Shown here in pieces: positions 1-64,000 of a stretch of DNA of 64,000 nt. The notes beneath the pieces were generated by a model that was given only the letters and a program-made list of their open reading frames with translations, was not told where the DNA came from and did no database searches. Source of the DNA: Candidatus Amesbacteria bacterium (GTDB lineage Bacteria; Patescibacteriota; Microgenomatia; CAZETR01; Amesbacteraceae); NCBI GenBank assembly GCA_027371535.1, contig DAHXMV010000003.1, positions 8,047-72,046 on the forward strand. Direction: 5' to 3'. The position numbers and the translations under genes were made by a program. Within the stretch, counting starts at the first letter, position 1, and each line of letters starts with the position of its first letter.

Positions 1-1020
1 CAGACCGGCAATGATCCCGGGAGTTGATAAATCCAGGAGTTTCCAGGCATATTTTTCGATGTCTGCCTGCTTAGCGGTAGCAGTCCCGAAAGTTTCAATG
101 CTTTTGACGATGGGCTCGCGGACGCCGATAACATATGCCAGCTGGACTTCGCAGCGCCGGGCCATTTTAGCGGCCACGACATGTTTGGCGACAAACCTGG
201 CGGCATAGGCTCCGGAACGATCGACTTTGGTCGGGTCTTTCCCAGAAAAGGCTCCCCCGCCGATTCTGGCCATACCACCGTAAGAATCGACGATAATTTT
301 GCGGCCGGTGACCCCGGTATCGGTGGCCGGACCGCCGATATCCCATTTTCCGGTACCATTGACGATTAATTTATCAATATTAATTAAGGGTTGTTTGTAA
401 GCTTTGAGGACGGGGGTAACCGCGTGCTGATACAGGTCAAATTTCACCTGATCATGGGAAATTTTGGGATCGTGGGGATTGGCCAGGACGATAGTGTCTA
501 CGCCGACCGGCAGACTGTCCTCGTATTTAACCGAGACTTCGCTTTTGCCGTCGGGACGGAGGTATTTTAATTTAGTCACTTTCAGTTCATCCATGGCCCG
601 GGTGAGGGCGTGAGCCAGCATGATGGGAAGCGGCATAAGCTCGGGGGTTTCATCCACGGCATAACCAAACATCATGCCCTGATCCCCCGCACCGCCGGTA
701 TCCACACCCTGGGAAATATCCGGAGATTGCTGATGGACAAAAACATCCACCGGGGATTTATGCCAGAAGCCAAATTCTTTTACAGTGTAGCCCAAATCTT
801 CAACCACGCCACGGGCGATATTTTCAAAATCTATTTTTTGGGGACAGGTCACCTCACCGGCGATGGTCATATGATCTACCGTAACCAAGGTTTCCACGGC
901 GACCCGGGATTTGGGATAAATTTTTAAAGCCGCATCCAGAATGGCATCGGATACCTGATCGCAGACTTTGTCGGGGTGGCCTGAACAGACTGATTCGGAA
1001 GCAAAAGTTGAGTAATTCAT
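1..1020 (-). CDS. metK: S-adenosylmethionine synthetase (methionine adenosyltransferase), 3' end cut by window edge
   Basis: Reverse-strand translation from the ATG at 1020-1018 reads MNYSTFASESVCSGHPDKVCDQ... and further on ...KDPTKVDRSGAYAARFVAKH. GHPDK and the C-terminal KDPTKVDRS motifs are diagnostic of MetK. The C-terminal 40-60 aa lie outside the window. Confidence 0.9.
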   Translation of the reverse strand, partial: MNYSTFASESVCSGHPDKVCDQVSDAILDAALKIYPKSRVAVETLVTVDHMTIAGEVTCPQKIDFENIARGVVEDLGYTVKEFGFWHKSPVDVFVHQQSPDISQGVDTGGAGDQGMMFGYAVDETPELMPLPIMLAHALTRAMDELKVTKLKYLRPDGKSEVSVKYEDSLPVGVDTIVLANPHDPKISHDQVKFDLYQHAVTPVLKAYKQPLINIDKLIVNGTGKWDIGGPATDTGVTGRKIIVDSYGGMARIGGGAFSGKDPTKVDRSGAYAARFVAKHVVAAKMARRCEVQLAYVIGVREPIVKSIETFGTATAKQADIEKYAWKLLDLSTPGIIAGL

Positions 1021-1104
1021 AGATTTTTCCCGCTGAGCGGGACTTGTCGTTTTGGCACCGTGATCTATCGGTTGCCTTCCCGCTAAGCGGAATCTCCTGA
1101 CAAT
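1021..1104 (-). promoter_or_regulatory. structured 5' leader of metK with two near-identical hairpins (TCCCGC-N3-GCGGGA at 1028-1042; imperfect copy at 1071-1088)
   Basis: Direct reading of the 84-nt region between the metK start and the next gene shows perfect 6-bp-stem hairpins. The metK context suggests a SAM-responsive or other cis-regulatory RNA, but no known SAM riboswitch consensus is recognisable. Confidence 0.3.
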
Positions 1105-1749
1105 ATGGAAATTAGAATATACATTCTTTTGAATTTTGTCAATGCCGGAGTAGAATTGCAAATCATGCCACATTTTGAAATCGGCAGTTCAGAGGAAAAT
1201 GAGCTGATTGACGCTCAAAACTGCATATTCCTAATTAATTCAAAAAGGGTAATTTCTGCCCAGATGTTACTTTCGGCATGCAGATTTTACGGACAAAAAT
1301 ATCCCCAAGCCCAGGTTCATGAAGAGTATGAAATGAGGCTGAGTTTCGACAAATTCAATTTGAGCCTGGAAAAATCCGAATCTTTGCAGGACCCGGGAAT
1401 GACGCTGTTAAAAATTGTGAGTAATGTATTGGATAAAAGAGACGGTGAGAAAATCGGTTATCCCTGGGAAAAGGGTGACCTTGGTTTGATAAGCGATTTT
1501 TTTTGGGGAATCACCAGAACCGATCATTTAGACCGGGACTCTTTGAGGAGACTGGCCAAAGTTTATATAGATAATTGGGAAAGGCCGGGAGTGAAGGGAT
1601 ATTATCTGAAACTGGCAGGAGAATATTATAAAAGAAACCGGATGACACCCGAGAAGAAAACGGAAATAGAACAGCCGTGGATTGGAATTTTGAGAGGATT
1701 ACTACCGGATCTGGAAGCCTGCCTGAGACCGGCTACTGGCCAAATTTAA
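1105..1749 (+). CDS. hypothetical protein
   Basis: 214-aa ORF with no recognisable motif. Its 3' end overlaps the convergent giant ORF. Lower GC than its neighbours. Confidence 0.4.
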   Translation: MEIRIYILLNFVNAGVELQIMPHFEIGSSEENELIDAQNCIFLINSKRVISAQMLLSACRFYGQKYPQAQVHEEYEMRLSFDKFNLSLEKSESLQDPGMTLLKIVSNVLDKRDGEKIGYPWEKGDLGLISDFFWGITRTDHLDRDSLRRLAKVYIDNWERPGVKGYYLKLAGEYYKRNRMTPEKKTEIEQPWIGILRGLLPDLEACLRPATGQI

Positions 1750-4700
1750 CAGCCCCGGCTTTATATATATTTACCACCTGGGCGGCAGTCAGCGGATAAT
1801 TGTAAATCCGGATGTCGTCTATCTGGCCATTGAAATACTGGCTCTGGCTGGTGGCTGCGCCAACCTGCAAAGCGGCAGTATTGGTGGTATCCCCCAGAGT
1901 GGAGAGGGTTCCAGATTTGACAACCGCCGATTGCTTACCATTGATATATATAGTAGAAGCCGAATCCGAACTCCGCTTGATAACCACAGCAAAGAAATTC
2001 CAGCCGGCGGACATAAAATGCTCCGGGGTGCCCATGCCAAATAAATTAAATGAGGGATCAACGGCCATATAATCAAACTCGCCATTGGAAGAAGCGATAT
2101 TGATTATCCAGCCGGTGGAGGACGCATTTAATTTTGAAATTATGGGGTGGGGATTGGAAAAACTGCTGCGGTTAAACCACCCGGTAACGGTCATATCACC
2201 GGTGGTATTGAGATCAAACACGGACTGGTTGCCCATGGTGACATAATCCCCTGCCCCGTCAAACATGAGAGAGGCCCCGATTTTTCCCGTGGTACCGCCG
2301 TTCCACATTTCCGTAGACGTACCGGAACCGCAGGTACCTGTAGACCGGCCGGAATTAGGGGTAATGGTACCATCCATACCCGCGGCGGTGCCGTTGGCAT
2401 TTAAAGCGGCGTTATGTGCCAGATTGCCCTGGCATTCATCAAATCTATACCAGGCTATGGGAGCCCCGCGGTTGTAGTCATAGGCAATCTGGGCCGGTGT
2501 ACGGACATATCCGTATATTCTTACCTGGTCGATGATACCGGCAAAACTGGACACAGCTACGCTGACTGAGGCACCAAAAGTAACACCGGTAGTAGCCGAG
2601 GAAGACGTTTGAATACCATTTTGGTAAATAGTGCAGTGGGTAGAATCTGTCGAAGTTGCGACAATATATGACCATTGGTTAGTGGAAACTGCAGTACCCG
2701 TGCAACTACCGTAAGTGGGCTGAGAGCTGCCGTTGAAAGCAAGTTTTCCGGTCGTGAGTAAGGTTTTGTTAGCTACACTGGCAGTCGGATAAATCCAGAG
2801 TTCGACAGTATTGGCGTATCCGGGGTCTGTAATAGTAGCAGTCACAGCCTGACTGGATCCGTCAAACTTTAGGGCTGACCCGAATTTTCCGTTTACCCAA
2901 GTCGGCGAACCGGTAAATGAACCTGTGGCTCCGTGACCTGAAGTGTCATTGGCTGTCGTACCTGTATTCTCATCAAATTTCCATTCACCCAGCGGCGGAG
3001 TACAAGTATCTGAAGAATCGGGGACACAAAAGGCGGCGGCGGCGGAATTGCTGGCAATGCCCGTGGAATCGGTGCCTAAATCACCCAACACCAGGGCGGA
3101 GGCTTTATTTAATTCGGCAGATACCTGATCGGAAGTAAAGGCCGAGCCGTAGACTTTAACATCATCCATTAATCCCTGGAAATATTCCCCGCCGGCAAAA
3201 TTCCAGCCCAAATTCAAGCCGGTTGTGTTGGTGCTGGTTAAATTTCCGGTTTGAACGACCTGGCCGGTAAGATTACCGTTGAGGTAGACTCTGATATAAG
3301 AACCATCATAGGTACACCAAACATGAGACCAGGTGTTTAATGACAGGGCCGAGGAGGAAATGGCGGCAGTCTGCCAGGAACCGGAATAAATTGCGCAGTT
3401 GGGGTAGGAATTTGAATCCGTGGTGAGCCGGAATTCATTGGGTTTGGTGATTAAAGTTTTTGAAGCAGCAGACCCAGCTGGTTTGAACCAACCTCCCCAT
3501 GAAAGAGCATTGTATGTAGCGCCATTATTTACAAAAAGCGCTGTCAAGGGAGTAGAGGCAAAGATCTGGGAAGCGCCGTTTAATTGGACAGCCGAATCGA
3601 ATTTACCGGATAAATTCCAGAGAGTGCCAGAATCGGTGGCATTGTAAGAAGAACCAAGATTACCTGAATTATTGAAGGTAGTGCCACTGGCTTCATCAAA
3701 CTTGTACCAGACGGCAGCCGATCCCACGGGAGATCCGGGGGCCGGATGGCCGGCGTTCATATCTTCAGTCACCTGTTTTTGAGTCCTGGCGTAGCTATAT
3801 ATTCTGACATCATCCATAATCCCCTGATAACTTGAAGCAGCGACATTTAAACTGGTACCAAAAGACAGACCAGTGGAAGCACTGGTAGCGGTGACAATGC
3901 CGTTTTGATATAAGGTACAGTGAGTAGTGTCCGTGGAAACTGCGGCGATATGGGTCCAGGTGTTTTGGGAAAGTGCGGTGCCGGTACAACCGCCGTAAAC
4001 CGGCTGTGAACTGGCGTTAGTTGTCAGTTTGGAAGCGGTGACTAAAGTTTTACTCACTACGGAAGCCGTGGGATATACCCAAACCTCGACAGTGTTAAAA
4101 GCTCCGGGATCGGCAATTGTCGCGGTAACAGCCATACTGGAACCGTCAAATTTTAATGCAGTGCCATATTTACCATTAACCCAGGTAGGGCTACCGGTAA
4201 AGGCACCGGTGTAACCATTTCCACTGCTGTCCACCGGAGCCGTACCTGAACCGTCATCAAAAGCCCAATCAACCAGAGGGCCGGGAGAAAAGTTATAAAG
4301 CTGCTGCACTTCAGCAGCATTCAGTGTCCGGCTGTACAACCGGATTTCGTCCATCTGGGAATTGTTGACGGCATAGGAACCGTTGGCGCGGCCGATATTG
4401 AAAGCATTGGCGTTGATGCCGGCAGTCGAGGTGACGACAACATAATTCCAGGAGCCGGAGGTGAGAGCCCCGCCCATGACGCCATTAATATAATAAACAG
4501 GACCGGTGAATCCGGTTCCGGCAACCACACCCGATGATGAGTTAACATATGCGGTTCCGGTAATCAGATTGAGAAAATTGTCAGTGGTATTGGCCGGTTT
4601 GACCCAAAAGGCGACTGATTTAATGCCGGTAATGGTATTTGAAAGGGAAAAATATTTACTGCTGCCGTCAAAGGTCGGGGCATTACCGAATTTGCCGGCA

Positions 4701-6967
4701 GAAAAAGCGGTAGAGCCGTTGTTGGTCAGAGTAAGGCTGTTACCGGACGAATCCGCCGGATTGCCTGATGATTCATCCATTTTCCAATAGCTGATCAAAC
4801 CATTGGTAATACCCGCAGCATTAACGCCGGATGAAGTACCGGAAAGGCCATGAGAACTGGCACTCCGGATAAAATCATTTTGGATTTGGGAGGCGGTTCT
4901 GGCATAACGGAAGATTTTGACGTCATCAATCGAACCCTGCCAGGGGCGGCCGGTACCATCGGCCGAAGCACCGATATAAAAGGCGCTGTTACCATTGAGA
5001 GTACCTGAAGCGGTGAGGGAGTAATTACTGGAAACCTGTAAACCGTCGAGATATAACTTGATGCTTGATGTGCCGTCTTTAACGGCGGTAAGCTGATGCC
5101 ATTGCTGATCGGAAGAAGCATCCGAAGGGGTGGAAACCGTATCTTTGGGAAAAGAGGAATTGGTGTCAGTAATCCCGAAAGAATAAGTCCCGTCGGCATT
5201 CACATACAGGCCATAACCGCCGCCGGTAGCCCCGGGATTGAATTTACCGATAACCGATTGGGAAATGGGGTATTGCACTGAGGATTCTGTCCCGTAGCTG
5301 CCAACAACGGGTTCAGTAGACGCATACTGGCGGGCCAGAAACCAATCCCAATCAGTTTTGCGATTTCGAATGGTATACACACCGATGTAACCGGTGAGAA
5401 AGTCGCTGCCGTTGCCATCAGTATAGGCACCGGGGTTAAGCGAAGCGACTACGGAAGCGTAGTTGTCAGCATAAGTCGTAAAGTCATAAATATTGGAATG
5501 GGCAACGGCTTTTTGAATATACCAGGTACTTAAATTCGGGACCCAGCCCGCCTCATTGTGACAGGTGCCGGCCCCAAAACAGACCGCATGCTGGTAAGGA
5601 CTACCTGACGTATCTTCAAAACAGCTGGAGTAGGAGTGGCAATTGGCAGTATTGGTATCGGTACGCAGATTGAGGGCAGCTTCGCGGTAGGAAAAAGAGT
5701 CGTTGGCGGTAGGTTTATATCTGGCTTCGACGACCAGATCCGAAAAGGAAGAATTACTGACTAAGACGCTCTGACCGGTATAAGTAGCGTTGCCGACGTG
5801 AATGGCCCCACCGGATTGAGTGACCGTCCCTGTCCCCACCGCCTGCCATTTGCCGGAATCAATAGTGGTACCATTGTCAAAATCGTCAAAAAATAAAAAG
5901 ACGTTATTACCATTACTGGCGGCGGCAGCAGCAGGATTGCCGTAAGCCATATAAACGGTTTCATTGCCTGAAATGGACGGTAATTTGATAAAAATATTAG
6001 TCGAGGCGGAGTTACAGGTCCCCTCGGTAATCCAATAGCTGATGGGTTTATTCTGGTTATAGTCGGAGTCAAAGAAGCGGATATCGTTACAATTGCTCTG
6101 CATTTTACCGGCGGCGATCGGGGTAGCCGTATCCACAGTCACCCGCATCTGCATATTGGTCAGAGGACTGCCGGAATAGGTGATATTGATGGGAAGACGG
6201 TATTTATAATCATTTTCGGTGTGGCGGACCCAGGCCTGGAGAGTGAATTTGTCGGCGGCGGCAAAGTCCAGGACAGTTTTGTCGGCGATAGTGGCATAGC
6301 CGTTTCCGCTTAAACCCAGACAACGGTCGCCGACACATTTGTCCGGGGGCTGCCAGGTACCGTTGGTAATTGTCAGGTCATTTTTGTTGGAGGAGGAATC
6401 ATGGGCCGTAGTTCCCTGACCCTCGTCAAATTTCCAGTAGGCGGCCGGGGCCGGGCCATTTTCTTCCGTACCGGCCGTGGGGCCGGCCGAGGGAGAAAAG
6501 GTGCTTTGGGAAAATTGGGCGCTGGTGGTACCGGCAACAGCGTTGGGGTTGCCATAATAGATATAAATCAGGTTATTGCCGACGGCGATATTGGGCATCA
6601 GGACATAAAAATCCGAGGAGGCGTCATTGCAACCGACTCCGGCACCGCCGGATATATTAATGTAATATTGGAGAGACATGCCCAGGGCATCGGTAAAGCG
6701 AACGTCCTGGCAGCTGGTCTGCATTTTGCCGGCGGTAATCGGCGTGGCAGTGTCAAACTGGACCAGGACTTTCTGATTGGTGGCGACCGAGCCGGTGTTA
6801 TTGGTAAAAACCACTCTTTCCCGATAGAGCCAGGCGTCGTCGGCCCAGTCGGCGGCGACGGGCTTGCTGGTGAATAAATAAGCTGCCCCTACAGCGATTA
6901 AGAGGACCAGAAACCAAAGAAATTTCTTCAGTTTTTTAAAGCTGAAACCACGACGTAAAGTCACCAT
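1733..6967 (-). CDS. giant signal-anchored surface protein with multiple concanavalin A/LamG-like lectin domains and two DUF2341-like modules
   Basis: 1744-aa ORF. N-terminal TM/signal (KKFLWFLVLLIAVGAAYLF). Two DUF2341-like segments (YRERVVFTNNTG...GKMQTSCQDVRFTD and YKYRLPINITY...GKMQSNCNDIRFFD). Repeated W(K/Y)FDE...G motifs and ...DDVRIY... motifs typical of LamG/ConA-like jelly-rolls. One internal tandem duplication of about 150 aa. Confidence 0.6.
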   Translation of the reverse strand: MVTLRRGFSFKKLKKFLWFLVLLIAVGAAYLFTSKPVAADWADDAWLYRERVVFTNNTGSVATNQKVLVQFDTATPITAGKMQTSCQDVRFTDALGMSLQYYINISGGAGVGCNDASSDFYVLMPNIAVGNNLIYIYYGNPNAVAGTTSAQFSQSTFSPSAGPTAGTEENGPAPAAYWKFDEGQGTTAHDSSSNKNDLTITNGTWQPPDKCVGDRCLGLSGNGYATIADKTVLDFAAADKFTLQAWVRHTENDYKYRLPINITYSGSPLTNMQMRVTVDTATPIAAGKMQSNCNDIRFFDSDYNQNKPISYWITEGTCNSASTNIFIKLPSISGNETVYMAYGNPAAAAASNGNNVFLFFDDFDNGTTIDSGKWQAVGTGTVTQSGGAIHVGNATYTGQSVLVSNSSFSDLVVEARYKPTANDSFSYREAALNLRTDTNTANCHSYSSCFEDTSGSPYQHAVCFGAGTCHNEAGWVPNLSTWYIQKAVAHSNIYDFTTYADNYASVVASLNPGAYTDGNGSDFLTGYIGVYTIRNRKTDWDWFLARQYASTEPVVGSYGTESSVQYPISQSVIGKFNPGATGGGYGLYVNADGTYSFGITDTNSSFPKDTVSTPSDASSDQQWHQLTAVKDGTSSIKLYLDGLQVSSNYSLTASGTLNGNSAFYIGASADGTGRPWQGSIDDVKIFRYARTASQIQNDFIRSASSHGLSGTSSGVNAAGITNGLISYWKMDESSGNPADSSGNSLTLTNNGSTAFSAGKFGNAPTFDGSSKYFSLSNTITGIKSVAFWVKPANTTDNFLNLITGTAYVNSSSGVVAGTGFTGPVYYINGVMGGALTSGSWNYVVVTSTAGINANAFNIGRANGSYAVNNSQMDEIRLYSRTLNAAEVQQLYNFSPGPLVDWAFDDGSGTAPVDSSGNGYTGAFTGSPTWVNGKYGTALKFDGSSMAVTATIADPGAFNTVEVWVYPTASVVSKTLVTASKLTTNASSQPVYGGCTGTALSQNTWTHIAAVSTDTTHCTLYQNGIVTATSASTGLSFGTSLNVAASSYQGIMDDVRIYSYARTQKQVTEDMNAGHPAPGSPVGSAAVWYKFDEASGTTFNNSGNLGSSYNATDSGTLWNLSGKFDSAVQLNGASQIFASTPLTALFVNNGATYNALSWGGWFKPAGSAASKTLITKPNEFRLTTDSNSYPNCAIYSGSWQTAAISSSALSLNTWSHVWCTYDGSYIRVYLNGNLTGQVVQTGNLTSTNTTGLNLGWNFAGGEYFQGLMDDVKVYGSAFTSDQVSAELNKASALVLGDLGTDSTGIASNSAAAAFCVPDSSDTCTPPLGEWKFDENTGTTANDTSGHGATGSFTGSPTWVNGKFGSALKFDGSSQAVTATITDPGYANTVELWIYPTASVANKTLLTTGKLAFNGSSQPTYGSCTGTAVSTNQWSYIVATSTDSTHCTIYQNGIQTSSSATTGVTFGASVSVAVSSFAGIIDQVRIYGYVRTPAQIAYDYNRGAPIAWYRFDECQGNLAHNAALNANGTAAGMDGTITPNSGRSTGTCGSGTSTEMWNGGTTGKIGASLMFDGAGDYVTMGNQSVFDLNTTGDMTVTGWFNRSSFSNPHPIISKLNASSTGWIINIASSNGEFDYMAVDPSFNLFGMGTPEHFMSAGWNFFAVVIKRSSDSASTIYINGKQSAVVKSGTLSTLGDTTNTAALQVGAATSQSQYFNGQIDDIRIYNYPLTAAQVVNIYKAGAVKFGQ

Positions 6968-6995
6968 ACAGACAGTGTACTTTTTATTATAGTAC

Positions 6996-8099
6996 TCACT
7001 CCGGCCCGGTCAGTTCCAGGATAGGGATAGCAGGTAAAGCGGCACCGGCAATACCCTGAACTTTGCCATATATATTTACAGCTCCTGTCATTAATCTTTT
7101 AGCCTGTCCCTCCCGGGTTTTCCAAATTCTTTCAAAAGCCCTTTTTTCCTGATCTATCTGATCCACACTTTCCTTATATACTTCAGCCAAAGCCTGAATT
7201 TGCTGGACAAATTCATGACCGGTCAAATATTCATAGGCGGCATCGGCTTTGTTACCTCTATCCTGAGCAAAAAATTTAGATTTAGCAACTTCAATTAATT
7301 TATCCCGTAAGGCCAATCCCAAAATTTCAGCCAGTTCAGGTTTAACCAACCAAACACTATCCACATAACCAATGCTCAAGGTTATATTTTTGGGCATGGC
7401 GGAGGTAACGATAACAGGGATATTTGCGGCTTCATTACGGAGATTGTCTTTAAGGGTGATCAGCCAATCATTTTCCCAGGACTTGGTTCGCTTTGATTCC
7501 CATAAAATTACACCGCAAACGTGGCCGCGTTTGGTTCTGACAGTCTGACGGATATCGGCGCCTCTGATTCCTTTTTCCACATCATCAATCAAATCATCGG
7601 GAAAAGACTTAATGAGTCTGGTTTTGAGGTCAAGTTCCTGAATTTCACCCTGAAGCTGCTGGGAACCCTGATCGGCTTTACGACGGGCTTCTTCAACCGC
7701 ATTTTTTAAATCATTAATTATTTTATCTTTTTCCGCAAACTTTAACTTTTGTTCCTCAAAGGCTTTATTTTGGGCTTCGATACGAATTTTTTCCTCTTCC
7801 GAAATCAGCAGCTTATGAGCTTCAAGTTTAGCATCATCCCGTTCATTTTTGGCTTTTTTCAACTCAGTTAATAACTCATCCAACTGGCTTCTTAATTTAC
7901 GATTTTCTTCGATGGCACCTCCGGTCTCGTCTTTGGCTTTTTTCAGCTGGAAAGCCAGTGCGGCGGAAGCTTTTTTTTCAGCTTCATCCTGAACTTCAGC
8001 GATTATTTTCCGGCGTTCCTCCTCACGGAATTGGTCTTTTAAAGCCGCATCTATCTCAATTTTGTTACCACATTGATTGCAAACAATAAATCCTGCCAT
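6996..8099 (-). CDS. zinc-ribbon plus long coiled-coil protein with a conserved C-terminal domain (DUF2130-like)
   Basis: N-terminal CxxC...CNQCGN zinc ribbon. About 150 aa of heptad-like K/E-rich coiled coil. C-terminal globular domain (...RGHVCGVILWESKRTKSW...). The architecture matches the DUF2130 family as I recall it. No catalytic motif recognised. Confidence 0.3.
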   Translation of the reverse strand: MAGFIVCNQCGNKIEIDAALKDQFREEERRKIIAEVQDEAEKKASAALAFQLKKAKDETGGAIEENRKLRSQLDELLTELKKAKNERDDAKLEAHKLLISEEEKIRIEAQNKAFEEQKLKFAEKDKIINDLKNAVEEARRKADQGSQQLQGEIQELDLKTRLIKSFPDDLIDDVEKGIRGADIRQTVRTKRGHVCGVILWESKRTKSWENDWLITLKDNLRNEAANIPVIVTSAMPKNITLSIGYVDSVWLVKPELAEILGLALRDKLIEVAKSKFFAQDRGNKADAAYEYLTGHEFVQQIQALAEVYKESVDQIDQEKRAFERIWKTREGQAKRLMTGAVNIYGKVQGIAGAALPAIPILELTGPE

Positions 8100-8151
8100 G
8101 ACTAACAGACTACAACAAAAAATGAAGCTGTCAATGTGATACTATTGACGT

Positions 8152-8862
8152 ATGAACCGGGTGGTAATCGAAGCCGACAATCTCTCCAGAAATTTCGACA
8201 AAATCAAGGCCGTAGACGGAGTCCACCTGACGGTCAATGCCGGGGATATTTATGCCTTAATCGGGCCAAACGGAGCCGGAAAAACCACTTTTATCAAAAT
8301 ACTGACCGGGCTTTTGGCCCCTTCAAAAGGCATTGCCTGGATATGCGGCCAGGATATCGCCAAAAATCCGCTGGAAGCCAAAAGACATTTCGGCTATGTA
8401 TCGGATAACCCGGTGGTATATGACTATCTGACAGGTTACGAATTTCTGAACCTGACAGGGGCGATCCGGGGTATGAAAGAAAAGGAAATAAAACGCCGGA
8501 TTGAAGAACTGGTACAGATTTTTCCCCTGAAGGAAGTGATGCTGCAAAAAATGGGCAGTTATTCCAGGGGAAACCGGCAAAAAACGGCATTTTTGGCCAG
8601 TATGATATCCAAACCGGAACTTTTAATCATTGATGAACCGATCGCCGGGCTGGACCCGACCAGTATCACAATTTTCGGCCAGACACTGGCCAGATACGCC
8701 AGGGACGGGGGAACGGTCTTTCTGGCCACACACATTCTGTCTTTCGGCCAGGATTTTGCCACCAGAGTGGGGGCGATGAATAAAGGCCGGCTGGTGAAAG
8801 AAACCGAAGTCACCGGGGAAAACCTGAATGAGATCTACAAAGAGACGGTGAATTCGAAATGA
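8152..8862 (+). CDS. ABC transporter ATP-binding protein
   Basis: Walker A GPNGAGKTT, ABC signature YSRGNRQK, Walker B LLIIDEP, H-loop ATHIL. Ends in a 4-bp ATGA overlap with the downstream permease. Confidence 0.9.
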   Translation: MNRVVIEADNLSRNFDKIKAVDGVHLTVNAGDIYALIGPNGAGKTTFIKILTGLLAPSKGIAWICGQDIAKNPLEAKRHFGYVSDNPVVYDYLTGYEFLNLTGAIRGMKEKEIKRRIEELVQIFPLKEVMLQKMGSYSRGNRQKTAFLASMISKPELLIIDEPIAGLDPTSITIFGQTLARYARDGGTVFLATHILSFGQDFATRVGAMNKGRLVKETEVTGENLNEIYKETVNSK

Positions 8863-10493
8863 GTATTTTCAAAGTTTTATCAGACACCGACCGCAAAGCT
8901 TTCAAGGCCTGGTTTGCCACGCAAACCTTAAGTAAAATACTGGTTTTCTTTGGCTTTATAGCTGTACTTTTGGGACTGTCCCTGTTTTTGTTTTACAGCT
9001 CCGGCTGGATATTCACATCGCTTTATCACTTAAAAAACTTCGGTCAGCTGACAGCCAACTACATCATGAGGGCGGCGATTTTATTCATCGTAATTTTGGG
9101 CATCGGCAGCAGTACGGCGACTTGTGCAAATTTATTTTTTGCCGGGAATAAGAATTATTTTTACCTGTTAACCCTGCCGCTGGACCCCCGGATACTCGTG
9201 AGATGGATTGTGGCCAAGACCATTGTAGTTAACACTATCATGCTGACGATTTTTCTTCTACCGCTCGGGTTAACTTACGGGTCAATTTTCGGACAGGGGC
9301 TGACGGGATTTCTGGTTATCAAACTAGGGCTGGTCATTTTGTCACTGGCCGTTCTGACAAACAGCGGCGGAGGCATGGCGGCCGTATTTATTGCCAAAAG
9401 AATCAAACGGCATAAATCCGTTATGACGATTTTGGGCGTAATTGTATTTATGGCTATCCTGGTAGCCACTTTCAGACTGGTTTTTCCGGGAAACCTGACC
9501 AGGTTAACACAAATTGACAGCCGACAATTTTTTCCGATTTACAACAACCTGCCTTTGAATAACCGTTTTATCCCCACCAACTGGCTGGCGGATATGCTGA
9601 CCACGACATCGGCGACCAATGTAGTTCTGTCTCTGGTGTTTACGGCCGGGCTTTTTTTGGTTTACCTCCGGATGATGGCCGGGAATTTTTATCCGATATT
9701 GCTTTCAATTTCCGCCAAAGCAGCCGCCCCCCAGGCTACCCTGTCGGGGACGATCCAAACAAATACCGCCTTTCATTTTGAAAAGTATTCCGCGGCTGAT
9801 GCCCTGGCTCTGAAAGATCTGGCGGCAATTATCCGGGCACCGGGCGAATCCGGATACGGAATATTTTTAATCCTGTTAATCGGATTTTTCTTTTATTTAT
9901 TCTCAAGGGTCAGCATTCAGGCGGAAACCACCAGGGAATGGACTAACTGGCTGGTAGTCTTTGCTTATGCAGGCTTCGGGTTTTTTGCCAATACTTATCT
10001 ATTGAGAATGGTGTTTCCGCTGACGGCCAAAGAATCCACCGGCGCCTGGTACATATTTTCCCTGCCGATTTCAAAAAACAAACTGTTGGGATCAAAAATG
10101 CTTCTGGCATATCTGGTCAGCCTGCCGCTTTTACTGATGGCGCTTTTGATATGGTGGCTGCCGCCGTTTTTGAACCCCTATCAAAACTTACTGGCTATCG
10201 GCAGTTTTATAACTACCGGCATGCTGGTGGCGATGCATACATTAATGGGGGCGATCAGCCCAAACTTTGCCGACGGGGACAGCCCGGAACGGGTGAGCAC
10301 CAGTTCCATGGGCATGGCTGCCCTGGTGGTCACAACGGCATTTGAACTACTGTCCGCTTACGGAATCTATAGTTATATAAATCACAGCTGGTCATTTGAA
10401 AGGGTGCTCATTATGCCGGCGGCGGCGGGAGGATGTATTTTACTGACCCTGGTACTGATATTCAGGCAGACACTCGGAAAATATCAATTTTAA
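8859..10493 (+). CDS. ABC exporter permease (ABC-2-like polytopic membrane protein)
   Basis: 544 aa, more than 10 predicted hydrophobic helices. Translationally coupled to the ABC ATPase. Confidence 0.6.
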   Translation: MSIFKVLSDTDRKAFKAWFATQTLSKILVFFGFIAVLLGLSLFLFYSSGWIFTSLYHLKNFGQLTANYIMRAAILFIVILGIGSSTATCANLFFAGNKNYFYLLTLPLDPRILVRWIVAKTIVVNTIMLTIFLLPLGLTYGSIFGQGLTGFLVIKLGLVILSLAVLTNSGGGMAAVFIAKRIKRHKSVMTILGVIVFMAILVATFRLVFPGNLTRLTQIDSRQFFPIYNNLPLNNRFIPTNWLADMLTTTSATNVVLSLVFTAGLFLVYLRMMAGNFYPILLSISAKAAAPQATLSGTIQTNTAFHFEKYSAADALALKDLAAIIRAPGESGYGIFLILLIGFFFYLFSRVSIQAETTREWTNWLVVFAYAGFGFFANTYLLRMVFPLTAKESTGAWYIFSLPISKNKLLGSKMLLAYLVSLPLLLMALLIWWLPPFLNPYQNLLAIGSFITTGMLVAMHTLMGAISPNFADGDSPERVSTSSMGMAALVVTTAFELLSAYGIYSYINHSWSFERVLIMPAAAGGCILLTLVLIFRQTLGKYQF

Positions 10494-10499
10494 TTTCCC

Positions 10500-11090
10500 A
10501 TGCTGGACGAAAAATGGATAATTTTGGGTTTGATTATCAATCTGGCCGGCGGAGCGGATTATTTATGGGAAACAGTCAAAGGCCGGACAAAACCAAATAA
10601 AGTCTCCTGGTTTATCTGGTCATTAGCCCCCCTGGTTGCTTTTGCGGCGGAAATACAACAGGGCGTGGGATCGGCCGCCGCTTTGACATTTTTAATCGGA
10701 TTTCAACCCCTGCTGGTTTTTATCGCATCTCTATTTCAAAAGCAGGCTTATTGGAAATTAACCAAGGGCGATTTATTGTGCGGGGGAGCGGCTGTTTTGG
10801 GAATAATTCTGTGGAAAATCACAGGGGTCGGCAATCTGGCTATCGTTTTTTCGATTCTGGCAGATTTGATGGGGGCTATTCCGACAATTATCAAATCCTG
10901 GAAAGCCCCCCAGAGCGAAAGCTCTTTAATGTATCTGACGGATGCCGTCAGTGCCGGTATTACTTTGCTGACTATCAGGTATTGGAAGTTTGAAAATTAC
11001 GGCTTCCCCCTATATATAATGCTGATTTGCGGATTGAATTATATAATCCTCAGGCGGCAGGCAGGGAGAACAGGAGTTTTTCGCGGATAG
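10500..11090 (+). CDS. hypothetical polytopic membrane protein
   Basis: 196 aa, 5-6 hydrophobic helices. Sits directly after the ABC permease. Confidence 0.45.
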   Translation: MLDEKWIILGLIINLAGGADYLWETVKGRTKPNKVSWFIWSLAPLVAFAAEIQQGVGSAAALTFLIGFQPLLVFIASLFQKQAYWKLTKGDLLCGGAAVLGIILWKITGVGNLAIVFSILADLMGAIPTIIKSWKAPQSESSLMYLTDAVSAGITLLTIRYWKFENYGFPLYIMLICGLNYIILRRQAGRTGVFRG

Positions 11091-11901
11091 GATCGAAACC
11101 AACTTCCCGGGCTTGGCCGCTGACAATTTTTTCGTAATCGCGGCAATACCGGCAACCCCCCTGCGGACAATCCAGTCCCCCGGAATTCTGATTAATCCGG
11201 GCGGATTTAAGGCGACGGCCATCGAAAATCAGCTTTTCCATAACCCCCGCCAAATCCGGAATGGGCACTGCTCTGGGAACCTCATCCCTGTCCAGATACC
11301 AGTAGCTGGTTTTGGTGACCGGGCGGCGATTTCCGGCGGCTGCCAGCAGTAAATAAATCTGGAGCTGGAGGGAGGAGGAATCTTCCTCATTTCTGCCGGT
11401 CTTGAAGTCAATAATGTGCAGGGTACCATCCGGTAAAACCTCTACCCAATCAACATTACCGCAAAGGACCAGATTATCTTCTTCGCTTAACCACATGCTG
11501 GCGACCATTTCGCCCCGGCTCTTTATTATCGTTGAAAGACTGGCAATGGGACCGGGGTGATCCTGAACTTTTTTAATCATCAGATAGCCCCGGTCTTTGA
11601 ACAACTGTTCGGTTTGGGCATCCGCGAAGCCGCCTTTTTCGCCACCGTAATTTACCCACAACTCCTGATAAATATCGGTTAAGGGCTTGTCAAAACGGGT
11701 GGATACGGATAAATACCGGATCGATTCCAGAGTATCATGAACGGCCATGCCCAAGGTCAGATTAGGGCTGACCAATTGGATTTTTTTGTTTTCCGGCTGG
11801 TGTTTGTACATGTTCCGCAAAAAATACAGCCGGGGACATTTGGAAAAATCAGTCAGGCTGGAATGGGAGAGCCAAACGGCGCCGTAAGGATATTTGAACA
11901 T
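11050..11901 (-). CDS. PD-(D/E)xK nuclease, Cas4/RecB-like, with Fe-S cysteine cluster
   Basis: N-terminal ...SLTDFSKCPRLYFL... (first Cys). Motif IIDFKTGR (the D-x-K-T-G nuclease motif III). C-terminal CPQGGCRYC cysteine triad as in Cas4/AddB nuclease domains. No cas genes or CRISPR repeats nearby. Confidence 0.55.
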   Translation of the reverse strand: MFKYPYGAVWLSHSSLTDFSKCPRLYFLRNMYKHQPENKKIQLVSPNLTLGMAVHDTLESIRYLSVSTRFDKPLTDIYQELWVNYGGEKGGFADAQTEQLFKDRGYLMIKKVQDHPGPIASLSTIIKSRGEMVASMWLSEEDNLVLCGNVDWVEVLPDGTLHIIDFKTGRNEEDSSSLQLQIYLLLAAAGNRRPVTKTSYWYLDRDEVPRAVPIPDLAGVMEKLIFDGRRLKSARINQNSGGLDCPQGGCRYCRDYEKIVSGQAREVGFDPIREKLLFSLPAA

Positions 11902-11908
11902 GAAACGA

Positions 11909-12739
11909 TTATATGCCAGTCATCACCACACCCAAAATAGTTATCAGAATACCGATGGCTTGCCGGCGGTTAATTTTTTCCCTGAGATAAATAAAGGCCA
12001 GAATGACGGTAATCATGGGATAAGTACTGGTGACCGGGGAGACCAGAGATGCCGGGCCGCGACTCAGGGCCAGGTAGAGAAACAAAAGGCCCAGAGGCAA
12101 GAAGAAATTACCCAATATATTGTAATAAAGATGTTTGTTCCATTTTCCGAAACGAACCGGCTCCTTATCAAAGATCCTGATAACAGCCAGGGATGAGAGA
12201 CTGCAGAGAGCCAGGGAAAAAGTAAAAGTATAAAGTCCGAAATTGTTGATGGCAACTTTGGAAATAAAATCCCCCAGGCCGATGACCGCGGCGGCAAATA
12301 CCGCCCACCAGATCCAACCGGCGATTTTCAGTTTTTTGTGCTCAGGTTTGGCGATGAAAAAGATACCGATGATAATGGCTGCGATGCCTAATAATTGCAG
12401 AAAATCCAATGATTCCTTTAGAAAGATTAAAGAAAGCAGGACGGTGACCGCGGGATAAGCGGCCAGGACGGTCCCGGACAGGGAAACGTCGGATTTGGAA
12501 ATAATATAAGGAAAAACAAAATTAGGCAAACTGGCAAAGAAGGCCAAACAAACCGCCATCAGAAAAAAATCCCAGCGGATGCCAAAATACAGGGAAAACG
12601 GGATCCACAGCAAGAGATCAAAAACGGCCCCGATCATGTTGGTCACAAACGGAGACAACTCCGATAAACTTTTTTTTATCAGAACAAAACCCACACCCCA
12701 AAGAAGCGAGGCTAAGATGGCCGGAACAATCCAGGACAT
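11909..12739 (-). CDS. EamA/DMT-superfamily transporter
   Basis: 276 aa, about 10 TM helices, two EamA-like halves. Confidence 0.6.
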   Translation of the reverse strand: MSWIVPAILASLLWGVGFVLIKKSLSELSPFVTNMIGAVFDLLLWIPFSLYFGIRWDFFLMAVCLAFFASLPNFVFPYIISKSDVSLSGTVLAAYPAVTVLLSLIFLKESLDFLQLLGIAAIIIGIFFIAKPEHKKLKIAGWIWWAVFAAAVIGLGDFISKVAINNFGLYTFTFSLALCSLSSLAVIRIFDKEPVRFGKWNKHLYYNILGNFFLPLGLLFLYLALSRGPASLVSPVTSTYPMITVILAFIYLREKINRRQAIGILITILGVVMTGI

Positions 12740-12938
12740 ATAAATATTATATACAAATTGTGAGAACTCGAATAATCCAAATGTATAAACAAATACGGAG
12801 AATTGAATGATGGCAAGTTAGGATTTGGACATGATCATTTTTCTCGGGTTTAACAGTTTTTCCCTGAAAACTGTGCTGGGACAAGAGAGCATAGACCATA
12901 CCAGACCGCCCTGACTCTACCCCGCGCAAAGCCCCTAA

Positions 12939-12998
12939 AGAAGGAGTACGAGAGCACCGCTCCTTTTTTAAAACACCCTCAGATAAGAGGGTTTTTTT
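12939..12998. terminator. two tandem intrinsic-terminator hairpins (AAGGAG..CTCCTT + T6; CCCTC-AGATAA-GAGGG + T8)
   Basis: Read directly. The T-tracts follow the stems on the + strand. On the - strand the second hairpin is followed by UGUUUUAAAAAA, so it could also terminate the 13121..13393 gene. No + strand CDS lies upstream within 1.8 kb. Confidence 0.55.
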
Positions 12999-13120
12999 TG
13001 TATAAAAAATTACGGAAAGATAATTTTTAAAATCAATATAGTAAATACGTATGAAAAAATTTAAAAAATGGCCGGGTAAAATTTTTCATAATACCATCAT
13101 CGGAAGTTTTGTGACGGTGT

Positions 13121-13393
13121 TTAAATCGGCAAAGCTTTTGGGCGAACGGAGAGGATAGTCAGCGACAGCCCGGAAAGAAAAATTTTCATTGATATAACGG
13201 CAATTAAAACAGCCAGCGGGGTCCAGATGATGAATAATAACCCGAGTAAGAAGCGGAACAGATGGTAAACCGCGTAAAAAAATATGCCCCACCTGGCCAG
13301 ACTACCGAGCATGCCGGTGAATAACAGATAGGTTAACCCCGCGAGGATGACCGCAATAAAGAAACATGCAAGAATTATTTCGAGCAGGGGCAC
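13121..13393 (-). CDS. small hypothetical membrane protein (3 TM)
   Basis: 90 aa, strongly hydrophobic. Confidence 0.4.
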   Translation of the reverse strand: MPLLEIILACFFIAVILAGLTYLLFTGMLGSLARWGIFFYAVYHLFRFLLGLLFIIWTPLAVLIAVISMKIFLSGLSLTILSVRPKALPI

Positions 13394-13432
13394 TTGGTAA
13401 CAGGTTTACTATTTGCAGCCTGTAAAGTCAAG

Positions 13433-13963
13433 TCAACTTTGAGAAAGTAATTTCCGGGAGACGGCAGAGGCAAAATTGATCAGAGAATCGTTATTTATAA
13501 CACTGCCGGAGCTCCTGTCGGCAGACAAATAATGATGCGGGTCCAGAATCAGGACAATACTGTTGATCAACCCATTGGGCTGCCAGGCAATGAAATGGGG
13601 CAGGCTGATCCGGGAATCCGTTTTGATTGTCTGTTTTAAGCCTTCATGATTTGATTTTTGACCTTCCGGCGTATCCGTTCCGTAAGTCAAGATGACAAAA
13701 TCCGAATCGGTGGTGTAATAGCTGCAGCTGTGGGTACTGGGCAGATCAAACGATTTGACCGTGATCACCGGCCGATTGATCTGGCCGGCAACCCAGTCTT
13801 TGGAAAACCGGGCACAGATATCGGTGTCCAGAGAAATATTTTTTAACGGAAGAAATGATTGGAATGCGTCTGTAGATTTTTTTAATTTTCCGGTAAATAT
13901 ATAGACCGGTATCAGAAAAACTGTCAAAACGAGAGTTAATATAATAATCAGTTTTTTCTGCAT
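13433..13963 (-). CDS. signal-anchored hypothetical extracytoplasmic protein
   Basis: N-terminal KKLIIILTLVLTVFLIPVYIF anchor. No known motif. Confidence 0.45.
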   Translation of the reverse strand: MQKKLIIILTLVLTVFLIPVYIFTGKLKKSTDAFQSFLPLKNISLDTDICARFSKDWVAGQINRPVITVKSFDLPSTHSCSYYTTDSDFVILTYGTDTPEGQKSNHEGLKQTIKTDSRISLPHFIAWQPNGLINSIVLILDPHHYLSADRSSGSVINNDSLINFASAVSRKLLSQS

Positions 13964-13979
13964 AAGAGTGAATTATAAC

Positions 13980-15014
13980 TTATCTTTTGCCGGTGCCGAA
14001 GATGATACTGCAACCCAGGCCGTCGACCCCGATGCCCACATAGTTCCAGCGTGTATCCAATTGGTTGTCATTATGAGGTTTATCCCCGGCAAACAACCAT
14101 TCGATGATATGCACACCGCTCAAACGATAACCATAAAACATGTTTTCACCGACCGAGGTGAAACCCAGTTTATTGAAACCATCCTGATTGTTCAGGTAAT
14201 CGTTGAATCCTTTATGGTCGTCAGTATTTTTGATACTGTTTAAATACGCTGCCCGGCTTTGGGCAAACGAGGCTAAATTGTTGTCCCACATTAAAGCGGA
14301 AGCCCCATATCGCAGGCGATAGATATTCAAAGCGCCAAATATTTCACTTGGAGTAGCCATAAGCGAGTCCTGGCCGACCTTGATGGTCCAGGTGTGCTCG
14401 TCCACCTGCCGGGAAATTCCCCAGGGACCGGTGGGTTCGGGAACCGGTGAGGGCCGGGGTAAAACCGGTTGGAGATGATAATTCCCCAAAATCTGGACCG
14501 TCAACCCACTGTCTGTGACCACACAGACGGCATTGTAATCCGGCTGCCCGACATCCTTTTTAATATCGGGATTATTTAACCAGGCTGTGACTTTGGCAGC
14601 CGTATCCAGCTTCTGATTATCCGCCTGCATGGCTAAATTCATGTACCCGGGATGGCGAATGTAAAAATCTTTAGTGAGGTTATCAAATGTATCCGTATTC
14701 CAGTCGGATTTAAGACGTCCGAGAATGTCTTTTGCCAGGATACACAGGTCGTCATGTTTTTTCAGGGCAGAAACCCCGGCAATTTCCCGGACGGAATTAA
14801 TTGCCGACCGGATATCTTCGGGGGATATGGTGGGAACAACCGGCGGCGGAGTGGAAGTTGTGAAAGAAAGAGCCGGTGTAATGGCAACTTTAGACACGGC
14901 CGGGGAAGTGGTACGGAAATGGGCCCGATCATAAACACCATAGATAAATAAGACCAGAAAGATAAGAATTAATATAAATTTATAGTGAAGACGCTGCCCG
15001 ATACCGGCCATCAA
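13980..15014 (-). CDS. membrane-anchored CAP/SCP/PR-1-like (YkwD-like) domain protein
   Basis: N-terminal TM, Pro-rich linker. C-terminal region has ...GENMFYGY... and ...RWNYVGIGV... resembling the CAP-domain signatures GENL and HYTQVVW. Confidence 0.45.
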   Translation of the reverse strand: MMAGIGQRLHYKFILILIFLVLFIYGVYDRAHFRTTSPAVSKVAITPALSFTTSTPPPVVPTISPEDIRSAINSVREIAGVSALKKHDDLCILAKDILGRLKSDWNTDTFDNLTKDFYIRHPGYMNLAMQADNQKLDTAAKVTAWLNNPDIKKDVGQPDYNAVCVVTDSGLTVQILGNYHLQPVLPRPSPVPEPTGPWGISRQVDEHTWTIKVGQDSLMATPSEIFGALNIYRLRYGASALMWDNNLASFAQSRAAYLNSIKNTDDHKGFNDYLNNQDGFNKLGFTSVGENMFYGYRLSGVHIIEWLFAGDKPHNDNQLDTRWNYVGIGVDGLGCSIIFGTGKR

Positions 15015-15051
15015 GACGAATTATAATCCACCGCGATATAATGCGTAATTA

Positions 15052-15555
15052 ATGAAGTTTAAAGCCATGGCGGCAGCGGCAGCGGGGGTGGGGTTAATAT
15101 TTGCCTATTCCGGAATCAAAGTCGCAAATAAAGATGCAAATAGGCCCATTCCGACGGTGACACCCTACCCGACTACAGTCCCCACCCCGACAATAAAACC
15201 CACGCCGACCCCCAAACCCACCCCAATCCCAACGCCGACCCCCAAACCGCAGCCAAAATTTACCTCCGAGCAGATTTATCACCTGATAGACAGCTATGCC
15301 GGAAAATACAGAGTGGATCCGAATGTGATACGTCACATGGCCATTTGCGAATCCGGGTTTAATCCGCTGGCCAGAAACCATATTTATGGGGGTTTGTTTC
15401 AATTTGACGTGCAAACCTGGAAAAGTTTCCGGTCGATAATGGGCGAAAGTCCCGATCCGGATTTAAGATTTAATGCCGAAGCGGCGATAAACACCACGGC
15501 ATATATGATTTCCATCAGGAGAGGCTATTTATGGCCGCAATGCTTCCCCCGTTAA
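15052..15555 (+). CDS. Rpf-like / transglycosylase-like domain protein with Pro/Thr-rich linker
   Basis: AICESGFNPLARNHIYGGLFQFDVQTWKSF matches the resuscitation-promoting-factor / lytic transglycosylase motif (CESGGNW...GGLQF..TW). N-terminal TM plus PTPTPKPTP linker. Confidence 0.55.
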   Translation: MKFKAMAAAAAGVGLIFAYSGIKVANKDANRPIPTVTPYPTTVPTPTIKPTPTPKPTPIPTPTPKPQPKFTSEQIYHLIDSYAGKYRVDPNVIRHMAICESGFNPLARNHIYGGLFQFDVQTWKSFRSIMGESPDPDLRFNAEAAINTTAYMISIRRGYLWPQCFPR

Positions 15556-15560
15556 GCTAA

Positions 15561-16049
15561 TTATTTTTGGGATAAACTCCCGGCGAGGTTGTCTGCCCAG
15601 TATTCCATGATATTGTCGTCGTGCAGGCGATTGGCGGGGTACATTTTCACCTCTGCCCAGGCTGCCAGTTGGGCGCAACCAAAAACCGGCAAATAGGCGG
15701 GGCCAAGATAATGTGCCTGTATCACATGGGCCCGCATGTGCAATAACACCGGTTCAGAAAGCGAGGAACTGATGGTCAGAATATTATTGCCCAAGGCGAC
15801 AGTATTGACCCCGAGAATCCCGTAAATGAGATAGGAAGTATTGCCTGTACAGGATGTGTATAAATAAATACCGTCTCTGACCATCGAAACCTGACAACCG
15901 CCCCAACGGCCGAGAGTGGAAGCCAGGAGATCATTAAAAAAGAGTAAAAAAACGACCACCAACACAAGCAGGGGCCATTTGAAAAACCGCATAATTAATT
16001 GTACACACCAGGGAAAGTAATTTTTCAGAGTAAAATGAAAAGGTGTCAA
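15561..16049 (-). CDS. hypothetical membrane-anchored protein
   Basis: 162 aa, N-terminal hydrophobic segment. No motif recognised. Confidence 0.35.
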   Translation of the reverse strand: MTPFHFTLKNYFPWCVQLIMRFFKWPLLVLVVVFLLFFNDLLASTLGRWGGCQVSMVRDGIYLYTSCTGNTSYLIYGILGVNTVALGNNILTISSSLSEPVLLHMRAHVIQAHYLGPAYLPVFGCAQLAAWAEVKMYPANRLHDDNIMEYWADNLAGSLSQK

Positions 16050-16684
16050 ATATCATCTATTTTGTGACCGGTAATCAAATGAAAATCCGGCACGCCCAGC
16101 AGGCGATGAATGCCTACGGTATAGCCGTGATCCAAAAAAAGCTGGCGTTAATCGAGCCCCGGGAAGAAGAGCCGGAAAAAGTGGCAGAGGAAAAGATAAA
16201 ACAGGTAGCCATGCAACCGGGCCAGGCGGTGATGGTGGAAGATTCCGGAATTTATATCAAAGCCCTGAACGGATTTCCCAAAACTTATGTACACTTTGCC
16301 TGCAAAACGCTGGGAATTGAAAACATCCTGAAATTACTGGAGGGAACCGATGACCGTACGGCAGAATTCCATCAAGCTCTGGCTTATATGGAACCGCCGA
16401 TGAAAACACCCAAAATTTTCAGCTATATTGACGGAGATTTTAAAGTGGCGGAAAAAATATGGGCAAGCGAAAATGGTAATAAGCCGGGTTTTGACCAAAT
16501 ATTAATTCCGCCGGGTGAAGACAAACCACTTTGCAGCTTTTCCGAAGAATGGCGGGCCGAAAGAGATGTAAGACAAAACGGAGAAAAAATGCATTATGTT
16601 CAGCTGGCCAGATGGCTAACCGGAAAAGAACCAAATGAAATAAACCGGACAGATGCCAGGGGGGAAACAGCGGAAAATAAATAA
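16043..16684 (+). CDS. non-canonical purine NTP pyrophosphatase (Ham1/ITPase family)
   Basis: FVTGNQMK resembles the ATGNxGK motif of Ham1. MVEDSGIYIKALNGFPKTYV resembles the Ham1 DSGL...GxPGxY block. Confidence 0.6.
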   Translation: MSNIIYFVTGNQMKIRHAQQAMNAYGIAVIQKKLALIEPREEEPEKVAEEKIKQVAMQPGQAVMVEDSGIYIKALNGFPKTYVHFACKTLGIENILKLLEGTDDRTAEFHQALAYMEPPMKTPKIFSYIDGDFKVAEKIWASENGNKPGFDQILIPPGEDKPLCSFSEEWRAERDVRQNGEKMHYVQLARWLTGKEPNEINRTDARGETAENK

Positions 16685-16688
16685 AAAT

Positions 16689-16979
16689 ATGAAGCTTTTA
16701 GCAGAGTGGGCTTTTTTTGCGGGACTGGTGACAGGTTTGGCACTGGGGGGTAGTCTGGACACCGTGCGCAGGACCGAATTCGGAGAGGGAAATTATGACC
16801 GGGTGGAAGAAGCCTTTCAGACATTACTTAAGGCGGCCGGAAATTCAGTCAGCCGGGGGCTGGTGGTTAATCAAACTCCCGGCGGGAATATTTCACCGGA
16901 AACATACCTCGGGTCCAACCGGGCGGAATATTATTACCCGGGAGGAAGCATAGGGCCGGGGATCAAACATTGGTTTTAA
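16689..16979 (+). CDS. small hypothetical secreted/membrane protein
   Basis: MKLLAEWAFFAGLVTGLALGG signal-like start. A protein-like 55-aa continuation lies in another frame at 16982-17149, so this may be a frameshift remnant. Confidence 0.3.
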   Translation: MKLLAEWAFFAGLVTGLALGGSLDTVRRTEFGEGNYDRVEEAFQTLLKAAGNSVSRGLVVNQTPGGNISPETYLGSNRAEYYYPGGSIGPGIKHWF

Positions 16980-17162
16980 CCAGCAATCCCCCGCCGGATA
17001 ATTATTCGCTGGGCGGAAAGTGGATAATTACGGGGGACAGCGACAGGCTGTATACGCTGGTGGATTTGGGGAACCATGGCGGAAATCACCTACTGAAACT
17101 TGAGTTTGAAAATCCGGGGGTGAAAGCCTATGCCTTTACGTTTGGCTAATTAAGCCTATAGT

Positions 17163-17191
17163 TTGCATTAAAGACAGCAGTGTGGTATAGT
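17163..17191 (+). promoter_or_regulatory. near-consensus sigma70 promoter (TTGCAT-N17-TATAGT) upstream of the DEAD-box helicase
   Basis: TTGCAT at 17163-17168, 17-nt spacer, TATAGT at 17186-17191, about 75 nt upstream of the ATG at 17266. Confidence 0.5.
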
Positions 17192-17265
17192 ATAAACATA
17201 ATTTCCACGGCTTGATATCGAGGACAATACTTCTTTAACAGAGTCATCTACGGAATTATTAATTT

Positions 17266-18429
17266 ATGTCCATTCCTTCCTATTATCACTTTAAGAAACC
17301 GACCAGGCCGATGGCATTCGGCGGCAAAAAAGAATATTACAATCTGGAAGTATTTACCCGGAAGGCCCAAACCAAGCCGGTACAGGTAATTTATAAAGCC
17401 AAAAATAATTTTTCCGATTTTAATTTTTCGGACATACTCAACCGGAATATTGCCAACCGGGGTTATATTTATCCCACGCCCATCCAGGACCAGACCATCC
17501 CTGCCCTGTTATCGGGAAGAGACGTGGTGGGAATTGCCAACACCGGCAGCGGAAAGACCGGGGCATTTTTGCTACCACTTTTGGAAAAGATATCCCATAA
17601 CCGTAATATAAAGGCATTAATCGTTGCCCCGACCAGGGAACTGGCAGTGCAGATAAACGACGAATTCAGACTGCTCTCCAGAGGAATGGCGATGAATTCG
17701 GTGGTATGTATCGGCGGGGTGTCCATGGGCGGTCAAATCCAGGACCTCAGACGGAACCCGAACGTGGTCATCGGGACCCCGGGAAGGTTGAAGGACCTGG
17801 AACAACAGCGGTTAATCAACTTTGGCAAGTTTTCGGTAATTGTCCTGGATGAAGTAGACCGGATGCTGGATATGGGTTTTATTATTGATGTGAGATATTT
17901 AATTTCCAAATTACCCCAAGACAGGCAATCGCTGGGATTTTCGGCTACCATGCCAGCAAATATCAGATCCCTGATGGGGCAATTTCTGACCGATCCGGTA
18001 ATGGTGTCCATTCCGACGGTAACGGGAGAACTGAATATTAATCAGGACGTAATAAGGACCAACGGCAGGCCCAAAGCGGATATTCTGCACGAGCTTTTAT
18101 TAAAAGAAGGTTTTGAAAAGGTGCTGGTTTTCGGGCGGACCAAACACGGCATCGACCGGCTGGAGAAGGATTTGATCAAACGGGGATTTAAAGTGGCTGC
18201 CATCCACGGAAACAAAAGCCAGGGGCAAAGGCAGCGGGCCCTGAATGCCTTTAAAAACAACCAGCTGAAAGTACTGCTGGCTACCGATATTGCCTCCAGA
18301 GGCCTGGATATTGATGACGTAACCCATGTCATCAATTACGAGCTGCCGGAGTCATATGAAGACTATGTCCACAGAATCGGCAGAACGGCGAGGGCGGGCA
18401 AAAGCGGCACAGCACTGACGTTTATATAA
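17266..18429 (+). CDS. DEAD-box ATP-dependent RNA helicase (DEVD variant)
   Basis: Motif I ANTGSGKTGAF, Ia PTRELA, II DEVD, III SAT, VI HRIGRTARAG. Confidence 0.9.
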   Translation: MSIPSYYHFKKPTRPMAFGGKKEYYNLEVFTRKAQTKPVQVIYKAKNNFSDFNFSDILNRNIANRGYIYPTPIQDQTIPALLSGRDVVGIANTGSGKTGAFLLPLLEKISHNRNIKALIVAPTRELAVQINDEFRLLSRGMAMNSVVCIGGVSMGGQIQDLRRNPNVVIGTPGRLKDLEQQRLINFGKFSVIVLDEVDRMLDMGFIIDVRYLISKLPQDRQSLGFSATMPANIRSLMGQFLTDPVMVSIPTVTGELNINQDVIRTNGRPKADILHELLLKEGFEKVLVFGRTKHGIDRLEKDLIKRGFKVAAIHGNKSQGQRQRALNAFKNNQLKVLLATDIASRGLDIDDVTHVINYELPESYEDYVHRIGRTARAGKSGTALTFI

Positions 18430-18452
18430 AGTGAGAACGTTATAATTAAATA

Positions 18453-18983
18453 ATGTTTTGTATCAAATCCGGCAGATTAACTCTGCGAGACTTGGTTTTG
18501 GATGATTGGAAGTTATTTTATGATCTCATGCAAGAACCGGAGACCAGGCGTTATATGGGAGATTATCTAAAAGCCGAAACAGAAGACGAAGCCAAGAAAT
18601 GGGTAACACAAACTATGGCTTTCAATAACGAAACCCCACGACATTCTTATAACCTGGCCATTGAGTTTAACGATGAGGCAATCGGATGGATTGGTATCGG
18701 AGAGGCACAAAGCGAGGAGAAGAAAGATCTGGATTTCGGTTATGCGCTGAAAAAGACTTTTTGGGGAAATGGATTTATGACTGAAGCCCTGCAATCGGTA
18801 ATAAAATATTGCTTTGATTCATTACCTATACAAAGAATTACCGGAGAATGCGAATCCAGCAACATCGCATCACAAAAGGTCATGCAAAAATCCGGTATGA
18901 ACCGGATAAAGACTTATGTTTTTAAGGACGAAGAATCCGGCCAGGAAAAAGAAAAAATCATTTTTCACATAGATAAACCGTAG
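18453..18983 (+). CDS. GNAT-family N-acetyltransferase (RimJ/RimL-like)
   Basis: ...WGNGFMTEALQSVIKYCFDSLPIQRITGECESSNIASQKVMQKSGM... is the typical GNAT acetyl-CoA binding core. Confidence 0.7.
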   Translation: MFCIKSGRLTLRDLVLDDWKLFYDLMQEPETRRYMGDYLKAETEDEAKKWVTQTMAFNNETPRHSYNLAIEFNDEAIGWIGIGEAQSEEKKDLDFGYALKKTFWGNGFMTEALQSVIKYCFDSLPIQRITGECESSNIASQKVMQKSGMNRIKTYVFKDEESGQEKEKIIFHIDKP

Positions 18984-19175
18984 GAAAATATTCCCCCCGT
19001 AAACGACTCCGGATTATAAAATGCTAAAATCAGTTAATGATAAAGGCGATAATTTTTTATTAGATATTGTAATTGAATCTTTCAAAGACCTCGATTTCTC
19101 TTTATTAAATTAATCAACTCAGTTCTTTCAATTTATATACGGATTTATTGGTTGTGGACGGGGTTAGGACTTTTT

Positions 19176-19625
19176 TCAGCTATTTTCAGAGTTTAAAACA
19201 TACAATGAAAATTTCTTTGTCAGTTCTCGTGAAGTTTCAATATCGGTAAAGAAACTTACACCGATATATTCCAATTCCGCTTCTGTTTTCGTATCAAATT
19301 CTTCCTGCTGGGTCACGGCATTACCAGGAACCATTGTCTCCGTAAAATCCGTATACTTAATTCTTTTTTCAATTAAAGCTTTTCTCAAGGTTCTTAGCTG
19401 ATTGCTGTTTTCAGACCTGAGAATAATAAATCCATTCTCCGAGGTCATGGGGTGAATACTCTTATCCTTATCAATAAAATCCCTAAACCTCATCAATGAA
19501 GTGTCCTGCTTATATTGCTCCATTAAACCGGCAGTCATATGTCCGATGGCGTTCATAATAATTGCCGGGTTTTTCTTTTTATTAACCACACAGGTAAATT
19601 GATGAACCCTGGGTTTAAATTCCAT
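19176..19625 (-). CDS. hypothetical protein (possibly DUF2000-like)
   Basis: 149 aa. Faint resemblance to DUF2000 starts (CVVNKKKNPAIIMNAIGH). Located in an AT-rich region. Confidence 0.3.
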   Translation of the reverse strand: MEFKPRVHQFTCVVNKKKNPAIIMNAIGHMTAGLMEQYKQDTSLMRFRDFIDKDKSIHPMTSENGFIILRSENSNQLRTLRKALIEKRIKYTDFTETMVPGNAVTQQEEFDTKTEAELEYIGVSFFTDIETSRELTKKFSLYVLNSENS

Positions 19626-20340
19626 TTTTTATGTAGTCCAGAAAGGCAAATAATTTAGTGTTCATACCCTTAAAATCATGCGTTCTGAGTTGTTCTGCGT
19701 TTTCTATATATGGTAAACCTTTATATTTGTCGAGCTCGTCGGCGCAGTTTATAATCATTCCGTCAATCGATTCTTTCGTAAATTCAAAATGGCATTGAAA
19801 TCCGTAAATCTTAGGAGAATATTTCACCACCTGCCTGGGGCAACCTTTGCTGGTTGCCAGGATTTCCGATTGGGAGGTTAGGCCAGGCATGTCTCCATGC
19901 CAGTGGCCAACCGGAAAAACTTTCGGGAACTGAGAAAAGACCGGGTCCGAATCAGACTTTTCAGTTAACCTTATGTCATAAACACCGATTTCCCGGTTAG
20001 GACTGTGAGCAAATGGGGCTCCAAGAGCTTCGCCGATTAATTGGGCTCCCAAACACACTCCCAATAAAGATTTATTTTTGTTGATAGCTTTTTTTATAAA
20101 TTCGATTTCTTTGCCAGCATCGAAATACGGACATTCTTCAGTTGTAGTCGCCGGGGATTGTGGTCCTCCCATGACAATCAAGAAATCAAACCCGTCTGTA
20201 TTTTCGGGATATTTTTCGCCAAGATACAGCTTGGTATAGTCTACCTGACAATTATTATTTTCTGCCCATTCTACTATTGCTCCCGGTGCTTCGAAACTTT
20301 CATGCATTACCACATGAATTCTCATCCCAAAATTATACAT
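19615..20340 (-). CDS. class I glutamine amidotransferase-like protein (GATase1)
   Basis: Nucleophile elbow LLGVCLGAQLIGEALGA, downstream His (GHWHGDM / QCHFEF). Confidence 0.7.
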   Translation of the reverse strand: MYNFGMRIHVVMHESFEAPGAIVEWAENNNCQVDYTKLYLGEKYPENTDGFDFLIVMGGPQSPATTTEECPYFDAGKEIEFIKKAINKNKSLLGVCLGAQLIGEALGAPFAHSPNREIGVYDIRLTEKSDSDPVFSQFPKVFPVGHWHGDMPGLTSQSEILATSKGCPRQVVKYSPKIYGFQCHFEFTKESIDGMIINCADELDKYKGLPYIENAEQLRTHDFKGMNTKLFAFLDYIKNGI

Positions 20341-20401
20341 TGCACATGGCTAAATGTCCGTAGTATTGTCTTATGACGAAGTCAGAAACAATTCTTTGTG
20401 T

Positions 20402-20860
20402 TTAGAGTTTAATAAGGTCTTTATCGTCTAAAACAGAATTCAGTTTTAATAATATATCAATTACCTCCGTAATATTGGGAATTTTCGGTTCAAAATCCGG
20501 TAATTCATCCAATTTTACCCATTTATATTCAGAATACTCATCACTCAGGTTTATATTTCCGCCTTTATAAACAGCCAAGTAATGGGGAAGAAGCATGTAG
20601 CTGCCGTCGTTTTTCCTGTATAAAGTCGTGTGGTTGTACGCGGGATAAAGAAATATATTACAATCCTTCCCCACTTCTTCTTCTTTTTCCCGTTTCATTC
20701 CGTCAATAATCGTGCTGTCGGTTATTTCCATTTTCCCGCCGATAAAAGAATAAACACCATCGTAATCTCTTTCTCCCTTCCGTTTACAAAGCAAAACCCG
20801 GGTTTTGTCTTCACTGAGAACGACTATTTTTTGACAATTTTGAAAAGAATATTTATCCAT
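20402..20860 (-). CDS. NUDIX hydrolase
   Basis: Nudix box GGKMEITDSTIIDGMKREKEEEVG (GX5EX7REUXEEXGU). Confidence 0.8.
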   Translation of the reverse strand: MDKYSFQNCQKIVVLSEDKTRVLLCKRKGERDYDGVYSFIGGKMEITDSTIIDGMKREKEEEVGKDCNIFLYPAYNHTTLYRKNDGSYMLLPHYLAVYKGGNINLSDEYSEYKWVKLDELPDFEPKIPNITEVIDILLKLNSVLDDKDLIKL

Positions 20861-20864
20861 ATGC

Positions 20865-21491
20865 TTATTTTACCGGATCAGAACCAAAAAGATATTTATC
20901 TGCCCAGATTTGAAAATCTTCAAAAGTGCTGTAGGCATAGGTATGACCACCTTTGAGCTCAAATGCCACCCGGGCACGGGGAGAGTCATCAATCAGTAAC
21001 GCTAAGTTATAATCAATATTTCCCAGAGATTGCATGGCTATATCAAACAACCCTTCGGCTTTGAGTTTTTTGTATGTGAAAGAATTAAAAACTCCGTTAA
21101 ATAACTCATCCAGTTTCAATTTTGGGAGGGTGATAGTGTTAAAAACATCCATATTGTTGGTGATCATGCCAACTTTTATGCCTCGTTTTTTCAGATTCCG
21201 AATAATTGGTATGTGCCGGGTTTCGATTTGCATTCGGGCTACATCTTCAAGAAATGTTTGTGTCAAAACGTCAAAATCCATACCAGTGCCTGCACTGATA
21301 TGCCTGTTGATATCGTCCATAGTCAAGTCACCCCTCATCCATTTTTCAACCCTGCCCTCCCCTTCCGGTCCCCAAACCTTGGTCTGAATAAAATCCCAAA
21401 TATGGGGATGAATGGTCATAAAAGATTTATAAAACACATCTTTGGACCAAACCCCATCAAAATCCCAAAAAATAGTTTTAAATCTTTCCAT
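20865..21491 (-). CDS. HAD-superfamily hydrolase
   Basis: Motif I FWDFDGV (DxDG), motif III GMITNN region, motif IV LLIDDS. Confidence 0.7.
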   Translation of the reverse strand: MERFKTIFWDFDGVWSKDVFYKSFMTIHPHIWDFIQTKVWGPEGEGRVEKWMRGDLTMDDINRHISAGTGMDFDVLTQTFLEDVARMQIETRHIPIIRNLKKRGIKVGMITNNMDVFNTITLPKLKLDELFNGVFNSFTYKKLKAEGLFDIAMQSLGNIDYNLALLIDDSPRARVAFELKGGHTYAYSTFEDFQIWADKYLFGSDPVK

Positions 21492-22311
21492 AAATGAATT
21501 GTGTATATATTGAAACCAAATCTTTTACAAAAGCTAAATCTTTCGGATCAGCTCCAGTAAATTCTACGATACTGGCTCCAACTACATTTTTACTTTCAAA
21601 CAGTTTTTTCAGCAACAGGACCAGCGCCTGTTTATTTAATCCTTTTTCTGCCGGCACACTTACACTCGTAAATTCTTTCGGATCGATGACGTCCAAATCC
21701 AGATGGATATAAATGTTTTGTGAAGTTATTTGTAAAATCTTTTTTACTGCAACATTAACGTCATAATTAAATTCCCGGGTAGTAAATATCGGAATATTAT
21801 TTTCCTGAATAAACTGTTTTTCCGGAGGATCGGCATCTCTTAACCCTAAAAATACCACATCATTTGTAGTTATAAACGTCGATACCTGATTTAAGATCTC
21901 ACTGTCTCCCTGACCTAATAAGACCCGCAACGGCATTCCATGAAATGTTTTACTCGGGGAAGATACCGGAGTATTCAGATCCGCATGGGCATCCAGCCAC
22001 AAAACAGTCAGCTCTTTATTAAAATTTTTATAAAGGTAACTTATAGGAGCTATTTCGACACTACAGTCACCTCCGACTGTAAAAATCTTTTGGGGTTCAT
22101 TTTTTCGGATAATATTATTAACAGAAATCAGATTATTTAACAAAGCCGTGCGGTTCTGTATGTCTGATACCCGGTCAGAAGCATTTAAAGTTAATCCGTC
22201 AGGTGCAACAAAATTATATTTAGCTAATATACTATGTTTTATTAACTCTGCACCCTTATATATATCATTCTTCGGCCCGGAACCCTGCCATTGCGGGATA
22301 TATAAATACAT
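21478..22311 (-). CDS. arginase/agmatinase/formiminoglutamase-family ureohydrolase (atypical GGDCS)
   Basis: GGDCS in place of GGDHS, LDAHADL (DAHxD), HLDLDVIDP (DxDxxDP), SVPAEKGL. The His to Cys change is at a first-metal ligand position. Confidence 0.65.
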   Translation of the reverse strand: MYLYIPQWQGSGPKNDIYKGAELIKHSILAKYNFVAPDGLTLNASDRVSDIQNRTALLNNLISVNNIIRKNEPQKIFTVGGDCSVEIAPISYLYKNFNKELTVLWLDAHADLNTPVSSPSKTFHGMPLRVLLGQGDSEILNQVSTFITTNDVVFLGLRDADPPEKQFIQENNIPIFTTREFNYDVNVAVKKILQITSQNIYIHLDLDVIDPKEFTSVSVPAEKGLNKQALVLLLKKLFESKNVVGASIVEFTGADPKDLAFVKDLVSIYTQFIYGKI

Positions 22312-22400
22312 TTACAAAAAACGATAACATTATGACTTTTTGATTACAAATTTTCTCACTAGGATAAAACATAATCTGGGGGTTTGGAACTCAGTATTAT

Positions 22401-22901
22401 TTATATTCCCCTATTGCGGGAGATGAATCTATTTAAAAACTGAGCTGATTCAGCAACTTTTTGCTTTTGAACTTTTTCTGAAACCAAACCTTTTCGAAAA
22501 TAAAAGCCGCTTTTCAATTCTCCATCATATTCATAGCTTAATGTAGTTGCCAGTGGTGTCCCCCGTTTAATTCCTTTGGGGATAAGGTTATCCATTAAGA
22601 GATGGTCTGTAGTCAAGTGCTCCAGATAATGAGCTATAGTGAACTGGGAGCTGTCATTTTCTTCAGGTTCACCGCTACAGTTACCTTTTGCCCTAATGGA
22701 GGCCTGAAGCATTTTAAGTTCTTCCGAGGTCAATGATATTTTTTCATATATATTAAAAATGAGAGAGCTTGGAGGACAATGAGAGATAATATCTTCAGGT
22801 AAGGAGCCGAGTTTCCCCACTTCGATTTCAACAAAAACTGTCGTTGATAATGGTTCCTTAGATTCTGGTCCGACGGATAATTCATTCATATTTAATACCA
22901 C
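22401..22901 (-). CDS. hypothetical protein
   Basis: 166 aa. No motif recognised. Confidence 0.35.
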   Translation of the reverse strand: MVLNMNELSVGPESKEPLSTTVFVEIEVGKLGSLPEDIISHCPPSSLIFNIYEKISLTSEELKMLQASIRAKGNCSGEPEENDSSQFTIAHYLEHLTTDHLLMDNLIPKGIKRGTPLATTLSYEYDGELKSGFYFRKGLVSEKVQKQKVAESAQFLNRFISRNRGI

Positions 22902-22961
22902 ACCAAATATTTAAAATTTGTTAGATTTGATTAGTATTATATGCTTCATATCCTAAGAAAT

Positions 22962-23639
22962 TTACCAAATAAACGGAACCAAGCGGTATTTAACTTTCTT
23001 TTGGTATTCCTTGTAACCGGACAAATTCTTTGCTAAAAACCTCTCTTCTTCCAGCAGTCTGATAACAATAATGAACATTAAAGGAAGAACGGTAAACAGT
23101 CCCCACCAGAACCCGAGGGCCAGGGGGACTCCGATTAAAAATATAAACGCCCCGGCATACATCGGATGCCGGACCAGATGATACGGACCGGCGGTGACTA
23201 ATTTTTGATTTTTTTCTATTTCTATTGTCGCCGATGTATAAGAGTTAATTTTAAAAACCCTGTAGACAAGATAAAGTCCGAGTATAACCAGTACATCCCC
23301 AATAAATGCGGCGGTATCCGGGGTTTTAGACCAGCGGAAACGGTGATCCAGGGCGGGGAAAATAATGATTAAGATAAATGCCAGGGAAGAGAAGGATTGG
23401 ATCAACTTTTGCCGGGGTTGTTTTTCGGCTATCGGACCTGCCTGTGTTCTGCGCTCCAGAAGTTTGGGGTCGTATTTTAAAAGATACAGGGTTATCAATA
23501 ATGTGGACATCCCGAAAATTGTCAGAAATAACCAAGCCTGCCAGTAATCAAGTGTGCCCGCAGAGAAAAATAAAATGGCAGCCATGATTAACAGAAGAAA
23601 TAACAAACCCCCGAATGCCTTAAGTTTTAAGTGTTTCAT
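22962..23639 (-). CDS. isoprenylcysteine carboxyl methyltransferase (ICMT/PEMT)-family membrane methyltransferase
   Basis: ...TAGPYHLVRHPMYAGAFIFLIG...EEERFL... is the classic ICMT/phospholipid methyltransferase C-terminal motif. 5-6 TM. Confidence 0.7.
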   Translation of the reverse strand: MKHLKLKAFGGLLFLLLIMAAILFFSAGTLDYWQAWLFLTIFGMSTLLITLYLLKYDPKLLERRTQAGPIAEKQPRQKLIQSFSSLAFILIIIFPALDHRFRWSKTPDTAAFIGDVLVILGLYLVYRVFKINSYTSATIEIEKNQKLVTAGPYHLVRHPMYAGAFIFLIGVPLALGFWWGLFTVLPLMFIIVIRLLEEERFLAKNLSGYKEYQKKVKYRLVPFIW

Positions 23640-23817
23640 TGTGGCTTTCCATTGCCTGCCTGATTAATGACGAGGATATTTTTAATGCCTTAATTCTTGG
23701 TAAAAGCAGTGTATATTGAGAGGTCCCTTGTTTTAACTTTGGCTGCACCTTTTCACATTTGCTTATCGTCGAATCTATAGACCGGAGAGCTTCTTCCAAT
23801 TCTTCTTTGGTAAACAC
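23620..23817 (-). CDS. small hypothetical protein (65 aa)
   Basis: ORF only. Overlaps the start of the ICMT-like gene by 20 bp. Confidence 0.25.
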   Translation of the reverse strand: MFTKEELEEALRSIDSTISKCEKVQPKLKQGTSQYTLLLPRIKALKISSSLIRQAMESHNETLKT

Positions 23818-23843
23818 ACGGAAAGTATATCAAATATCAGACA

Positions 23844-24326
23844 CTATCCGGGGTTTTGAAGAAAGAGAACCAGACCGAGGAGAAAGAGGAGGGTGCTGGC
23901 AAGAAGGGCTGTCAGAACCGGGCCGATCCAGGGGACAGGCAAAAGAAAAAAGATATCAGGATCCAGCAAAGTTTTGGGCCAGCCAATGAGGATTTTGAGA
24001 AAAACGTAGTAGAAAATATCCCACAGGGAAAAAGCAATTAAAAAAGCCCCGATTTTGGATTTTATATTTTTCCCGGCGAGTAAACCCACAGTTACAAGCA
24101 TCACCATGGTGGCAAATTCCCGGAACATTTCAGTCACAGTAGTACGGGCAGAAAGTAGGACCGGAGCAGAAAACTGAACAAAAGAAATAAAGCCAAGGTT
24201 TAATAAGACTGTGACTCCGGATGGCGGATAAGCGGGGAGAGAGCTCCGGAGATAGACAACCACGGCGGCTTCGACATAGGCAAAAGCCACAGAAAATAAA
24301 CAAAGGGAAACTAAACGGGATTTCAT
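23844..24326 (-). CDS. hypothetical polytopic membrane protein
   Basis: 160 aa, 4-5 hydrophobic helices. Sits immediately downstream of the oxidoreductase gene. Confidence 0.4.
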   Translation of the reverse strand: MKSRLVSLCLFSVAFAYVEAAVVVYLRSSLPAYPPSGVTVLLNLGFISFVQFSAPVLLSARTTVTEMFREFATMVMLVTVGLLAGKNIKSKIGAFLIAFSLWDIFYYVFLKILIGWPKTLLDPDIFFLLPVPWIGPVLTALLASTLLFLLGLVLFLQNPG

Positions 24327-24334
24327 AACCTGTT

Positions 24335-25849
24335 TTAAACAAAACCGGGGAAAAAGTCCGTAATAATTTGTCTTTGGGGAATTCCCAGATCGGACAGGGT
24401 GCGGGTAAATCCGGTGACCAGGGTATGCGGGCCGGAAAGATAAAAAATCCGCCGGTTATAATCGGGTATAAGTTTATTTATCATTTCAGAACCGATCCGA
24501 CCGGTCTGGCCGGTCCAACCGGCCGGAATTTGGGCTGTATCCGTCAGAGTGTAGATGATTTTTATTCCCAGGGATTGGGCGGCATCAAAGACATCCCGGT
24601 AAACAATTTCATCAGCGGTCCGATTGGAATAAAGCAAAACAATATCACGCCGTTCCCCTTTATCTATTAAAAACTTCAGCATGCTTCTAAAAGGGGTGAT
24701 GCCGATACCACCGGCCACAAAAACTAATTTCTGGGATTTATCCCGGGGTAAAGTGAAATCACCGGAGAGCTGGGCCCCGACAACCGGGGTATGGGGGTCC
24801 ATTTTCAACATCGCTTCCTTGAAAGAACTGCCGGGATGGTTAAATTTGATACCCAAACGCAGATTATCCTCAGTGGGGGAAGAAGCCAAAGTGAAATAAC
24901 GCCGGTTACCACGGTCGTCAATCTGATTATGCGGTAAAGTCCATTCCATGTATTGTCCGGGCCGGTAATTAATAGGCCGGCTTAATTTAAAGACAAAGTC
25001 ATAAGTGTCGGGGGCAATCAGAATTTTATCCGTCAGGTGCAGGATGAGCTTCTGTTTCGGGCTGACGAGATAGGAGAAAATATTGCCCATGACTAAAGCA
25101 ATTTCGGGAGTGGTATAAAAACCTCCCACGTGAAACTGCGGGGCAAACAGGACTCCGACGATGACGGCATAAGCGATCTGCAGGGATTTGACCGGAGGGG
25201 TAGTCAGGGGTTCGGTCAGCATGACAAAAGCAAAGAAAAACAGGGAGGAATGCAGGACCGCATCGGCCAAAGCAGTCGGGAGACTGTGACCGGATAAGAA
25301 AGTAAAGGCAGACATGGTCAAAAGAGCCGATAAAAAGAAGTAAAACAGCATATCCTCCCGGCGGATTTTCCGGGCGACCAACAAGCCACCAACGACCACC
25401 ACCGGCATCAAAGGCAAATTACCCACCCACCAGCTGGCTGACTGATTGAAACCAATGGAAGTCAGGACAACGGCAATAGCTACCGGATTAAAAACATGCT
25501 TGCTGCCAATAGCCAGAATATATTTGGAAGACATGGCCAGAATGGCCACCCAGGCCAGCCAGACCAAATCCGAATATTGCTGAATGGGGGTGACAATAAG
25601 CGCCAATATCAAAGCCGTAATGTAGACCGATTCGGCATTGGTGGGAGCCCTAAAAACCCGGGAAAAAAGAGCATTAACAATTAATGACACAGCTACCAGA
25701 AACAGGGCGGAAAAAGCGATCGACCAGGGGTTATATGGCAGCAGGTTGAAATAACCCAGCACCCCGGCAGCCACCAGCATGACTATCAGGTAATACAGTA
25801 CCAGGCGGTACATGGTGGTGCGATTTAAGAATGAGTCTATGAAATCCAT
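24335..25849 (-). CDS. membrane-anchored FAD/NAD(P)-binding oxidoreductase (FNR-like C-terminal domain fused to N-terminal polytopic membrane domain; NOX/ferric-reductase-like)
   Basis: C-terminal RRYFTLASSP (RxYS FAD motif), GGIGITP (NAD(P) motif), YLSGP. N-terminal about 250 aa has 6 or more TM helices, including one helix with H-x13-H (SGHSLPTALADAVLHSS), the spacing of the ferric-reductase-domain heme ligands. Confidence 0.6.
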   Translation of the reverse strand: MDFIDSFLNRTTMYRLVLYYLIVMLVAAGVLGYFNLLPYNPWSIAFSALFLVAVSLIVNALFSRVFRAPTNAESVYITALILALIVTPIQQYSDLVWLAWVAILAMSSKYILAIGSKHVFNPVAIAVVLTSIGFNQSASWWVGNLPLMPVVVVGGLLVARKIRREDMLFYFFLSALLTMSAFTFLSGHSLPTALADAVLHSSLFFFAFVMLTEPLTTPPVKSLQIAYAVIVGVLFAPQFHVGGFYTTPEIALVMGNIFSYLVSPKQKLILHLTDKILIAPDTYDFVFKLSRPINYRPGQYMEWTLPHNQIDDRGNRRYFTLASSPTEDNLRLGIKFNHPGSSFKEAMLKMDPHTPVVGAQLSGDFTLPRDKSQKLVFVAGGIGITPFRSMLKFLIDKGERRDIVLLYSNRTADEIVYRDVFDAAQSLGIKIIYTLTDTAQIPAGWTGQTGRIGSEMINKLIPDYNRRIFYLSGPHTLVTGFTRTLSDLGIPQRQIITDFFPGFV

Positions 25850-25856
25850 AAATTAT

Positions 25857-26606
25857 TCAGCTTTTGGTAAGGTCATAGTCGGGAAAATTTGAAGTTTCGG
25901 TGCCGATGCCGTCTTTGTCTATCATATACCCGGCAAAACCCGGTAAACTCCCGATAAACCGGATACCGTCTTTGCCCATAGCAAAGGCCGCCGTGGCAAA
26001 GCGGTCAGCCTCATAGATATCCGGTCCGACAACCGTCAGGCTGACAATTTCCGTGATGGGCTGATCGGGTTTTTTGGGGTTATAAATATGCTGGCCGCGC
26101 AGGTAAGTTCCGGAAGTGGCCACTCCTTCTTCGTTAACCTGGAGAGCTTTGACGATCCGGCGGCGGTCAAAAGGATTTTCGATACCTATCCGCCATTTTT
26201 GTCCACGGGAATTTAATCCATGAACCTGGATATCTCCCCCGGCGTCAATATAAAAATTTTTAAAACCGCGGTCTGTTAAAATCCCGGCGGCATTTCTGAT
26301 GGCCCAGCCCTTCACCAAACCGGAAGGATCCAAATGGCCAAACCTGTCTATTTCAAAATAACCAAAGGTAGCTTTATTAGTCCGATCGCAGAGATTTAAA
26401 ACCGTCTGCATATCCGCACTGGCGTCGGAAATTTTCAGCCGACGGTTATTAATTTGGCTGATTTCGCTGGAGTCTTTATAGGGACTGAACTTATTGTCAA
26501 CGTAAGTAAAATAATCATAAACCAGGTTCAAATCGGGCAAGCCGGCCCCGGTATCGACAATTCTGACAGTGACGGGCATACCCATCAGCAAACGGGTGTC
26601 TTCCAT
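25857..26606 (-). CDS. apbE: FAD:protein FMN transferase (ApbE/Ftp family)
   Basis: ...LLMGMPVTVRIV... (the MGT-like start of mature ApbE), ...PSGLVKGWAIRNAAGIL... (the GIAKGYAVD equivalent), ...GVATSGTYLRGQHIYNPKKPDQPI... The longer ORF to 26891 adds 95 aa of non-homologous sequence that overlaps the upstream gene, so I chose the internal Met start. Confidence 0.75.
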   Translation of the reverse strand: MEDTRLLMGMPVTVRIVDTGAGLPDLNLVYDYFTYVDNKFSPYKDSSEISQINNRRLKISDASADMQTVLNLCDRTNKATFGYFEIDRFGHLDPSGLVKGWAIRNAAGILTDRGFKNFYIDAGGDIQVHGLNSRGQKWRIGIENPFDRRRIVKALQVNEEGVATSGTYLRGQHIYNPKKPDQPITEIVSLTVVGPDIYEADRFATAAFAMGKDGIRFIGSLPGFAGYMIDKDGIGTETSNFPDYDLTKS

Positions 26607-26611
26607 AAAGT

Positions 26612-27079
26612 TTATCTGGCCTGATTTAAGGCTGAATCCAAAGACTGAATAAAAGCCAGACTGGAGTCCGTGGCGCCGGAGATGATATCGACCTGGGCAC
26701 TCTGGGCCTGGATAGCTTCCGACCTTAAATAAGGCATAGCCTGCTGGTTTATCATAATCGAGCGGGAGCGGTCGTTGGGATACTGCAGAAACTGGACGTC
26801 GGTTAACCTGCCGCCGGAGACCACCGCCTGTACCTGAATATTGCCGTAAAAAGCATCGGCAACGGAGCCGGTATAAGTCCCGTTTTTCCAACCGGAAGAC
26901 GCCGGAGCGGCAGTCGGAGATGACAGCACCGGGGTACCGGTGGCGGCATCCGTCGTCGGAGTGGGGGGAGGGTTACCAGCCTGGGGGTCGGGAATCTGAG
27001 CCGGAGCGGTTTTTTTACCAAATAATGAAAACAGGATAAAGGAGACAATTACGGAAAGAGAAAGAGAGAGTTTTTTCAT
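26612..27079 (-). CDS. secreted FMN-binding domain protein (flavinylation substrate, SGAT motif)
   Basis: Signal peptide MKKLSLSLSVIVSFILFSLFG. Pro/Thr-rich linker. FMN_bind-like core GTYTGSVADAFYGNIQVQAVVSGGRLTDVQFL... Flavinylation motif DIISGATDSS. Confidence 0.7.
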   Translation of the reverse strand: MKKLSLSLSVIVSFILFSLFGKKTAPAQIPDPQAGNPPPTPTTDAATGTPVLSSPTAAPASSGWKNGTYTGSVADAFYGNIQVQAVVSGGRLTDVQFLQYPNDRSRSIMINQQAMPYLRSEAIQAQSAQVDIISGATDSSLAFIQSLDSALNQAR

Positions 27080-27192
27080 AGATGAAGGTGAAGATAACAG
27101 GGTAATCTGAGAAGCGGCTTGGAAATAACTTATGAATATTAAATGTGAGATTAGCTACATTCATTATATATGCCCGGAAATAAAATGAGATC

Positions 27193-27567
27193 ATGAATGA
27201 TAATAACCCCAAGGGGAATAAATTAACCCCGGAGGAAGAAAACGTCATTGTTTTTAAAGGGACAGAGCCTCCGGGGACGGGAGAGTATGAGGACTTTTGG
27301 GAGCCCGGGGTATATGTGTGCAAAAGATGCGGATCCCCGCTTTACAAATCGGAGAGTAAATTTGACGCCAGGTGCGGCTGGCCGAGTTTTGACCAGGAAC
27401 TCCCCAAAGCAGTCAGCAAGACCATTGACGCGGACGGGGAGAGAGTAGAGATCAGCTGTGCCAAATGCGGAGCCCATCTGGGGCACGTGTTTACCGGAGA
27501 AGAACTGACACCGACCAATGTGCGCCATTGTGTCAACTCGATTGCCATGAAGTTTGTACCAAAATAG
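27193..27567 (+). CDS. msrB: peptide-methionine (R)-S-oxide reductase MsrB
   Basis: CxxC...CxxC zinc site (CKRCGSPL...CAKCGAHLGHVF) and catalytic RHCVNSIAM motif. Confidence 0.85.
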   Translation: MNDNNPKGNKLTPEEENVIVFKGTEPPGTGEYEDFWEPGVYVCKRCGSPLYKSESKFDARCGWPSFDQELPKAVSKTIDADGERVEISCAKCGAHLGHVFTGEELTPTNVRHCVNSIAMKFVPK

Positions 27568-28045
27568 AAAATTAAAATCGATTTATGAATTGGGATTTAT
27601 GATTTATGAAAAAGACAGAAACGGCAGTTTTCGGAGGGGGTCAACCGACAAACCGGGCTATGAGACAGTCGGCGTGGGGATAACCGGTCATGCCAAAGTA
27701 GTACGGATTGAATTTCAGCCGGAGATAATCAGTTTTAAAACTTTATTAGAGGTATTTTTTGAACTCCATGACTCAACAACTTTAAACCGACAGGGGGCGG
27801 ATGCAGGAACACAATACCGATCGGTAATACTATTTACCAATGACAAACAAAAAACCGAAGCGGAAAAGTATAAAAATAAAATCCCGAATTCAAATACCGA
27901 AATTATAAATTTGGATAAGTTTTATCCGGCTGAAACTTATCATGAAAACTACTATGAAAAAAATTCCGACTATCCATACTGCCAACTGGTGATCTCCCCG
28001 AAACTGAACAAGCTCCGGCAAAAATTCGAAAACCTACTTTCTTAG
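27554..28045 (+). pseudogene. msrA: MsrA-like (peptide-methionine (S)-S-oxide reductase) lacking the catalytic GCFWG region; probably disrupted
   Basis: C-terminal two thirds match MsrA (TGHAKVVRIEF, FFELHDSTTLNRQGADAGTQYRSVI, PAETYHENYYEKN). The canonical N-terminus MKKTETAVFGGG sits in the +1 frame (27606-27683) and stops after 25 codons. About 25 codons spanning the CFWG catalytic Cys appear to be missing. Confidence 0.5.
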
Positions 28046-28272
28046 TTTGTGGCGGCTTTCCAGATCGGTGAAGTAAAAACAGACCAAAAATATTAGGATT
28101 TCTCTTCCGAAGACTACGATGTTCGGATGTGTAAGCCGGTGTTTGTAAATATTCCAGACGAAAAAATTGATCACACTTAAGAGGATGAACACCATACCGG
28201 ATTTGGGAATGAAAAACCAAAAATCAAACATACTTGTAAACGAGGTAACCTGAATGTTACATTGATATGTAG

Positions 28273-28891
28273 CATGGAAGCAAAAAGCGAGTTTGCATCC
28301 CTGTCCGATCTGGCGCTGGCCAAAGGCATAGCCCATTCCGATTTAATTTCGGAAATCCACCAGACCATTCTCCTCTCTTACAGGGAGAGATATCCGGACA
28401 GTCCGGTGGGAGTAGCCGTCTATGTGGATGAATTAACAGGTAATGTGAGAATTTTTTCGGGGGACAGGGATATCACCCCTGAGAATTTTGCAGCCGAGGC
28501 AGCCCAGATGGCAAGACAGCTAATTATTGCCAAACTGGGAGAAGAGGTAAAAAAAGGACCCCAGCCAACCAGACCAGTCATGGTATCAAGCAGGCAGAGG
28601 GGGGTACCTTCGATTCTGGCAAATTTATTCTTCTGGGGTTATAACATCTACTTTTTGTTTTTTATCGGCCTGATGATCTTGTCTTTTGTGTCTAGCGGCT
28701 GGAACCAAATGGGAGATTACCTGAGGAATCTGGGAGCATTCCGGGTGTTGCTGTTTGTAATCATGGCGGCGACACCGGCCGGAGCAGTGTGGTGGTCGAT
28801 CAAAAAGCATTTATACCGAACCCCCCGACCCTTTTACAGCTATTTTTTCTGTTTGAATTGCCGATACTGGGAGTGGCATTTTTACCGCTGA
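28273..28891 (+). CDS. hypothetical membrane protein (soluble N-domain plus 3-4 C-terminal TM)
   Basis: ATG at 28273 (the track's 28262 start is a TTG). No confident motif. Confidence 0.4.
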
Positions 28892-31515
28892 CGGTGAGCA
28901 CTCAAATTACCCCGTTTGTGATGTTACTCATACTCCTAGCCTTAATGTTACCGGGAGTATTTTACCTGTACAAAAACAATGTCAGCATGAACCTGAACTG
29001 GCTAAAGGCGTCCTTATTTATCCATCAGTTTGTTTTTGTGGGCGGGGCTTATCTGGTATTTTTGTTTACCTTTATCGTACCCATAATTTTGGGCGCGGCA
29101 GCCCAAAGCCTGGTAGGAGACCAATTGGCGGCGATTTTTTCTCCGCCGGTGTATAACAATTATTTGTATTCTTACACTCCCGTATCGGGATCCATTGTGC
29201 AGCTGGGTTTCGGGCTGCTGATTTTGTTTCTGATATTCGGAGTCCTGCTCGTGCCCTATCTGTTGCTGACAGTGCTGTGGCGGGCCCTGGACAAAGCCCG
29301 GCGGAAACTGGCGGAAAAGCTGCCGGCTAATGATTTGTTTTCCATGGAAGCGATTTTTGCAGCTTTGATAATAACCGTCTCCCTGATTGCGTCCTACCAG
29401 CCGGCCGGCAATAAAATGCTCGATAAACTGGTACAAATATCCGGGTATACAAATTTTGCAGACAAAGAGAAGGCAGCCGCAGGTCTTAACCCCAATGAAG
29501 AAAAACTCCGACAGGTGATAAGCGACCTGGAGACAGCCAGATACAGGTATTTAATGTCCAAGGATGACACGGCCCTGAAATACAGCTACGGAGAAATTTT
29601 ACATTTCGGTGACGGTCTAAGCGGGGCAATCCAGAGCGTATTTTTAACCGCCGCATATCCGTTAGTCTATCAGGGCAGTTCGGACAGAGACCAGAAAATG
29701 GCAGCTAATTTTTACTACCTGTTCGGATATTATCCGGACAGTTCAAAACAGACAGCCAGCAGCCCGATAATCAAGGAAGCCAGAAACGTGCTGCTGTCTT
29801 ATAAAAATGTGAAAGTGGAGACAGATAAAGACGGGCTGACAGCCAAAGTTACCATAACGGAAGAGTATGAAAACAAAACTTACAGCCAGCAGGAAGTGAG
29901 TTATGAGTTTTCATTGCCCATGGGGGCCGTGATGACGGATCTAAACCTGGGGCCGAACCTGGAATTTCCCGGAGTGATTGCTCCCAAGGGAGCGGCCCAA
30001 AGTACGTATCAAAGGGAGCTTCAAATCGGCCGTGATCCGGCACTTTTGGAAGAAACCGGTCCGCACCAATACCGGCTGAGAATTTTCCCCATTCCGTCAA
30101 AAAGCGATCTGGCCACACTTTCAGGGAGAAACCAGAAAATGAGTTTTTCATATACGACCGAACTGACTCCGCAGGGATTTCCCTTGCCCAACGTAACCAA
30201 AAAAACCAATGTCTATGCCAACGCCGGTACGGAGTATGTGTTGACAATAAACGGCATTAATCTGGCCCTTAGCGGGTCCGATCTGTTTGTAAAAGCAACA
30301 GATAAACCCTTACCAGATTTATGCCAGGGAAATATTATCCCCGCAAATAATAATTTGGTGCTGAACGTAAATTATCCGGAACTTAAGAATTTGGTGTGTG
30401 CCAAACCCGAAGAAATTATCAATAATATTTCCGGAGCCAAAATCGCCATCATTTATGACGTATCGTATGACAATAAATCCCCCGCCCTGGAAGCGCAGCT
30501 GGGGCTATTGGGCAGAAGCAGTACATTCTTAAAAAATAACCAGGTGGATTTGTATAAATACAACGATATGCTAAGTCCCAAAGTCAGCCTAAGCCAGGGG
30601 AATTTTGCCAAAGAAACCAAATTCACATATTTCGGGCACAGCAATGGCCTGAAAGCCCTGGGATACTTTAACGAAAAATATGATCTGGTAATGATATTCC
30701 CCGGGAAAGATGCCCTGGCACAGGAAGATAATCTGCCGTTTGCTTCCCCGACCCAAATTTTTGTAATTCTTCCCCAGGCCGGGTCCATTTCGCTAAAACT
30801 GGAAAGCCGGTTATTGCAGACGCGGGGAGATATTACCAATACCGTAACCGGGGCACTGAAAGAATTCGGACTGCAATATTATGCCTCCAAATCGATTCAA
30901 GACAGCTATGTACTGAATGATTACCTGTCCATATTATTACCCAAACAACCGGAAGGTGCGTTTCCCACACCAGTGGGCCCAGATACTCCCCTGGCAAATC
31001 TGGTGAACCTGGGGTTATACCGGACACAAGCTGCCAATACCCTGACAAATATTTCCGCGGACGTACCGACGATGGATAAATTTAACGCCTTTGCCCAGAC
31101 AGCCGGCATTGCCACGCCATATTCGTCCTTTATAGCCCTGGTGAATTTCAGCCAGCAGATGAGGCTGCAACAGTTGGAGCAGGGATACAACCGATATGAA
31201 GAACAAACACCTGCAGGCTTTACGGGGCCTATCGGAAATCCTATTCAACCGGGAATTCTTTATAACAGAGGGCCAGTTTTTAGTCCTGTGAGTTCATTAT
31301 TCGGAACAGATTTGATGACGGTAAATCTCGGGAGTACCGGAGAATCGGCTGGCAGATCAAAATTCGGGGGAATAAGTAACCCGTACTTAGCAGCAGCCCC
31401 GGCACAGGGATCAATACTGTCCGGCAACAACCTGTTTGTGTGGGTAAATATAGTGCTGTTAGCGGCAGGACTGGGAATATATCTGGTAAGAATGCTCCGG
31501 AAGAAAACAGAATAA
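28789..31515 (+). CDS. large membrane protein: N-terminal polytopic region, extracellular VIT/vWA-like region, C-terminal TM anchor
   Basis: About 200 aa with 5-6 TM at the N-terminus (true start probably near 28918). FSLPMGAVMTDLNLGPNLEFPGVIAPKGAAQSTYQRELQIGRDPALLEE... resembles VIT domains. AIIYDVSYD... resembles a vWA MIDAS start. C-terminal NNLFVWVNIVLLAAGLGIYLVRMLRKKTE anchor. Confidence 0.4.
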   Translation: MVVDQKAFIPNPPTLLQLFFLFELPILGVAFLPLTVSTQITPFVMLLILLALMLPGVFYLYKNNVSMNLNWLKASLFIHQFVFVGGAYLVFLFTFIVPIILGAAAQSLVGDQLAAIFSPPVYNNYLYSYTPVSGSIVQLGFGLLILFLIFGVLLVPYLLLTVLWRALDKARRKLAEKLPANDLFSMEAIFAALIITVSLIASYQPAGNKMLDKLVQISGYTNFADKEKAAAGLNPNEEKLRQVISDLETARYRYLMSKDDTALKYSYGEILHFGDGLSGAIQSVFLTAAYPLVYQGSSDRDQKMAANFYYLFGYYPDSSKQTASSPIIKEARNVLLSYKNVKVETDKDGLTAKVTITEEYENKTYSQQEVSYEFSLPMGAVMTDLNLGPNLEFPGVIAPKGAAQSTYQRELQIGRDPALLEETGPHQYRLRIFPIPSKSDLATLSGRNQKMSFSYTTELTPQGFPLPNVTKKTNVYANAGTEYVLTINGINLALSGSDLFVKATDKPLPDLCQGNIIPANNNLVLNVNYPELKNLVCAKPEEIINNISGAKIAIIYDVSYDNKSPALEAQLGLLGRSSTFLKNNQVDLYKYNDMLSPKVSLSQGNFAKETKFTYFGHSNGLKALGYFNEKYDLVMIFPGKDALAQEDNLPFASPTQIFVILPQAGSISLKLESRLLQTRGDITNTVTGALKEFGLQYYASKSIQDSYVLNDYLSILLPKQPEGAFPTPVGPDTPLANLVNLGLYRTQAANTLTNISADVPTMDKFNAFAQTAGIATPYSSFIALVNFSQQMRLQQLEQGYNRYEEQTPAGFTGPIGNPIQPGILYNRGPVFSPVSSLFGTDLMTVNLGSTGESAGRSKFGGISNPYLAAAPAQGSILSGNNLFVWVNIVLLAAGLGIYLVRMLRKKTE

Positions 31516-31641
31516 CTAAGTGGGTAAAAACCATCAGCATCTTTACCGGAAAAGAAATGACAGGTGAGATCCGGCCCGATCCGGAGGGTAACCAAATGTG
31601 AACTAAAAACACATTCCGTTGAAGATAAAATACCCGAAAGC

Positions 31642-32160
31642 TTAATTTTTTAACTGATACACTTCGGGGAGGGCCAGGGATAAAATTATCAATATACCCC
31701 CAAGTAAAGTGGTGAGATTCAGAGATTCGTGAAAAAGCAAAATACCAAATAAGGTTCCGAAAATAATTTCCGACAAGAGAATCAAACTGCCTTTGTGAGC
31801 AGAGATAAATTTGAAACCATATACAGTCAGGCCGGAACCTATAAAACCGGCAATCCCGTAACCAAAATTGGCCAGCCAGGGGGCGGAGGAAAAATTAATA
31901 TTCAGAGGTTCTTTTAAAGAAAATGCGATTAAATAATTGACGATAACCGCGGCCACATACCCCAGGGTATTTAATTCCACCGAAGGATATTTGGAAGTGA
32001 TCTTTTTACTGAACGAAAACCAGATACTGAAAAAGGAACCGGAAATGACGGCTGTAAATATCGGCAACGGTTTTTGGAAAAAATCCCATATGTGGCGTAA
32101 AAGAAGGCCGAAAAAAGCAGAATTATAAATCCCGTTGTGTCGTGGGTTTTCATAAGACAC
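31642..32160 (-). CDS. EamA-like (DMT half-size) membrane protein
   Basis: 4-5 TM. C-terminal ...ESLNLTTLLGGILIILS... is typical of the end of an EamA domain. Confidence 0.4.
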   Translation of the reverse strand: MSYENPRHNGIYNSAFFGLLLRHIWDFFQKPLPIFTAVISGSFFSIWFSFSKKITSKYPSVELNTLGYVAAVIVNYLIAFSLKEPLNINFSSAPWLANFGYGIAGFIGSGLTVYGFKFISAHKGSLILLSEIIFGTLFGILLFHESLNLTTLLGGILIILSLALPEVYQLKN

Positions 32161-32167
32161 TCAGACT

Positions 32168-32785
32168 TTATGAAAAAGTTACCCGTTTGTAGAGGGCGCG
32201 GGTGACTTCGACGTCTTTGACACAATAGTCACAGATTTCTTTGAGGCGGCCGTCACGGTAAGCCTGGGCCACATTCCGGCCTTCGATTTCCCCGCCTTTT
32301 GAAGACGGGATACCCATAGCCCTGGCCAGGGTATCCAGGGAAACCCGGGAGTTACTCCATTTGGACCACTCCCACATAATGTCGTAAATAGGGTCGTTCC
32401 TATAACGGGCAAAATTCAACTGGCGGCTGGGTTTAACGCCCAAAATGACGGACCGCTGATATATGAATTTGAGATCAAAATCGATGACATTAAAACCCAC
32501 AAATAAATCGACTTTTTCGGCGACCTTCCAGAATTCAACTAAAATCCGGCTTTCGTCACCGTATAAAGGGACGACGGGCTCGTCGTCTATGGCATAACAC
32601 AGGCAGCAGATCCGGCCAAAGGAACCGTCCAAGCCGGTGGATTCCAGATATTCTTCGAAAGTTTCCGGGGGTTTGGTGGCGGTGCTCTTGTGGTTTTTAA
32701 GCCTGCGGGCGTGAATTTCCTTTAAAATCTCATACTTGGACTCGTCAGCGGGAATAGTTTCAATATCCAGAAAAAGCTTTCTCAT
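32168..32785 (-). CDS. predicted 3'-5' exonuclease related to the PolB exonuclease domain (RNase H-like, DEDD-type), paralog 1
   Basis: Exo I LFLDIETIP (DxE), Exo II GFNVIDFDLKF, Exo III YCVKDVEVT (YxxxD). Confidence 0.65.
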   Translation of the reverse strand: MRKLFLDIETIPADESKYEILKEIHARRLKNHKSTATKPPETFEEYLESTGLDGSFGRICCLCYAIDDEPVVPLYGDESRILVEFWKVAEKVDLFVGFNVIDFDLKFIYQRSVILGVKPSRQLNFARYRNDPIYDIMWEWSKWSNSRVSLDTLARAMGIPSSKGGEIEGRNVAQAYRDGRLKEICDYCVKDVEVTRALYKRVTFS

Positions 32786-32795
32786 GACCTGTTGA

Positions 32796-35192
32796 TTATA
32801 CTGCAGATGGTGAGAGGGCGCGCTTTAGGAGATATTTTTTGCCCAACTCAACCAAGCCCAGATAAGTCAGGGTCATGACCAAAAGCAGGAGAAAGTAAAC
32901 CGGCGGCAATCTGGAAAATTCAAAGAAATGTGACAGGGGGGAATACGGGAGCAGTATGCCAAACAGGACGGCTCCCAGACAGGTAGCCGTGAGGGCAAAA
33001 CTGGGGCGGCTTCTGAAAAATGGAATGCGGTTGGTGCGGATCATAAACACCACCAGGATTTCCGTGGTTAATGATTCCACAAACCAGCCCGTCTGAAAGA
33101 GGCTGCCTCTGGCCCGGAAAATAAAATACATCATGCCGAAAGTCAGGAAATCGTAAATTGAGCTGATAGGGCCGAAAAACAACATATACCGCTTAATGAC
33201 CCCTATATCCCATTTTTTGGGGCGATGTAATTCTTCTTCATCGACATTGTCAGTGGGAATACTCAGCTGGGAAATATCGTATAACGAATTGGTGAGCAAA
33301 ACCTGGGCCGGCAGCATGGGTAAAAACTTCAGCAGAAATGAGGCCCCGGCCATGGAAAACATGTTGCCGAAATTTGAACTGGTACCCATCAAAATGTATT
33401 TGATGGTATTGACAAATGTGCGGCGGCCCTCGCCGACCCCGTCGATAATGACGTTTAAACTTTTCCGCATTAAGACAATTGAGGCGGTATCTTTGGCCAC
33501 ATCGACAGCCGTATCAACAGAGATGCCGGCGTCAGCCTCATGAAGAGCCGGAGCGTCATTAATACCGTCGCCAATATATCCGACGGTGTGATTACCATGT
33601 TTTAAAGCCCTGATAATACGCAGTTTTTTATCCGGTGTCATCCTGGCAAAGACGTCCGTCTGCCAGACTTTTTGGATCAATTCGGAATCCGTCATCCGGG
33701 ATACTTCCGGGCCGGTAAGAACAACGTCGCATTTCATGCCGATTTCCGAGCAGACCTTTTTAGTCACAAATTCATTGTCGCCGGTAACGATTTTCAATTG
33801 GACTCCCAGCCTGGCAAAGTGCTCCAGGGCCGTTTTGACGCCATGTTTGGGCGGGTCTGAAAAAAGTACGAAGCCTTCGAGTTTTAAGTGGTGTGCGTCG
33901 CTGTAGGTGTAACGTTCGGTGGATGAGACCTGCTTGGTACCGATGGCAATTACCCGGTATCCGTCGGAGTACCATTTTTCCACCTGATGATGCATAGAGG
34001 CCAAATCCTCTTTAGTGCCGCTGGAAGCGTCGATAACTACATCGGGAGCGCCTTTATAAATGTAGGTCCGCCGACCGGCGGTTTCGATAACCGTAAACAT
34101 GGCCCGGTGTTCATAATCAAAAGGCATCTCCAGAATTTTGGTGAAATTTTCAGGTAATTTGGAGCGCTCATCTACGGCATGCTGCCAGATGGCGGAATCT
34201 ATAGCGTCGCCGAATATTTTGTGGTGGATAATGGCGGAATTGCAAATTAAAGCCAGTTCCAAAACCCGGGCGTCATCCTTACCTTCCGGATTTTGGTGCG
34301 AAACCAACTGGAGTTTACCCTCCGTCAGGGTGCCGGTTTTATCGCAGCAAAAAACTTCCATATTTCCCAGGTCTTCAATCGCCACCAACTCCTTGACGAT
34401 AATGTCTTTTTTGGCCAGACGCCTGGCTCCATGGGATAGGCTGACAGTAACCACAACGGGCAATAATTCGGGAGTCAGACCGATGGCCACGGACAGGGCG
34501 AAAAGGGCCGAATCCAGCCAGGAACGGCCAAGCAGGCCATTAAAAACGAAAATTATCAGGGACATGATGGAAATGACCCAGACGATCAGGACCCCGAAGG
34601 ATTTCAGGCCTTTCTGGAATTCCGTCTCCGGCCGGATTGCGGCGACACTGGCTGAAAGTTCTCCGAATTTAGTATCGGTGCCGATGGCCGTTACCAATCC
34701 CCGACCCTCACCGGAAATTACGGTCGTGCCCATAAAACAAAGATTATTTTCATGGCTTTTGTGAACCGGTGCAGATTCGCCGGACATGACAGATTCGTTA
34801 ATTTCCAGGCTTTTTTCTTCAACCAGTTTCAAGTCCGCCGGAACGACCGCACCGGGATATAACAGCACCTGATCCCCCACCCGGATATCCCTGACGGGCA
34901 GACTTTGCTTGACGCCGTCACGGATGACTGTAGCCGTAAAAGATATTCTTTTCAACAGATCTTCCATGGTTTTTTCCGCCCGGAACTCGTTCCAAAAACC
35001 CAAAAAAACCGACAGAAGCATCATGCAGGTGACTACCAGCGCAGAAAACCGGGACCCGAAGGCGAAGGAAACGGTAGTAGTAATGAGTAAAATATACAGC
35101 AGGGGGTTTTTCAGCTGGCGGGCAAAGACTTTCCAGGCAGAAACGTGACTTAAACTCAATTCATTTGCGGTGGCGGCGGGTTTTTTAGTCAC
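32796..35192 (-). CDS. cation-transporting P-type ATPase (P2/P3-type, Mg2+/Ca2+-like), paralog 1
   Basis: DKTGTLT phosphorylation site, M4 PELLPVVVT, TGDN, GDGINDAPALHEADAG hinge. 798 aa with 10 TM. Confidence 0.9.
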   Translation of the reverse strand: MTKKPAATANELSLSHVSAWKVFARQLKNPLLYILLITTTVSFAFGSRFSALVVTCMMLLSVFLGFWNEFRAEKTMEDLLKRISFTATVIRDGVKQSLPVRDIRVGDQVLLYPGAVVPADLKLVEEKSLEINESVMSGESAPVHKSHENNLCFMGTTVISGEGRGLVTAIGTDTKFGELSASVAAIRPETEFQKGLKSFGVLIVWVISIMSLIIFVFNGLLGRSWLDSALFALSVAIGLTPELLPVVVTVSLSHGARRLAKKDIIVKELVAIEDLGNMEVFCCDKTGTLTEGKLQLVSHQNPEGKDDARVLELALICNSAIIHHKIFGDAIDSAIWQHAVDERSKLPENFTKILEMPFDYEHRAMFTVIETAGRRTYIYKGAPDVVIDASSGTKEDLASMHHQVEKWYSDGYRVIAIGTKQVSSTERYTYSDAHHLKLEGFVLFSDPPKHGVKTALEHFARLGVQLKIVTGDNEFVTKKVCSEIGMKCDVVLTGPEVSRMTDSELIQKVWQTDVFARMTPDKKLRIIRALKHGNHTVGYIGDGINDAPALHEADAGISVDTAVDVAKDTASIVLMRKSLNVIIDGVGEGRRTFVNTIKYILMGTSSNFGNMFSMAGASFLLKFLPMLPAQVLLTNSLYDISQLSIPTDNVDEEELHRPKKWDIGVIKRYMLFFGPISSIYDFLTFGMMYFIFRARGSLFQTGWFVESLTTEILVVFMIRTNRIPFFRSRPSFALTATCLGAVLFGILLPYSPLSHFFEFSRLPPVYFLLLLVMTLTYLGLVELGKKYLLKRALSPSAV

Positions 35193-35201
35193 AGATTAAT
35201 T

Positions 35202-37610
35202 CTACACGAATTCCCGTATCACATACCGGTAATAAATTACTTTGGCAAAATCAGCTATAAACAGATAAAGCAGTGTAAACAGAAAAATCGGGGTCATAGA
35301 GGCAAAACCAATCGAAGACAGGGAAAATACCCTGCGGGTAAGTTCCAGCGCCGGGAGACCAGTAGAAACTAAAAAAGTAAAAATTGCGGCTACGATCAGG
35401 CTGACAGAGGGCGGGGCCGTCTGCCAGAAAAAATCCCTGTTTCTGATATAAAAAACCACTATGAGCTGGGTGAACAATAAAAAAAGAAAAAACTCCGTCC
35501 TGCCTGAATGAAAGTTGTAATATAACAGCTGATAAACAGAAGTGAGAAATCCCGTCACCAAAGTAAAGATGAGCAGTTTTTTAACCTGATAAATTCCGGG
35601 CCGGAGCAACTCTTTGGAATCAACATGATCCCCGGATATGGTAATTAAAGGAATCTGACTGAAAGAACTGATTAAGAGAACCTGGGAAGAATTGAGAGGA
35701 AGACCAGGCAATCTGAGATACAACCAGGCCAGGGTAAAAAAGAAGGAAAAGTTTCCGATCATGGTAAACCTGAGATATTTATTGATATTGGCAAATATTG
35801 TCCGGCCGGATTTAATTCCGGAAATGATGACTTCCAGATCGCGTTTTAAAAGAACCACATCCGCATTTTCCTTGGCAATATCGGTGGCGGTATCCACGGC
35901 AATGGCGACATCGGCGGCCTTCAAAGCCGGAGCATCATTGATGCCGTCCCCCTGATAAGCCACAACCTGGTCTTTCTTAAATAATTTCACCAGGGTGTGC
36001 TTATCTTCCGGTGTCAGTTCTGCAAAAACATGGGTTGCAGGCAGCAGTTTTTGCAGCTGATTTTCCGTCATAGTTCGCATCCGGCCACCGGTGATTATCG
36101 AATCACCATCACTGATTAAGCCGATCTGGCGGCCGACAAAGGCAGCGGTTTCCCGGGTATCCCCGGTGAGGATTTTTATCGAAATACCCAAATCTTTTGC
36201 CATTCTGACAGTCATTTTGGTTCCCGGACGTAAGGGATCGGTAAGTCTGAGAATTCCGGCCAATTTTGAATGGTGACGAAGCGCAAAAACATCCATCCCC
36301 GGATGATAATCTATTTCGGAATAAGCAACCGCCTGATGACGAAAACCGCGGTTTGACTCCCGGGCAATGGTTTCCAACAGGAGTTTATTTTCTTTTGCCC
36401 CACTGTCAGAAAGAATAGCCTGGGCAGAACCAATTTCAACTGATAAATATTTCAGGGTATTAATATTTTGCAGGATGACCCATTTTCTTCTGGCCACTGA
36501 ATCATACGGCAATTCCTGAATTTTTTTGTAAACAGCTGCCCGGGATTTCAGAGCAGGAGAAATATATTTTTCCATGGCCAGATCGTAAGCATCGGTATAT
36601 TTGTGATGTTTTTTGTCAGGGTCATCAATTGAAGCATATACCAGAATCTGAGCAATTTCGGGATCACCTGCAACTATACCATCAATAATAATGTGATTTT
36701 CAGTCAGAGTTCCGGTTTTGTCGGTGCACAGCAGGGTGACATTCCCAAAATCTTCGAGGGCAGAAAGTTTTTTTATCAGAACGTGTTTTTTTGACAAACG
36801 GTCGGCCCCGGCGGATAAAGCTATTGTGACGATTACCGGCAAGACCTCGGGAATAATACCGATGGTTAAAGCGAACATGAATATTAAATTTTGGGTGAGG
36901 GTAACCGGACTATGGAGGATAAAAGTTTTAATCAGAAATAAAGAAACAATACAAGTCAGGGCGATTTTTAAAAGCAGGCCGGAGAAGTCGTTCAAAGACT
37001 GACCAAACGGGGTGACTTTTTCGGTTTGAGTTGTAAGTAAAGCAATTTTTCCCAATCCGGCGGAGTTGCCCGTGGCCTGAACCAGGGCCCGGGCTTCACC
37101 TTTTTCCACCACACTGCCGGAGTAGACCGGGTCGGTGATTTGTTTGTGAACAGGCTGAGACTCACCCGTCAACGGGGATTCATTTACCAACAAATCCGTA
37201 GATGTGAGAATCCGGGCGTCGGCAGGGATGATATCACCGGTTTTAACGAGGATAACGTCACCGGGAACCAAATCCCCGGTGTTGAGGATGACATGTTTAT
37301 TATCCCTGATAACAATGATGTGTCTGTCGATAAAACGGGACAATTTATCGAGGGTGGTTTCGGAACGGTATTCCCGGACAAAACCCAATAAGGTGTTGAA
37401 GACCAGAATGACCGAAATAACCAGACCATCAGTAATATCGGCCGTTATAAATGCAGCCAAAGCGGCAACCATTAACAGATAAACAATGGAGTTATTAAAC
37501 TGTCGCAGAAAAACGTCCAAGGCAGTAGTTTTACGGCCGGAATAAGTATTCGGGCCAAATTTAAGACGAAGCCCGGCAGCTTCGGCTGTGGTCAAACCGG
37601 GGTGTTCCAT
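35202..37610 (-). CDS. cation-transporting P-type ATPase (P2/P3-type), paralog 2
   Basis: DKTGTLTEN, PEVLPVIVT, TGDT, GDGINDAPALKAADVAIAV. 802 aa. Confidence 0.9.
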   Translation of the reverse strand: MEHPGLTTAEAAGLRLKFGPNTYSGRKTTALDVFLRQFNNSIVYLLMVAALAAFITADITDGLVISVILVFNTLLGFVREYRSETTLDKLSRFIDRHIIVIRDNKHVILNTGDLVPGDVILVKTGDIIPADARILTSTDLLVNESPLTGESQPVHKQITDPVYSGSVVEKGEARALVQATGNSAGLGKIALLTTQTEKVTPFGQSLNDFSGLLLKIALTCIVSLFLIKTFILHSPVTLTQNLIFMFALTIGIIPEVLPVIVTIALSAGADRLSKKHVLIKKLSALEDFGNVTLLCTDKTGTLTENHIIIDGIVAGDPEIAQILVYASIDDPDKKHHKYTDAYDLAMEKYISPALKSRAAVYKKIQELPYDSVARRKWVILQNINTLKYLSVEIGSAQAILSDSGAKENKLLLETIARESNRGFRHQAVAYSEIDYHPGMDVFALRHHSKLAGILRLTDPLRPGTKMTVRMAKDLGISIKILTGDTRETAAFVGRQIGLISDGDSIITGGRMRTMTENQLQKLLPATHVFAELTPEDKHTLVKLFKKDQVVAYQGDGINDAPALKAADVAIAVDTATDIAKENADVVLLKRDLEVIISGIKSGRTIFANINKYLRFTMIGNFSFFFTLAWLYLRLPGLPLNSSQVLLISSFSQIPLITISGDHVDSKELLRPGIYQVKKLLIFTLVTGFLTSVYQLLYYNFHSGRTEFFLFLLFTQLIVVFYIRNRDFFWQTAPPSVSLIVAAIFTFLVSTGLPALELTRRVFSLSSIGFASMTPIFLFTLLYLFIADFAKVIYYRYVIREFV

Positions 37611-37634
37611 ACCTTATATATAATGTACCTTTTC

Positions 37635-38410
37635 TCAGACTTTTTCGATGCGGAAGGATTTCATTAAGGAAAGAAGTTCAGTTTTTATTTTTGGCAAAGT
37701 CTTCGAAGTTCCATTACCATATAAAATGGCATTTATTAGAGGAGAAATATTAACAATAATAAAATAGCCAGAGATATATATTTTTTCATAATTTGATATG
37801 GAATCTGTCTCTTTCCAATTCGGTAACAGTTCATTTCCTGATAATGAAAGGCTGCTTTTAGAAAATTTCATGATATTGGCCATTCCGGACATGAGGAGTT
37901 TTAACGGCCAACCCGATACTGACGAACTAATATCAGAATGCGTCCAGGCAGCGGCTTGAATTATTTCGGCCGGATAACCACAAACTTTAATTCGTGCTAT
38001 CTGACGTATGCTTTTTAAGTCGGGGACTAGCAACGGTTGCGGGTCTCCAAAAACGGTTAGCCAATTTTTTTGGTCAGCTTCTCCCAAACGATAGTGTTCC
38101 GGGACAGACCAATCTTTAGCCATAGGGAATTTAACAATATAGCCTCCCAACCAAGACTGGTAATAATTTGATTTTGGCAGATATCTTGTAGAGACACCAT
38201 TATTTATCGACCCGATGGTAAAGTAATTCACACCATTAGCATAAGGCCATATTTTTTCCAGATCGGTGACATATCAAAAATCATGCAACCATCAATCCAA
38301 TGTCCAGGGAAATTTGGAAAAACTAATTTGTAGCCAACTCTTTTTTCCTGTAATTTAACAAACTGATAGTATAAATAAGAAGGCAGAAAAGCTAATAAAT
38401 CGTTTAACAC
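37635..38410 (-). pseudogene. hypothetical protein split into two ORFs (38228..38410 and 37635..38231) by an apparent -1 frameshift
   Basis: The upstream ORF ends ...YGLMLMV-stop. The downstream ORF begins at an overlapping GTG (ATGGTGTGA). Reading through with one base removed gives a continuous protein of about 258 aa. The region is AT-rich. Confidence 0.35.
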
Positions 38411-38586
38411 AGTAATTATTATAATATAACCTCAGAAAGCAGGACAGCGTAGGTAATCACTGATTTGGAGGTAACGGGCGGTCAGCAGCGAATTTGACAC
38501 AGGCGTAGACGCAGCCGGGATAAGCGGCCGAAGAATGCGGATAGGTACGACGCTTGATTGAAAAATTCACAAAAGCGCTTCTTTAG

Positions 38587-39201
38587 CTAGAACAGGGAGG
38601 GCTGGGCAGAAGAGCTTTCGGCGGGATAGGAAAAATCCACTGCGATTTCACGGGGAGTATTCCAGTGGTCGGAAAATTTAAGTTTATGATTTTTTAATCC
38701 GTAATCGTATATATCCCGGGTTAAGATGACATCCATTTCGCAATATTTTCGGAGTTTTTTCAATGATGCCTGATCATGTTTTTTCCAGTACATGACTGCG
38801 TTTGCCCCGGAATCATTTTTAACGTTCCCCAAAGTATACCTGGCAATTTTATTCAGTGAAATACGTTTACCAAAGGCCTCTTTAACGTGATTTAATATAT
38901 CAAAGTGCGACAGCCTGGCAAAATCCGGGGGGGCATAAGGTTTGAGAGCAGGAACGTCAAAATTAAGCGAATTAAATCCAACAATCCGGTCAGCTTCACG
39001 AAAGAATTTCCACATGGCTTCCAACTCAGGTTCAAAAAAACTGTGCATTCCACCCGCAACTTCCTTTAAATCGTTGTCCAACCGGCGGGTATAGAGCGAA
39101 ACCAGTGAGACTCCCAAATCAGCCGGATCCTGGGTACCGGTTTCGTCAAAAAATTTCTGGGTTTCGACATCAAAAATTACTTCAAAAAATGTTTCAGGCA
39201 T
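38587..39201 (-). CDS. predicted 3'-5' exonuclease related to the PolB exonuclease domain, paralog 2
   Basis: Exo I VIFDVETQ, Exo II GFNSLNFDVP, Exo III YCEMDVILT. Same family as 32168..32785. Confidence 0.65.
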   Translation of the reverse strand: MPETFFEVIFDVETQKFFDETGTQDPADLGVSLVSLYTRRLDNDLKEVAGGMHSFFEPELEAMWKFFREADRIVGFNSLNFDVPALKPYAPPDFARLSHFDILNHVKEAFGKRISLNKIARYTLGNVKNDSGANAVMYWKKHDQASLKKLRKYCEMDVILTRDIYDYGLKNHKLKFSDHWNTPREIAVDFSYPAESSSAQPSLF

Positions 39202-39225
39202 AAGTAGGTATTATATTATATAAAT

Positions 39226-39771
39226 ATGAGCAGGTATGCGGGAAGGGATTTTGAAGGCCAAAAGTATATAGAATTAAATTATTCCGGGGAAAGTTTTAAA
39301 TTCACCAGATTTATCAAATGTGAATTCAGAAATTGTAATTTTTCGGGGGTAATTTTGGACGGGACATTTTTTGACAACTGTATTTTCCCCGGCTGTAAAC
39401 TGTCCAATCTGGATTTTGAAAAATCAGAATTCAGAAAGTGCAACTTTGAGAAAAGCATCCTGGTCAACTGCGTATTTCAGAAGAAAGTCGGAAATAAAAG
39501 TAAAAAATGCGTTTTAACTTCGAATAATTTTGACGGGTGCGATCTGACAGGGTCGATATTTAACCTGTGTAACCTGTCAGGAAAGAGGTTTGATAAAACT
39601 AATTTTACCGGATGTATATTTGAAAAAACCAATCTGGCTCATGCAGATTTTACCAACTGCAAAATCGAAGGGGCTAATTTTAACGGGGCGCATGTTGAGG
39701 ATACGGTATTGGATATAGACGGATTTTTGAATTTCGGGAAAGCCAAGGGGTTTGTTTTAAATGTTGATTAA
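39226..39771 (+). CDS. pentapeptide-repeat protein
   Basis: Tandem 5-residue repeats (CEFRNCNFSGVILDGTFFDNCIFPGCKLSNLDFEKSEFRKCNFEKS...). Confidence 0.8.
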   Translation: MSRYAGRDFEGQKYIELNYSGESFKFTRFIKCEFRNCNFSGVILDGTFFDNCIFPGCKLSNLDFEKSEFRKCNFEKSILVNCVFQKKVGNKSKKCVLTSNNFDGCDLTGSIFNLCNLSGKRFDKTNFTGCIFEKTNLAHADFTNCKIEGANFNGAHVEDTVLDIDGFLNFGKAKGFVLNVD

Positions 39772-39831
39772 TTTTCAATTTTTAATTTTTAATTAATATA
39801 TTTAATCATAAGTGTTCAATATAATTATTTT

Positions 39832-41697
39832 GTGAAGAGAGTATTAATTATTATAGGGGCAATTACATTTCTGACGTCTGCCGGAAAAGCAGAGGCAAAA
39901 GACTACACTATACAAAAAGCGGATTTTGGGATTAGTCTGACCCAAAACGGAGACGCCCGGGTGACGGAGAACAGAACTTATAATTTTAACGGCAGTTTTT
40001 CCTGGGCCGATGTCCCAATCGGCCTGTCTGCCGATTGTGTCCGGGTATTCCCCTGCCGGGATTATGTAATAGACGACGTCACGGTAAGTGATGAAAACGG
40101 GCCATTAAGATTTGACCGAATTAAATCAGCTGAATCTCTGGATATTAAATGGTATTTCAACGCCAGCAATCAAGTTAAAACGTTAACTTTAAGCTATGTC
40201 GTCAGAGACGCTGTCATCCGGCATCCGGATACGGATGAATTTTACTGGCAGCTGATTAATAACCAATGGGTCAAAGGAACGGCCGAAGTTAGTGCCAAAG
40301 TAACCCTGGCGGAGCCAGCCGGAAATAACCAAATATATGCCTTCGGACACGGGCCTTTCAACGGCCGGGTGACCATACCAAATAACCGGGAAGCCGACTT
40401 TTCAGCTGCCAACCTGACAGATCACCAAAGATTTGAAATCAGGGTCCTGTTCCCAAACGGCGGCAATCAATTAATCAGGCAGAGCCACCAGACCCTGTCT
40501 GAAATATTGGATGAAGAAAAAGGGTTGGCTAACCAAACCAAAACCGAAATAAAGAAGCAAAAAGTATGGTTGGACCTGGCTTTAGCAACCGCAATCGTGA
40601 TCTTTTCAGTCATAGCTTTCAGGATTGGATATTGGACCCGGAAGTGGTGGAATACCGGCCGCGATTTGCCGGAACCAATGGTCAATCCGGCCGGGACTTT
40701 GCACGAACCGCCGTCCGACCTAGATCCGGGAATGGTAGAAACTTTAATAAATTGGAACATGAAACCAACCGGTCGTGCGATTGCCGCTACAATAATAAAT
40801 CTGATAAGAAAAAGGGCTTTAGTTATGGAAAAAGAAAAGCAGGATCCGGTGCTGGGAATTTTTTCCAGGGGCGATAAATACATATTAGTCTGGAATCCGA
40901 AATATAACCGGGATCTGATGACACCCCTGGAAAGGAATTTATTTGATTTCCTGTTCTTTTCGGCCGAAGGCGGAGCGGTAACTTTGGAATCAATAAAAAA
41001 TATGGGCAAAACCAGGCCTAAAGAAACCGGTAATTTCTGGAAAAACTGGCAAAAGGATTGCCTGTTAAATCTGGTAACCTCCGGATACCTGGAAGAGGGA
41101 AATTATGAAGCAGCGCTCAAAATAGATAAAGAGAGCGGGATTTTTATGGGTATCGGTACTTTCGGACTGATATTGGGGGTGAGATTATTTACCGTGAATA
41201 CAACTTTTCTTTTGGTCATACTCGGATTTTCATCGGTAAGTATTCTGGCCGGGATAATCCTCAGTCAATTAAAAATTGCCATGGAAAAAAGAACCCCCGA
41301 CGGCGGACAGGCGTATGCGAACTGGAAAGCCTTTAAAAAATACCTGAAAGATTACAGCGTGACCAAAAGCTCACCGATTGATTCGGTGGTGTTGTGGGAA
41401 AAATATCTGGTATACGGAGCAGCTTTGGGCATATCCATTAAAGCCCTGTCACAGTTGCCGGTGAATTATTCCGAGGCTTTTGCCGGATCCGGAATATATA
41501 CCGGATTTTCCGGAGGAGCCGGATTTAACCAGGCGGATTTTGCAGGCAACTTTTCCGGTATGTTTTCAGGCTTTTCAGCTGTTTCATCAGGTTTTTCCAG
41601 TTTCGGTGCTTACGGCGTCGGCAGCGGGGGAGGATTTTCCGGGGGCGGAGGCGGCGGAGGAGGGGGCGGAGGCGGCGGAGGAGGCGGAGCAGGGTAG
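39832..41697 (+). CDS. DUF2207-family membrane protein with C-terminal poly-Gly tail
   Basis: Signal peptide, about 230-aa extracytoplasmic domain, TM helices flanking a cytoplasmic segment, C-terminal GGGFSGGGGGGGGGGGGGGGGAG. Matches the architecture of DUF2207 proteins. Confidence 0.55.
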   Translation: MKRVLIIIGAITFLTSAGKAEAKDYTIQKADFGISLTQNGDARVTENRTYNFNGSFSWADVPIGLSADCVRVFPCRDYVIDDVTVSDENGPLRFDRIKSAESLDIKWYFNASNQVKTLTLSYVVRDAVIRHPDTDEFYWQLINNQWVKGTAEVSAKVTLAEPAGNNQIYAFGHGPFNGRVTIPNNREADFSAANLTDHQRFEIRVLFPNGGNQLIRQSHQTLSEILDEEKGLANQTKTEIKKQKVWLDLALATAIVIFSVIAFRIGYWTRKWWNTGRDLPEPMVNPAGTLHEPPSDLDPGMVETLINWNMKPTGRAIAATIINLIRKRALVMEKEKQDPVLGIFSRGDKYILVWNPKYNRDLMTPLERNLFDFLFFSAEGGAVTLESIKNMGKTRPKETGNFWKNWQKDCLLNLVTSGYLEEGNYEAALKIDKESGIFMGIGTFGLILGVRLFTVNTTFLLVILGFSSVSILAGIILSQLKIAMEKRTPDGGQAYANWKAFKKYLKDYSVTKSSPIDSVVLWEKYLVYGAALGISIKALSQLPVNYSEAFAGSGIYTGFSGGAGFNQADFAGNFSGMFSGFSAVSSGFSSFGAYGVGSGGGFSGGGGGGGGGGGGGGGGAG

Positions 41698-41743
41698 TTG
41701 GTTATCAGTTGATGTTGTCAGGGTGAAATAAATCAGAGATTGA

Positions 41744-41766
41744 CTAATCCCCTATGGGGGGATTAG
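41744..41766 (+). promoter_or_regulatory. putative CsoR operator: palindrome CTAATCCCC-TATGG-GGGGATTAG
   Basis: Perfect 9-bp inverted arms with a C/G-tract, 12 nt upstream of csoR. Known CsoR operators are GC-tract pseudo-palindromes of the TACCC-N-GGGTA type. Confidence 0.5.
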
Positions 41767-41777
41767 ACTGAGCCGTT

Positions 41778-42065
41778 ATGGAGACGGCAAATCATCATCA
41801 CGCAGACAGCCGGAACACAACCCTGCACCGGCTGAAAATTGCCAAAGGACACCTGGAAAAAGTTATCAGAATGCTGGAAAACAACGAATACTGTATTGAT
41901 ATATTAATTCAATCCCAGGCGGTACAGGCAGCGCTGAAAAATACGGATGCAATAATTTTGGAAAATCATCTGAAAACCTGTGTAGCTGATGCCGTCAGGA
42001 GTAACCAAAAAGATAAAGCCATAGACGAAGTCATGAAAGTTTTTAAGAATTCCAAAAAGAATTAA
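41778..42065 (+). CDS. csoR: CsoR/RcnR-family metal-sensing transcriptional repressor
   Basis: RLKIAKGHLEKVIRMLENNEYCIDILIQSQAV...ENHLKTCV. The x-Y-C...H-x3-C fingerprint of Cu(I)-sensing CsoR. First gene of the cop operon. Confidence 0.7.
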   Translation: METANHHHADSRNTTLHRLKIAKGHLEKVIRMLENNEYCIDILIQSQAVQAALKNTDAIILENHLKTCVADAVRSNQKDKAIDEVMKVFKNSKKN

Positions 42066-42066
42066 C

Positions 42067-44181
42067 ATGCCCGCCCAAAGACTTAATATCTCAATTTCCG
42101 GGATGCACTGCACCTCCTGCGCCCAGTTAATTCAGAGATCCGTGGGTAAAATTCCGGGAATTGCCGAGGTTAATGTCAGCTATGCCAACGAAAATGCCCT
42201 GGTAACGGCTGACCCGGCCAAAGAAAAGGAAATCATCGACAGGATTAACAGTATGGGTTACCGGGCAGACCTGATCACGGATCAAACACTCTCTTTGACA
42301 GAAAATCGACGACAGGCAGAGCTATCCACAATTAAAAGAAAATTTATAATAGCAGCCGTGTTGTCCGCCCCAATAATGTTTGTGCCGGCAATATACGGTT
42401 TAGGACTGTCAACCCTTGTGCAGTTATTTATAGGCAGGGATTTCTATAAAGGGGCCTGGTCGGCTCTGTTAATGAAAACATTTAATATGGATTCGTTAAT
42501 AGCCATCGGGTCCACAACTGCTTATGTTTTCAGCCTGATAAACCTGGCAGCGGGAAAAGGAGAGTTGTATTTCGAAACCTCAGCCTGGCTGATTACTTTT
42601 GTGACCCTGGGAAAATGGCTGGAAGCCAGAGCTAAAGAAAAAGCTTCTGAGGCGGTGAAAAAACTGGTCAAACTCCAACCCAAGACTGCCAGGGTAATTA
42701 ACAAGACTGAAGAAACAGATATGGAATTGGATAAAATTCAGCCGGGAGACATCATCCTGGTTAAACCGGGGGAGACGATACCGCTTGACGGAGTGATTAC
42801 CGATGGCCAAACCACAGTAGACGAATCCACGATTACCGGCGAGAGCGTCCCTATAGATAAAAATACCGGGGACGGAGTAACCGGCGGGACGATTAACCGA
42901 TTGGGGGCTTTTGAGTTTAAAGTAACTCATACAAGCGAATCAACGACTTTGAAAAAAATTATCCGGATGGTGAGTGAAGCGCAAAGCTCCAAAGCGCCGA
43001 TACAGGCCATGGCTGATAAGGTTTCAGCCTGGTTCGTGCCGGCCGTAATCGGGGTGGCCGTATTGACGTTTGTTTTCTGGATAGTCTTTGTCCAGGCCTC
43101 TTTAACAACTTCCCTACTGGCTTTTGTTTCGGTGATAGTTATAGCCTGTCCCTGTGCTTTGGGATTGGCAACACCGACAGCAATCATGGTGGGTACGGGG
43201 GTGGGGGCAAAAAACGGTATTCTGATCAAGGGCGGAGAACCGCTGGAAATCGCGAGCAAGGTGGATACCGTGGTTTTTGATAAAACCGGGACCTTAACAA
43301 TGGGGAAGTTAACAGTCACTGACATAAAACCACTAACTACAGGCATCAAACCGGAAGAAATATTAAGAATAGCAGGAAGCCTGGAGAGACAATCCGAGCA
43401 TCCGATCGGCAAAGCAATTTATGAATATGCTTTCGTGAAGACAAAAATTCTTGAAGTGAACAATTTTATAGCCGTTCCCGGAAACGGCGTTCAAGGCCGG
43501 ATCGGTAATCAAGAATATTTCTTGGGAAAAGATAATAATCCGGAAACAAGAGAATATGAGGAGCAGGGAAAAACAGTGGTGACACTCAAAAAAAAGGGCC
43601 GGAATTTAGCTTTGATTGCACTGGCAGATCAAATCAGGCCGGAAAGCAAAAATACCGTAAACATTCTTAAAAAGATGGGTCTGAAGATAATGATGATCAG
43701 CGGCGACAATTACCGGACTGCCAAAGCCGTGGCTGATAATCTGGGTATTGATGAGGTATTGGCGGGGGTTAAACCGGATGAAAAAGCGGGTGAAATTAAA
43801 AAGATCCAGTCTGCCGGTCATACCGTAGCCATGGCCGGAGACGGGATAAATGATACACCGGCTATGGCAGCCGCTGATGTGGGGATTGCCATGGGTTCCG
43901 GAACGGACGCGGCGATAGAAACGGGAAATATAGTACTATTGAAAAATGATTTGCCCGGCATTTATAAAGCTTTAAAACTGGCAAAGATGACCATGAACAA
44001 AATTAAACAAAATATATTTTGGGCGATGATTTATAACCTGACCGGTATTCCCATAGCGGCCGGGGTATTGGCCGGTTTCGGCCTGGTACTCCGACCGGAA
44101 CTGGCCAGCCTGGCAATGGCGATGAGTTCGGTGAGCGTGGTAACCAATTCATTAAGGCTGAAAAATATCCGGCTGGACTAA
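42067..44181 (+). CDS. copA: copper-translocating P1B-type ATPase
   Basis: N-terminal HMA GMHCTSCAQ, TM6 CPC (ACPCALGLATP), DKTGTLT, GDGINDTPAMAAADVGIAMG. Confidence 0.9.
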   Translation: MPAQRLNISISGMHCTSCAQLIQRSVGKIPGIAEVNVSYANENALVTADPAKEKEIIDRINSMGYRADLITDQTLSLTENRRQAELSTIKRKFIIAAVLSAPIMFVPAIYGLGLSTLVQLFIGRDFYKGAWSALLMKTFNMDSLIAIGSTTAYVFSLINLAAGKGELYFETSAWLITFVTLGKWLEARAKEKASEAVKKLVKLQPKTARVINKTEETDMELDKIQPGDIILVKPGETIPLDGVITDGQTTVDESTITGESVPIDKNTGDGVTGGTINRLGAFEFKVTHTSESTTLKKIIRMVSEAQSSKAPIQAMADKVSAWFVPAVIGVAVLTFVFWIVFVQASLTTSLLAFVSVIVIACPCALGLATPTAIMVGTGVGAKNGILIKGGEPLEIASKVDTVVFDKTGTLTMGKLTVTDIKPLTTGIKPEEILRIAGSLERQSEHPIGKAIYEYAFVKTKILEVNNFIAVPGNGVQGRIGNQEYFLGKDNNPETREYEEQGKTVVTLKKKGRNLALIALADQIRPESKNTVNILKKMGLKIMMISGDNYRTAKAVADNLGIDEVLAGVKPDEKAGEIKKIQSAGHTVAMAGDGINDTPAMAAADVGIAMGSGTDAAIETGNIVLLKNDLPGIYKALKLAKMTMNKIKQNIFWAMIYNLTGIPIAAGVLAGFGLVLRPELASLAMAMSSVSVVTNSLRLKNIRLD

Positions 44182-44185
44182 AAAT

Positions 44186-45217
44186 ATGAATAATACAAAT
44201 CTGATCACCATTTTTCTTACCGGCTTACTGACCGGAGGACTGACCTGTATGGCTGTCCAGGGAGGATTATTAACAGCTACCCTACTGGCCAGCGAGAAAA
44301 CCGATATTAACAGCGGGGTGAAAAACGGGAAGGCGATACCGATTCTGGCATTTTTAGGGGCTAAACTGGCTGCCTACACCATTTTGGGATTTTTTCTGGG
44401 ATGGGTAGGGTCATTTTTCCAAATTTCACTTTGGTTACGGGTGGTGATGCAGATTTTGGTGGTATTTTTTATGCTGGGTACGGCCTTAAGTATTTTAGAA
44501 GTACACCCGATATTCAGATATTTTGTGATTACGCCGCCCAGATTTTTGACCCGGTGGATCAGACAACAATCCAAGAATCAGGGCATGTTTGCCTCTACCT
44601 TTTTGGGGGCCCTGACCATTTTTATACCCTGCGGAACAACCCAGGCCATGATGGCTCTCTCAGTGGCGTCCGGAAAACCCGTAACCGGAGCCCTGGTGAT
44701 GGCAGCATTTATTCTGGGCACATCACCGATATTTTTTTTACTGGGGTACCTGGCTACCAAACTGGCAGACACCTTCCAAAAAAATTTCATGCGGGCGGCG
44801 GCCTGGGCAATTATACTGCTGGCCATATTCAACCTGAACAATGCAGTGGCCTTAACCGGCAGCCGGCTGACCCTGGAAAATCTGGCCAAAAATATTTATT
44901 GTACCGTCAGCTGGTGTAAAGACAATCAGCCGCCTACAGCAATCACAGCCAGTGACAAATTAAACCTGACTATTCAGTCAGGCGGTTATAACCCGGACAG
45001 ATTAACAGTCAAATCGGGAAGCCGGGTGACCCTGCATATACAAAACCGGGGCGGGACCAGCTGCATCCAGGCATTTACCATTCCCTCCCTGGGCATCCAA
45101 AAAGTGATACCAAATAATACCGAAGCGGATATTACTTTAGATATTCCAAACCAAACGGGAGAAATTCCCTTTATGTGCAGCATGGGAATGTATCGGGGGG
45201 TGATTCAAGTCATATGA
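44186..45217 (+). CDS. polytopic membrane protein (DsbD_2/TauE-like permease fold) fused to a C-terminal cupredoxin-like domain; probable copper-handling protein
   Basis: 6-8 TM with intramembrane Cys (GGLTCMAVQGG; IFIPCGTTQAMMAL). C-terminal about 100 aa (...VTLHIQNRGGTSC...FMCSMGMYRGVIQVI) has a cupredoxin-like H/C/M ligand pattern. Ends in an ATGA overlap with copZ. Confidence 0.45.
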   Translation: MNNTNLITIFLTGLLTGGLTCMAVQGGLLTATLLASEKTDINSGVKNGKAIPILAFLGAKLAAYTILGFFLGWVGSFFQISLWLRVVMQILVVFFMLGTALSILEVHPIFRYFVITPPRFLTRWIRQQSKNQGMFASTFLGALTIFIPCGTTQAMMALSVASGKPVTGALVMAAFILGTSPIFFLLGYLATKLADTFQKNFMRAAAWAIILLAIFNLNNAVALTGSRLTLENLAKNIYCTVSWCKDNQPPTAITASDKLNLTIQSGGYNPDRLTVKSGSRVTLHIQNRGGTSCIQAFTIPSLGIQKVIPNNTEADITLDIPNQTGEIPFMCSMGMYRGVIQVI

Positions 45218-45435
45218 ACAGCAGGATAAAATTCAAAATCTCGGGCATGCACTGTGTCAGCTGCGCTTTGAATATAGACGGAGCACTGGAAGACACACCC
45301 GGCGTAACAGACGCCAGAACCAATTTTGCCAAAGCAGTTACCGAAGTCAATTTTGATAACAGTAAAATTGACGCGGGGCAAATCAAGACGGTAATAACAA
45401 ATTCAGGATATAAGGCGGATGTAATCGAAAGTTAG
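45214..45435 (+). CDS. copZ: heavy-metal-associated copper chaperone
   Basis: MNSRIKFKISGMHCVSCALNIDGALEDTPGV... carries the GMxCxxC metal-binding motif. About 73 aa. Confidence 0.75.
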   Translation: MNSRIKFKISGMHCVSCALNIDGALEDTPGVTDARTNFAKAVTEVNFDNSKIDAGQIKTVITNSGYKADVIES

Positions 45436-45450
45436 AAACCTTTTTTTGGT

Positions 45451-46025
45451 TTATTCCAGTTTATAGCCGAGACCATGCACAGTCTGAATCAGCGGCCTTT
45501 CCTGACCGATAGTAATTTTCCACCTGATTAAAGCTATAAATACGTCGGCTATATTACCGGGACTATGATAGTCATAATCCCAAACCTGCTCCAGGAGGGT
45601 GTGTCTGTCAACTACTTCTCCCCGGTAATGTAAAAGATATTCCAGAACGGGGAATTCCTTGGGGATCAGAGCAATCCGGCGCTTAACCCGGGAAACAAGA
45701 TGAGCAGCCGGATTAATCTCCAGGTCCCGATACGTTAACACCGGCAGAGGGTTCCGTCCGGGCTGGCCGGCCGGGTTTTTTGTTTTTCGGCCAAAATCAG
45801 GATGGGAGTCCGGAAATGATCCTGACGAAGCCTTTTATAGACAGTCAAACCGTCGATTTTGGGCAGGAAAGCATTGATAACAGCTACATCATATGCCCCC
45901 TCATCTGCCAGTTTCATACCAGTTTCTCCGTCGTGTGCCTGAACAACCTGAAAACCGAAATCCGTCAAACCCCGGGAAATAATATTTGATAAGCGAGGCT
46001 GATATTCCATTAAAAGAATTCTCAT
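45451..46025 (-). pseudogene. OmpR-family response regulator: degenerate receiver plus winged-helix, split by a frameshift in an A-run
   Basis: ORF 45735..46025 is a receiver N-half lacking the acidic pair (EY instead of DD) and the phospho-acceptor Asp (VAVINAFLP instead of LxLLDxxLP). ORF 45451..45741 is an OmpR wHTH (LTYRDLEINPAAHLVSRVKRRIAL...LGYKLE). The two frames join at GAAAAACAAAAAACCC. Receiver alpha4-beta5-alpha5 appears to be absent. No histidine kinase nearby. Confidence 0.55.
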
Positions 46026-46063
46026 ATATAACCAATTTTTGAAAAAAACGGAGACTAATCAAT

Positions 46064-46402
46064 TTAGCGGGGCCGGGAAACCTTGGATTTTTTGATTTCA
46101 GCCAGGATTTCCTGTTTTACCTGGTGAGTATGTTTTTTAATTTCCGATTCGATCTCCGGGCAATGGGCCTGCAAATATTCCATGAGTTTGTCCGATCCGG
46201 GGTCAGTTTTCAAACCGGAAATAAATTCCCGGTGTTTGTCTGCAGGCAAGTGGTTCAAAATAATATTTAAAACATGATGATGGAGAGTCTGGTCGATAAT
46301 GTCTATTAATTCTTCCTTCTCCTCGGGATCGAGACGGTAGTTATTCAACTCGCAATCGATTTCCTCGCGGATGACCAAATGATCGTAAAAGATTTTACTC
46401 AT
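46064..46402 (-). CDS. hypothetical protein
   Basis: 112 aa, acidic with His-rich patches. No motif recognised. Confidence 0.4.
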   Translation of the reverse strand: MSKIFYDHLVIREEIDCELNNYRLDPEEKEELIDIIDQTLHHHVLNIILNHLPADKHREFISGLKTDPGSDKLMEYLQAHCPEIESEIKKHTHQVKQEILAEIKKSKVSRPR

Positions 46403-46501
46403 ACTTCATAAAATCTTATATATCTGTCCCGCTATGCGGGAAGTATATAGCATTTTTTGCTCCTTCGAGCTCAAAATGCAATTGGCTATAAAAGATTTTA
46501 C

Positions 46502-47443
46502 TCATACATTTTTAGCGGATAAGAGGGGAACCTGCTCTAAATTGTACTCCAAAGGACCCAGGGGAACCCGATTTTCGGGGTCATCGACAAAAAACAAGAT
46601 AACAGGTCCCCTTTGCCTGCCATCATGGGACTGTAAATAATCCATGACTTCCGGGGAACCGCCAAACTGTTTACCGGTCCATAACGCAGGTCCGGAATCG
46701 GCGATATCAGCGATCATGATTTTTCCATTTTGAGGATTGATAACCGCCACTTTCCGGAATTGATACCAGTCCCGCAGATATTCCAGCCGAGCCTGCCATT
46801 CGGGCAGATAAAGTGTCTGTACAGCTACGTAATATTTCTCCCGGAGAATCAAATCCGGGGTGAGAAGCCTGACACTTGTGGCAAAATAACCCCAGGCACC
46901 CAAACCCGGAGCCATTCCGGATTCGGGGCGAAATCCATGCGACCAGACATTATCGCCCGGGTAACGGGTCAGGTGCTGTTCGGCACCGATATAACCATAG
47001 TCGGTATTTAAACGGTTGCCTTCCAATTCCGGTACCGCATGCAAGCCATATAACTCGTGCAGCAATCCGGTAATCTGGTTTTCTTCACCTGTTAATAGAG
47101 GCCGGATCTCAACCGGTAACAATTCCCGAAGGCGGTTTTTTAGCTCCGACTCCTGGTCTTTGGGAACGGAAGAAGCATGAAGCGAACCGGACGGAAGAAG
47201 AGAAGAACCCGAAGACGACGGATAAGGAGCGAGGATCAGGGTGGTAGCAGTTGCCCCGGCAGCTAACAATTTGGCAGCATGAGCACGGATACTACCGGGC
47301 CGGACTCCGGCTGCTTCCAGCATGGCATAAGCTACCGGGTGATGATTTTTCAAAATATTTTCAGACTGGATGTGTTTTAATTTCAGGCGGGAGCGGAGCA
47401 GAGGAGCATTCAACTCGTAATTAGGTTTGGCAGTACGGGACAT
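46502..47443 (-). CDS. hypothetical protein, possibly 3D/RlpA-like double-psi beta-barrel cell-wall protein
   Basis: C-terminal KVAVINPQNGKIMIADIADSGP...GKQFGGSPEVMDYL resembles RlpA/3D-domain DPBB (V.VTN..NGKSV.VRVNDRGP...DLS). Weak. Confidence 0.35.
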   Translation of the reverse strand: MSRTAKPNYELNAPLLRSRLKLKHIQSENILKNHHPVAYAMLEAAGVRPGSIRAHAAKLLAAGATATTLILAPYPSSSGSSLLPSGSLHASSVPKDQESELKNRLRELLPVEIRPLLTGEENQITGLLHELYGLHAVPELEGNRLNTDYGYIGAEQHLTRYPGDNVWSHGFRPESGMAPGLGAWGYFATSVRLLTPDLILREKYYVAVQTLYLPEWQARLEYLRDWYQFRKVAVINPQNGKIMIADIADSGPALWTGKQFGGSPEVMDYLQSHDGRQRGPVILFFVDDPENRVPLGPLEYNLEQVPLLSAKNV

Positions 47444-47454
47444 ATATTATCAGT

Positions 47455-48816
47455 CTAATTTTTAATTTTTAATTTTAAATTATCAATTGTCTGACGGATT
47501 CTGGTCAAAACCTCATCACGACCTAAAACAACCATAGTGTCGGTGATGGGAGGAGTAAATCGCGAACCACAAACCGCGATTCTCAAAGCCATAAAAAAAT
47601 CACCGACTTTCCTACCGGAAGCTTTAATATTATCGGTCCAACCGGTTTCGATACCCGTTTTGGACCAATCGGTAACGGAAGTCAGATAATCGTAAGCAGA
47701 AGATAAAAGAAGAAGGTCAGCATCCGGAGCAGTGAAGAGCGCCGGATCAAAAACCGGTAAAGAAAAGAAGAAGGAAGTTAGTCTCGGAAAATCTGATAAT
47801 TTTACCAGCCGGTCCTTTATTAACGGAATTATTTGCATAAGTTTTGTGTCCTCAACATCATTTTTCACGTAAGGTTTCACCAGCCGGGTAATTTCTGTGT
47901 CTGATATTTGACGAATATAATGTCCATTGAACCAATCCAGCTTTTCAGTATGAAAAACCGGGTTGGATTTCTGAAAGCCTTTGGGGTCAAAAGCCCGGAC
48001 AAATTCAGATAAGGTGAATAATTCCCGATTATCTTTGGGAGCCCAACCAAGAAGAATGACAAAATTCAATAAAGCATCAGGAAGATAACCGTCATTTAAA
48101 AATGTTTCACAAAAAACGGAGTCTTTGCGCTTGGAAAGCTTTCCGCCTTTGGGAGACTGAATATCGGTCAGATGGCCAATTTCCGGACGGACACCGCCCA
48201 GGTACTGAAAAACCAATAGATGAATGGGGGTGCTGGGCATCCAGTCGTGGCCTCTTATAATATGACTTATCTGCATATCCAAATCGTCAGTCATAGCAGC
48301 TAAATGATAAGTCGGAAAACCATCGCTTTTAAGCAAAGTAGCGTCATAAACCGTATCAGTACTCCAGGAGACATCCTTATCCAGAACAAAATCATGATAT
48401 GAAACGGTTTCATTGTCCGGAATTTTTAATTTGACAGCCCCCGAGATGTAGCCCCGGTCACGGCAAGGGTCACGCAATTGATTTGAGAAGCCTTCTTCTT
48501 TGGCGTTTTTAGCAGCGCACTGACAATAAAAAGCATGACCTGACGAGATTAATTTTTCGGCAGCTTTGGCGTAAATACCTGCGGCTTTTCTTTCAGACTG
48601 GACATAATATTCATCCCAGGAGATGCCAAATTTTTCCAAAGTATTTTTGATGGCTTCGATTCCGCCCTCTACGTAACGTTCCCTATCAGTGTCCTCAATA
48701 CGTAAAATGAATTTTCCCCCAGTGTTTTTGGCCCAGGCGTAAGGGTAAACTGCGGAACGAAGATTTCCGATGTGTAAAAAACCTGTGGGCGAGGGGGCAA
48801 AACGGGTACGGACCAT
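47455..48816 (-). CDS. gltX: glutamyl-tRNA synthetase
   Basis: Class I HIGH (PSPTGFLHIGN) and KMSKS (KLSKR) motifs. 453 aa. Confidence 0.9.
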   Translation of the reverse strand: MVRTRFAPSPTGFLHIGNLRSAVYPYAWAKNTGGKFILRIEDTDRERYVEGGIEAIKNTLEKFGISWDEYYVQSERKAAGIYAKAAEKLISSGHAFYCQCAAKNAKEEGFSNQLRDPCRDRGYISGAVKLKIPDNETVSYHDFVLDKDVSWSTDTVYDATLLKSDGFPTYHLAAMTDDLDMQISHIIRGHDWMPSTPIHLLVFQYLGGVRPEIGHLTDIQSPKGGKLSKRKDSVFCETFLNDGYLPDALLNFVILLGWAPKDNRELFTLSEFVRAFDPKGFQKSNPVFHTEKLDWFNGHYIRQISDTEITRLVKPYVKNDVEDTKLMQIIPLIKDRLVKLSDFPRLTSFFFSLPVFDPALFTAPDADLLLLSSAYDYLTSVTDWSKTGIETGWTDNIKASGRKVGDFFMALRIAVCGSRFTPPITDTMVVLGRDEVLTRIRQTIDNLKLKIKN

Positions 48817-48822
48817 GATAAA

Positions 48823-49920
48823 ATGAATTTTAGCATGGCCACCCTGACTGAAGTAAGCCAGATTTCCAAAAAAATCATCAAGTGGGGAATTATTATGCTG
48901 GTAATCATTTCCCTGATCCCGGGAATATTGGCGATAATAAACAAGGTATATTTGGTCATGAATCCCCCACCTCCGCCACCTCCGACCGTTAAATACGGCA
49001 AATTACCGCCACTGGTTTTTCCACAGGCGGCCCAGACAGCCACACCGGCGTACACTCTGCAAACCATTTCCGGCTCCCTGCCTTCTCTGCCCAATGTTAG
49101 CAAGGTTTATCCCGTCGGAGTAAATAAATCCAGACTTTTGGAACTGCAGAGGATGACCGACAGGGCCAAGATATTCGGAATGATAAATGACCCTATCCAG
49201 CTGAATGATGTGACTTACAGATTTACGAATCCCAGAGCACCGATTGACATGGTTTATAACGTCATCACCGGCGGGATATCATACAGGTATGACTGGACCA
49301 TAGATACGACAATTTATTCCAACTTTAACGTTCCCGATAAGCAGTCTGCTGTCAAGGAAGCCCGGTCGTTTCTTGACAGGATGGGGGTGCTGCCGGCAGA
49401 TCTGGCCAACGGAGACAGTAATGTCATATATCTGGCAGCAACTGCATCGGCTATGGTGCCCGCATTGTCTTCATATGAAGCTAATTTTGTGCGGGTGGAT
49501 TTATTCCGGGCTGAAAAAGACGAAAAAATTCCGGGTGTCGGCCAAACTGTGACGATGAAATTCGTGACTGCCGGAGGAGACACGTCGCCGGTAAACGTGA
49601 TAATTTCGGGAGTTGACGGCGACGGCAGAATTGTCCAGGCGAATTATTATTACTCTCAAATTTTGGGTGACGACTGGGCCACTTATCCTTTGAAATCCGT
49701 TCAAAACGCCTGGAAAGAACTCACTTCCGGAGGCGGTTATATTGCCAAACGGACGGCTCAAACCCAAGTGACAATCCGGCATGTGACAATGGCATATTAT
49801 GAATCCAGCCAGCAACAGGATTTTATTCAGCCGGTATATGTATTTGACGGCGACCAGGGTTTTATGGCCTATGTGTCAGCTATCGACCCGAACTGGATAG
49901 AGACTTCGACGTCCAAGTAA
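48823..49920 (+). CDS. signal-anchored hypothetical extracytoplasmic protein with poly-Pro linker
   Basis: TM IIKWGIIMLVIISLIPGILAI followed by PPPPPPPT. No motif recognised. Confidence 0.45.
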   Translation: MNFSMATLTEVSQISKKIIKWGIIMLVIISLIPGILAIINKVYLVMNPPPPPPPTVKYGKLPPLVFPQAAQTATPAYTLQTISGSLPSLPNVSKVYPVGVNKSRLLELQRMTDRAKIFGMINDPIQLNDVTYRFTNPRAPIDMVYNVITGGISYRYDWTIDTTIYSNFNVPDKQSAVKEARSFLDRMGVLPADLANGDSNVIYLAATASAMVPALSSYEANFVRVDLFRAEKDEKIPGVGQTVTMKFVTAGGDTSPVNVIISGVDGDGRIVQANYYYSQILGDDWATYPLKSVQNAWKELTSGGGYIAKRTAQTQVTIRHVTMAYYESSQQQDFIQPVYVFDGDQGFMAYVSAIDPNWIETSTSK

Positions 49921-50860
49921 AATTTGAATAGATCCAATCTATTATATGAGTGGTATCGGTAAAACGGTCCGTACTGCCTAAAAGGGCAATGATGACTTCG
50001 TGATTATCGCGGTTGACCATAGTAATCAGCGATTCACCGGCCTTGTCGGTAAAACCCGTCTTGACCCCCAAAACTCCTTTGACCCTACCCAGCAATTGAT
50101 TGACATTGGCCAAGGGTTTGGAAACTGAATAATCGGTAGTGGAGATAACTGCATTTTCGGTGGCTACAATTTTTGCCAGATAAGGAAAACCGAGCAGATA
50201 ATCAGCCAGGTGGGCCAGGTCCGAAGCAGAAGAATAATGGCCATCCTGGTCCAAGCCGGTGGGATTTAAAAAATGGGTGTGAGACAGATGAAGCCGGCCT
50301 GCTTTGGCATTCATGGCCAGGATAAAGCCGGTTTTGCCTGTGGGATAGGCATCAGCTAAGTCTTCCGCGGCGTCATTAGCCGACTGAATCAGCAAAGCAT
50401 ATAAAAGATTCCCCACGGTGACTTTTTCGCCCGGCACAAGACCGATATTGGAACCTTCAGGATAAGCAGACTGAATCGTGACCGGCTGGTCCAGCTGATA
50501 ATTTTCATACGCGACGATAGCCGTCATCATTTTTGTGGTGGAAGCAGGATAAATCTGATCATCGGCATTTTTGGAATACATAACGAGACCGGAATTGTGA
50601 TCCATAACAAAAATATTTTTGGCAGACACATTAGGAGGGGGGGTTCCATGATCAACCGGGGCAATCACCGGGGTGGGGACCGGAGAGGGGGTGCCTGCCC
50701 AGGCTTGAACCCGGGATGGGGTGCCGGCAATTACTTTGGACGGTGATTGAAAATAGGAACCGACTTTCCAAATCAGGGAAAAAAATATAATGAGGATTAA
50801 AATACCCCTTAAGAGTGCAAAATAATCCAATTTTAAAATCCAAGATTTGCGGGTGGGCAT
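49880..50860 (-). CDS. D-alanyl-D-alanine carboxypeptidase (peptidase S11, PBP5-like)
   Basis: SxxK ASTTK, SxN SAND, KTG KTGFT. N-terminal anchor. Confidence 0.85.
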   Translation of the reverse strand: MPTRKSWILKLDYFALLRGILILIIFFSLIWKVGSYFQSPSKVIAGTPSRVQAWAGTPSPVPTPVIAPVDHGTPPPNVSAKNIFVMDHNSGLVMYSKNADDQIYPASTTKMMTAIVAYENYQLDQPVTIQSAYPEGSNIGLVPGEKVTVGNLLYALLIQSANDAAEDLADAYPTGKTGFILAMNAKAGRLHLSHTHFLNPTGLDQDGHYSSASDLAHLADYLLGFPYLAKIVATENAVISTTDYSVSKPLANVNQLLGRVKGVLGVKTGFTDKAGESLITMVNRDNHEVIIALLGSTDRFTDTTHIIDWIYSNFTWTSKSLSSSGR

Positions 50861-50878
50861 TTTTTCTTTTGAAGGAGA

Positions 50879-52225
50879 TTATACTCCCGCACGTTGGCGG
50901 GGTTTTTTGAGAGCGGAAAGACGGACATCAACCCGTTCCATATCTCTGGGGAACATAGAAGCTTCACGGATATTAGCTAATTCTAAAATTAACATAGTAA
51001 ATCTCTCCAAACCAAAGGAAAATCCCCCTTCAGGCGGCATGCCATACTTGAAAGCCTGGAGATACATCACGAAATCATCCGGGTTTAATCCCCGGCTTTT
51101 CATAGCTGCCAGCAATTGATCGTAATTATTAATTCTCTGGGAACCGCTTAAAAGCTCCACTCCCCTGAAAATCAAGTCATAGCTTAAAGAATATTCCGGA
51201 TTTTGGGGGTCCGGCATGGTATAGAAAGCCCGTTTTTGGGTGGGATAGTGAGTGATAGTGACAAAATCCGAATGATGAACCTCCCTGGCCCAGCGCCAGA
51301 TTTCCTTTTCGTCTTCCGGCATAAGATCTTTTTCCAGGGTATGATCCACACCTGTCCGTTGTTTGATAATTTCCTGGGCTTCCCGCATTTTCAGGCGCGG
51401 AATTTGGGGCGGAATCCAGGCCGGGGCAATACCAAACCGGGAAAGAATTCCGGCACAATTTTCAGTAACATGTTTGACGGTACGACTCCCCACAAACTCG
51501 AGGGCGTCCATAAGTTCGGTAAAATCTGCATACCCGATCTCGCAGTCCAATTGGGTGCTTTCGGAAAGATGGCGGGTGGTGACCGAAGGCTCCGAACGGT
51601 AAATATGAGCTATGGTGTACACCCGTTCATAAGAGGGTACCAGCATTTGTTTATAGAGTTGGGGGCTTTGGGTCAAAAAGGCTGAATGACCATAATAATT
51701 GACTTTAAATACTTCCGCCCCACCCTCTGTGGCCGAGGCAGAAATGGTGGGAACAACAATTTCAATACAACCCAGTTCCCGGGCGGCCAGACGAAAACCC
51801 TCAAGGACCGCGGCCTGGACCAGAAAAATGTCGCTAATACGGGGGTGTCTGAGAGACAGGGTCCGGTTATCCAGCAAAGTCGGAAGCTGTAACTCCAATA
51901 CCTGCTGACCCATATCGAACGGCAGCTCGGCGGCTTTTTCAATGAGGGTGACATTTTGGGCTTCGATCTCGACCGCACCGGTGGCCAGCCTGGGGTTGAC
52001 CAGTTTCTCCGGGCGGGCTTTGACCAAGCCTGTGATATACACCACGTCCTCCGGGCGGAGGCTGCCGGCCTGATCGCCGGTCATAACCACCTGAATTAAG
52101 CCGGTACGGTCACGCAGGTCGATAAACACAATTTTACCGTGATCCCGCCGGGTATTAACCCAGCCTTTTAAAAGGACTGTTTCACCGATTTTATGGGTAG
52201 TTTCCGAGGATAAAGTGCGGTCCAT
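50879..52225 (-). CDS. aspS: aspartyl-tRNA synthetase, archaeal/short type
   Basis: QSPQLYKQ, RSEPSVTTRHLSE, and class II motif 3 GGFSFGLERF. 448 aa, so lacks the bacterial GAD insertion. Confidence 0.8.
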   Translation of the reverse strand: MDRTLSSETTHKIGETVLLKGWVNTRRDHGKIVFIDLRDRTGLIQVVMTGDQAGSLRPEDVVYITGLVKARPEKLVNPRLATGAVEIEAQNVTLIEKAAELPFDMGQQVLELQLPTLLDNRTLSLRHPRISDIFLVQAAVLEGFRLAARELGCIEIVVPTISASATEGGAEVFKVNYYGHSAFLTQSPQLYKQMLVPSYERVYTIAHIYRSEPSVTTRHLSESTQLDCEIGYADFTELMDALEFVGSRTVKHVTENCAGILSRFGIAPAWIPPQIPRLKMREAQEIIKQRTGVDHTLEKDLMPEDEKEIWRWAREVHHSDFVTITHYPTQKRAFYTMPDPQNPEYSLSYDLIFRGVELLSGSQRINNYDQLLAAMKSRGLNPDDFVMYLQAFKYGMPPEGGFSFGLERFTMLILELANIREASMFPRDMERVDVRLSALKKPRQRAGV

Positions 52226-52229
52226 GATC

Positions 52230-52258
52230 TTGATTTTAGCATGGATCTTGGCTATAAT
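52230..52258 (+). promoter_or_regulatory. consensus sigma70 promoter TTGATT-N17-TATAAT, divergent from aspS
   Basis: TTGATT at 52230-52235, 17-nt spacer, TATAAT at 52253-52258. Drives a structured leader of about 150 nt and three small ORFs. Confidence 0.5.
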
Positions 52259-52393
52259 ATAAGCTCCATGAGAGCTTTAATTACCTCCAATATGCAGCTG
52301 ACCCTGATTCAGGGCGGCCTGCGCATGCTTTGCGTCAAAGCATAAAGGGAGGCAATTTTAGAATTTAAAATTTAAAATTAAAAAAATAGAAGC

Positions 52394-52417
52394 CTCCCCA
52401 AAAAGGAGGTTTTTTTG
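52394..52417 (+). terminator. terminator-like hairpin CCTCC-CCAAAAA-GGAGG + T7 that embeds the Shine-Dalgarno sequence of the 52420 ORF
   Basis: Read directly. The 3' arm AAGGAGG is also the RBS, 10 nt before the GTG start. Could act as an sRNA terminator or attenuator. Confidence 0.4.
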
Positions 52418-52419
52418 TT

Positions 52420-52617
52420 GTGACAAACCAAGAAACCAAAAACCCATTAGGAATACTGCTCAATGTGCCTGATCAAAAAGTCGGCAGGGCCATGGAAAGC
52501 ATGTCTAACAGCGGCAATGAAACCACCAGGCAATTGATCGGGGAAGTCAAGTCACGGTTTGAAACAACCCATGCACCAATCAAACAGATCATTTCAGATT
52601 TATTAAAAGGTAAATAA
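52420..52617 (+). CDS. small hypothetical protein (65 aa)
   Basis: GTG start with a perfect AAGGAGG SD. Followed by a second small ORF of about 55 aa (GTG at 52632, SD AGGGGG) and a third of 68 aa. Confidence 0.35.
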   Translation: MTNQETKNPLGILLNVPDQKVGRAMESMSNSGNETTRQLIGEVKSRFETTHAPIKQIISDLLKGK

Positions 52618-52822
52618 AGGGGGTGAAAATTTGTGGCAGGAAAAGAAGATAAAAGATTTATTCCCAAAGACAGCCCTGAATGGCAGGTAATCGTGCTCCG
52701 GGAAAAAATGGCCAGCCCGGGGGTCTTGGCCATTGTAGCGCTTTGGTTGAAAAATTTAATAAATAAAGATAACAAGGTTCTCAAAATTAGAAAATAGAAC
52801 CGGCATAGTATAATCAAAACCT

Positions 52823-53029
52823 ATGCCGGAAGGAGATAAGAGCCTAAAGAGTCCTACAGCCAAAGAATCAAATGAGTTTACGACCCAGGACATGCTGTTA
52901 ACCGTATACGGGTTAGCTTACCCCGGGTTGGGTGTGGAAGTGGAAAAAATTCCCCAAAAGCGAAAGCTTTTTCAGGTGACTTTGTATGACCAATCGGGAA
53001 ACAGGGTGAGCAGGTTTGAGATGACTTAG
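52823..53029 (+). CDS. small hypothetical protein (68 aa)
   Basis: ORF with upstream GGAGA. No homology recognised. Confidence 0.3.
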   Translation: MPEGDKSLKSPTAKESNEFTTQDMLLTVYGLAYPGLGVEVEKIPQKRKLFQVTLYDQSGNRVSRFEMT

Positions 53030-53031
53030 GG

Positions 53032-54513
53032 TCAGGAGACTTTTTTGGAAATTTCACGGCGGGCGGTGGCGGTAACAATAAAATCCAACCAGTGGGGATT
53101 GGGGATTTTACGCTTACGGTCCAACAAAATTTCCACCACATCGCCGTTTTGGAGCTTTTCGTCCAACTGGACCATTTTACCGTTGACCCGGGCTCCGGCA
53201 GTCTCGGGACCCAAACCGGTATGGACGGCATAAGCAAAATCGACAGGGGTGCTGCCGGCCGGCAAGTCATAAACATCACCGTTTGGGGAAAATACCAGCA
53301 AACGGTGCTGCAGGGCGTCAAATTTTAAGGATTTCAAGTATTCATCGTTGTCTTTGATGTCCTGCTGCCAAACAGCCAACTGCCTGATCCAATCCAATTT
53401 GCCTTTGGGAGCAAAAGTGCCTTCTTTTTCCAGGACTTTATCCGACAGCCCCCGGTCTTTGGCGGCAGAATATTGCCAGTGGGCAGCGATACCCATTTCT
53501 GCCTGATGATGCATCTCCTCCGTCCTAATCTGGAGCTCGACTATCCGCCCCTGCGGGCCAAAAACCTTGGTATGCAATGACTGATAACCGTTGGGCTTGG
53601 GGGTGGCGATAAAATCGGAGATACCCAGATACGGCACAGGGTGAAATTTTTCATGAATCAACCCCAAAGCCGCATAACATTCGGTCTTGGTACTGACAAT
53701 AATCCGGGCGGCAAACAGGTCGTGAATTTTACCCAAGTCGCCGGAGATTTCCGGACGCTGGAGCTTTTTAAACAGGCTGTACAGGTGTTTCTGGCGGGTA
53801 TTGATAACCGCGCCGGGAATGACTGGTTTGATTAAAGCCAGCAGTTCGCGTCTGAATTTATCAATATATTCGGAACCGGAAGCAATGAGGGGTTTGATAT
53901 AACGTTTCAGTTGGGCCGCCTCTTCGGGATAGACATAAGGGAAAGCCAGATCTTCCAGCTCGCCTTTGATTTCCCCCATCCCCAACCTCTCAGCCAGCGG
54001 GGCGTAAATTTCCAGAGTCTCGCGGGCATTTTCAAGCTGCTTTTCGGGAGACAAAACCCAAAGCGTCTGCAAATTATGCAGCCGGTCGGCCAGCTTAACC
54101 AGAATGACACGCAGGTCCCTGGCCATCACCAGGAGCATTTTGCGGAGATTTTCCACAAATTCCTCCTGGGTACTGCCTTTTAAACGGATGCCGGTAATTT
54201 TGGTGACCCCATCGACAATCCGGGCGACTTCCCCGCCGAAATTTTTGACCAATTCATCCTGCGTAACCGGGGTGTCCTCTACCACATCATGCAATAAACC
54301 GGCGATAATCGTGGCCGTATCCATATTCCACCGGCTTAAAGTAACAGCCACGGCCGTGGGGTGGGTAATGTAGGGCGGGCCGGAAAGCCGTTTTTGGCCG
54401 GCATGAGCTGCGGCGGCAAAATTCCAGGCGGCGGTAATTTTTTCCACATCTACCGAACGGGAATCGGATTTTAAAGCTGCCAACAGATCGTTTAAGTCAG
54501 ATTCGTGTTTCAT
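53032..54513 (-). CDS. Rel/SpoT-homolog (p)ppGpp synthetase/hydrolase, short form
   Basis: HD hydrolase motif HDVVEDT, synthetase core (...YQSLHTKV...), TGS-like C-terminus. 493 aa, so lacks the long C-terminal regulatory region. Confidence 0.85.
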   Translation of the reverse strand: MKHESDLNDLLAALKSDSRSVDVEKITAAWNFAAAAHAGQKRLSGPPYITHPTAVAVTLSRWNMDTATIIAGLLHDVVEDTPVTQDELVKNFGGEVARIVDGVTKITGIRLKGSTQEEFVENLRKMLLVMARDLRVILVKLADRLHNLQTLWVLSPEKQLENARETLEIYAPLAERLGMGEIKGELEDLAFPYVYPEEAAQLKRYIKPLIASGSEYIDKFRRELLALIKPVIPGAVINTRQKHLYSLFKKLQRPEISGDLGKIHDLFAARIIVSTKTECYAALGLIHEKFHPVPYLGISDFIATPKPNGYQSLHTKVFGPQGRIVELQIRTEEMHHQAEMGIAAHWQYSAAKDRGLSDKVLEKEGTFAPKGKLDWIRQLAVWQQDIKDNDEYLKSLKFDALQHRLLVFSPNGDVYDLPAGSTPVDFAYAVHTGLGPETAGARVNGKMVQLDEKLQNGDVVEILLDRKRKIPNPHWLDFIVTATARREISKKVS

Positions 54514-56111
54514 ACAGCAGATTTTAGTTCCCGGATGATAAGTTGCAAGTTGGTCCGGCCGTTCCAGGTGTGGGAGTCCAGCTGATAAGTCAAATCAGCG
54601 GCGGTTAAATCGTTTTCCAACCCAGCCGGAGCATTAAAATAAATTGCTTCCAGACCGGAAGCATTAAACCTGAGGTGGCGGGCTCCCGTGCCGATGCGTC
54701 TGGCGAAATTTACCGGCATGCCGAAAGACATTAATACAGGCCTGGGGTTTCCCAAACCAAAAGGGGCAAAATCAGACAGTCTAAGATATAAATCGAGCCC
54801 CAAAAGCTCCGCGGGTATTTGAGCATCGATACGCTGATTTCTGACTAAAACCCGGTCCGGAACCGCAGTCCGGCTAATTTCAATAATCCGGGATTTTAAC
54901 TCGTTTAGTTTGGCGGTGGGGACAGAAAACCCAGCCGCCATACTGTGACCGCCGACGGAAGTTAAAATGTCAGGAAATTGCCGCAGAAATTCGGTGATAT
55001 GAAAACCGGTTACTGATCTGGCTGAAGCCTTACTGACCTCGGCGCCGACACTGACAGCGATAGCCGGACGATAATATTTTTCCACAAGCTTTGAAGCAAT
55101 CAGACCGACGATGCCTTCATCATATTGGGAGTCGGCAACCATAAGAATTCCCGGCAAATTCAAGGGGTCAAATTGGGCCAGGGCGTGATCGGCGGATTTT
55201 TGAGTAAGTTCCTGGCGATGACGATTGGTGTCAGCCAATAATTTGGCTAAATCCGCGGCTTTTTGAGAGTCAGTAGTACACAGCAGACGCAGACTGTCCA
55301 AAGCATGCCCCAGACGTCCCATGGCATTTAGCCGGGGGCCGATGACAAAACCCACTTCATATGCGCCGATTCCACCAGGGCTGAGGCCGGCTTCGGAAAA
55401 CAGGGCTAACAGACCGGGCCTGGCGGTGGCATTTAACTGAGACAGGCCCCATTTGGCCAGACTGCGGTTGATCCCCAACAGCGGCACCAGGTCGCAAATA
55501 ACGGAGATGGCAGCAAATGTTAATAACTCTGATTCATGATTTAAGAATGATGATTCACGATTTTTGAGAAATTCGCGGATAAAGAACCAGGAAATACCGG
55601 CAGCACTGGTTTGGGTGGTGTGCAAGATAGCATCCGCCCGGGGAATTTCGGAGCCGGCTTCGTGGTGGTCGATGATAATTATCTGACAACCGCGGCTGTG
55701 GCAATAATCTACCGCCTTACCAGCCACAATACCGCTGTCGACCACGATAATCAGGCGGGCGCCTTTTTCCAGACAACGGTCGATACCGGTTTTAGTCAGG
55801 CCATAACCTTCTTCACGGCGGTGGGGAATATAAGGAAAAACAGATTTGGTAAAGCCATACAGAGTTTCCCAAATAATGGCCGTGGAACAGATACCGTCTA
55901 CGTCGTAATCACCGTAAATAGCAATTGAGTTATTAGTTGTCAGTTGTTGGTTGATAACAGAGATAGCAGAAGAAACGGCGGATTCAGAAAGACCGACAAC
56001 GGAAAGAGGAATATCCAGAGGATTCGGGGGGTGGAAAAATGCTTCGACCAGCCCGGGGCTATCCAGCCCGCGATTTTTGAGCAGGATTGAGATTAATTCA
56101 TCGGCGGTCAT
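54510..56111 (-). CDS. recJ: single-stranded-DNA-specific exonuclease RecJ
   Basis: DHH family motifs GDYDVDGICSTAI and IIIDHHEAG, plus a DHHA1 C-terminal region. Confidence 0.85.
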   Translation of the reverse strand: MTADELISILLKNRGLDSPGLVEAFFHPPNPLDIPLSVVGLSESAVSSAISVINQQLTTNNSIAIYGDYDVDGICSTAIIWETLYGFTKSVFPYIPHRREEGYGLTKTGIDRCLEKGARLIIVVDSGIVAGKAVDYCHSRGCQIIIIDHHEAGSEIPRADAILHTTQTSAAGISWFFIREFLKNRESSFLNHESELLTFAAISVICDLVPLLGINRSLAKWGLSQLNATARPGLLALFSEAGLSPGGIGAYEVGFVIGPRLNAMGRLGHALDSLRLLCTTDSQKAADLAKLLADTNRHRQELTQKSADHALAQFDPLNLPGILMVADSQYDEGIVGLIASKLVEKYYRPAIAVSVGAEVSKASARSVTGFHITEFLRQFPDILTSVGGHSMAAGFSVPTAKLNELKSRIIEISRTAVPDRVLVRNQRIDAQIPAELLGLDLYLRLSDFAPFGLGNPRPVLMSFGMPVNFARRIGTGARHLRFNASGLEAIYFNAPAGLENDLTAADLTYQLDSHTWNGRTNLQLIIRELKSAV

Positions 56112-57487
56112 GCTACAATTTTAACAGGATGATCATAAATCTCAGAACACCGGTAAAAGTAAGTGAAGTTTTTAAAAAATTCCGGCTGGCAACCCTTGAA
56201 ATTTACATGGTGGGCGGACTGGTGAGGGACGTTATGCTAAAAAGACAGCTGTATGATTGGGATTTCACCACACCGGCCACACCGGAAGAAATTTTGACGT
56301 TATTCCCGGAGGCTTTTTACGACAATAAATACGGGACGGTGGGAATTCCCATGGGCGAGGGGGAAAGACCGCTGGAAATCACCACGTTCAGGTCAGAAAA
56401 AGGCTACAGCGATTCGAGACATCCCGATGAGGTGACCTGGGGAAAAACCCTGGAGGAAGATCTGATGCGGCGGGATTTTACCATTAACGCCATGGCCCTG
56501 AAGCCCCTGACCGGAAATAAATTTGAAGTGATTGATTTATACCACGGAACGGACGATTTAAATAATAAAATCCTGCGGGCTGTCGGGAATCCGGAGGAGA
56601 GATTTGCCGAAGATGCTCTAAGAATGATGCGGGCCGTGAGGATTACGACCCAACTGGGGTTTGCCATAGAAGAGGAGACTTTTACAGCCATCAAAAACAA
56701 TGCGGCAAAGATTACCGAAATTTCCGCAGAAAGAGTCCGGGATGAATTATTAAAAATTCTGGCAGCAGATTTCCCGGCCGACGGATATCTTCTTCTTCGA
56801 AACTGCGGACTGGGGGAAATTATTCTGCCGGAGATAGAAAAAACCTTCGGGGTGGAACAAAAAAGCCCCGGCAGACATCATATTTACGACGTTGGGACGC
56901 ACAGCGTAGAGGCCCTCAGAAACTGCCCAAGTCATGACCCGATTACCCGGCTGGCCACCCTGATCCACGACGCGGGAAAAGCCAGAACCCAAAGGATCTA
57001 TCCCGACGGCAGAATCACATTTTACAACCATGAAATGGAGAGTGAAAAAATCGCCCTGGCAATTTCCGAACGGCTGAGGTTTTCCAATGAACAAAAGGAT
57101 AAATTTGTCCGGCTGGTCAGATGGCATCAATTTTCCGTGGATGAAAAACAAACCGACAGTGCCATCCGCAGATTTCTGAAAAATACGGGGTTGGCCAATG
57201 TATGGGACATGCTGGACCTGAGAACCGGCGACCGCCTGGGGGGAGGAGCCAGGGAAACCAGCTGGAGGCTGGAGGAATTTAAAAAAAGATTGATTGAGGT
57301 GCAAAAACAACCCTTCAGTATTCCGGATTTGAAAATCTCCGGTAATGACATTATGGAAATGAAAAAAATTACCTCCGGGCCGCTGGTAGGCAAATACCTG
57401 GAGAAAATATTTACCGAAGTGACGGAGTATAATCTGCCCAATGAACGGGGGATTTTGTTAAAAAGGCTCTCGGAAATAAACTTGTAA
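56087..57487 (+). CDS. cca: CCA-adding tRNA nucleotidyltransferase with HD domain
   Basis: GGLVRDVMLKR...DWDFTT (pol-beta NTase head), RFAEDALRMMRAVR, HD motif LIHDAGK. The true start is probably an internal Met near 56129. Confidence 0.85.
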   Translation: MRLIHRRSCYNFNRMIINLRTPVKVSEVFKKFRLATLEIYMVGGLVRDVMLKRQLYDWDFTTPATPEEILTLFPEAFYDNKYGTVGIPMGEGERPLEITTFRSEKGYSDSRHPDEVTWGKTLEEDLMRRDFTINAMALKPLTGNKFEVIDLYHGTDDLNNKILRAVGNPEERFAEDALRMMRAVRITTQLGFAIEEETFTAIKNNAAKITEISAERVRDELLKILAADFPADGYLLLRNCGLGEIILPEIEKTFGVEQKSPGRHHIYDVGTHSVEALRNCPSHDPITRLATLIHDAGKARTQRIYPDGRITFYNHEMESEKIALAISERLRFSNEQKDKFVRLVRWHQFSVDEKQTDSAIRRFLKNTGLANVWDMLDLRTGDRLGGGARETSWRLEEFKKRLIEVQKQPFSIPDLKISGNDIMEMKKITSGPLVGKYLEKIFTEVTEYNLPNERGILLKRLSEINL

Positions 57488-57522
57488 TATGTAAAGAAAT
57501 TTATGGATAGGCAATTAAGCAA

Positions 57523-58056
57523 ATGGAAATATTTATTCTCCTGATCATCCTGGTTATCACAACCGTTATTTTTGTCTGGACAATTTATATGATTATAGGA
57601 GACGCCGCGGGGGCGCCGTTTGTGACCGTAGATGATAATGTGCTGGTAAAAATACTGGAACAGATGAAGTTGAAAAAGGGGTCAGATTTTTGGGATCTGG
57701 GCAGCGGAAACGGAAAAGCGGTATTCCTGGCGGTGAGAAAATACGGGACTTTCGGATACGGGACGGAGATTAATCCCCTGCTGGTCCTATATTGCAGGAT
57801 AAAGGCTGGCCTATCGGGATCGAAAAAGGTAAAATTTGAAATGAATAATTTATTTAAAACAGATATCAGCCGGGCTGATTATATTTATTTTTACTTATTT
57901 AAGGGAACCGTGGAAAAAGTATCACAAAAACTGGAAAAAGAATGCCGGCCAGGGACAATGGTCGCATCCAGAGGGTTTGAAATATTCAGATGGAAAAATA
58001 GACTGACCCGGATTTTGGAAACCAACGGCTGGAAAACTTATTTTTATAAGGTCTAG
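57523..58056 (+). CDS. TM-anchored class I SAM-methyltransferase-like protein, paralog 1
   Basis: N-terminal TM. Motif I-like DLGSGNGKAVFLAV. About 40% identical to the next gene. Confidence 0.45.
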   Translation: MEIFILLIILVITTVIFVWTIYMIIGDAAGAPFVTVDDNVLVKILEQMKLKKGSDFWDLGSGNGKAVFLAVRKYGTFGYGTEINPLLVLYCRIKAGLSGSKKVKFEMNNLFKTDISRADYIYFYLFKGTVEKVSQKLEKECRPGTMVASRGFEIFRWKNRLTRILETNGWKTYFYKV

Positions 58057-58058
58057 TT

Positions 58059-58598
58059 ATGTGGTGGAAAGTAATCGCCGAATGGGTAATTTTAATAATT
58101 CAGTTCGGACTGGCGATTTTTATGTTTTATATGATGGCGGCATTTTATACCGGGGCACCCCTCGTTTTAACCAGGAGAAAAATCATTAAAAAAATGCTGG
58201 ATGAGGCCGGGCTGAAACCGGGCCAATTATTTATTGAGCTGGGCTGCGCGGAGGGGCGGGTATTAAGAACCGCAGTCAAAGATTACCATGTCCGTGGCAT
58301 GGGATATGAAATAAATTTTTTCCTGGTATGGTGGGGCAGAATCATGGCCGGACTGCAGCACTTAAAAAATATCAGGTTTATAGTCAAAAACTTCTGGAAA
58401 GCGGATTTGTCCGGAGCGGATGTGATTTATGCCTATCTGTTTCCGGATACCATGCAAAAATTAAAAGTCATCTTCGATAAAACCGGGAAAAAGAATTTAC
58501 TGGTAATTTCCAGAGTGTTTGAAATCAAAGGCTGGGAAAATAAACTGATCAAGAAAATTCCGGAGGGGGATGACTGGATTTATTATTACAGGAAATAG
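58059..58598 (+). CDS. TM-anchored class I SAM-methyltransferase-like protein, paralog 2
   Basis: N-terminal TM. ELGCAEGRVLRTAV motif I-like. Tandem duplicate of 57523..58056 with shared blocks (GYxxEIN...AD.IY.YLF...R.FEI.GW.N). Confidence 0.45.
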   Translation: MWWKVIAEWVILIIQFGLAIFMFYMMAAFYTGAPLVLTRRKIIKKMLDEAGLKPGQLFIELGCAEGRVLRTAVKDYHVRGMGYEINFFLVWWGRIMAGLQHLKNIRFIVKNFWKADLSGADVIYAYLFPDTMQKLKVIFDKTGKKNLLVISRVFEIKGWENKLIKKIPEGDDWIYYYRK

Positions 58599-58607
58599 GT
58601 TTTTAAC

Positions 58608-60971
58608 GTGTCAGAAATTACCATTCCAGGATACGGTACAAGCAAAGACGCAGGCCGACCAAGGTTACTACCTCACGATATATTGGAAAAAAACATAGTT
58701 GTTCCAATGATCGACTTTGCCGATAAACCACTTGCTGAACAGACAATTAAATACTTTCCCCAGGAGAAATCAGAAGAACTGGCAAGGCAAATTACAGTCA
58801 AGGATTTTAATGAAATTATATTCGGAGGCCTACCTGAAAATTTAAGAAAAGCGATAAGTTTGTCTCCTGAAGAGGTTCGGGAATTAATAAATACGGATGT
58901 TCAGGAAAGAGCGGAAGACAGAACAACAGTCATTTTACAGATAAAAGCAAAAAATTTAGTGGCAGCCTATATCAGCCAGGCGGCGGCGGAAGAATTGAAA
59001 AGGCTGGATCTGACGGGCTATAAACTTTCCGAAGTCGATAAAACCGTATTAGAAGCCGTCCAAGGCCAGGCAGAAGATAGAACCCGGGAACTAATAGAGT
59101 TGGAAGAAGAGGTTCAAATTCTTAAGAAGTGGCCCGGAGCCGATGCAAAAGATTTGGTAAGACAAAAAAGAAAACTGCTGTATGAAACAAATCTACTGGC
59201 GGGATTGGCGATTTCAACGGAACACGTATCCCCGGAAATGTACAGATTTTCCAACTTCCATAAAGGTTTGATGCAAGCAACTTTGAAGAATTCAGCAGGA
59301 TTAGTCGCCGACAGAGCCTCCGGGATTTATACCAGAGAAAATGCAGGGACATTTGCCCACCTTTTGGGATTAAATATTGCCAGAGAAAAAATGCTACCCG
59401 CGTTGACGCCGACAAATGATTATGGCGTGGAAGTATTTACCTCCGGGATGGGCGCATTGGGATCGGTTTTAGAATCAATATCCCAGGCATGGCATCCTGA
59501 CACCATCATGGCATCCGGTATTTATTTTGAATTACCCGTGGTAGCACAAAACGCAAATACAATTAAGGAGGTCGAACCGGTGGGCGAAAATTTTTATTTT
59601 GATATAGCTACCAAATTAAAACAGGGCCAAAAACCTTTGGCAGTTTTTGCCCAGCCTTTCAGCAGCGGTGTGGATGATATGGTGGTGGATACAAAGAGAA
59701 TCCTGGAAATTATAAAAAACAATGACGGCAATCAACCGGTATTCTTAGTTTTGGATACCACCATGCACGGAGTAAATATAAATTTTTGGCCGCAGGTTAA
59801 TGAAATTACCAGTGCAGGAAAAGACTTCACCCTAATTGAAATTCAGAGCTTGGTGAAGCACGGCCAATTGGGATTGGATGCCGTACCGGGAGGCGTAGCA
59901 TTGGCTTACGGAACCCATCCGGAAATAATCAGTACAACCATAGGCAGCCGGGCTACAATGATGCCAGAAGCAAACGCAGCCGTGCTATTTCCCTTTTTGG
60001 GAGAAGTCCAGTCACACCGGATTGAAAGAGCAGGAAGGAATGCTGAATACCTGGCGAAAGGCCTGTCAGAATCACAAAAAGATAACCCTTTGATTGACAG
60101 TGTGTATTACGCTCCGACGGCAGATGAAGCAGCCAAAAAAGTCAGCAGCCAATATGAAACAAAATCGCCGATCTTATTTTTAAAACTCAATCCGGTAATT
60201 CCGGAACGAACGCTGGTTTTTTGGTTATCAGATTTGTCCGGTATAAATTACAATTTTCCCGAGTCAGGAATCGGAACCAGCTACGGCTTTGACGGCACCC
60301 GGTTTGAAAATATTCCCATTGGCCGCGACGGAGGCGTGAGTATCAGAATTGCTGCAGGTCAGGAATCCATGCTTCAGGTTATGGCCCTGGAAAAGTACCT
60401 AGATTATTATCTTAACAAACCGGAGTTGAATGAATATGTAAGCAGGGATTTAAAAAGCGAAATCAGACAGATAGTCAGCCCGATGGAATATCAAAAAGAA
60501 GATTTTAAATATAGCTTCTATTTTCTTCCAGGAATGAATCGCAATTCTAATTCCGATAAATATTTACAAAATATGGAAAATGGCCGCGTTTTGAGATATT
60601 TTTCGGATCAGGTCCGGGGGCGGTTGCTGGTTAAGGAATTTACCGATAAACCCGGATTGGCAACCCGACTGGAAATAACCCAAAAGGAAATTGAAGATCT
60701 GAAAGGTACTTTTGATAAACCGGAAGAAATTAACCAGATATTTACATCCTGGATGATTACACAGCCGGAATATATCGGTGCATTGAGGCATAAATTGGCA
60801 ATCAGAGGTAAGATGCCGTCTGAAGAAACCACTTATCAGATCGCCAGACTGGTCACGGATAATAAGGCGGTAAAAATAATTCTTGGACCGATTGCCAAAA
60901 TGTCAAACCAAATTCTGGCAGATTTGAAAGATAAATTTGAGGAAAAAACAGGATTCAAGCTCCCGGGATAA
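58608..60971 (+). CDS. large hypothetical protein with embedded Cys/Met-metabolism PLP-dependent-enzyme-like core
   Basis: 787 aa. N-terminal about 240 aa is coiled/repetitive (ERAEDRTTVILQ / GQAEDRTRELIE). The middle has ...VLDTTMHGV... and ...IEIQSLVKHGQLGLDAVPGG..., resembling the CGS/CBL/MGL motifs VVDNTFxTP and SxTKYLxGHSDVVxG (the Lys is retained). C-terminal about 230 aa has no recognised motif. Confidence 0.4.
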   Translation: MSEITIPGYGTSKDAGRPRLLPHDILEKNIVVPMIDFADKPLAEQTIKYFPQEKSEELARQITVKDFNEIIFGGLPENLRKAISLSPEEVRELINTDVQERAEDRTTVILQIKAKNLVAAYISQAAAEELKRLDLTGYKLSEVDKTVLEAVQGQAEDRTRELIELEEEVQILKKWPGADAKDLVRQKRKLLYETNLLAGLAISTEHVSPEMYRFSNFHKGLMQATLKNSAGLVADRASGIYTRENAGTFAHLLGLNIAREKMLPALTPTNDYGVEVFTSGMGALGSVLESISQAWHPDTIMASGIYFELPVVAQNANTIKEVEPVGENFYFDIATKLKQGQKPLAVFAQPFSSGVDDMVVDTKRILEIIKNNDGNQPVFLVLDTTMHGVNINFWPQVNEITSAGKDFTLIEIQSLVKHGQLGLDAVPGGVALAYGTHPEIISTTIGSRATMMPEANAAVLFPFLGEVQSHRIERAGRNAEYLAKGLSESQKDNPLIDSVYYAPTADEAAKKVSSQYETKSPILFLKLNPVIPERTLVFWLSDLSGINYNFPESGIGTSYGFDGTRFENIPIGRDGGVSIRIAAGQESMLQVMALEKYLDYYLNKPELNEYVSRDLKSEIRQIVSPMEYQKEDFKYSFYFLPGMNRNSNSDKYLQNMENGRVLRYFSDQVRGRLLVKEFTDKPGLATRLEITQKEIEDLKGTFDKPEEINQIFTSWMITQPEYIGALRHKLAIRGKMPSEETTYQIARLVTDNKAVKIILGPIAKMSNQILADLKDKFEEKTGFKLPG

Positions 60972-60976
60972 ATAAA

Positions 60977-61186
60977 TCAGACCCGGGGGAGTTTTTGGGG
61001 GTTGGCATGAAAACGGAGTTCTTTCCAGGCTTTTTGGGTCCGCTGCCGGATGAGATACCTGACAATATCTTCAGGTGATAATTCGGGTTTTTCCGGAGGC
61101 GGTTTGTTATTAAGAGCCTCCCGGGAAATAGAAGTTACGCCTGATTCCCGTAATAAATCCAAAATAAACTGTTTTTTTCCGATCAT
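60977..61186 (-). CDS. small hypothetical protein (69 aa)
   Basis: ORF only. Confidence 0.25.
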   Translation of the reverse strand: MIGKKQFILDLLRESGVTSISREALNNKPPPEKPELSPEDIVRYLIRQRTQKAWKELRFHANPQKLPRV

Positions 61187-61241
61187 TTTTTTCGGTCATT
61201 AAACGGCGATTTTAGCGCTTATTGAAACCGCAGGATGACTT

Positions 61242-61457
61242 ATGCATAATTTAGGGGTGAAGGAAACCCAGGTAACAATGGGAAGGGGGGGAGGTTTGTT
61301 GGATACGGTAACCATTGAAAAAGCCGGTGATTGCAAACGGGATCAATGTCCGTTTAAAAAAATCTGCGACAGGGATAACGGAACCGTTACCTTACTTTTT
61401 AAACACGGCGTGACCAGTGATACGATAGAAGAAGTTAAACAGGCTCCCTGCGTATAA
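61242..61457 (+). CDS. small Cys-containing hypothetical protein (71 aa)
   Basis: Four Cys (GDCKRDQCPFKKIC...APC). Could bind metal. Confidence 0.3.
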   Translation: MHNLGVKETQVTMGRGGGLLDTVTIEKAGDCKRDQCPFKKICDRDNGTVTLLFKHGVTSDTIEEVKQAPCV

Positions 61458-61488
61458 ACTTAGGTATATATTTTGATAAAATTTACCG

Positions 61489-62094
61489 GTGAAAGAAATA
61501 TACAGACACTTCGAGCTGGCAGATCAGGTAATTTTTGAACAATTAAAGAAAATGAATTTGAGGAGGCTGAAACTAAATACAGACCAGAAAACATATTTCA
61601 AAAAGCTGTGCAGGGAAATAATCGGGCAGCAGCTGGCAGGAAAAGCTGCAGAGGCGATTACCGGCAGATTTGAAAAATTATTTACCAAAGTTGGAATAGA
61701 ACCTAAAAATATATTAGAGGTAAAAGAACAGGACTTGAGAAATATCGGGATGTCATGGGCTAAAGTCAGATATGTGAGGAATCTGGCAGAAGGGGTCAAC
61801 AGCGGTGAAGTTAATCTGGCCGGATTACCCAAATTAAAGGATGAAGAGGTCATCGCGGAGCTGATCAAAGTCAAAGGGGTAGGAAGATGGACAGCGGAAA
61901 TGTTTCTGATATTTACTTTAGGAAGAGAAGACGTTTTTTCTTTCGGGGATTTGGGGTTATTCAGGGGATTTAAAAGATTATATAAAATGACCGATAAACA
62001 GGCAAAAAGAAAAATCAAATCCGTGACGGACAAATGGAGTCCCTACAAAAGTTACGGCTGCCTGGCGTTATGGGAGGCAGCGGAAATTACCTAG
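61489..62094 (+). CDS. HhH-GPD DNA glycosylase, AlkA-like (3-methyladenine DNA glycosylase II)
   Basis: ...VKGVGRWTAEMFLIFTLGREDVFSFGDLGL... is the AlkA-type helix-hairpin-helix / Gly-Pro-Asp block. Confidence 0.7.
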   Translation: MKEIYRHFELADQVIFEQLKKMNLRRLKLNTDQKTYFKKLCREIIGQQLAGKAAEAITGRFEKLFTKVGIEPKNILEVKEQDLRNIGMSWAKVRYVRNLAEGVNSGEVNLAGLPKLKDEEVIAELIKVKGVGRWTAEMFLIFTLGREDVFSFGDLGLFRGFKRLYKMTDKQAKRKIKSVTDKWSPYKSYGCLALWEAAEIT

Positions 62095-63008
62095 GTTCGC
62101 TTTTTGGTTTCCCAGAGAACCAGGATGGGGGCGGCGTTGAAGATGCTTGAGTAAGTTCCGGAAACTATACCGATTAAGAGGGCGGCTACAAACCAACGAA
62201 TGGTATCACCGCCAAACATAAGCAATGCAGCCAGTGTGAGAATAACTGTCAGGGAAGTATTTAAAGAGCGGGCCAGTGTCTCAGTGAGAGAAAAGTCCAC
62301 TACCTGCTCGAAAGTGGCCCGGGGCATTTTGGGGAGATTTTCACGGACGCGGTCAAAGACCACAATGGTATCGTGGACGGAAAAACCGATGACGGTTAAA
62401 AGGGCCGTGACAAACAGCGAATCGACTTCGACGTGGTAAAGATGGCCAAAAATGGAAAACAAACCGACAACCACAAACACATCATGCAGCAAAGCGATAA
62501 CGGCGGAAGCTCCGAATTTCCAGGCAGAGTAGGGCTTGGGAATACTGCCAAAAGACCAGGAAATGTAAAGGATAATAAATAAAGAAGCTACGGCCACGGC
62601 CAGCAGGGCGTTCCGGGTGAGTTCCGCCCCGACCACCGGGCCGACAGTTTGAAAACTTTTTTCGGTCACCCGGCCAACTGATGAAGCGAGATCTTTTTGA
62701 TATTGAATATTCTGAGCCTGGGTAAGCGGCTTAAACCGTAAAAGGAAAGTGTTGTCCGAAGAAGACTGGGCAGTGGACAGCTGCAGGTGCTGTTTTTGGG
62801 CAACATTTCGAAAAAGCGCAGTCTGGACAGGTTTGGCGGTCTGGATCTCCAAAAGCGTGCCGCCGGTAAAATCAATGGAAAGCTGCAGGCGGAAAAAGGC
62901 CAATGAGATAATACCGGGAATTAAAACCAGCAAAGACAGGCCGAAGTAGTACCATTTATATTTCATAAACCGGAAATAAGCCGGCTGGGATTTATTTTCT
63001 GTTTCCAT
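62091..63008 (-). CDS. secF: protein-export membrane protein SecF
   Basis: ...PAYFRFMKYKWYYFGLS... (SecF N-terminal pattern) and ...HDVFVVVGLFSIFG...HDTIVVFDRVREN... The longer ORF to 63113 overlaps the end of secD, so I chose the internal Met at 63008. Confidence 0.8.
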   Translation of the reverse strand: METENKSQPAYFRFMKYKWYYFGLSLLVLIPGIISLAFFRLQLSIDFTGGTLLEIQTAKPVQTALFRNVAQKQHLQLSTAQSSSDNTFLLRFKPLTQAQNIQYQKDLASSVGRVTEKSFQTVGPVVGAELTRNALLAVAVASLFIILYISWSFGSIPKPYSAWKFGASAVIALLHDVFVVVGLFSIFGHLYHVEVDSLFVTALLTVIGFSVHDTIVVFDRVRENLPKMPRATFEQVVDFSLTETLARSLNTSLTVILTLAALLMFGGDTIRWFVAALLIGIVSGTYSSIFNAAPILVLWETKKRT

Positions 63009-64000
63009 ATACTGCACGAACCAGTGAACGGGTAATGGTGACTGACGTAAACAGGGAAACCAGGATACCGACAGCCAGGGTAAGAGCAAATCCCCGGACA
63101 GAACCGGTACCAAACCAGAACAGGATAGCGGCAGTAATCAGGGAACTGGCATTACTATCACGGACTGATGTCCAGGCCCGGATAAACCCCAGTTCAATAG
63201 CAGCGCGCATAGGCCGGCCCCAGCGAACTTCCTCCTTGATGCGTTCAAAGATCAGAATATTGGCATCCACAGCCATACCAACGGAGAGAATAAAACCGGC
63301 AATACCGGCCAAAGTCAGGGTCACGGGAATCAACTTGAATAAAGCCAGAGACAGCAGAACATAGATAGTAAGAGCAATGTCTGCCAGAATTCCCCTGGCA
63401 CCATAATTGACCAGCATAAACAATAAAATAATCACAAATCCGATGACCCCGGCAAACAAACTGCGGGTGACGGATTCGGTACCCAAGGTAGCGCCGATAT
63501 TGCGCTGTTCGATAATTTTGATGGGTACGGGCAAGGCTCCAGCATTCAGCTGGATAACCAACGACTTGGCCTGATCCAAAGTAAACCGACCGGTGATGAC
63601 GGCCTTTCCGTCGGGAATTTCCGTCTGAATGGTAGGCGCGGTCAGAACCTGATTATCCAGAAAAATGGCCAGGGGGCGGCCGATATTTGATTTGGTAATC
63701 TGAGCAAATTTCTTTGCCCCGTCCGAGCTGAACTGCAAACCGATCTGGGGTCCGGCATTTAAAGTACCATTGGAGCCGGCGGTATTGTTGAACTGGACCG
63801 ATGCCAGACTTAAATCTTTTCCGGTCAAACCGGTAGAAATAAAATCCGCTTCACTGGAAGGAGTGGCCACTTTGGGCAATCTGAAATCCAGTTGAGCGGT
63901 TTCGCCGATAGTATCAATGGCCTGGGTGACGTCTTTGACGCCGGGCAGTTCGATAATTAAACGATAATTATTGCCAACCTTGGAGGTCTGAATCAGCGGT
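62992..64000 (-). CDS. secD: protein-export membrane protein SecD (5' part outside window)
   Basis: ...GNNYRLIIELPGVKDVTQAIDTIGETAQLDFRLPKV... is continuous to the window edge. The listed TTG start at 63879 is internal. C-terminal TM bundle shows the typical SecD/RND-like pattern. Confidence 0.8.
   Translation of the reverse strand, partial: PLIQTSKVGNNYRLIIELPGVKDVTQAIDTIGETAQLDFRLPKVATPSSEADFISTGLTGKDLSLASVQFNNTAGSNGTLNAGPQIGLQFSSDGAKKFAQITKSNIGRPLAIFLDNQVLTAPTIQTEIPDGKAVITGRFTLDQAKSLVIQLNAGALPVPIKIIEQRNIGATLGTESVTRSLFAGVIGFVIILLFMLVNYGARGILADIALTIYVLLSLALFKLIPVTLTLAGIAGFILSVGMAVDANILIFERIKEEVRWGRPMRAAIELGFIRAWTSVRDSNASSLITAAILFWFGTGSVRGFALTLAVGILVSLFTSVTITRSLVRAVYGNRK

Follow-up and report, generated by a model that had tools for sequence, protein, structure and literature searches.

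An NQR/RNF-like flavinylation-associated locus with a leaderless ApbE in Candidatus Amesbacteria

A locus of three genes in a 64,000-nucleotide stretch of Candidatus Amesbacteria DNA (the window, i.e., the whole stretch analysed) belongs to the "NQR/RNF-like" flavinylation-associated system, which has been described before. Its products very probably form a transmembrane NAD(P)H dehydrogenase of that class, which has two subunits and relies on flavins only, together with its own flavin transferase. The genes are co-directional on the minus strand (positions 24335..27079) and are separated by gaps of 5 and 7 nt. They code for an FMN_bind subunit of the NqrC/RnfG type (155 aa; 26612..27079), an ApbE-type FAD:protein FMN transferase (249 aa; 25857..26606) and a 504-aa membrane/FNR fusion protein (24335..25849). 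The latter is composed of an NqrB/RnfD-like membrane domain (residues 1-266; 25052..25849) and an NqrF/FNR-like domain for FAD and NAD(P)H (residues 267-504; 24335..25051). This gene order, strand and close packing bear out the three-gene module of the original prediction. Upstream of the triad lies an msrB/msrA pair in divergent orientation, and a 160-aa polytopic ORF begins 8 nt downstream. A promoter and terminator scan of positions 22800..28300 yielded signal no better than that of shuffled sequences, and an Rfam scan of positions 22000..29000 detected neither an FMN riboswitch nor any other RNA element. When the spacer between msrB and the FMN_bind gene was aligned with that of the closest related locus, L084, short conserved blocks emerged, two sequences being too few for them to be read further.

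The class of NQR/RNF-like systems was defined by Méheust et al. in a 2021 survey, which counts 127 such clusters, mainly from Actinobacteria and the CPR (Méheust et al., 2021, eLife, PMC8238504). The following features of this class are found here. A PF03116 domain, with a score just under threshold, is fused to PF00175 in one protein, the FMN_bind and ApbE genes are both immediately upstream, and the flavinylated Thr of NqrB/RnfD proteins is lost, a residue that is described as not conserved in NQR/RNF-like systems by Huang et al. (2024; PMC10979944). The locus represents a Microgenomates-like case from the CPR, which alongside Actinobacteria is a main source of the reported clusters, and nothing in kind sets it apart. 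Electron transfer from NAD(P)H to a flavin held covalently outside the cytosol has been modeled for this type of cluster (PMC8238504; PMC10979944). It had been proposed that the three-part combination was not biochemically characterized in reduced-genome bacteria. No such characterization of any NQR/RNF-like member was indeed found in the literature, but the combination itself had already been described (PMC8238504).

In the FMN_bind protein, a hydrophobic N-terminal anchor (residues 4-20) is joined by a linker rich in Pro, Thr and Ala to a compact C-terminal FMN_bind domain. Both the fold and the C-terminal sequence DIISGATDSS had been recognized at the outset, and both are confirmed. The domain has a PF04205 match of 29.9 bits (gathering score 22), and its profile matches the solved FMN-binding domain 8p2a_A (E=2e-21). 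The segment D131-I-I-S-G-A-T137 matches the flavinylation motif D-x-x-[ST]-G-A-[ST], which is conserved at the C-terminus across the family, and Thr137 is the predicted flavinylation site. The protein had been described as secreted, with a Pro/Thr linker. The linker is present, as are a hydrophobic helix at the N-terminus, whose flanking charges follow the positive-inside rule, and, as judged without a dedicated signal-peptide predictor, a possible A-P-A cleavage site. Nevertheless, the protein is more likely to be membrane-anchored than freely secreted, because this helix is conserved. In the family, the anchor is oriented N-in/C-out, with a net charge of +1.94 for the N-terminal flank vs. 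-0.15 for the C-terminal flank, the former being the higher in 63 of 71 members. Lipoboxes are present in some members, in Actinobacteria and elsewhere, and those members must therefore be exported.

The gene that directly follows codes for an FMN transferase of the ApbE family, as anticipated (PF02424, 130.6 bits), and its product matches solved ApbE structures, including 3pnd_A (E=3e-19). Its start was corrected to position 26606 (MEDTRLL), where the ATG is found 5 nt past the FMN_bind stop codon, and an identical 249-aa product is present in public gene calls. A longer ORF of 344 aa, which runs into the FMN_bind gene, is not the ApbE gene. The gene starts only 7 residues ahead of the first β-strand, and the ApbE of the window has no signal peptide, lipobox or transmembrane segment (maximum 19-aa hydropathy of 1.07). 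Similarly, none of the 66 related loci in which the N-terminus of the cluster ApbE is retained shows an export leader on it. ApbE proteins that serve exported substrates typically have a signal peptide or a lipobox. A leaderless enzyme is hard to reconcile with an extracytosolic domain that would be flavinylated once exported. The uniform absence of a leader in NQR/RNF-like clusters is not discussed in the literature that was searched, which included the text of PMC8238504 and PMC10979944. It is possible, and we put it forward tentatively, that the ApbE proteins of these systems are cytosolic and attach FMN to the NqrC-like subunit prior to its export or while export proceeds, or else that they have a second role at the cytosolic face. 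Flavinylation at such an early stage is not known for those ApbE substrates whose function is extracellular.

A leaderless ApbE might also be expected of a system that faces inward, in which the FMN_bind domain would reside and be flavinylated in the cytosol, and the whole would function as a membrane-bound NAD(P)H:acceptor oxidoreductase with no export of electrons. Its acceptor would be in the membrane or at the cytosolic face, for instance a quinone, as happens in the latter half of the NQR path. The cytosolic location of FAD, the substrate of ApbE, is in line with this idea, which nevertheless appears unlikely. To our knowledge, Patescibacteria generally lack quinones. The positive-inside orientation of the anchor and the lipobox-bearing members both argue for an outward location of the FMN_bind domain, and its low-complexity Pro/Thr/Ser stalk is typical of surface proteins. 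By homology, the vacated flavin pocket of the NqrB/RnfD-like domain should be on the outer face, and it is at this outer-face pocket that the FMN domain is docked in the complex of Ktedonobacter racemifer as modeled with AlphaFold-multimer (Huang et al., 2024; PMC10979944). On the other hand, cytosolic ApbE proteins dedicated to cytosolic FMN_bind domains are known, as in the case of Klebsiella fumarate reductase (PMC12052999).

The C-terminal part of the 504-aa protein is a cytoplasmic FNR-like domain, as originally proposed. NAD_binding_1 (PF00175; gathering score 22) matches residues 377-479 with 57.2 bits, while the FAD_binding_6 match (PF00970) is weak, at 19 bits. The best sequence matches of this domain in the PDB are the FAD/NAD domains of NqrF and cytochrome b5 reductase, and Foldseek gave TM-scores, normalized to the target, of 0.7-0.8 against b5 reductase and NqrF. 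The domain contains the sequence AGGIGITP, whose GGIGITP core had been noted, as well as a C-terminal aromatic residue. In place of the RxYS motif that had been reported, the actual sequence is RRYFTLAS, an equivalent R-x-F-T variant. No 2Fe-2S domain is present in the FNR-like part, and the match to NqrF spans the FAD/NAD part only.

The N-terminal domain is RnfD/NqrB-like rather than ferric-reductase/NOX-like, the family to which it had initially been related. PF03116 (NQR2_RnfD_RnfE) matches the 504-aa protein with 27.0 bits (E=3.7e-6), i.e., 0.7 bits under the gathering score of 27.7, and most of its homologs carry a precomputed match to this family. Full-length Foldseek searches were dominated by matches to the FNR domain, and the membrane domain was thus re-modeled and searched alone. 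In the AlphaFold2 model of the isolated domain (pLDDT 84, pTM 0.82), residues 13 to 262 contain approximately 10 helical segments, instead of the six or so transmembrane helices first proposed. Its best 15 matches in the PDB were all RnfD or NqrB, with TM-scores of 0.57-0.76 and E values of 1e-5 to 1e-3. They were followed by urea transporters at E>0.3, and no cytochrome b or NOX chain was found among the 50 matches. Sequence comparisons are more limited, as hhalign aligned only the C-terminal half of the domain with E. coli RsxD (E=1.8e-5), and a profile search against the PDB gave only a marginal match to RnfD (E=0.013). The RnfD family motifs are recognizable in the forms KHxFNP and LTEPLTTPP. 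In contrast, the loop of RsxD that harbors the flavinylated T187 (approximately residues 144-228) corresponds to a gap in the membrane domain in a MAFFT --add alignment. No [ST]G[AS][ST] motif and no Cys residue are present anywhere in the 504-aa protein.

The kinship of this domain with NqrB and RnfD, whose parent complexes NQR and RNF translocate ions, raises the question of whether NAD(P)H-driven electron flow is coupled to Na+ or H+ translocation, with energy conservation rather than electron export as the main purpose. Charged or polar residues in or beside the membrane domain are conserved, such as E73 and E213, which might be taken to support ion pumping. However, the full NqrA-F or RnfABCDGE set is absent, and no homologs of NqrD/E or RnfA/E were identified in the ten neighboring ORFs with Pfam and NCBIfam. 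In addition, NQR/RNF-like clusters have been interpreted as one-way electron transfer systems in the defining survey (PMC8238504). We consider it quite improbable that pumping is the main purpose of the system, although ion translocation and flavin-based electron export could coexist.

A di-heme or mono-heme cytochrome b bundle of the ferric-reductase/NOX/MsrQ type, placed as a relay between the FNR domain and the flavinylated protein, is effectively refuted and retains a negligible probability, in spite of the fusion of FNR-type domains to such bundles in NOX enzymes and of the appearance of SpNOX and DUOX in the full-length Foldseek search (through their FNR domain only, with whole-alignment rmsd values of 18-26 Å), since PF01794 (Ferric_reduct) gave no match at E <= 0.01, the H-x13-H spacing that had been claimed for heme ligands does not occur in residues 1-266, the only conserved His residues of the domain (H118 in 29 of 29 sequences and H240 in 27 of 29) are both in loops and the protein has no conserved bis-His pair, and both the domain-only fold search and the KHxFNP and TEPxT signatures point to RnfD. 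MsrQ-like flavinylation clusters do exist (PMC8238504). These MsrQ-like or NOX-like clusters, in which PF01794, FAD_binding_8 and NAD_binding_6 are associated with FMN_bind and ApbE, share with the present locus the logic of NAD(P)H, FNR domain, membrane and flavinylated extracytosolic protein, but they rely on a di-heme b bundle where an RnfD/NqrB fold without heme ligands is found here.

We favor the flavin-only dehydrogenase, in which flavins would probably be the sole carriers that take electrons of cytosolic NAD(P)H across the membrane. By homology to NqrF, NAD(P)H would be oxidized at the cytosolic FAD domain of the 504-aa protein, and by homology to NqrB and RnfD the electrons would then enter the fused 10-helix domain. 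Because its own covalent-FMN loop is lost, the latter presumably holds a non-covalent flavin, takes up the flavin of its partner in the vacated pocket, or both. The next carrier would be FMN covalently bound to Thr137 of the anchored NqrC/RnfG-like subunit at the outer face, which ApbE would install from FAD. The FMN_bind domain may contact the membrane domain as in the published multimer model. From the FMN on Thr137, electrons would pass to some extracytosolic acceptor. The self-contained logic of such a route, as first proposed, holds up in that the locus provides a substrate for flavinylation, an ApbE dedicated to it and a membrane protein whose NAD(P)H/FAD domain is cytosolic.

The proposed pathway can be compared with those of several known systems. 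The Na+-NQR of Vibrio cholerae has the same NqrB fold, the same NqrF-type FAD/NAD domain and the same NqrC-type covalent FMN installed by ApbE. However, NqrA, NqrD and NqrE are absent from the locus, the NqrB-like domain is approximately 150 aa shorter and devoid of the T236 loop, and the NqrF-like domain is fused directly to it. While electrons follow a semicircular path to quinone in Na+-NQR, the path proposed here would be one-way and outward. In the RNF complex (RnfABCDGE; RsxABCDGE in E. coli), RnfD is the best structural match of the membrane domain (9eri_D and 8rbq_D, TM-scores of 0.71-0.76), and its NPFNP and TDPVT motifs appear in the window as HxFNP and TEPLT. In contrast, RnfA, RnfB, RnfC, RnfE and the ferredoxin-side Fe-S subunits are missing, and the T187-containing loop of RsxD, of approximately 85 residues, is deleted. 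The input subunits of the two complexes harbor Fe-S centers, 2Fe-2S in NqrF and 4Fe-4S in RnfB/C, and the 504-aa protein has neither a 2Fe-2S domain nor Cys residues for such centers. Finally, the flavin-based extracellular electron transfer system of Listeria monocytogenes (Ndh2, EetA/B, DmkA/B, FmnB, PplA) also conveys NADH electrons to a surface FMN_bind protein flavinylated by an ApbE-family enzyme, but it does so through a quinone (DMK) step, with both the ApbE (FmnB) and PplA being lipoproteins, whereas in the present locus the ApbE is leaderless and no quinone is involved in the proposed path.

The triad is widely distributed, and the co-occurrence of its homologs supports a functional unit. 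The order FMN_bind, ApbE, RnfD/FNR is kept in 64 of 80 related loci, and the conserved triad is found in at least five phylum-level groups, namely CPR, Chloroflexota, Alphaproteobacteria, Actinobacteria and Spirochaetota. Two Ktedonobacteria homologs (in loci L008 and L011) are 55% identical to the 504-aa protein and have the same gene order. The family comprises 583 representatives at 50% identity (E<=1e-30) and at least 459 species-level loci, and more than 7,600 homologs, mostly from Patescibacteria, have the PF03116+PF00175 architecture. These figures suggest that it is much larger than the 127 clusters of the 2021 survey. No gene for an acceptor was found to be conserved beside the triad. 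As for the neighboring genes, the divergent msrB/msrA pair is present as described, but the msrA of the window is disrupted by an apparent deletion and is a pseudogene, and the pair accompanies the triad only in close relatives (L084 and 2-3 of the 80 other loci), so that it was rejected as a general functional partner. The 160-aa membrane protein had been thought to possibly belong to the unit. It was also rejected, as it is found in only one of 80 loci, approximately 4 kb away from the triad, and in unrelated contexts in three of three other genomes; its family has no Pfam domain.

Patescibacteria represent a large share of bacterial diversity. The usual description of them is that of fermenters in which electron-transport chains are lacking. 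In a cell of this kind, without a conventional respiratory chain, the role of the system is most plausibly to regenerate NAD(P)+, to supply reducing power to the cell surface, or both, and this reducing power might be used for the reduction of metals, flavins or quinones, or for redox repair in the envelope. A widespread flavin wire from NAD(P)H to the surface would let Patescibacteria dump reducing equivalents or reduce extracellular or host-derived substrates. The NQR/RNF-like class is a reasonable experimental target, of which this locus is one more instance, and the uniformly leaderless ApbE is its sole feature that raises a new testable question. If these enzymes do flavinylate their partner in the cytosol, the cell would be spared the export of FAD, which could account for the high frequency of this module, as opposed to classical systems with a secreted ApbE, in the reduced, transport-poor genomes of Patescibacteria, and the module may then be their main membrane redox device.

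The minus strand between 23844 and 27079 carries four head-to-tail ORFs separated by gaps of 5, 7 and 8 nt. The first three, referred to here as the triad, encode in this order a 155-aa FMN_bind protein (26612..27079), a 249-aa ApbE (25857..26606) and a 504-aa fusion of a membrane domain to an FNR-type domain (24335..25849); the fourth (23844..24326) encodes a polytopic 160-aa protein matching no Pfam or NCBIfam family. The three domains that the original prediction had assigned to the triad were all recovered in Pfam/NCBIfam searches, with PF04205 at 29.9 bits (gathering score 22), PF02424 at 130.6 bits and, in the C-terminal half of the fusion protein, PF00175 (NAD_binding_1) at 57.2 bits together with a weak FAD_binding_6 match. 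A mechanical ORF list gives the ApbE gene as a 344-aa ORF from a TTG within the FMN_bind gene; its true start is the ATG at 26606 (MEDTRLLMGMPVTV...), and the 249-aa product is identical in independent public gene calls.

The N-terminal half of the fusion protein matches NQR2_RnfD_RnfE (PF03116; E=3.7e-6; 27.0 bits, with the gathering score at 27.7). Its homologs, which group into over 7,600 clusters at 90% identity, mostly carry precomputed PF03116 and PF00175 annotations, and several bear source names such as 'RnfABCDGE type electron transport complex subunit D' or 'ferredoxin-NADP reductase / RnfD / NqrB'. AlphaFold2 models of the full-length protein (pLDDT 84.4) and of residues 1-266 alone (pLDDT 84.1, pTM 0.82) both contain about ten helical segments. 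When the isolated membrane domain was compared with the PDB using Foldseek, the top 15 matches were all RnfD or NqrB chains, including 9eri_D (E=1e-5, TM-score 0.71), 8rbq_D (TM-score 0.76) and V. cholerae NqrB chains; urea and Rh transporters followed with E>0.3, and no cytochrome b, NOX or ferric reductase was found among these matches. Profile comparison with RsxD, the RnfD of E. coli, aligned residues 154-258 (E=1.8e-5), a region that spans the LTEPLTTPP signature facing LTDPVTAST. The membrane domain is thus RnfD/NqrB-like, and the heme-based ferric reductase/NOX mechanism originally proposed must be rejected, given this fold, the lack of a Ferric_reduct match and the absence of the H-x13-H spacing from a domain whose histidines are H118, H188, H200 and H240. 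Only H118 (29/29) and H240 (27/29) are conserved and the 504-aa protein has no cysteine, so that heme and Fe-S centers are both unsupported, which leaves flavins as the only plausible redox centers.

Residues 267-504 resemble, in sequence and fold, the FAD/NAD domains of NqrF as well as cytochrome b5 reductase and the reductase domains of flavohemoglobin, and they contain RRYFTLAS, AGGIGITP and a C-terminal aromatic residue; unlike NqrF, the protein has no 2Fe-2S ferredoxin domain. In the alignment of RsxD to the family, an RsxD segment pairs with KHVFNPVAIAVVLTSIGFNQSASWWV of the 504-aa protein, and the periplasmic loop that comes next in RsxD, about 85 residues harboring the flavinylated T187 (DGISQATPL), lies opposite a gap. 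This membrane domain thus lacks the RnfD flavinylation loop. Since the 504-aa protein also contains no [ST]G[AS][ST] motif, the sole predicted flavinylation site of the cluster is Thr137 of the FMN_bind protein (D-I-I-S-G-A-T), whose domain profile matches the solved FMN-binding domain 8p2a_A (E=2e-21).

A fusion of PF03116 and PF00175 within a flavinylation gene cluster is what Méheust et al. (2021; PMC8238504) define as the 'NQR/RNF-like' system, and the window cluster shows every testable defining feature of this class. The notion that the combination had not been described is thus mistaken (PMC8238504, PMC10979944), while the functional logic of the original prediction, from NAD(P)H through the membrane to a flavinylated protein, agrees with the published model. 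Using AlphaFold-multimer, Huang et al. (2024) modeled the complex of Ktedonobacter racemifer; they pointed out that its NqrB/RnfD-like subunit no longer has a flavinylation site, and proposed that the covalent flavin of the NqrC-like subunit samples a non-covalent pocket of the NqrB-like subunit (PMC10979944). No biochemical study of an NQR/RNF-like system was found in the literature searched, and the locus is a member of a class defined by bioinformatics and experimentally untouched. We hold its identity, its architecture and its place in this class to be well supported and very probably correct. By homology and according to the published model, electrons would pass from NAD(P)H to the FAD of the NqrF-like domain, then to one or more flavin sites in the NqrB/RnfD-like domain, and on to FMN-Thr137 of the anchored NqrC-like subunit, which would reduce an acceptor outside the cell; ApbE would serve as the maturation enzyme of the module. 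The complex might also be coupled to ion transport.

The 160-aa protein, earlier suggested to belong to the unit, does not travel with it: relatives occur in 1 of 80 related loci, about 4 kb away, and in unrelated neighborhoods in three other genomes. Its family, of at least 930 members mostly from CPR (candidate phyla radiation) bacteria, is a conserved hypothetical one with no Pfam domain. Divergently upstream of the triad, msrB (27193..27567, plus strand) is present as predicted, and msrA is only a remnant, its N-terminal piece MKKTETAVFGGG being out of frame with the remainder (27554..28045, plus strand; fragment 27606..27683). Some 75 nt coding for the catalytic GCFWC region are lost, and the conserved GHAE reads GHAK. 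L084, the closest relative on a long contig (67% identical), has the same divergent arrangement with an intact msrA; yet MsrA or MsrB lies near the triad in only 2-3 of the 80 loci, which indicates lineage-level synteny and not a general partnership.

Downstream of the operon, beyond a 65-aa ORF, lies a PEMT/ICMT-family membrane methyltransferase gene (22962..23639, minus strand; PF04191, E=1.5e-15) that recurs in only 2/80 loci. The product of 28789..31515 (plus strand) is a multi-pass membrane protein of 908 aa that contains a VIT domain (PF08487) and resembles the PEP-CTERM-associated integral membrane family TIGR02921 (E=3e-51, under the family cut-off); the ORF before it, of 209 aa, matches NusA_N weakly. 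Judged by eye from translations, 41778..45435 (plus strand) holds an apparent copper-handling cluster, with a 95-aa CsoR-like protein, a 704-aa P-type ATPase bearing an N-terminal metal-binding GMHCTSCA, a 343-aa membrane protein and an 86-aa HMA-like protein. From their N-terminal sequences only, two adjoining 96-aa ORFs (45451..46025, minus strand) look like a single OmpR-type response regulator split into its receiver half and its winged-helix half, suggesting that the gene is frameshifted or truncated.

When each GTDB species was scanned through a single genome, at least 459 loci were confirmed, and 80 of them were retrieved for comparison. By record title these comprise 36 from Patescibacteria lineages, 8 Chloroflexota (including Dictyobacter and Ktedonospora), 11 Alphaproteobacteria (Mesorhizobium, Kaistia and others), 3 Actinobacteria (Agreia, Herbiconiux) and 4 Spirochaetota; the labels of the remaining 18 are uncertain or other (8 Gammaproteobacteria/Pseudomonadales MAG labels, 8 unclassified, 2 others). 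With iterated HMM searches run on every ORF, ApbE was found in 67/80 and FMN_bind in 69/80, and the order FMN_bind, ApbE, fusion protein is kept in 64. In about half of the loci lacking either match, the fusion gene lies on or close to the end of a contig, and in the rest none was found nearby. The membrane-domain profile retrieved 583 representatives at 50% identity (E<=1e-30), mostly of 480-515 aa, well above the 127 clusters of the first report (PMC8238504). For the window's AspRS, the best-matching named sequences come from Microgenomates, Woesebacteria and other Patescibacteria, which makes the host a CPR bacterium. A histidine kinase (17/80) and an OmpR-type regulator (16/80) form a recurrent pair beside the triad, and MacB-like ABC transporters (15/80) and, in few cases, NRAMP (3/80), P-type ATPase (3/80) and ZIP (2/80) metal transporters also occur nearby (loci L003, L006, L013, L032-L043, L046, L062, L064, L073, L083 and others); none of these genes adjoins the triad in the window. 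Such neighbors are hints in keeping with the iron- or metal-related suggestion of the 2021 paper (PMC8238504), and they do not pinpoint the acceptor.

ApbEs acting on exported substrates are typically lipoproteins. In the window, however, as in each of the 66 loci with the N-terminus present, the longest possible ApbE ORF starts about 7 residues before the first β-strand (consensus M-K/R-x-T-R-x-x-MGMPITVE), a few nt from the FMN_bind stop or overlapping it, and neither a signal peptide nor a lipobox or TM segment was found; where the ORF is longer, in a few cases, the extension is non-hydrophobic and overlaps the upstream gene. The window ApbE reaches a maximal 19-aa hydropathy of 1.07 and has no hydrophobic segment. 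The FMN_bind partner, in contrast, always has an N-terminal helix, with a mean net charge of +1.94 in the N-flank and -0.15 in the C-flank (N>C in 63/71), which predicts an N-in/C-out anchor, and a lipobox is present in actinobacterial and certain other members (loci L074, L077, L079 and L059). Cytosolic ApbEs are known only with cytosolic substrates (PMC12052999). Flavinylation might take place in the cytosol before Sec export. Possibly, ApbE itself is exported by an unrecognized route. It is also possible that the FMN_bind domain stays in the cytosol, in which case the system would face inward and not export electrons; this would suit a cytosolic ApbE, and the predicted anchor topology and the lipoboxes point outward. 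No mention of the mismatch was found in the literature searched. Only this question of a leaderless ApbE and how large the family is in Patescibacteria go beyond what has been published on the NQR/RNF-like class.

Follow-up and report, generated by a model that had tools for sequence, protein, structure and literature searches.

The PLP-dependent enzymes of the Cys/Met-metabolism (gamma) family, represented by MGL, CGS and CGL (PF01053; e.g. PDB entries 9qm6, 4mkj, 1cs1 and 8j6n), are about 390 amino acids long and form homotetramers that are built as dimers of active dimers. Their catalytic layout consists of a YxR motif, an SGM loop, a stacking Tyr, an Asp, S-x-x-K and the Arg of R-x-x-x-G-x-E. 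YGC and KD stretches serve as criteria for methioninases (PMC11568061). In BesB (9aua/9aub), Fub7 (8erb) and CndF (8zif), gamma-family cores with extra N-terminal segments belong to secondary metabolism and have been recruited to non-canonical chemistry. Among the small methyltransferases, aKMT4 methylates protein lysines with broad specificity, and its Dot1-type core is not accompanied by recognition domains (PMC4639711). Both aKMT/aKMT4 of Sulfolobus islandicus (5fa8, 5fad, 5jwj; NCBIfam model NF041081) and the Salinibacter protein 5bxy have a minimal Dot1-like core of about 150 residues.

Here, relatives of both groups were found side by side in a stretch of 64,000 nucleotides, referred to below as the window. 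The best named matches of the AspRS encoded in the window come from the Microgenomates group, Woesebacteria and Patescibacteria, and the host genome is that of a tiny-genome bacterium of the Microgenomates group (Patescibacteria/CPR). The three adjacent ORFs that a preliminary description had reported at 57523-60971 are present at exactly these coordinates on one strand: 57523-58056 (177 aa), 58059-58598 (179 aa) and 58608-60971 (787 aa, GTG start). They are separated by 2 nt and 9 nt, respectively, and are preceded by cca, which ends 35 nt upstream of the first ORF. The sequence strings on which the preliminary description was based were located as DLGSGNG at residue 58 of the first protein (MT1), ELGCAEG at residue 60 of the second (MT2), and VLDTTMHGV at residue 381 and SLVKHGQLGLDAVPGG at residue 414 of the third. 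The features of the locus, with the evidence for each, are as follows:

56087..57487, + strand: CCA-adding enzyme (cca), context gene (Pfam PolyA_pol, PolyA_pol_RNAbd, HD)
57523..58056, + strand: MT1, 177 aa, aKMT/DOT1-like class I SAM methyltransferase homologue (PDB, Pfam, NCBIfam, hydropathy)
57529-57597, + strand: predicted TM helix of MT1, residues ~3-25 (hydropathy)
58059..58598, + strand: MT2, 179 aa, paralogue of MT1 (PDB, alignment to MT1, 171 homologues)
58074-58145, + strand: predicted TM helix of MT2, residues ~6-29 (hydropathy)
58608..59339, + strand: N-terminal helical region of the 787-aa protein, residues 1-244 (AF2, hhalign, conservation)
59340..60407, + strand: fold-type I PLP core, residues ~245-600 (Foldseek, hhalign, residue table)
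within 59340..60407, + strand: S279-G280-M281, predicted phosphate loop, and S558, a further key core residue (alignment)
59523-59525, + strand: Y306, predicted ring-stacking Tyr (alignment, 14-member table)
59754-59756, + strand: D383, predicted pyridine-N Asp (alignment, 14-member table)
59856-59858, + strand: K417, predicted Schiff-base Lys (S414..K417; alignment, 14-member table)
60345-60347, + strand: R580, predicted alpha-carboxylate Arg (alignment, 14-member table)
60408..60971, + strand: C-terminal all-helical domain, residues ~601-787, and stop codon (AF2, Foldseek, Pfam)

In the reading that we prefer, with a probability of about 0.6, two unrelated things adjoin each other at this locus, an aKMT-like methyltransferase pair and a PLP enzyme from a deep branch of the gamma family.

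The 787-aa protein and its PLP core

The central third of the 787-aa protein had been taken for a divergent Cys/Met-metabolism PLP-like core, and both the fold and the profile comparisons bear this out. A Foldseek search of the PDB with the AF2 model gave 357 matches at E<=1e-3, of which the best 50 were without exception fold-type I enzymes of the gamma family (MGL, CGS or CGL type; best E 2.6e-10, prob 1.0) with TMt values of 0.48-0.67, and 0.57-0.67 in 47 of them; for 9qm6, 4mkj and 1cs1 the TM-score against the target is 0.62-0.64. Sequence identity to MGL, CGS and CGL amounts to 14-19%. The 787-aa protein itself has no match to PF01053 (gathering threshold 27 bits) at E<=1. Only one of ten close homologues matches this model (E 7.6e-7); scores of 14-18 bits were obtained for P0013 and P0014. 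No NCBIfam threshold is reached by the 787-aa protein, the best model being CGL at E 0.055, and PDB searches with the single sequence and with the profile of its family (the 780-aa family) alone gave no significant match.

The link at the sequence level is provided by the nearest relative of the 780-aa family, an uncharacterised PLP family of about 500 aa (alignments A3/A4, loci L007-L086). When the two were compared by hhalign, a probability of 99.9 and an E-value of 4.5e-36 were obtained. The ~500-aa family passes the PF01053 threshold (E 1e-24 to 1e-15) and matches CGL/MGL structures in the PDB at E 3e-20 with the Lys, Asp and Arg in register. Since the searches with curated models and the direct PDB searches fail, the PLP homology of the 787-aa protein rests on its fold and on this transitive profile link; by fold and profile-profile comparison it is a relative of the PF01053 superfamily, not a member as defined by the curated model.

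The residues expected in the active site were tabulated for 14 full-length members of the 780-aa family, which share 20-45% identity. Y241, R243, M281, Y306, D383, S414, K417 and R580 are invariant in all 14, and S279 and G280 each deviate in a single member. The two blocks that had been proposed to contain the PLP-binding Lys and Asp contain K417 and D383, and both residues are thus retained in homologues down to 20% identity. Neither of the results that the preliminary description had named as refuting it, a structure prediction with neither a fold-type I PLP domain nor a Rossmann fold or a lysine that varies among homologues, was obtained. Via ESLNKYHQFG of the ~500-aa family, K417 (QSLVKHGQ) aligns with the PLP-Lys of the solved MGL/CGL enzymes (SATKY). 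D383 (LDTTMHG) aligns with the Asp of VIDNT or VVDNTF, the following Asn being exchanged for Thr, Ser or Gly, and S279-G280-M281, Y241/R243, Y306 and R580 are likewise in register with their counterpart motifs, so that the catalytic layout of MGL, CGS and CGL is retained. Secondary positions are altered as well, with DNT becoming D(T/S)T, S-x-T-K becoming S-L-(V/M)-K, YGGT becoming YFEL and the Glu of IETPTNP becoming Gln. In comparison with MGL, CGS and CGL, YFE takes the place of YGGT/YGC, and PGLxSHP is lost. The MGL-type YGC is absent: the motif of the stacking Tyr reads Y306-F307-E308 in all 14 members, without a Cys. As a result of these altered secondary active-site positions, the chemistry may differ from that of all characterised members.

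The ~500-aa family resembles the 780-aa family in its helical N-terminal extension, in (D/E)xxSP...H, YxR, SGM and YFE, and in S-L-x-K-(Y/H)-x-Q-x-G-x-D, GTS(F/Y)G and R-I-(S/A)-x-G-x-E. In contrast, it has a shorter N-terminus, ends at the equivalent of residue ~600 and thus lacks the C-terminal domain, and keeps DNT and PGLxxHP. It is also common, with about 280 representative clusters as compared to about 14 for the 780-aa family, and occurs in Patescibacteria (Gottesman-, Uhr-, Magasanik-, Levy- and Adlerbacteria) and Thermoleophilia. Its genes are usually paired with a gene for an AstE/AspA-type deacylase (45 of 80 loci), a pairing that is absent from the 780-aa family and from the window. 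Judged by sequence comparison and structural modelling, the 787-aa protein is predicted to represent a deeply branching and very rare lineage within the Cys/Met-metabolism (gamma) family.

With 787 as compared to about 390 residues, the protein is twice as long as the gamma-family enzymes; its N-terminal region of 244 residues and its C-terminal domain of 187 residues are both helical. The AF2 model of the whole protein has a pLDDT of 79.6 and a pTM of 0.81. No TM segment was detected (Kyte-Doolittle maximum 1.15), and the GTG start codon is favoured over M34. The N-terminus had been described as repetitive and coiled. Long helices are indeed predicted by AF2 (H87-136, H145-169, H176-203), whereas self-BLAST at E<=50 revealed no internal repeats in the protein. 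In the hhalign alignment, residues 141-244 are paired with the extended N-terminus of the ~500-aa family (STERVSP with DWQSPSF, YTRE with YKRD). This region contains a conserved STERVSP...H.G motif (E205, S208, P209, H218) and ends at Y241-x-R243, which corresponds to the phosphate-binding YxR motif of the gamma family. For the C-terminal domain, AF2 modelling of residues 598-787 gave about 11 helices at a pLDDT of 83.6. It had been called unrecognised, and so it remained in our searches, with nothing significant in Pfam and a best Foldseek match in the PDB of E 0.94 and TM 0.24. The domain is confined to the 780-aa family and is most probably an add-on for oligomerisation, partner binding or regulation.

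Taken together, the protein would be a soluble PLP-dependent enzyme with a complete predicted catalytic set. K417 would form the internal aldimine, D383 would protonate the pyridine N, and Y306 would stack on the ring and act in acid/base catalysis. Phosphate binding would be provided by S279-G280-M281 together with Y241/R243, which in the known enzymes are contributed by the partner subunit, while R580 would hold the alpha-carboxylate of the substrate. The enzyme, probably a dimer-based oligomer, would bind PLP, link an alpha-amino acid to it as an external aldimine and then carry out a gamma- or beta-elimination or replacement. A sulfur-containing or O-acyl C4 amino acid of the homocysteine, methionine, cystathionine or acyl-homoserine type appears to be the likeliest substrate.

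The methyltransferase pair

MT1 and MT2 are paralogues with 37% identity over 170 aa (E 3e-34). As stated in the preliminary description, they share an N-terminal TM helix and motif-I-like loops; hydropathy, the motif strings and the PDB, Pfam and NCBIfam matches agree in this respect. Each protein has one strongly hydrophobic segment at its N-terminus, with Kyte-Doolittle 19-residue maxima of 3.06 for MT1 and 2.32 for MT2. Downstream of it, both are homologues of Rossmann-type SAM methyltransferases. Residues 31-166 of MT1 match 5bxy (E 3.2e-17), 5fa8 (E 1.7e-14) and 5jwj (E 2.8e-13), and residues 31-171 of MT2 match 5fa8 (E 1.3e-17) and 5jwj (E 4.2e-17). Over all pairings with these three structures the E-values range from 7.7e-11 to 1.3e-17, nearly the whole chains being covered. 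MT1 scores 24.3 bits with the Pfam DOT1 model, above the cut-off of 23 bits. The top NCBIfam match of both proteins is NF041081, 'protein-lysine N-methyltransferase' (MT1 E 1.1e-11). With 44.9 bits for MT1 and 46.7 bits for MT2, both stay far below the equivalog cut-off of 200 bits and are therefore to be regarded as homologues, not equivalogs, so that the function cannot be transferred automatically.

The two proteins had also been considered far smaller than typical methyltransferases. They align end to end with aKMT-type methyltransferases of 158-172 residues, the archaeal aKMT having 161 aa, so that their size is normal for the aKMT family and the remark is moot. MT1 and MT2 are not truncated; in each, a complete aKMT/DOT1-like class I core follows the TM helix. 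Bacteria commonly possess TM-anchored homologues of 180-205 aa: among the 171 homologues of MT2 most fall into this size range, and the TM helix is covered in the alignments. MT1 and MT2 belong to an uncharacterised but widespread methyltransferase family.

Motif I, in MT2 in an altered form, and the acidic EIN motif are common to aKMT and the pair. MT1 has DLGSGNG, in which the motif I glycines are conserved, and the conserved Glu of TEIN. In MT2, motif I (ELGCAEG) is degenerate, the middle Gly being replaced by Ala, whereas MT2 orthologues carry DLGSGDG; the SAM-ribose Glu of EIN is conserved in MT2 as it is in MT1. The MT2 protein at this locus may be weakened in SAM binding. Unlike the archaeal aKMT, which has no N-terminal TM helix, MT1 and MT2 are bacterial, occur as a tandem pair and each possess one such helix. 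This tandem duplicate would be tethered to the cytoplasmic membrane by the single helix of each protein and would use SAM to methylate lysine side chains of membrane-near proteins. Lysine methylation is modelled here on archaeal aKMT, which acts on soluble proteins, and is extrapolated from archaeal enzymes to which MT1 and MT2 are about 30% identical.

Gene neighbourhood and alternative functions

A novel small-molecule modification or biosynthesis unit had been suggested for the three genes, i.e. a single operon-encoded unit in which, for example, PLP chemistry on an amino acid is followed by methylation at the membrane, or homocysteine derived through SAH from the methyltransferase reactions is recycled. 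The genes are co-directional and spaced by 2 and 9 nt, neither a convincing promoter nor a convincing terminator separates them, MetK is encoded in the same window, and from established pathway knowledge a gamma-family enzyme could in principle use SAH-derived homocysteine. However, tight same-strand packing is the norm across the whole window, and the adjacency of methyltransferase and PLP genes is unique to this genome. None of the seven other contexts of 780-aa family genes (L001/L002, L003, L004, L005, L088, L089, L090) has a methyltransferase neighbour. In a relative with a syntenic locus (L087), the order AspRS-recJ-cca-MT1-MT2 is kept and the PLP gene is missing, its place after MT2 being taken by a PNPOx-like gene, and an aKMT-like gene is found within 5 kb in only one of 80 loci of the ~500-aa family, both of which speak against a linkage. 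A common unit is hence very improbable in our view. The MT-MT-PLP adjacency is not conserved across related genomes; the methyltransferase pair, which is part of a conserved cca-MT1-MT2 block, and the PLP gene are neighbours by chance, not parts of a conserved pathway. The same block could point to an RNA substrate of MT1 and MT2, and 5bxy was deposited as 'RNA methyltransferase', which is the depositor's label and not a tested function. A membrane lipid or a quinone might likewise be methylated in place of lysine: a lipid would fit the membrane anchor, and there are weak Pfam/NCBIfam matches to cyclopropane-fatty-acid/mycolic-acid synthases (CMAS; MT2 E 3e-4). These matches are confined to about 40 residues around motif I, whereas the full-length matches are of aKMT type and the top NCBIfam model is an archaeal protein-lysine methyltransferase, and we regard a non-lysine target as somewhat unlikely.

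For the 787-aa protein, a chemistry outside classical trans-sulfuration has to be weighed against the elimination or replacement proposed above. It could be that of a peptidoglycan-precursor racemase, modelled on the gamma-family racemase TM1270 or the archaeal Ala/Glu racemase, or a C-C or C-N gamma-replacement as in Fub7, CndF and BesB. The top fold matches include TM1270 (9iz5), Fub7, CndF and BesB, but all fold matches score about equally and do not discriminate between activities. At the sequence level, the Ala/Glu racemase model NF041088 is among the NCBIfam matches of the ~500-aa family; BesB, Fub7 and CndF do not occur among the 60 listed of its 66 matches at E <= 1e-10, and no biosynthetic gene cluster surrounds the 787-aa gene within the window. 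The altered secondary active-site residues would suit such a chemistry, and the deacylase linkage of the ~500-aa family suggests an N-acyl amino acid as substrate. Two members of the 780-aa family adjoin genes for penicillin-binding-protein or beta-lactamase-like proteins, which may be chance because the neighbourhoods of this family are not conserved. Overall, we consider a non-classical activity doubtful. A catalytically dead scaffold or regulator, with the real function residing in the helical N- and C-terminal domains, seems quite improbable. About 430 of the 787 residues, more than half, lie outside the PLP core, the core has diverged too far for the Pfam and NCBIfam thresholds, and PGLxxHP and several secondary residues are lost or changed. 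Nevertheless, the residues for binding of PLP and substrate are invariant or nearly so among 14 members that share only 20-45% identity, which argues for purifying selection on catalysis.

Arrangement of the three genes

The preliminary description had assigned three open reading frames to this region. All three are present on one strand with precisely the boundaries claimed for them, and every peptide string quoted from them was found in their translations.

Open reading frames of the region
57523-58056, plus strand: MT1, methyltransferase homologue, 177 aa
58059-58598, plus strand: MT2, methyltransferase homologue, 179 aa
58608-60971, plus strand: long protein, PLP-enzyme-like, 787 aa, GTG start

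The spacing is 2 nt between MT1 and MT2 and 9 nt between MT2 and the long gene, and the gene of the CCA-adding enzyme ends 35 nt upstream of MT1. In consensus scans of the stretch from 56 to 62.2 kb, none of the sites that fall between the three genes is a convincing promoter or terminator. Over this stretch 14 promoter-like sites were counted against a shuffle expectation of 11.9, and for terminator-like sites the count was 15 against 8.2 (sd 2.6). In the public annotation the long open reading frame begins at Met34 and yields 754 aa. Since the residues upstream of Met34 are conserved (VVP is kept in homologues and P33 is nearly invariant) and the GTG at 58608 is preceded by an AGG at a distance of 8 nt, with no such element before the ATG of Met34, the GTG start is favoured.

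A PLP-enzyme core of the gamma-family in the long protein

Direct sequence searches with the long protein gave nothing significant in Pfam, NCBIfam or (with phmmer) the PDB, its sole NCBIfam match being a cystathionine gamma-lyase model with an E-value of 0.055. Profiles A1 and A2 of the 780-aa family, which comprises the long protein and its full-length relatives, found CGL 1n8p as their best PDB match (E 0.27 and 0.024, respectively), and spurious matches to an endoglucanase and a dUTPase were equally good. Because these direct searches were insignificant, the relationship to the Cys/Met-metabolism gamma-family is shown via the fold and transitively. An AlphaFold2 model calculated from a 10-sequence alignment (mean pLDDT 79.6, pTM 0.81) divides the protein into three regions.

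Regions of the long protein in the AlphaFold2 model
Residues about 25-230: helical N-terminal region
Residues about 245-600: alpha/beta core
Residues 605-787: helical C-terminal domain

Foldseek comparison of this model with the PDB yielded 357 matches at E<=1e-3 (best E 2.6e-10, probability 1.0). All of the top 50 are Cys/Met-metabolism gamma-family enzymes, including methionine gamma-lyase, cystathionine gamma-synthase, cystathionine gamma-lyase, MetY, Fub7, BesB, CndF and TM1270, with TM-scores against the target of 0.48-0.67 (0.57-0.67 when BesB and CndF are left aside). The transitive connection runs through about 280 clusters of ~500-aa proteins, which were found with the 780-aa profile at positions about 273-597 with E-values of 1e-21 to 1e-8. 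These proteins, referred to here as the 500-aa sister family, score above the threshold of Pfam PF01053 (E 1e-24 to 1e-15), and their profile A3 matches CGL and MGL structures in the PDB with an E-value of 3e-20. In a profile-profile comparison the core of the window's family was aligned with A3 at a probability of 99.9% (E 4.5e-36).

The alignments also place the catalytic residues. QSLVK417HGQ of the long protein corresponds to ESLNKYHQFG of the 500-aa family and to SATKY of the gamma-family with its Schiff-base Lys, LD383TT to IDNT or VDNTF in relatives, the SGM of residues 279-281 to the phosphate loop SGMAA, Y306FE to the stacking Tyr of YGGT, Y241-T-R243 to YKRD of the 500-aa family and the phosphate-binding YxR motif of the gamma-family, and IR580IAAGQE to IRLSVGLE with its carboxylate-binding Arg. 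In 14 full-length members with 20-45% identity, Y241, R243, M281, Y306, D383, S414, K417 and R580 are invariant; S279 and G280 deviate in one member each. The preliminary description had staked its proposal of an embedded PLP-enzyme-like core on a fold-type I domain and a conserved PLP Lys; the domain is present, and the Lys is conserved in all 14 members. We consider the core to be a homologue of the gamma-family PLP enzymes, with a probability of roughly 0.9.

At several secondary positions the 780-aa family departs from the canonical enzymes. DNT is replaced by D(T/S)T and S-x-T-K by S-L-V/M-K, the Glu of IETPTNP is Gln349 in the long protein, and the family no longer has PGLxSHP. Also missing from the long protein is the YGC stretch that serves as a criterion for methioninases, canonical examples of which occur in Peregrinibacteria (PMC11568061). 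The reaction may therefore differ from those of the characterised enzymes. Canonical outgroup sequences were sought among the representative matches, and all matches inspected fell into the same divergent clade.

Judged from its conserved residues, the long protein is probably catalytically active. PLP would be held at K417, and an alpha-amino acid gripped by R580 would form the external aldimine, with Y306 as acid/base and D383 stabilizing the protonated pyridine, so that a gamma- or beta-elimination or replacement could result. Y241 and R243 would presumably complete the phosphate site of the neighbouring subunit, as in known tetramers, and the N- and C-terminal helical additions might serve assembly or regulation. 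For the substrate, a C4 amino acid of the sulfur or O-acyl type is the leading candidate, though at clearly less than even odds.

The N-terminus had been described as repetitive. Long helices are present there, but self-BLAST revealed no internal repeat. The helices from about residue 141 on and the motif STERVSP...H.G align with the N-terminal extension of the 500-aa family and its DWQSPSF.HS motif. The extension is therefore ancestral in the clade and has been lengthened on the way to the 780-aa proteins. Only the 780-aa family possesses the C-terminal ~190 residues, and the domain modelled alone is all-helical (pLDDT 83.6). Its earlier designation as unrecognised holds, with no significant PDB match in Foldseek (best E 0.94, TM 0.24) and none in Pfam. 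A transmembrane segment was not found in the long protein (Kyte-Doolittle 19-residue maximum 1.15). New in this protein is the architecture, which adds a lengthened N-terminus and a C-terminal orphan domain to an intact gamma-family PLP active site.

The 780-aa branch is very rare, unannotated and restricted to CPR bacteria. Among 5.8 billion clustered proteins nine close homologues were found (34-45% identity, 767-785 aa), and when 1.84 billion representatives were searched exhaustively with a profile, 14 proteins at E<1e-30 were listed, several of them fragments and one of them P0019 (E 1.3e-53). When two conserved peptide motifs of the family were used as patterns, a scan that is blind to members diverged at these motifs, no member was found in 185,579 species-representative genomes. 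The same patterns gave two matches on 241 million JGI metagenome contigs, one of which is the new locus L090; the other, L091, is identical to the contig of the already collected locus L001.

Gene neighbourhoods and the 500-aa sister family

A literature search returned nothing on the PLP family formed by the 780-aa and 500-aa branches. The 500-aa branch, which is much larger, is found in two groups of organisms, namely Patescibacteria (Gottesman-, Uhr-, Magasanik-, Levy- and Adlerbacteria, Microgenomates) and Thermoleophilia-type Actinomycetota. Many of the MAGs carrying it (L007, L009-L014, L016, L017 and others) bear the title 'uncultured Gammaproteobacteria bacterium' and are TPA 'binchicken' bins. 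The proteins of these MAGs resemble the query as much as those of MAGs labelled as Patescibacteria, and the labels look doubtful.

At 45 of 80 loci (L007-L086) the 500-aa gene is adjoined by a ~300-aa gene with an AstE/AspA (succinylglutamate desuccinylase/aspartoacylase) domain (PF24827, E 1.9e-18), usually upstream and in divergent orientation, as in the following example.

Deacylase gene at the 500-aa locus L021
4009-4950, minus strand: AstE/AspA-type zinc deacylase, adjacent to the PLP gene (~5001-6503)

The two genes form a conserved module that has apparently not been described, and their linkage hints that the substrate of the clade is an amino acid freed from an N-acylated precursor. 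Neither the window nor any of the contexts of the 780-aa gene contains the deacylase. A second recurring neighbour of the 500-aa gene, ~311 aa long and lacking a Pfam match, occurs at 9-12 loci.

The preliminary description had also read the three genes as a possible biosynthetic unit. This did not hold, as the linkage is not conserved in other contexts of either part. In the sequenced flanks of seven other contexts of the 780-aa gene (L001/L002, L003, L004, L005, L088, L089, L090) there is no aKMT-like methyltransferase gene; the neighbours are unrelated housekeeping genes, namely MGMT and SIMPL, a beta-lactamase-like gene and PBPs, a ribosomal-protein/SecY cluster, and NrdR/RNR. A conserved neighbourhood of the 780-aa family was likewise rejected, the sole common neighbour being the beta-lactamase-like gene upstream of the two members P0006 and P0007, which are closely related to each other. 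An aKMT-like gene lies within 5 kb of the 500-aa gene at one of 80 loci (L021). On the syntenic contig L087 (5468-7055) from a related organism, whose MT2 is 66% identical, the gene order is kept from AspRS through small ORFs, recJ and cca to MT1 and MT2, and the place of the long gene is taken by a 119-aa PNPOx_N-like gene (pyridoxamine-phosphate-oxidase fold). The pyridoxal theme common to this gene and the long gene is probably coincidental. Since the pair occurs there without the PLP gene, the tandem methyltransferases and cca form a conserved block independent of the long gene. Tight same-strand packing is usual across this compact genome. The adjacency of the methyltransferase pair and the PLP gene is best read as incidental, which corrects the tempting inference of an operon, and the three genes are very likely functionally independent.

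It would be a larger step to regard the 780-aa and 500-aa families as a new functional class with an undescribed reaction in ultra-small Patescibacteria and Thermoleophilia, and we consider this improbable. Under such an assumption, the enzymes could salvage amino acids of the host, either N-acylated or of an unusual C4 type, together with the AstE/AspA-type deacylase or, as a separate possibility, supply D-amino acids for the cell wall, and the orphan C-terminal domain would be a regulatory or partner-docking module replacing the lost deacylase partner. In Patescibacteria metabolism is drastically reduced, and pathways of amino-acid biosynthesis are usually missing. Because of this reduction, an enzyme with a conserved active site that they have kept is a clue to how they draw on or act upon their hosts, and PLP chemistry of this kind, if real, would bear on how they live off their hosts. 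The kinds of enzyme encoded by all three genes are already known, and current understanding is not overturned. The long protein, the 500-aa family with its deacylase and the methyltransferase family are concrete targets for enzymology.

Membrane-anchored methyltransferase homologues and remaining features of the window

MT1 and MT2 are paralogues, as had been proposed, with 37% identity across 170 aa (E 3e-34), and each contains the claimed N-terminal transmembrane helix as its single strongly hydrophobic segment (Kyte-Doolittle 19-residue maxima 3.06 and 2.32, respectively). The remark that they are far smaller than typical Rossmann methyltransferases is misleading, since their size is normal for a minimal Dot1-like family with a membrane anchor of ~30 residues. 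Both match the PDB entries 5fa8, 5fad and 5jwj of the archaeal protein lysine methyltransferase aKMT (161-172 residues) and 5bxy, a Salinibacter homologue of 158 residues, over nearly their whole length (E 7.7e-11 to 1.3e-17). This near end-to-end match rules out that they are truncated Rossmann enzymes. They are new members, of known fold, of a widespread uncharacterised subfamily.

With MT2 as query, 171 homologues were found in a database search, mostly of 180-205 aa and at 95-98% query coverage including the transmembrane helix. Named sources among them are Syntrophales, Desulfobacterales and other bacteria, where the annotation is just 'class I SAM-dependent methyltransferase'. The membrane-tethered aKMT-like layout thus defines a widespread and uncharacterised bacterial family. 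A GAP motif after the transmembrane helix, motif I and an acidic EIN motif are conserved in the alignment. Motif I of MT2 (residues 60-66, window 58236-58256) reads ELGCAEG, and DLGSGDG in its four 62-69%-identical orthologues. Going by this substitution, MT2 may bind SAM less well, or it may be on its way to becoming a non-catalytic partner of MT1.

Concerning the substrate, the top NCBIfam model of both proteins is the archaeal 'protein-lysine N-methyltransferase' NF041081, at 45-47 bits and far under its equivalog cut-off of 200 bits, and MT1 exceeds the 23-bit threshold of Pfam DOT1 with 24.3 bits. aKMT4 is described as a catalytic core of the Dot1 type that lacks domains for substrate recognition, and many proteins are methylated by it (PMC4639711). 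MT1 and MT2 would then methylate lysines on membrane-proximal proteins. That both are active protein-lysine methyltransferases has slightly less than even odds in our view; a lipid or RNA substrate instead appears less likely.

Regarding the host, the AspRS of the window shares 65-70% identity with proteins named Microgenomates group, Woesebacteria and Patescibacteria group, and the relatives of the studied genes are from Patescibacteria MAGs. This places the window in a CPR/Patescibacteria genome belonging to the Microgenomates group. The GC content of the window is about 46%. It drops to 0.38-0.40 at 18001-24000 and 38001-40000, as compared to about 0.46-0.49 elsewhere; these stretches carry several small minus-strand genes of unclear function and may have been acquired horizontally as islands. 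No Rfam family was matched anywhere in the window. By eye, the only other obvious methionine-related genes are MetK (SAM synthetase, ...SESVCSGHPDKV) at 1-1173 on the minus strand, truncated at the window edge, and an MsrB/MsrA-like pair at 27193-28045 on the plus strand. Two tandem ~800-aa open reading frames at 32796-37610 (minus strand), P-type ATPase-like by eye, and a 1744-aa open reading frame at 1733-6967 (minus strand) with an N-terminal transmembrane or signal segment would be large proteins of the cell surface or of transport, as is typical of CPR genomes.
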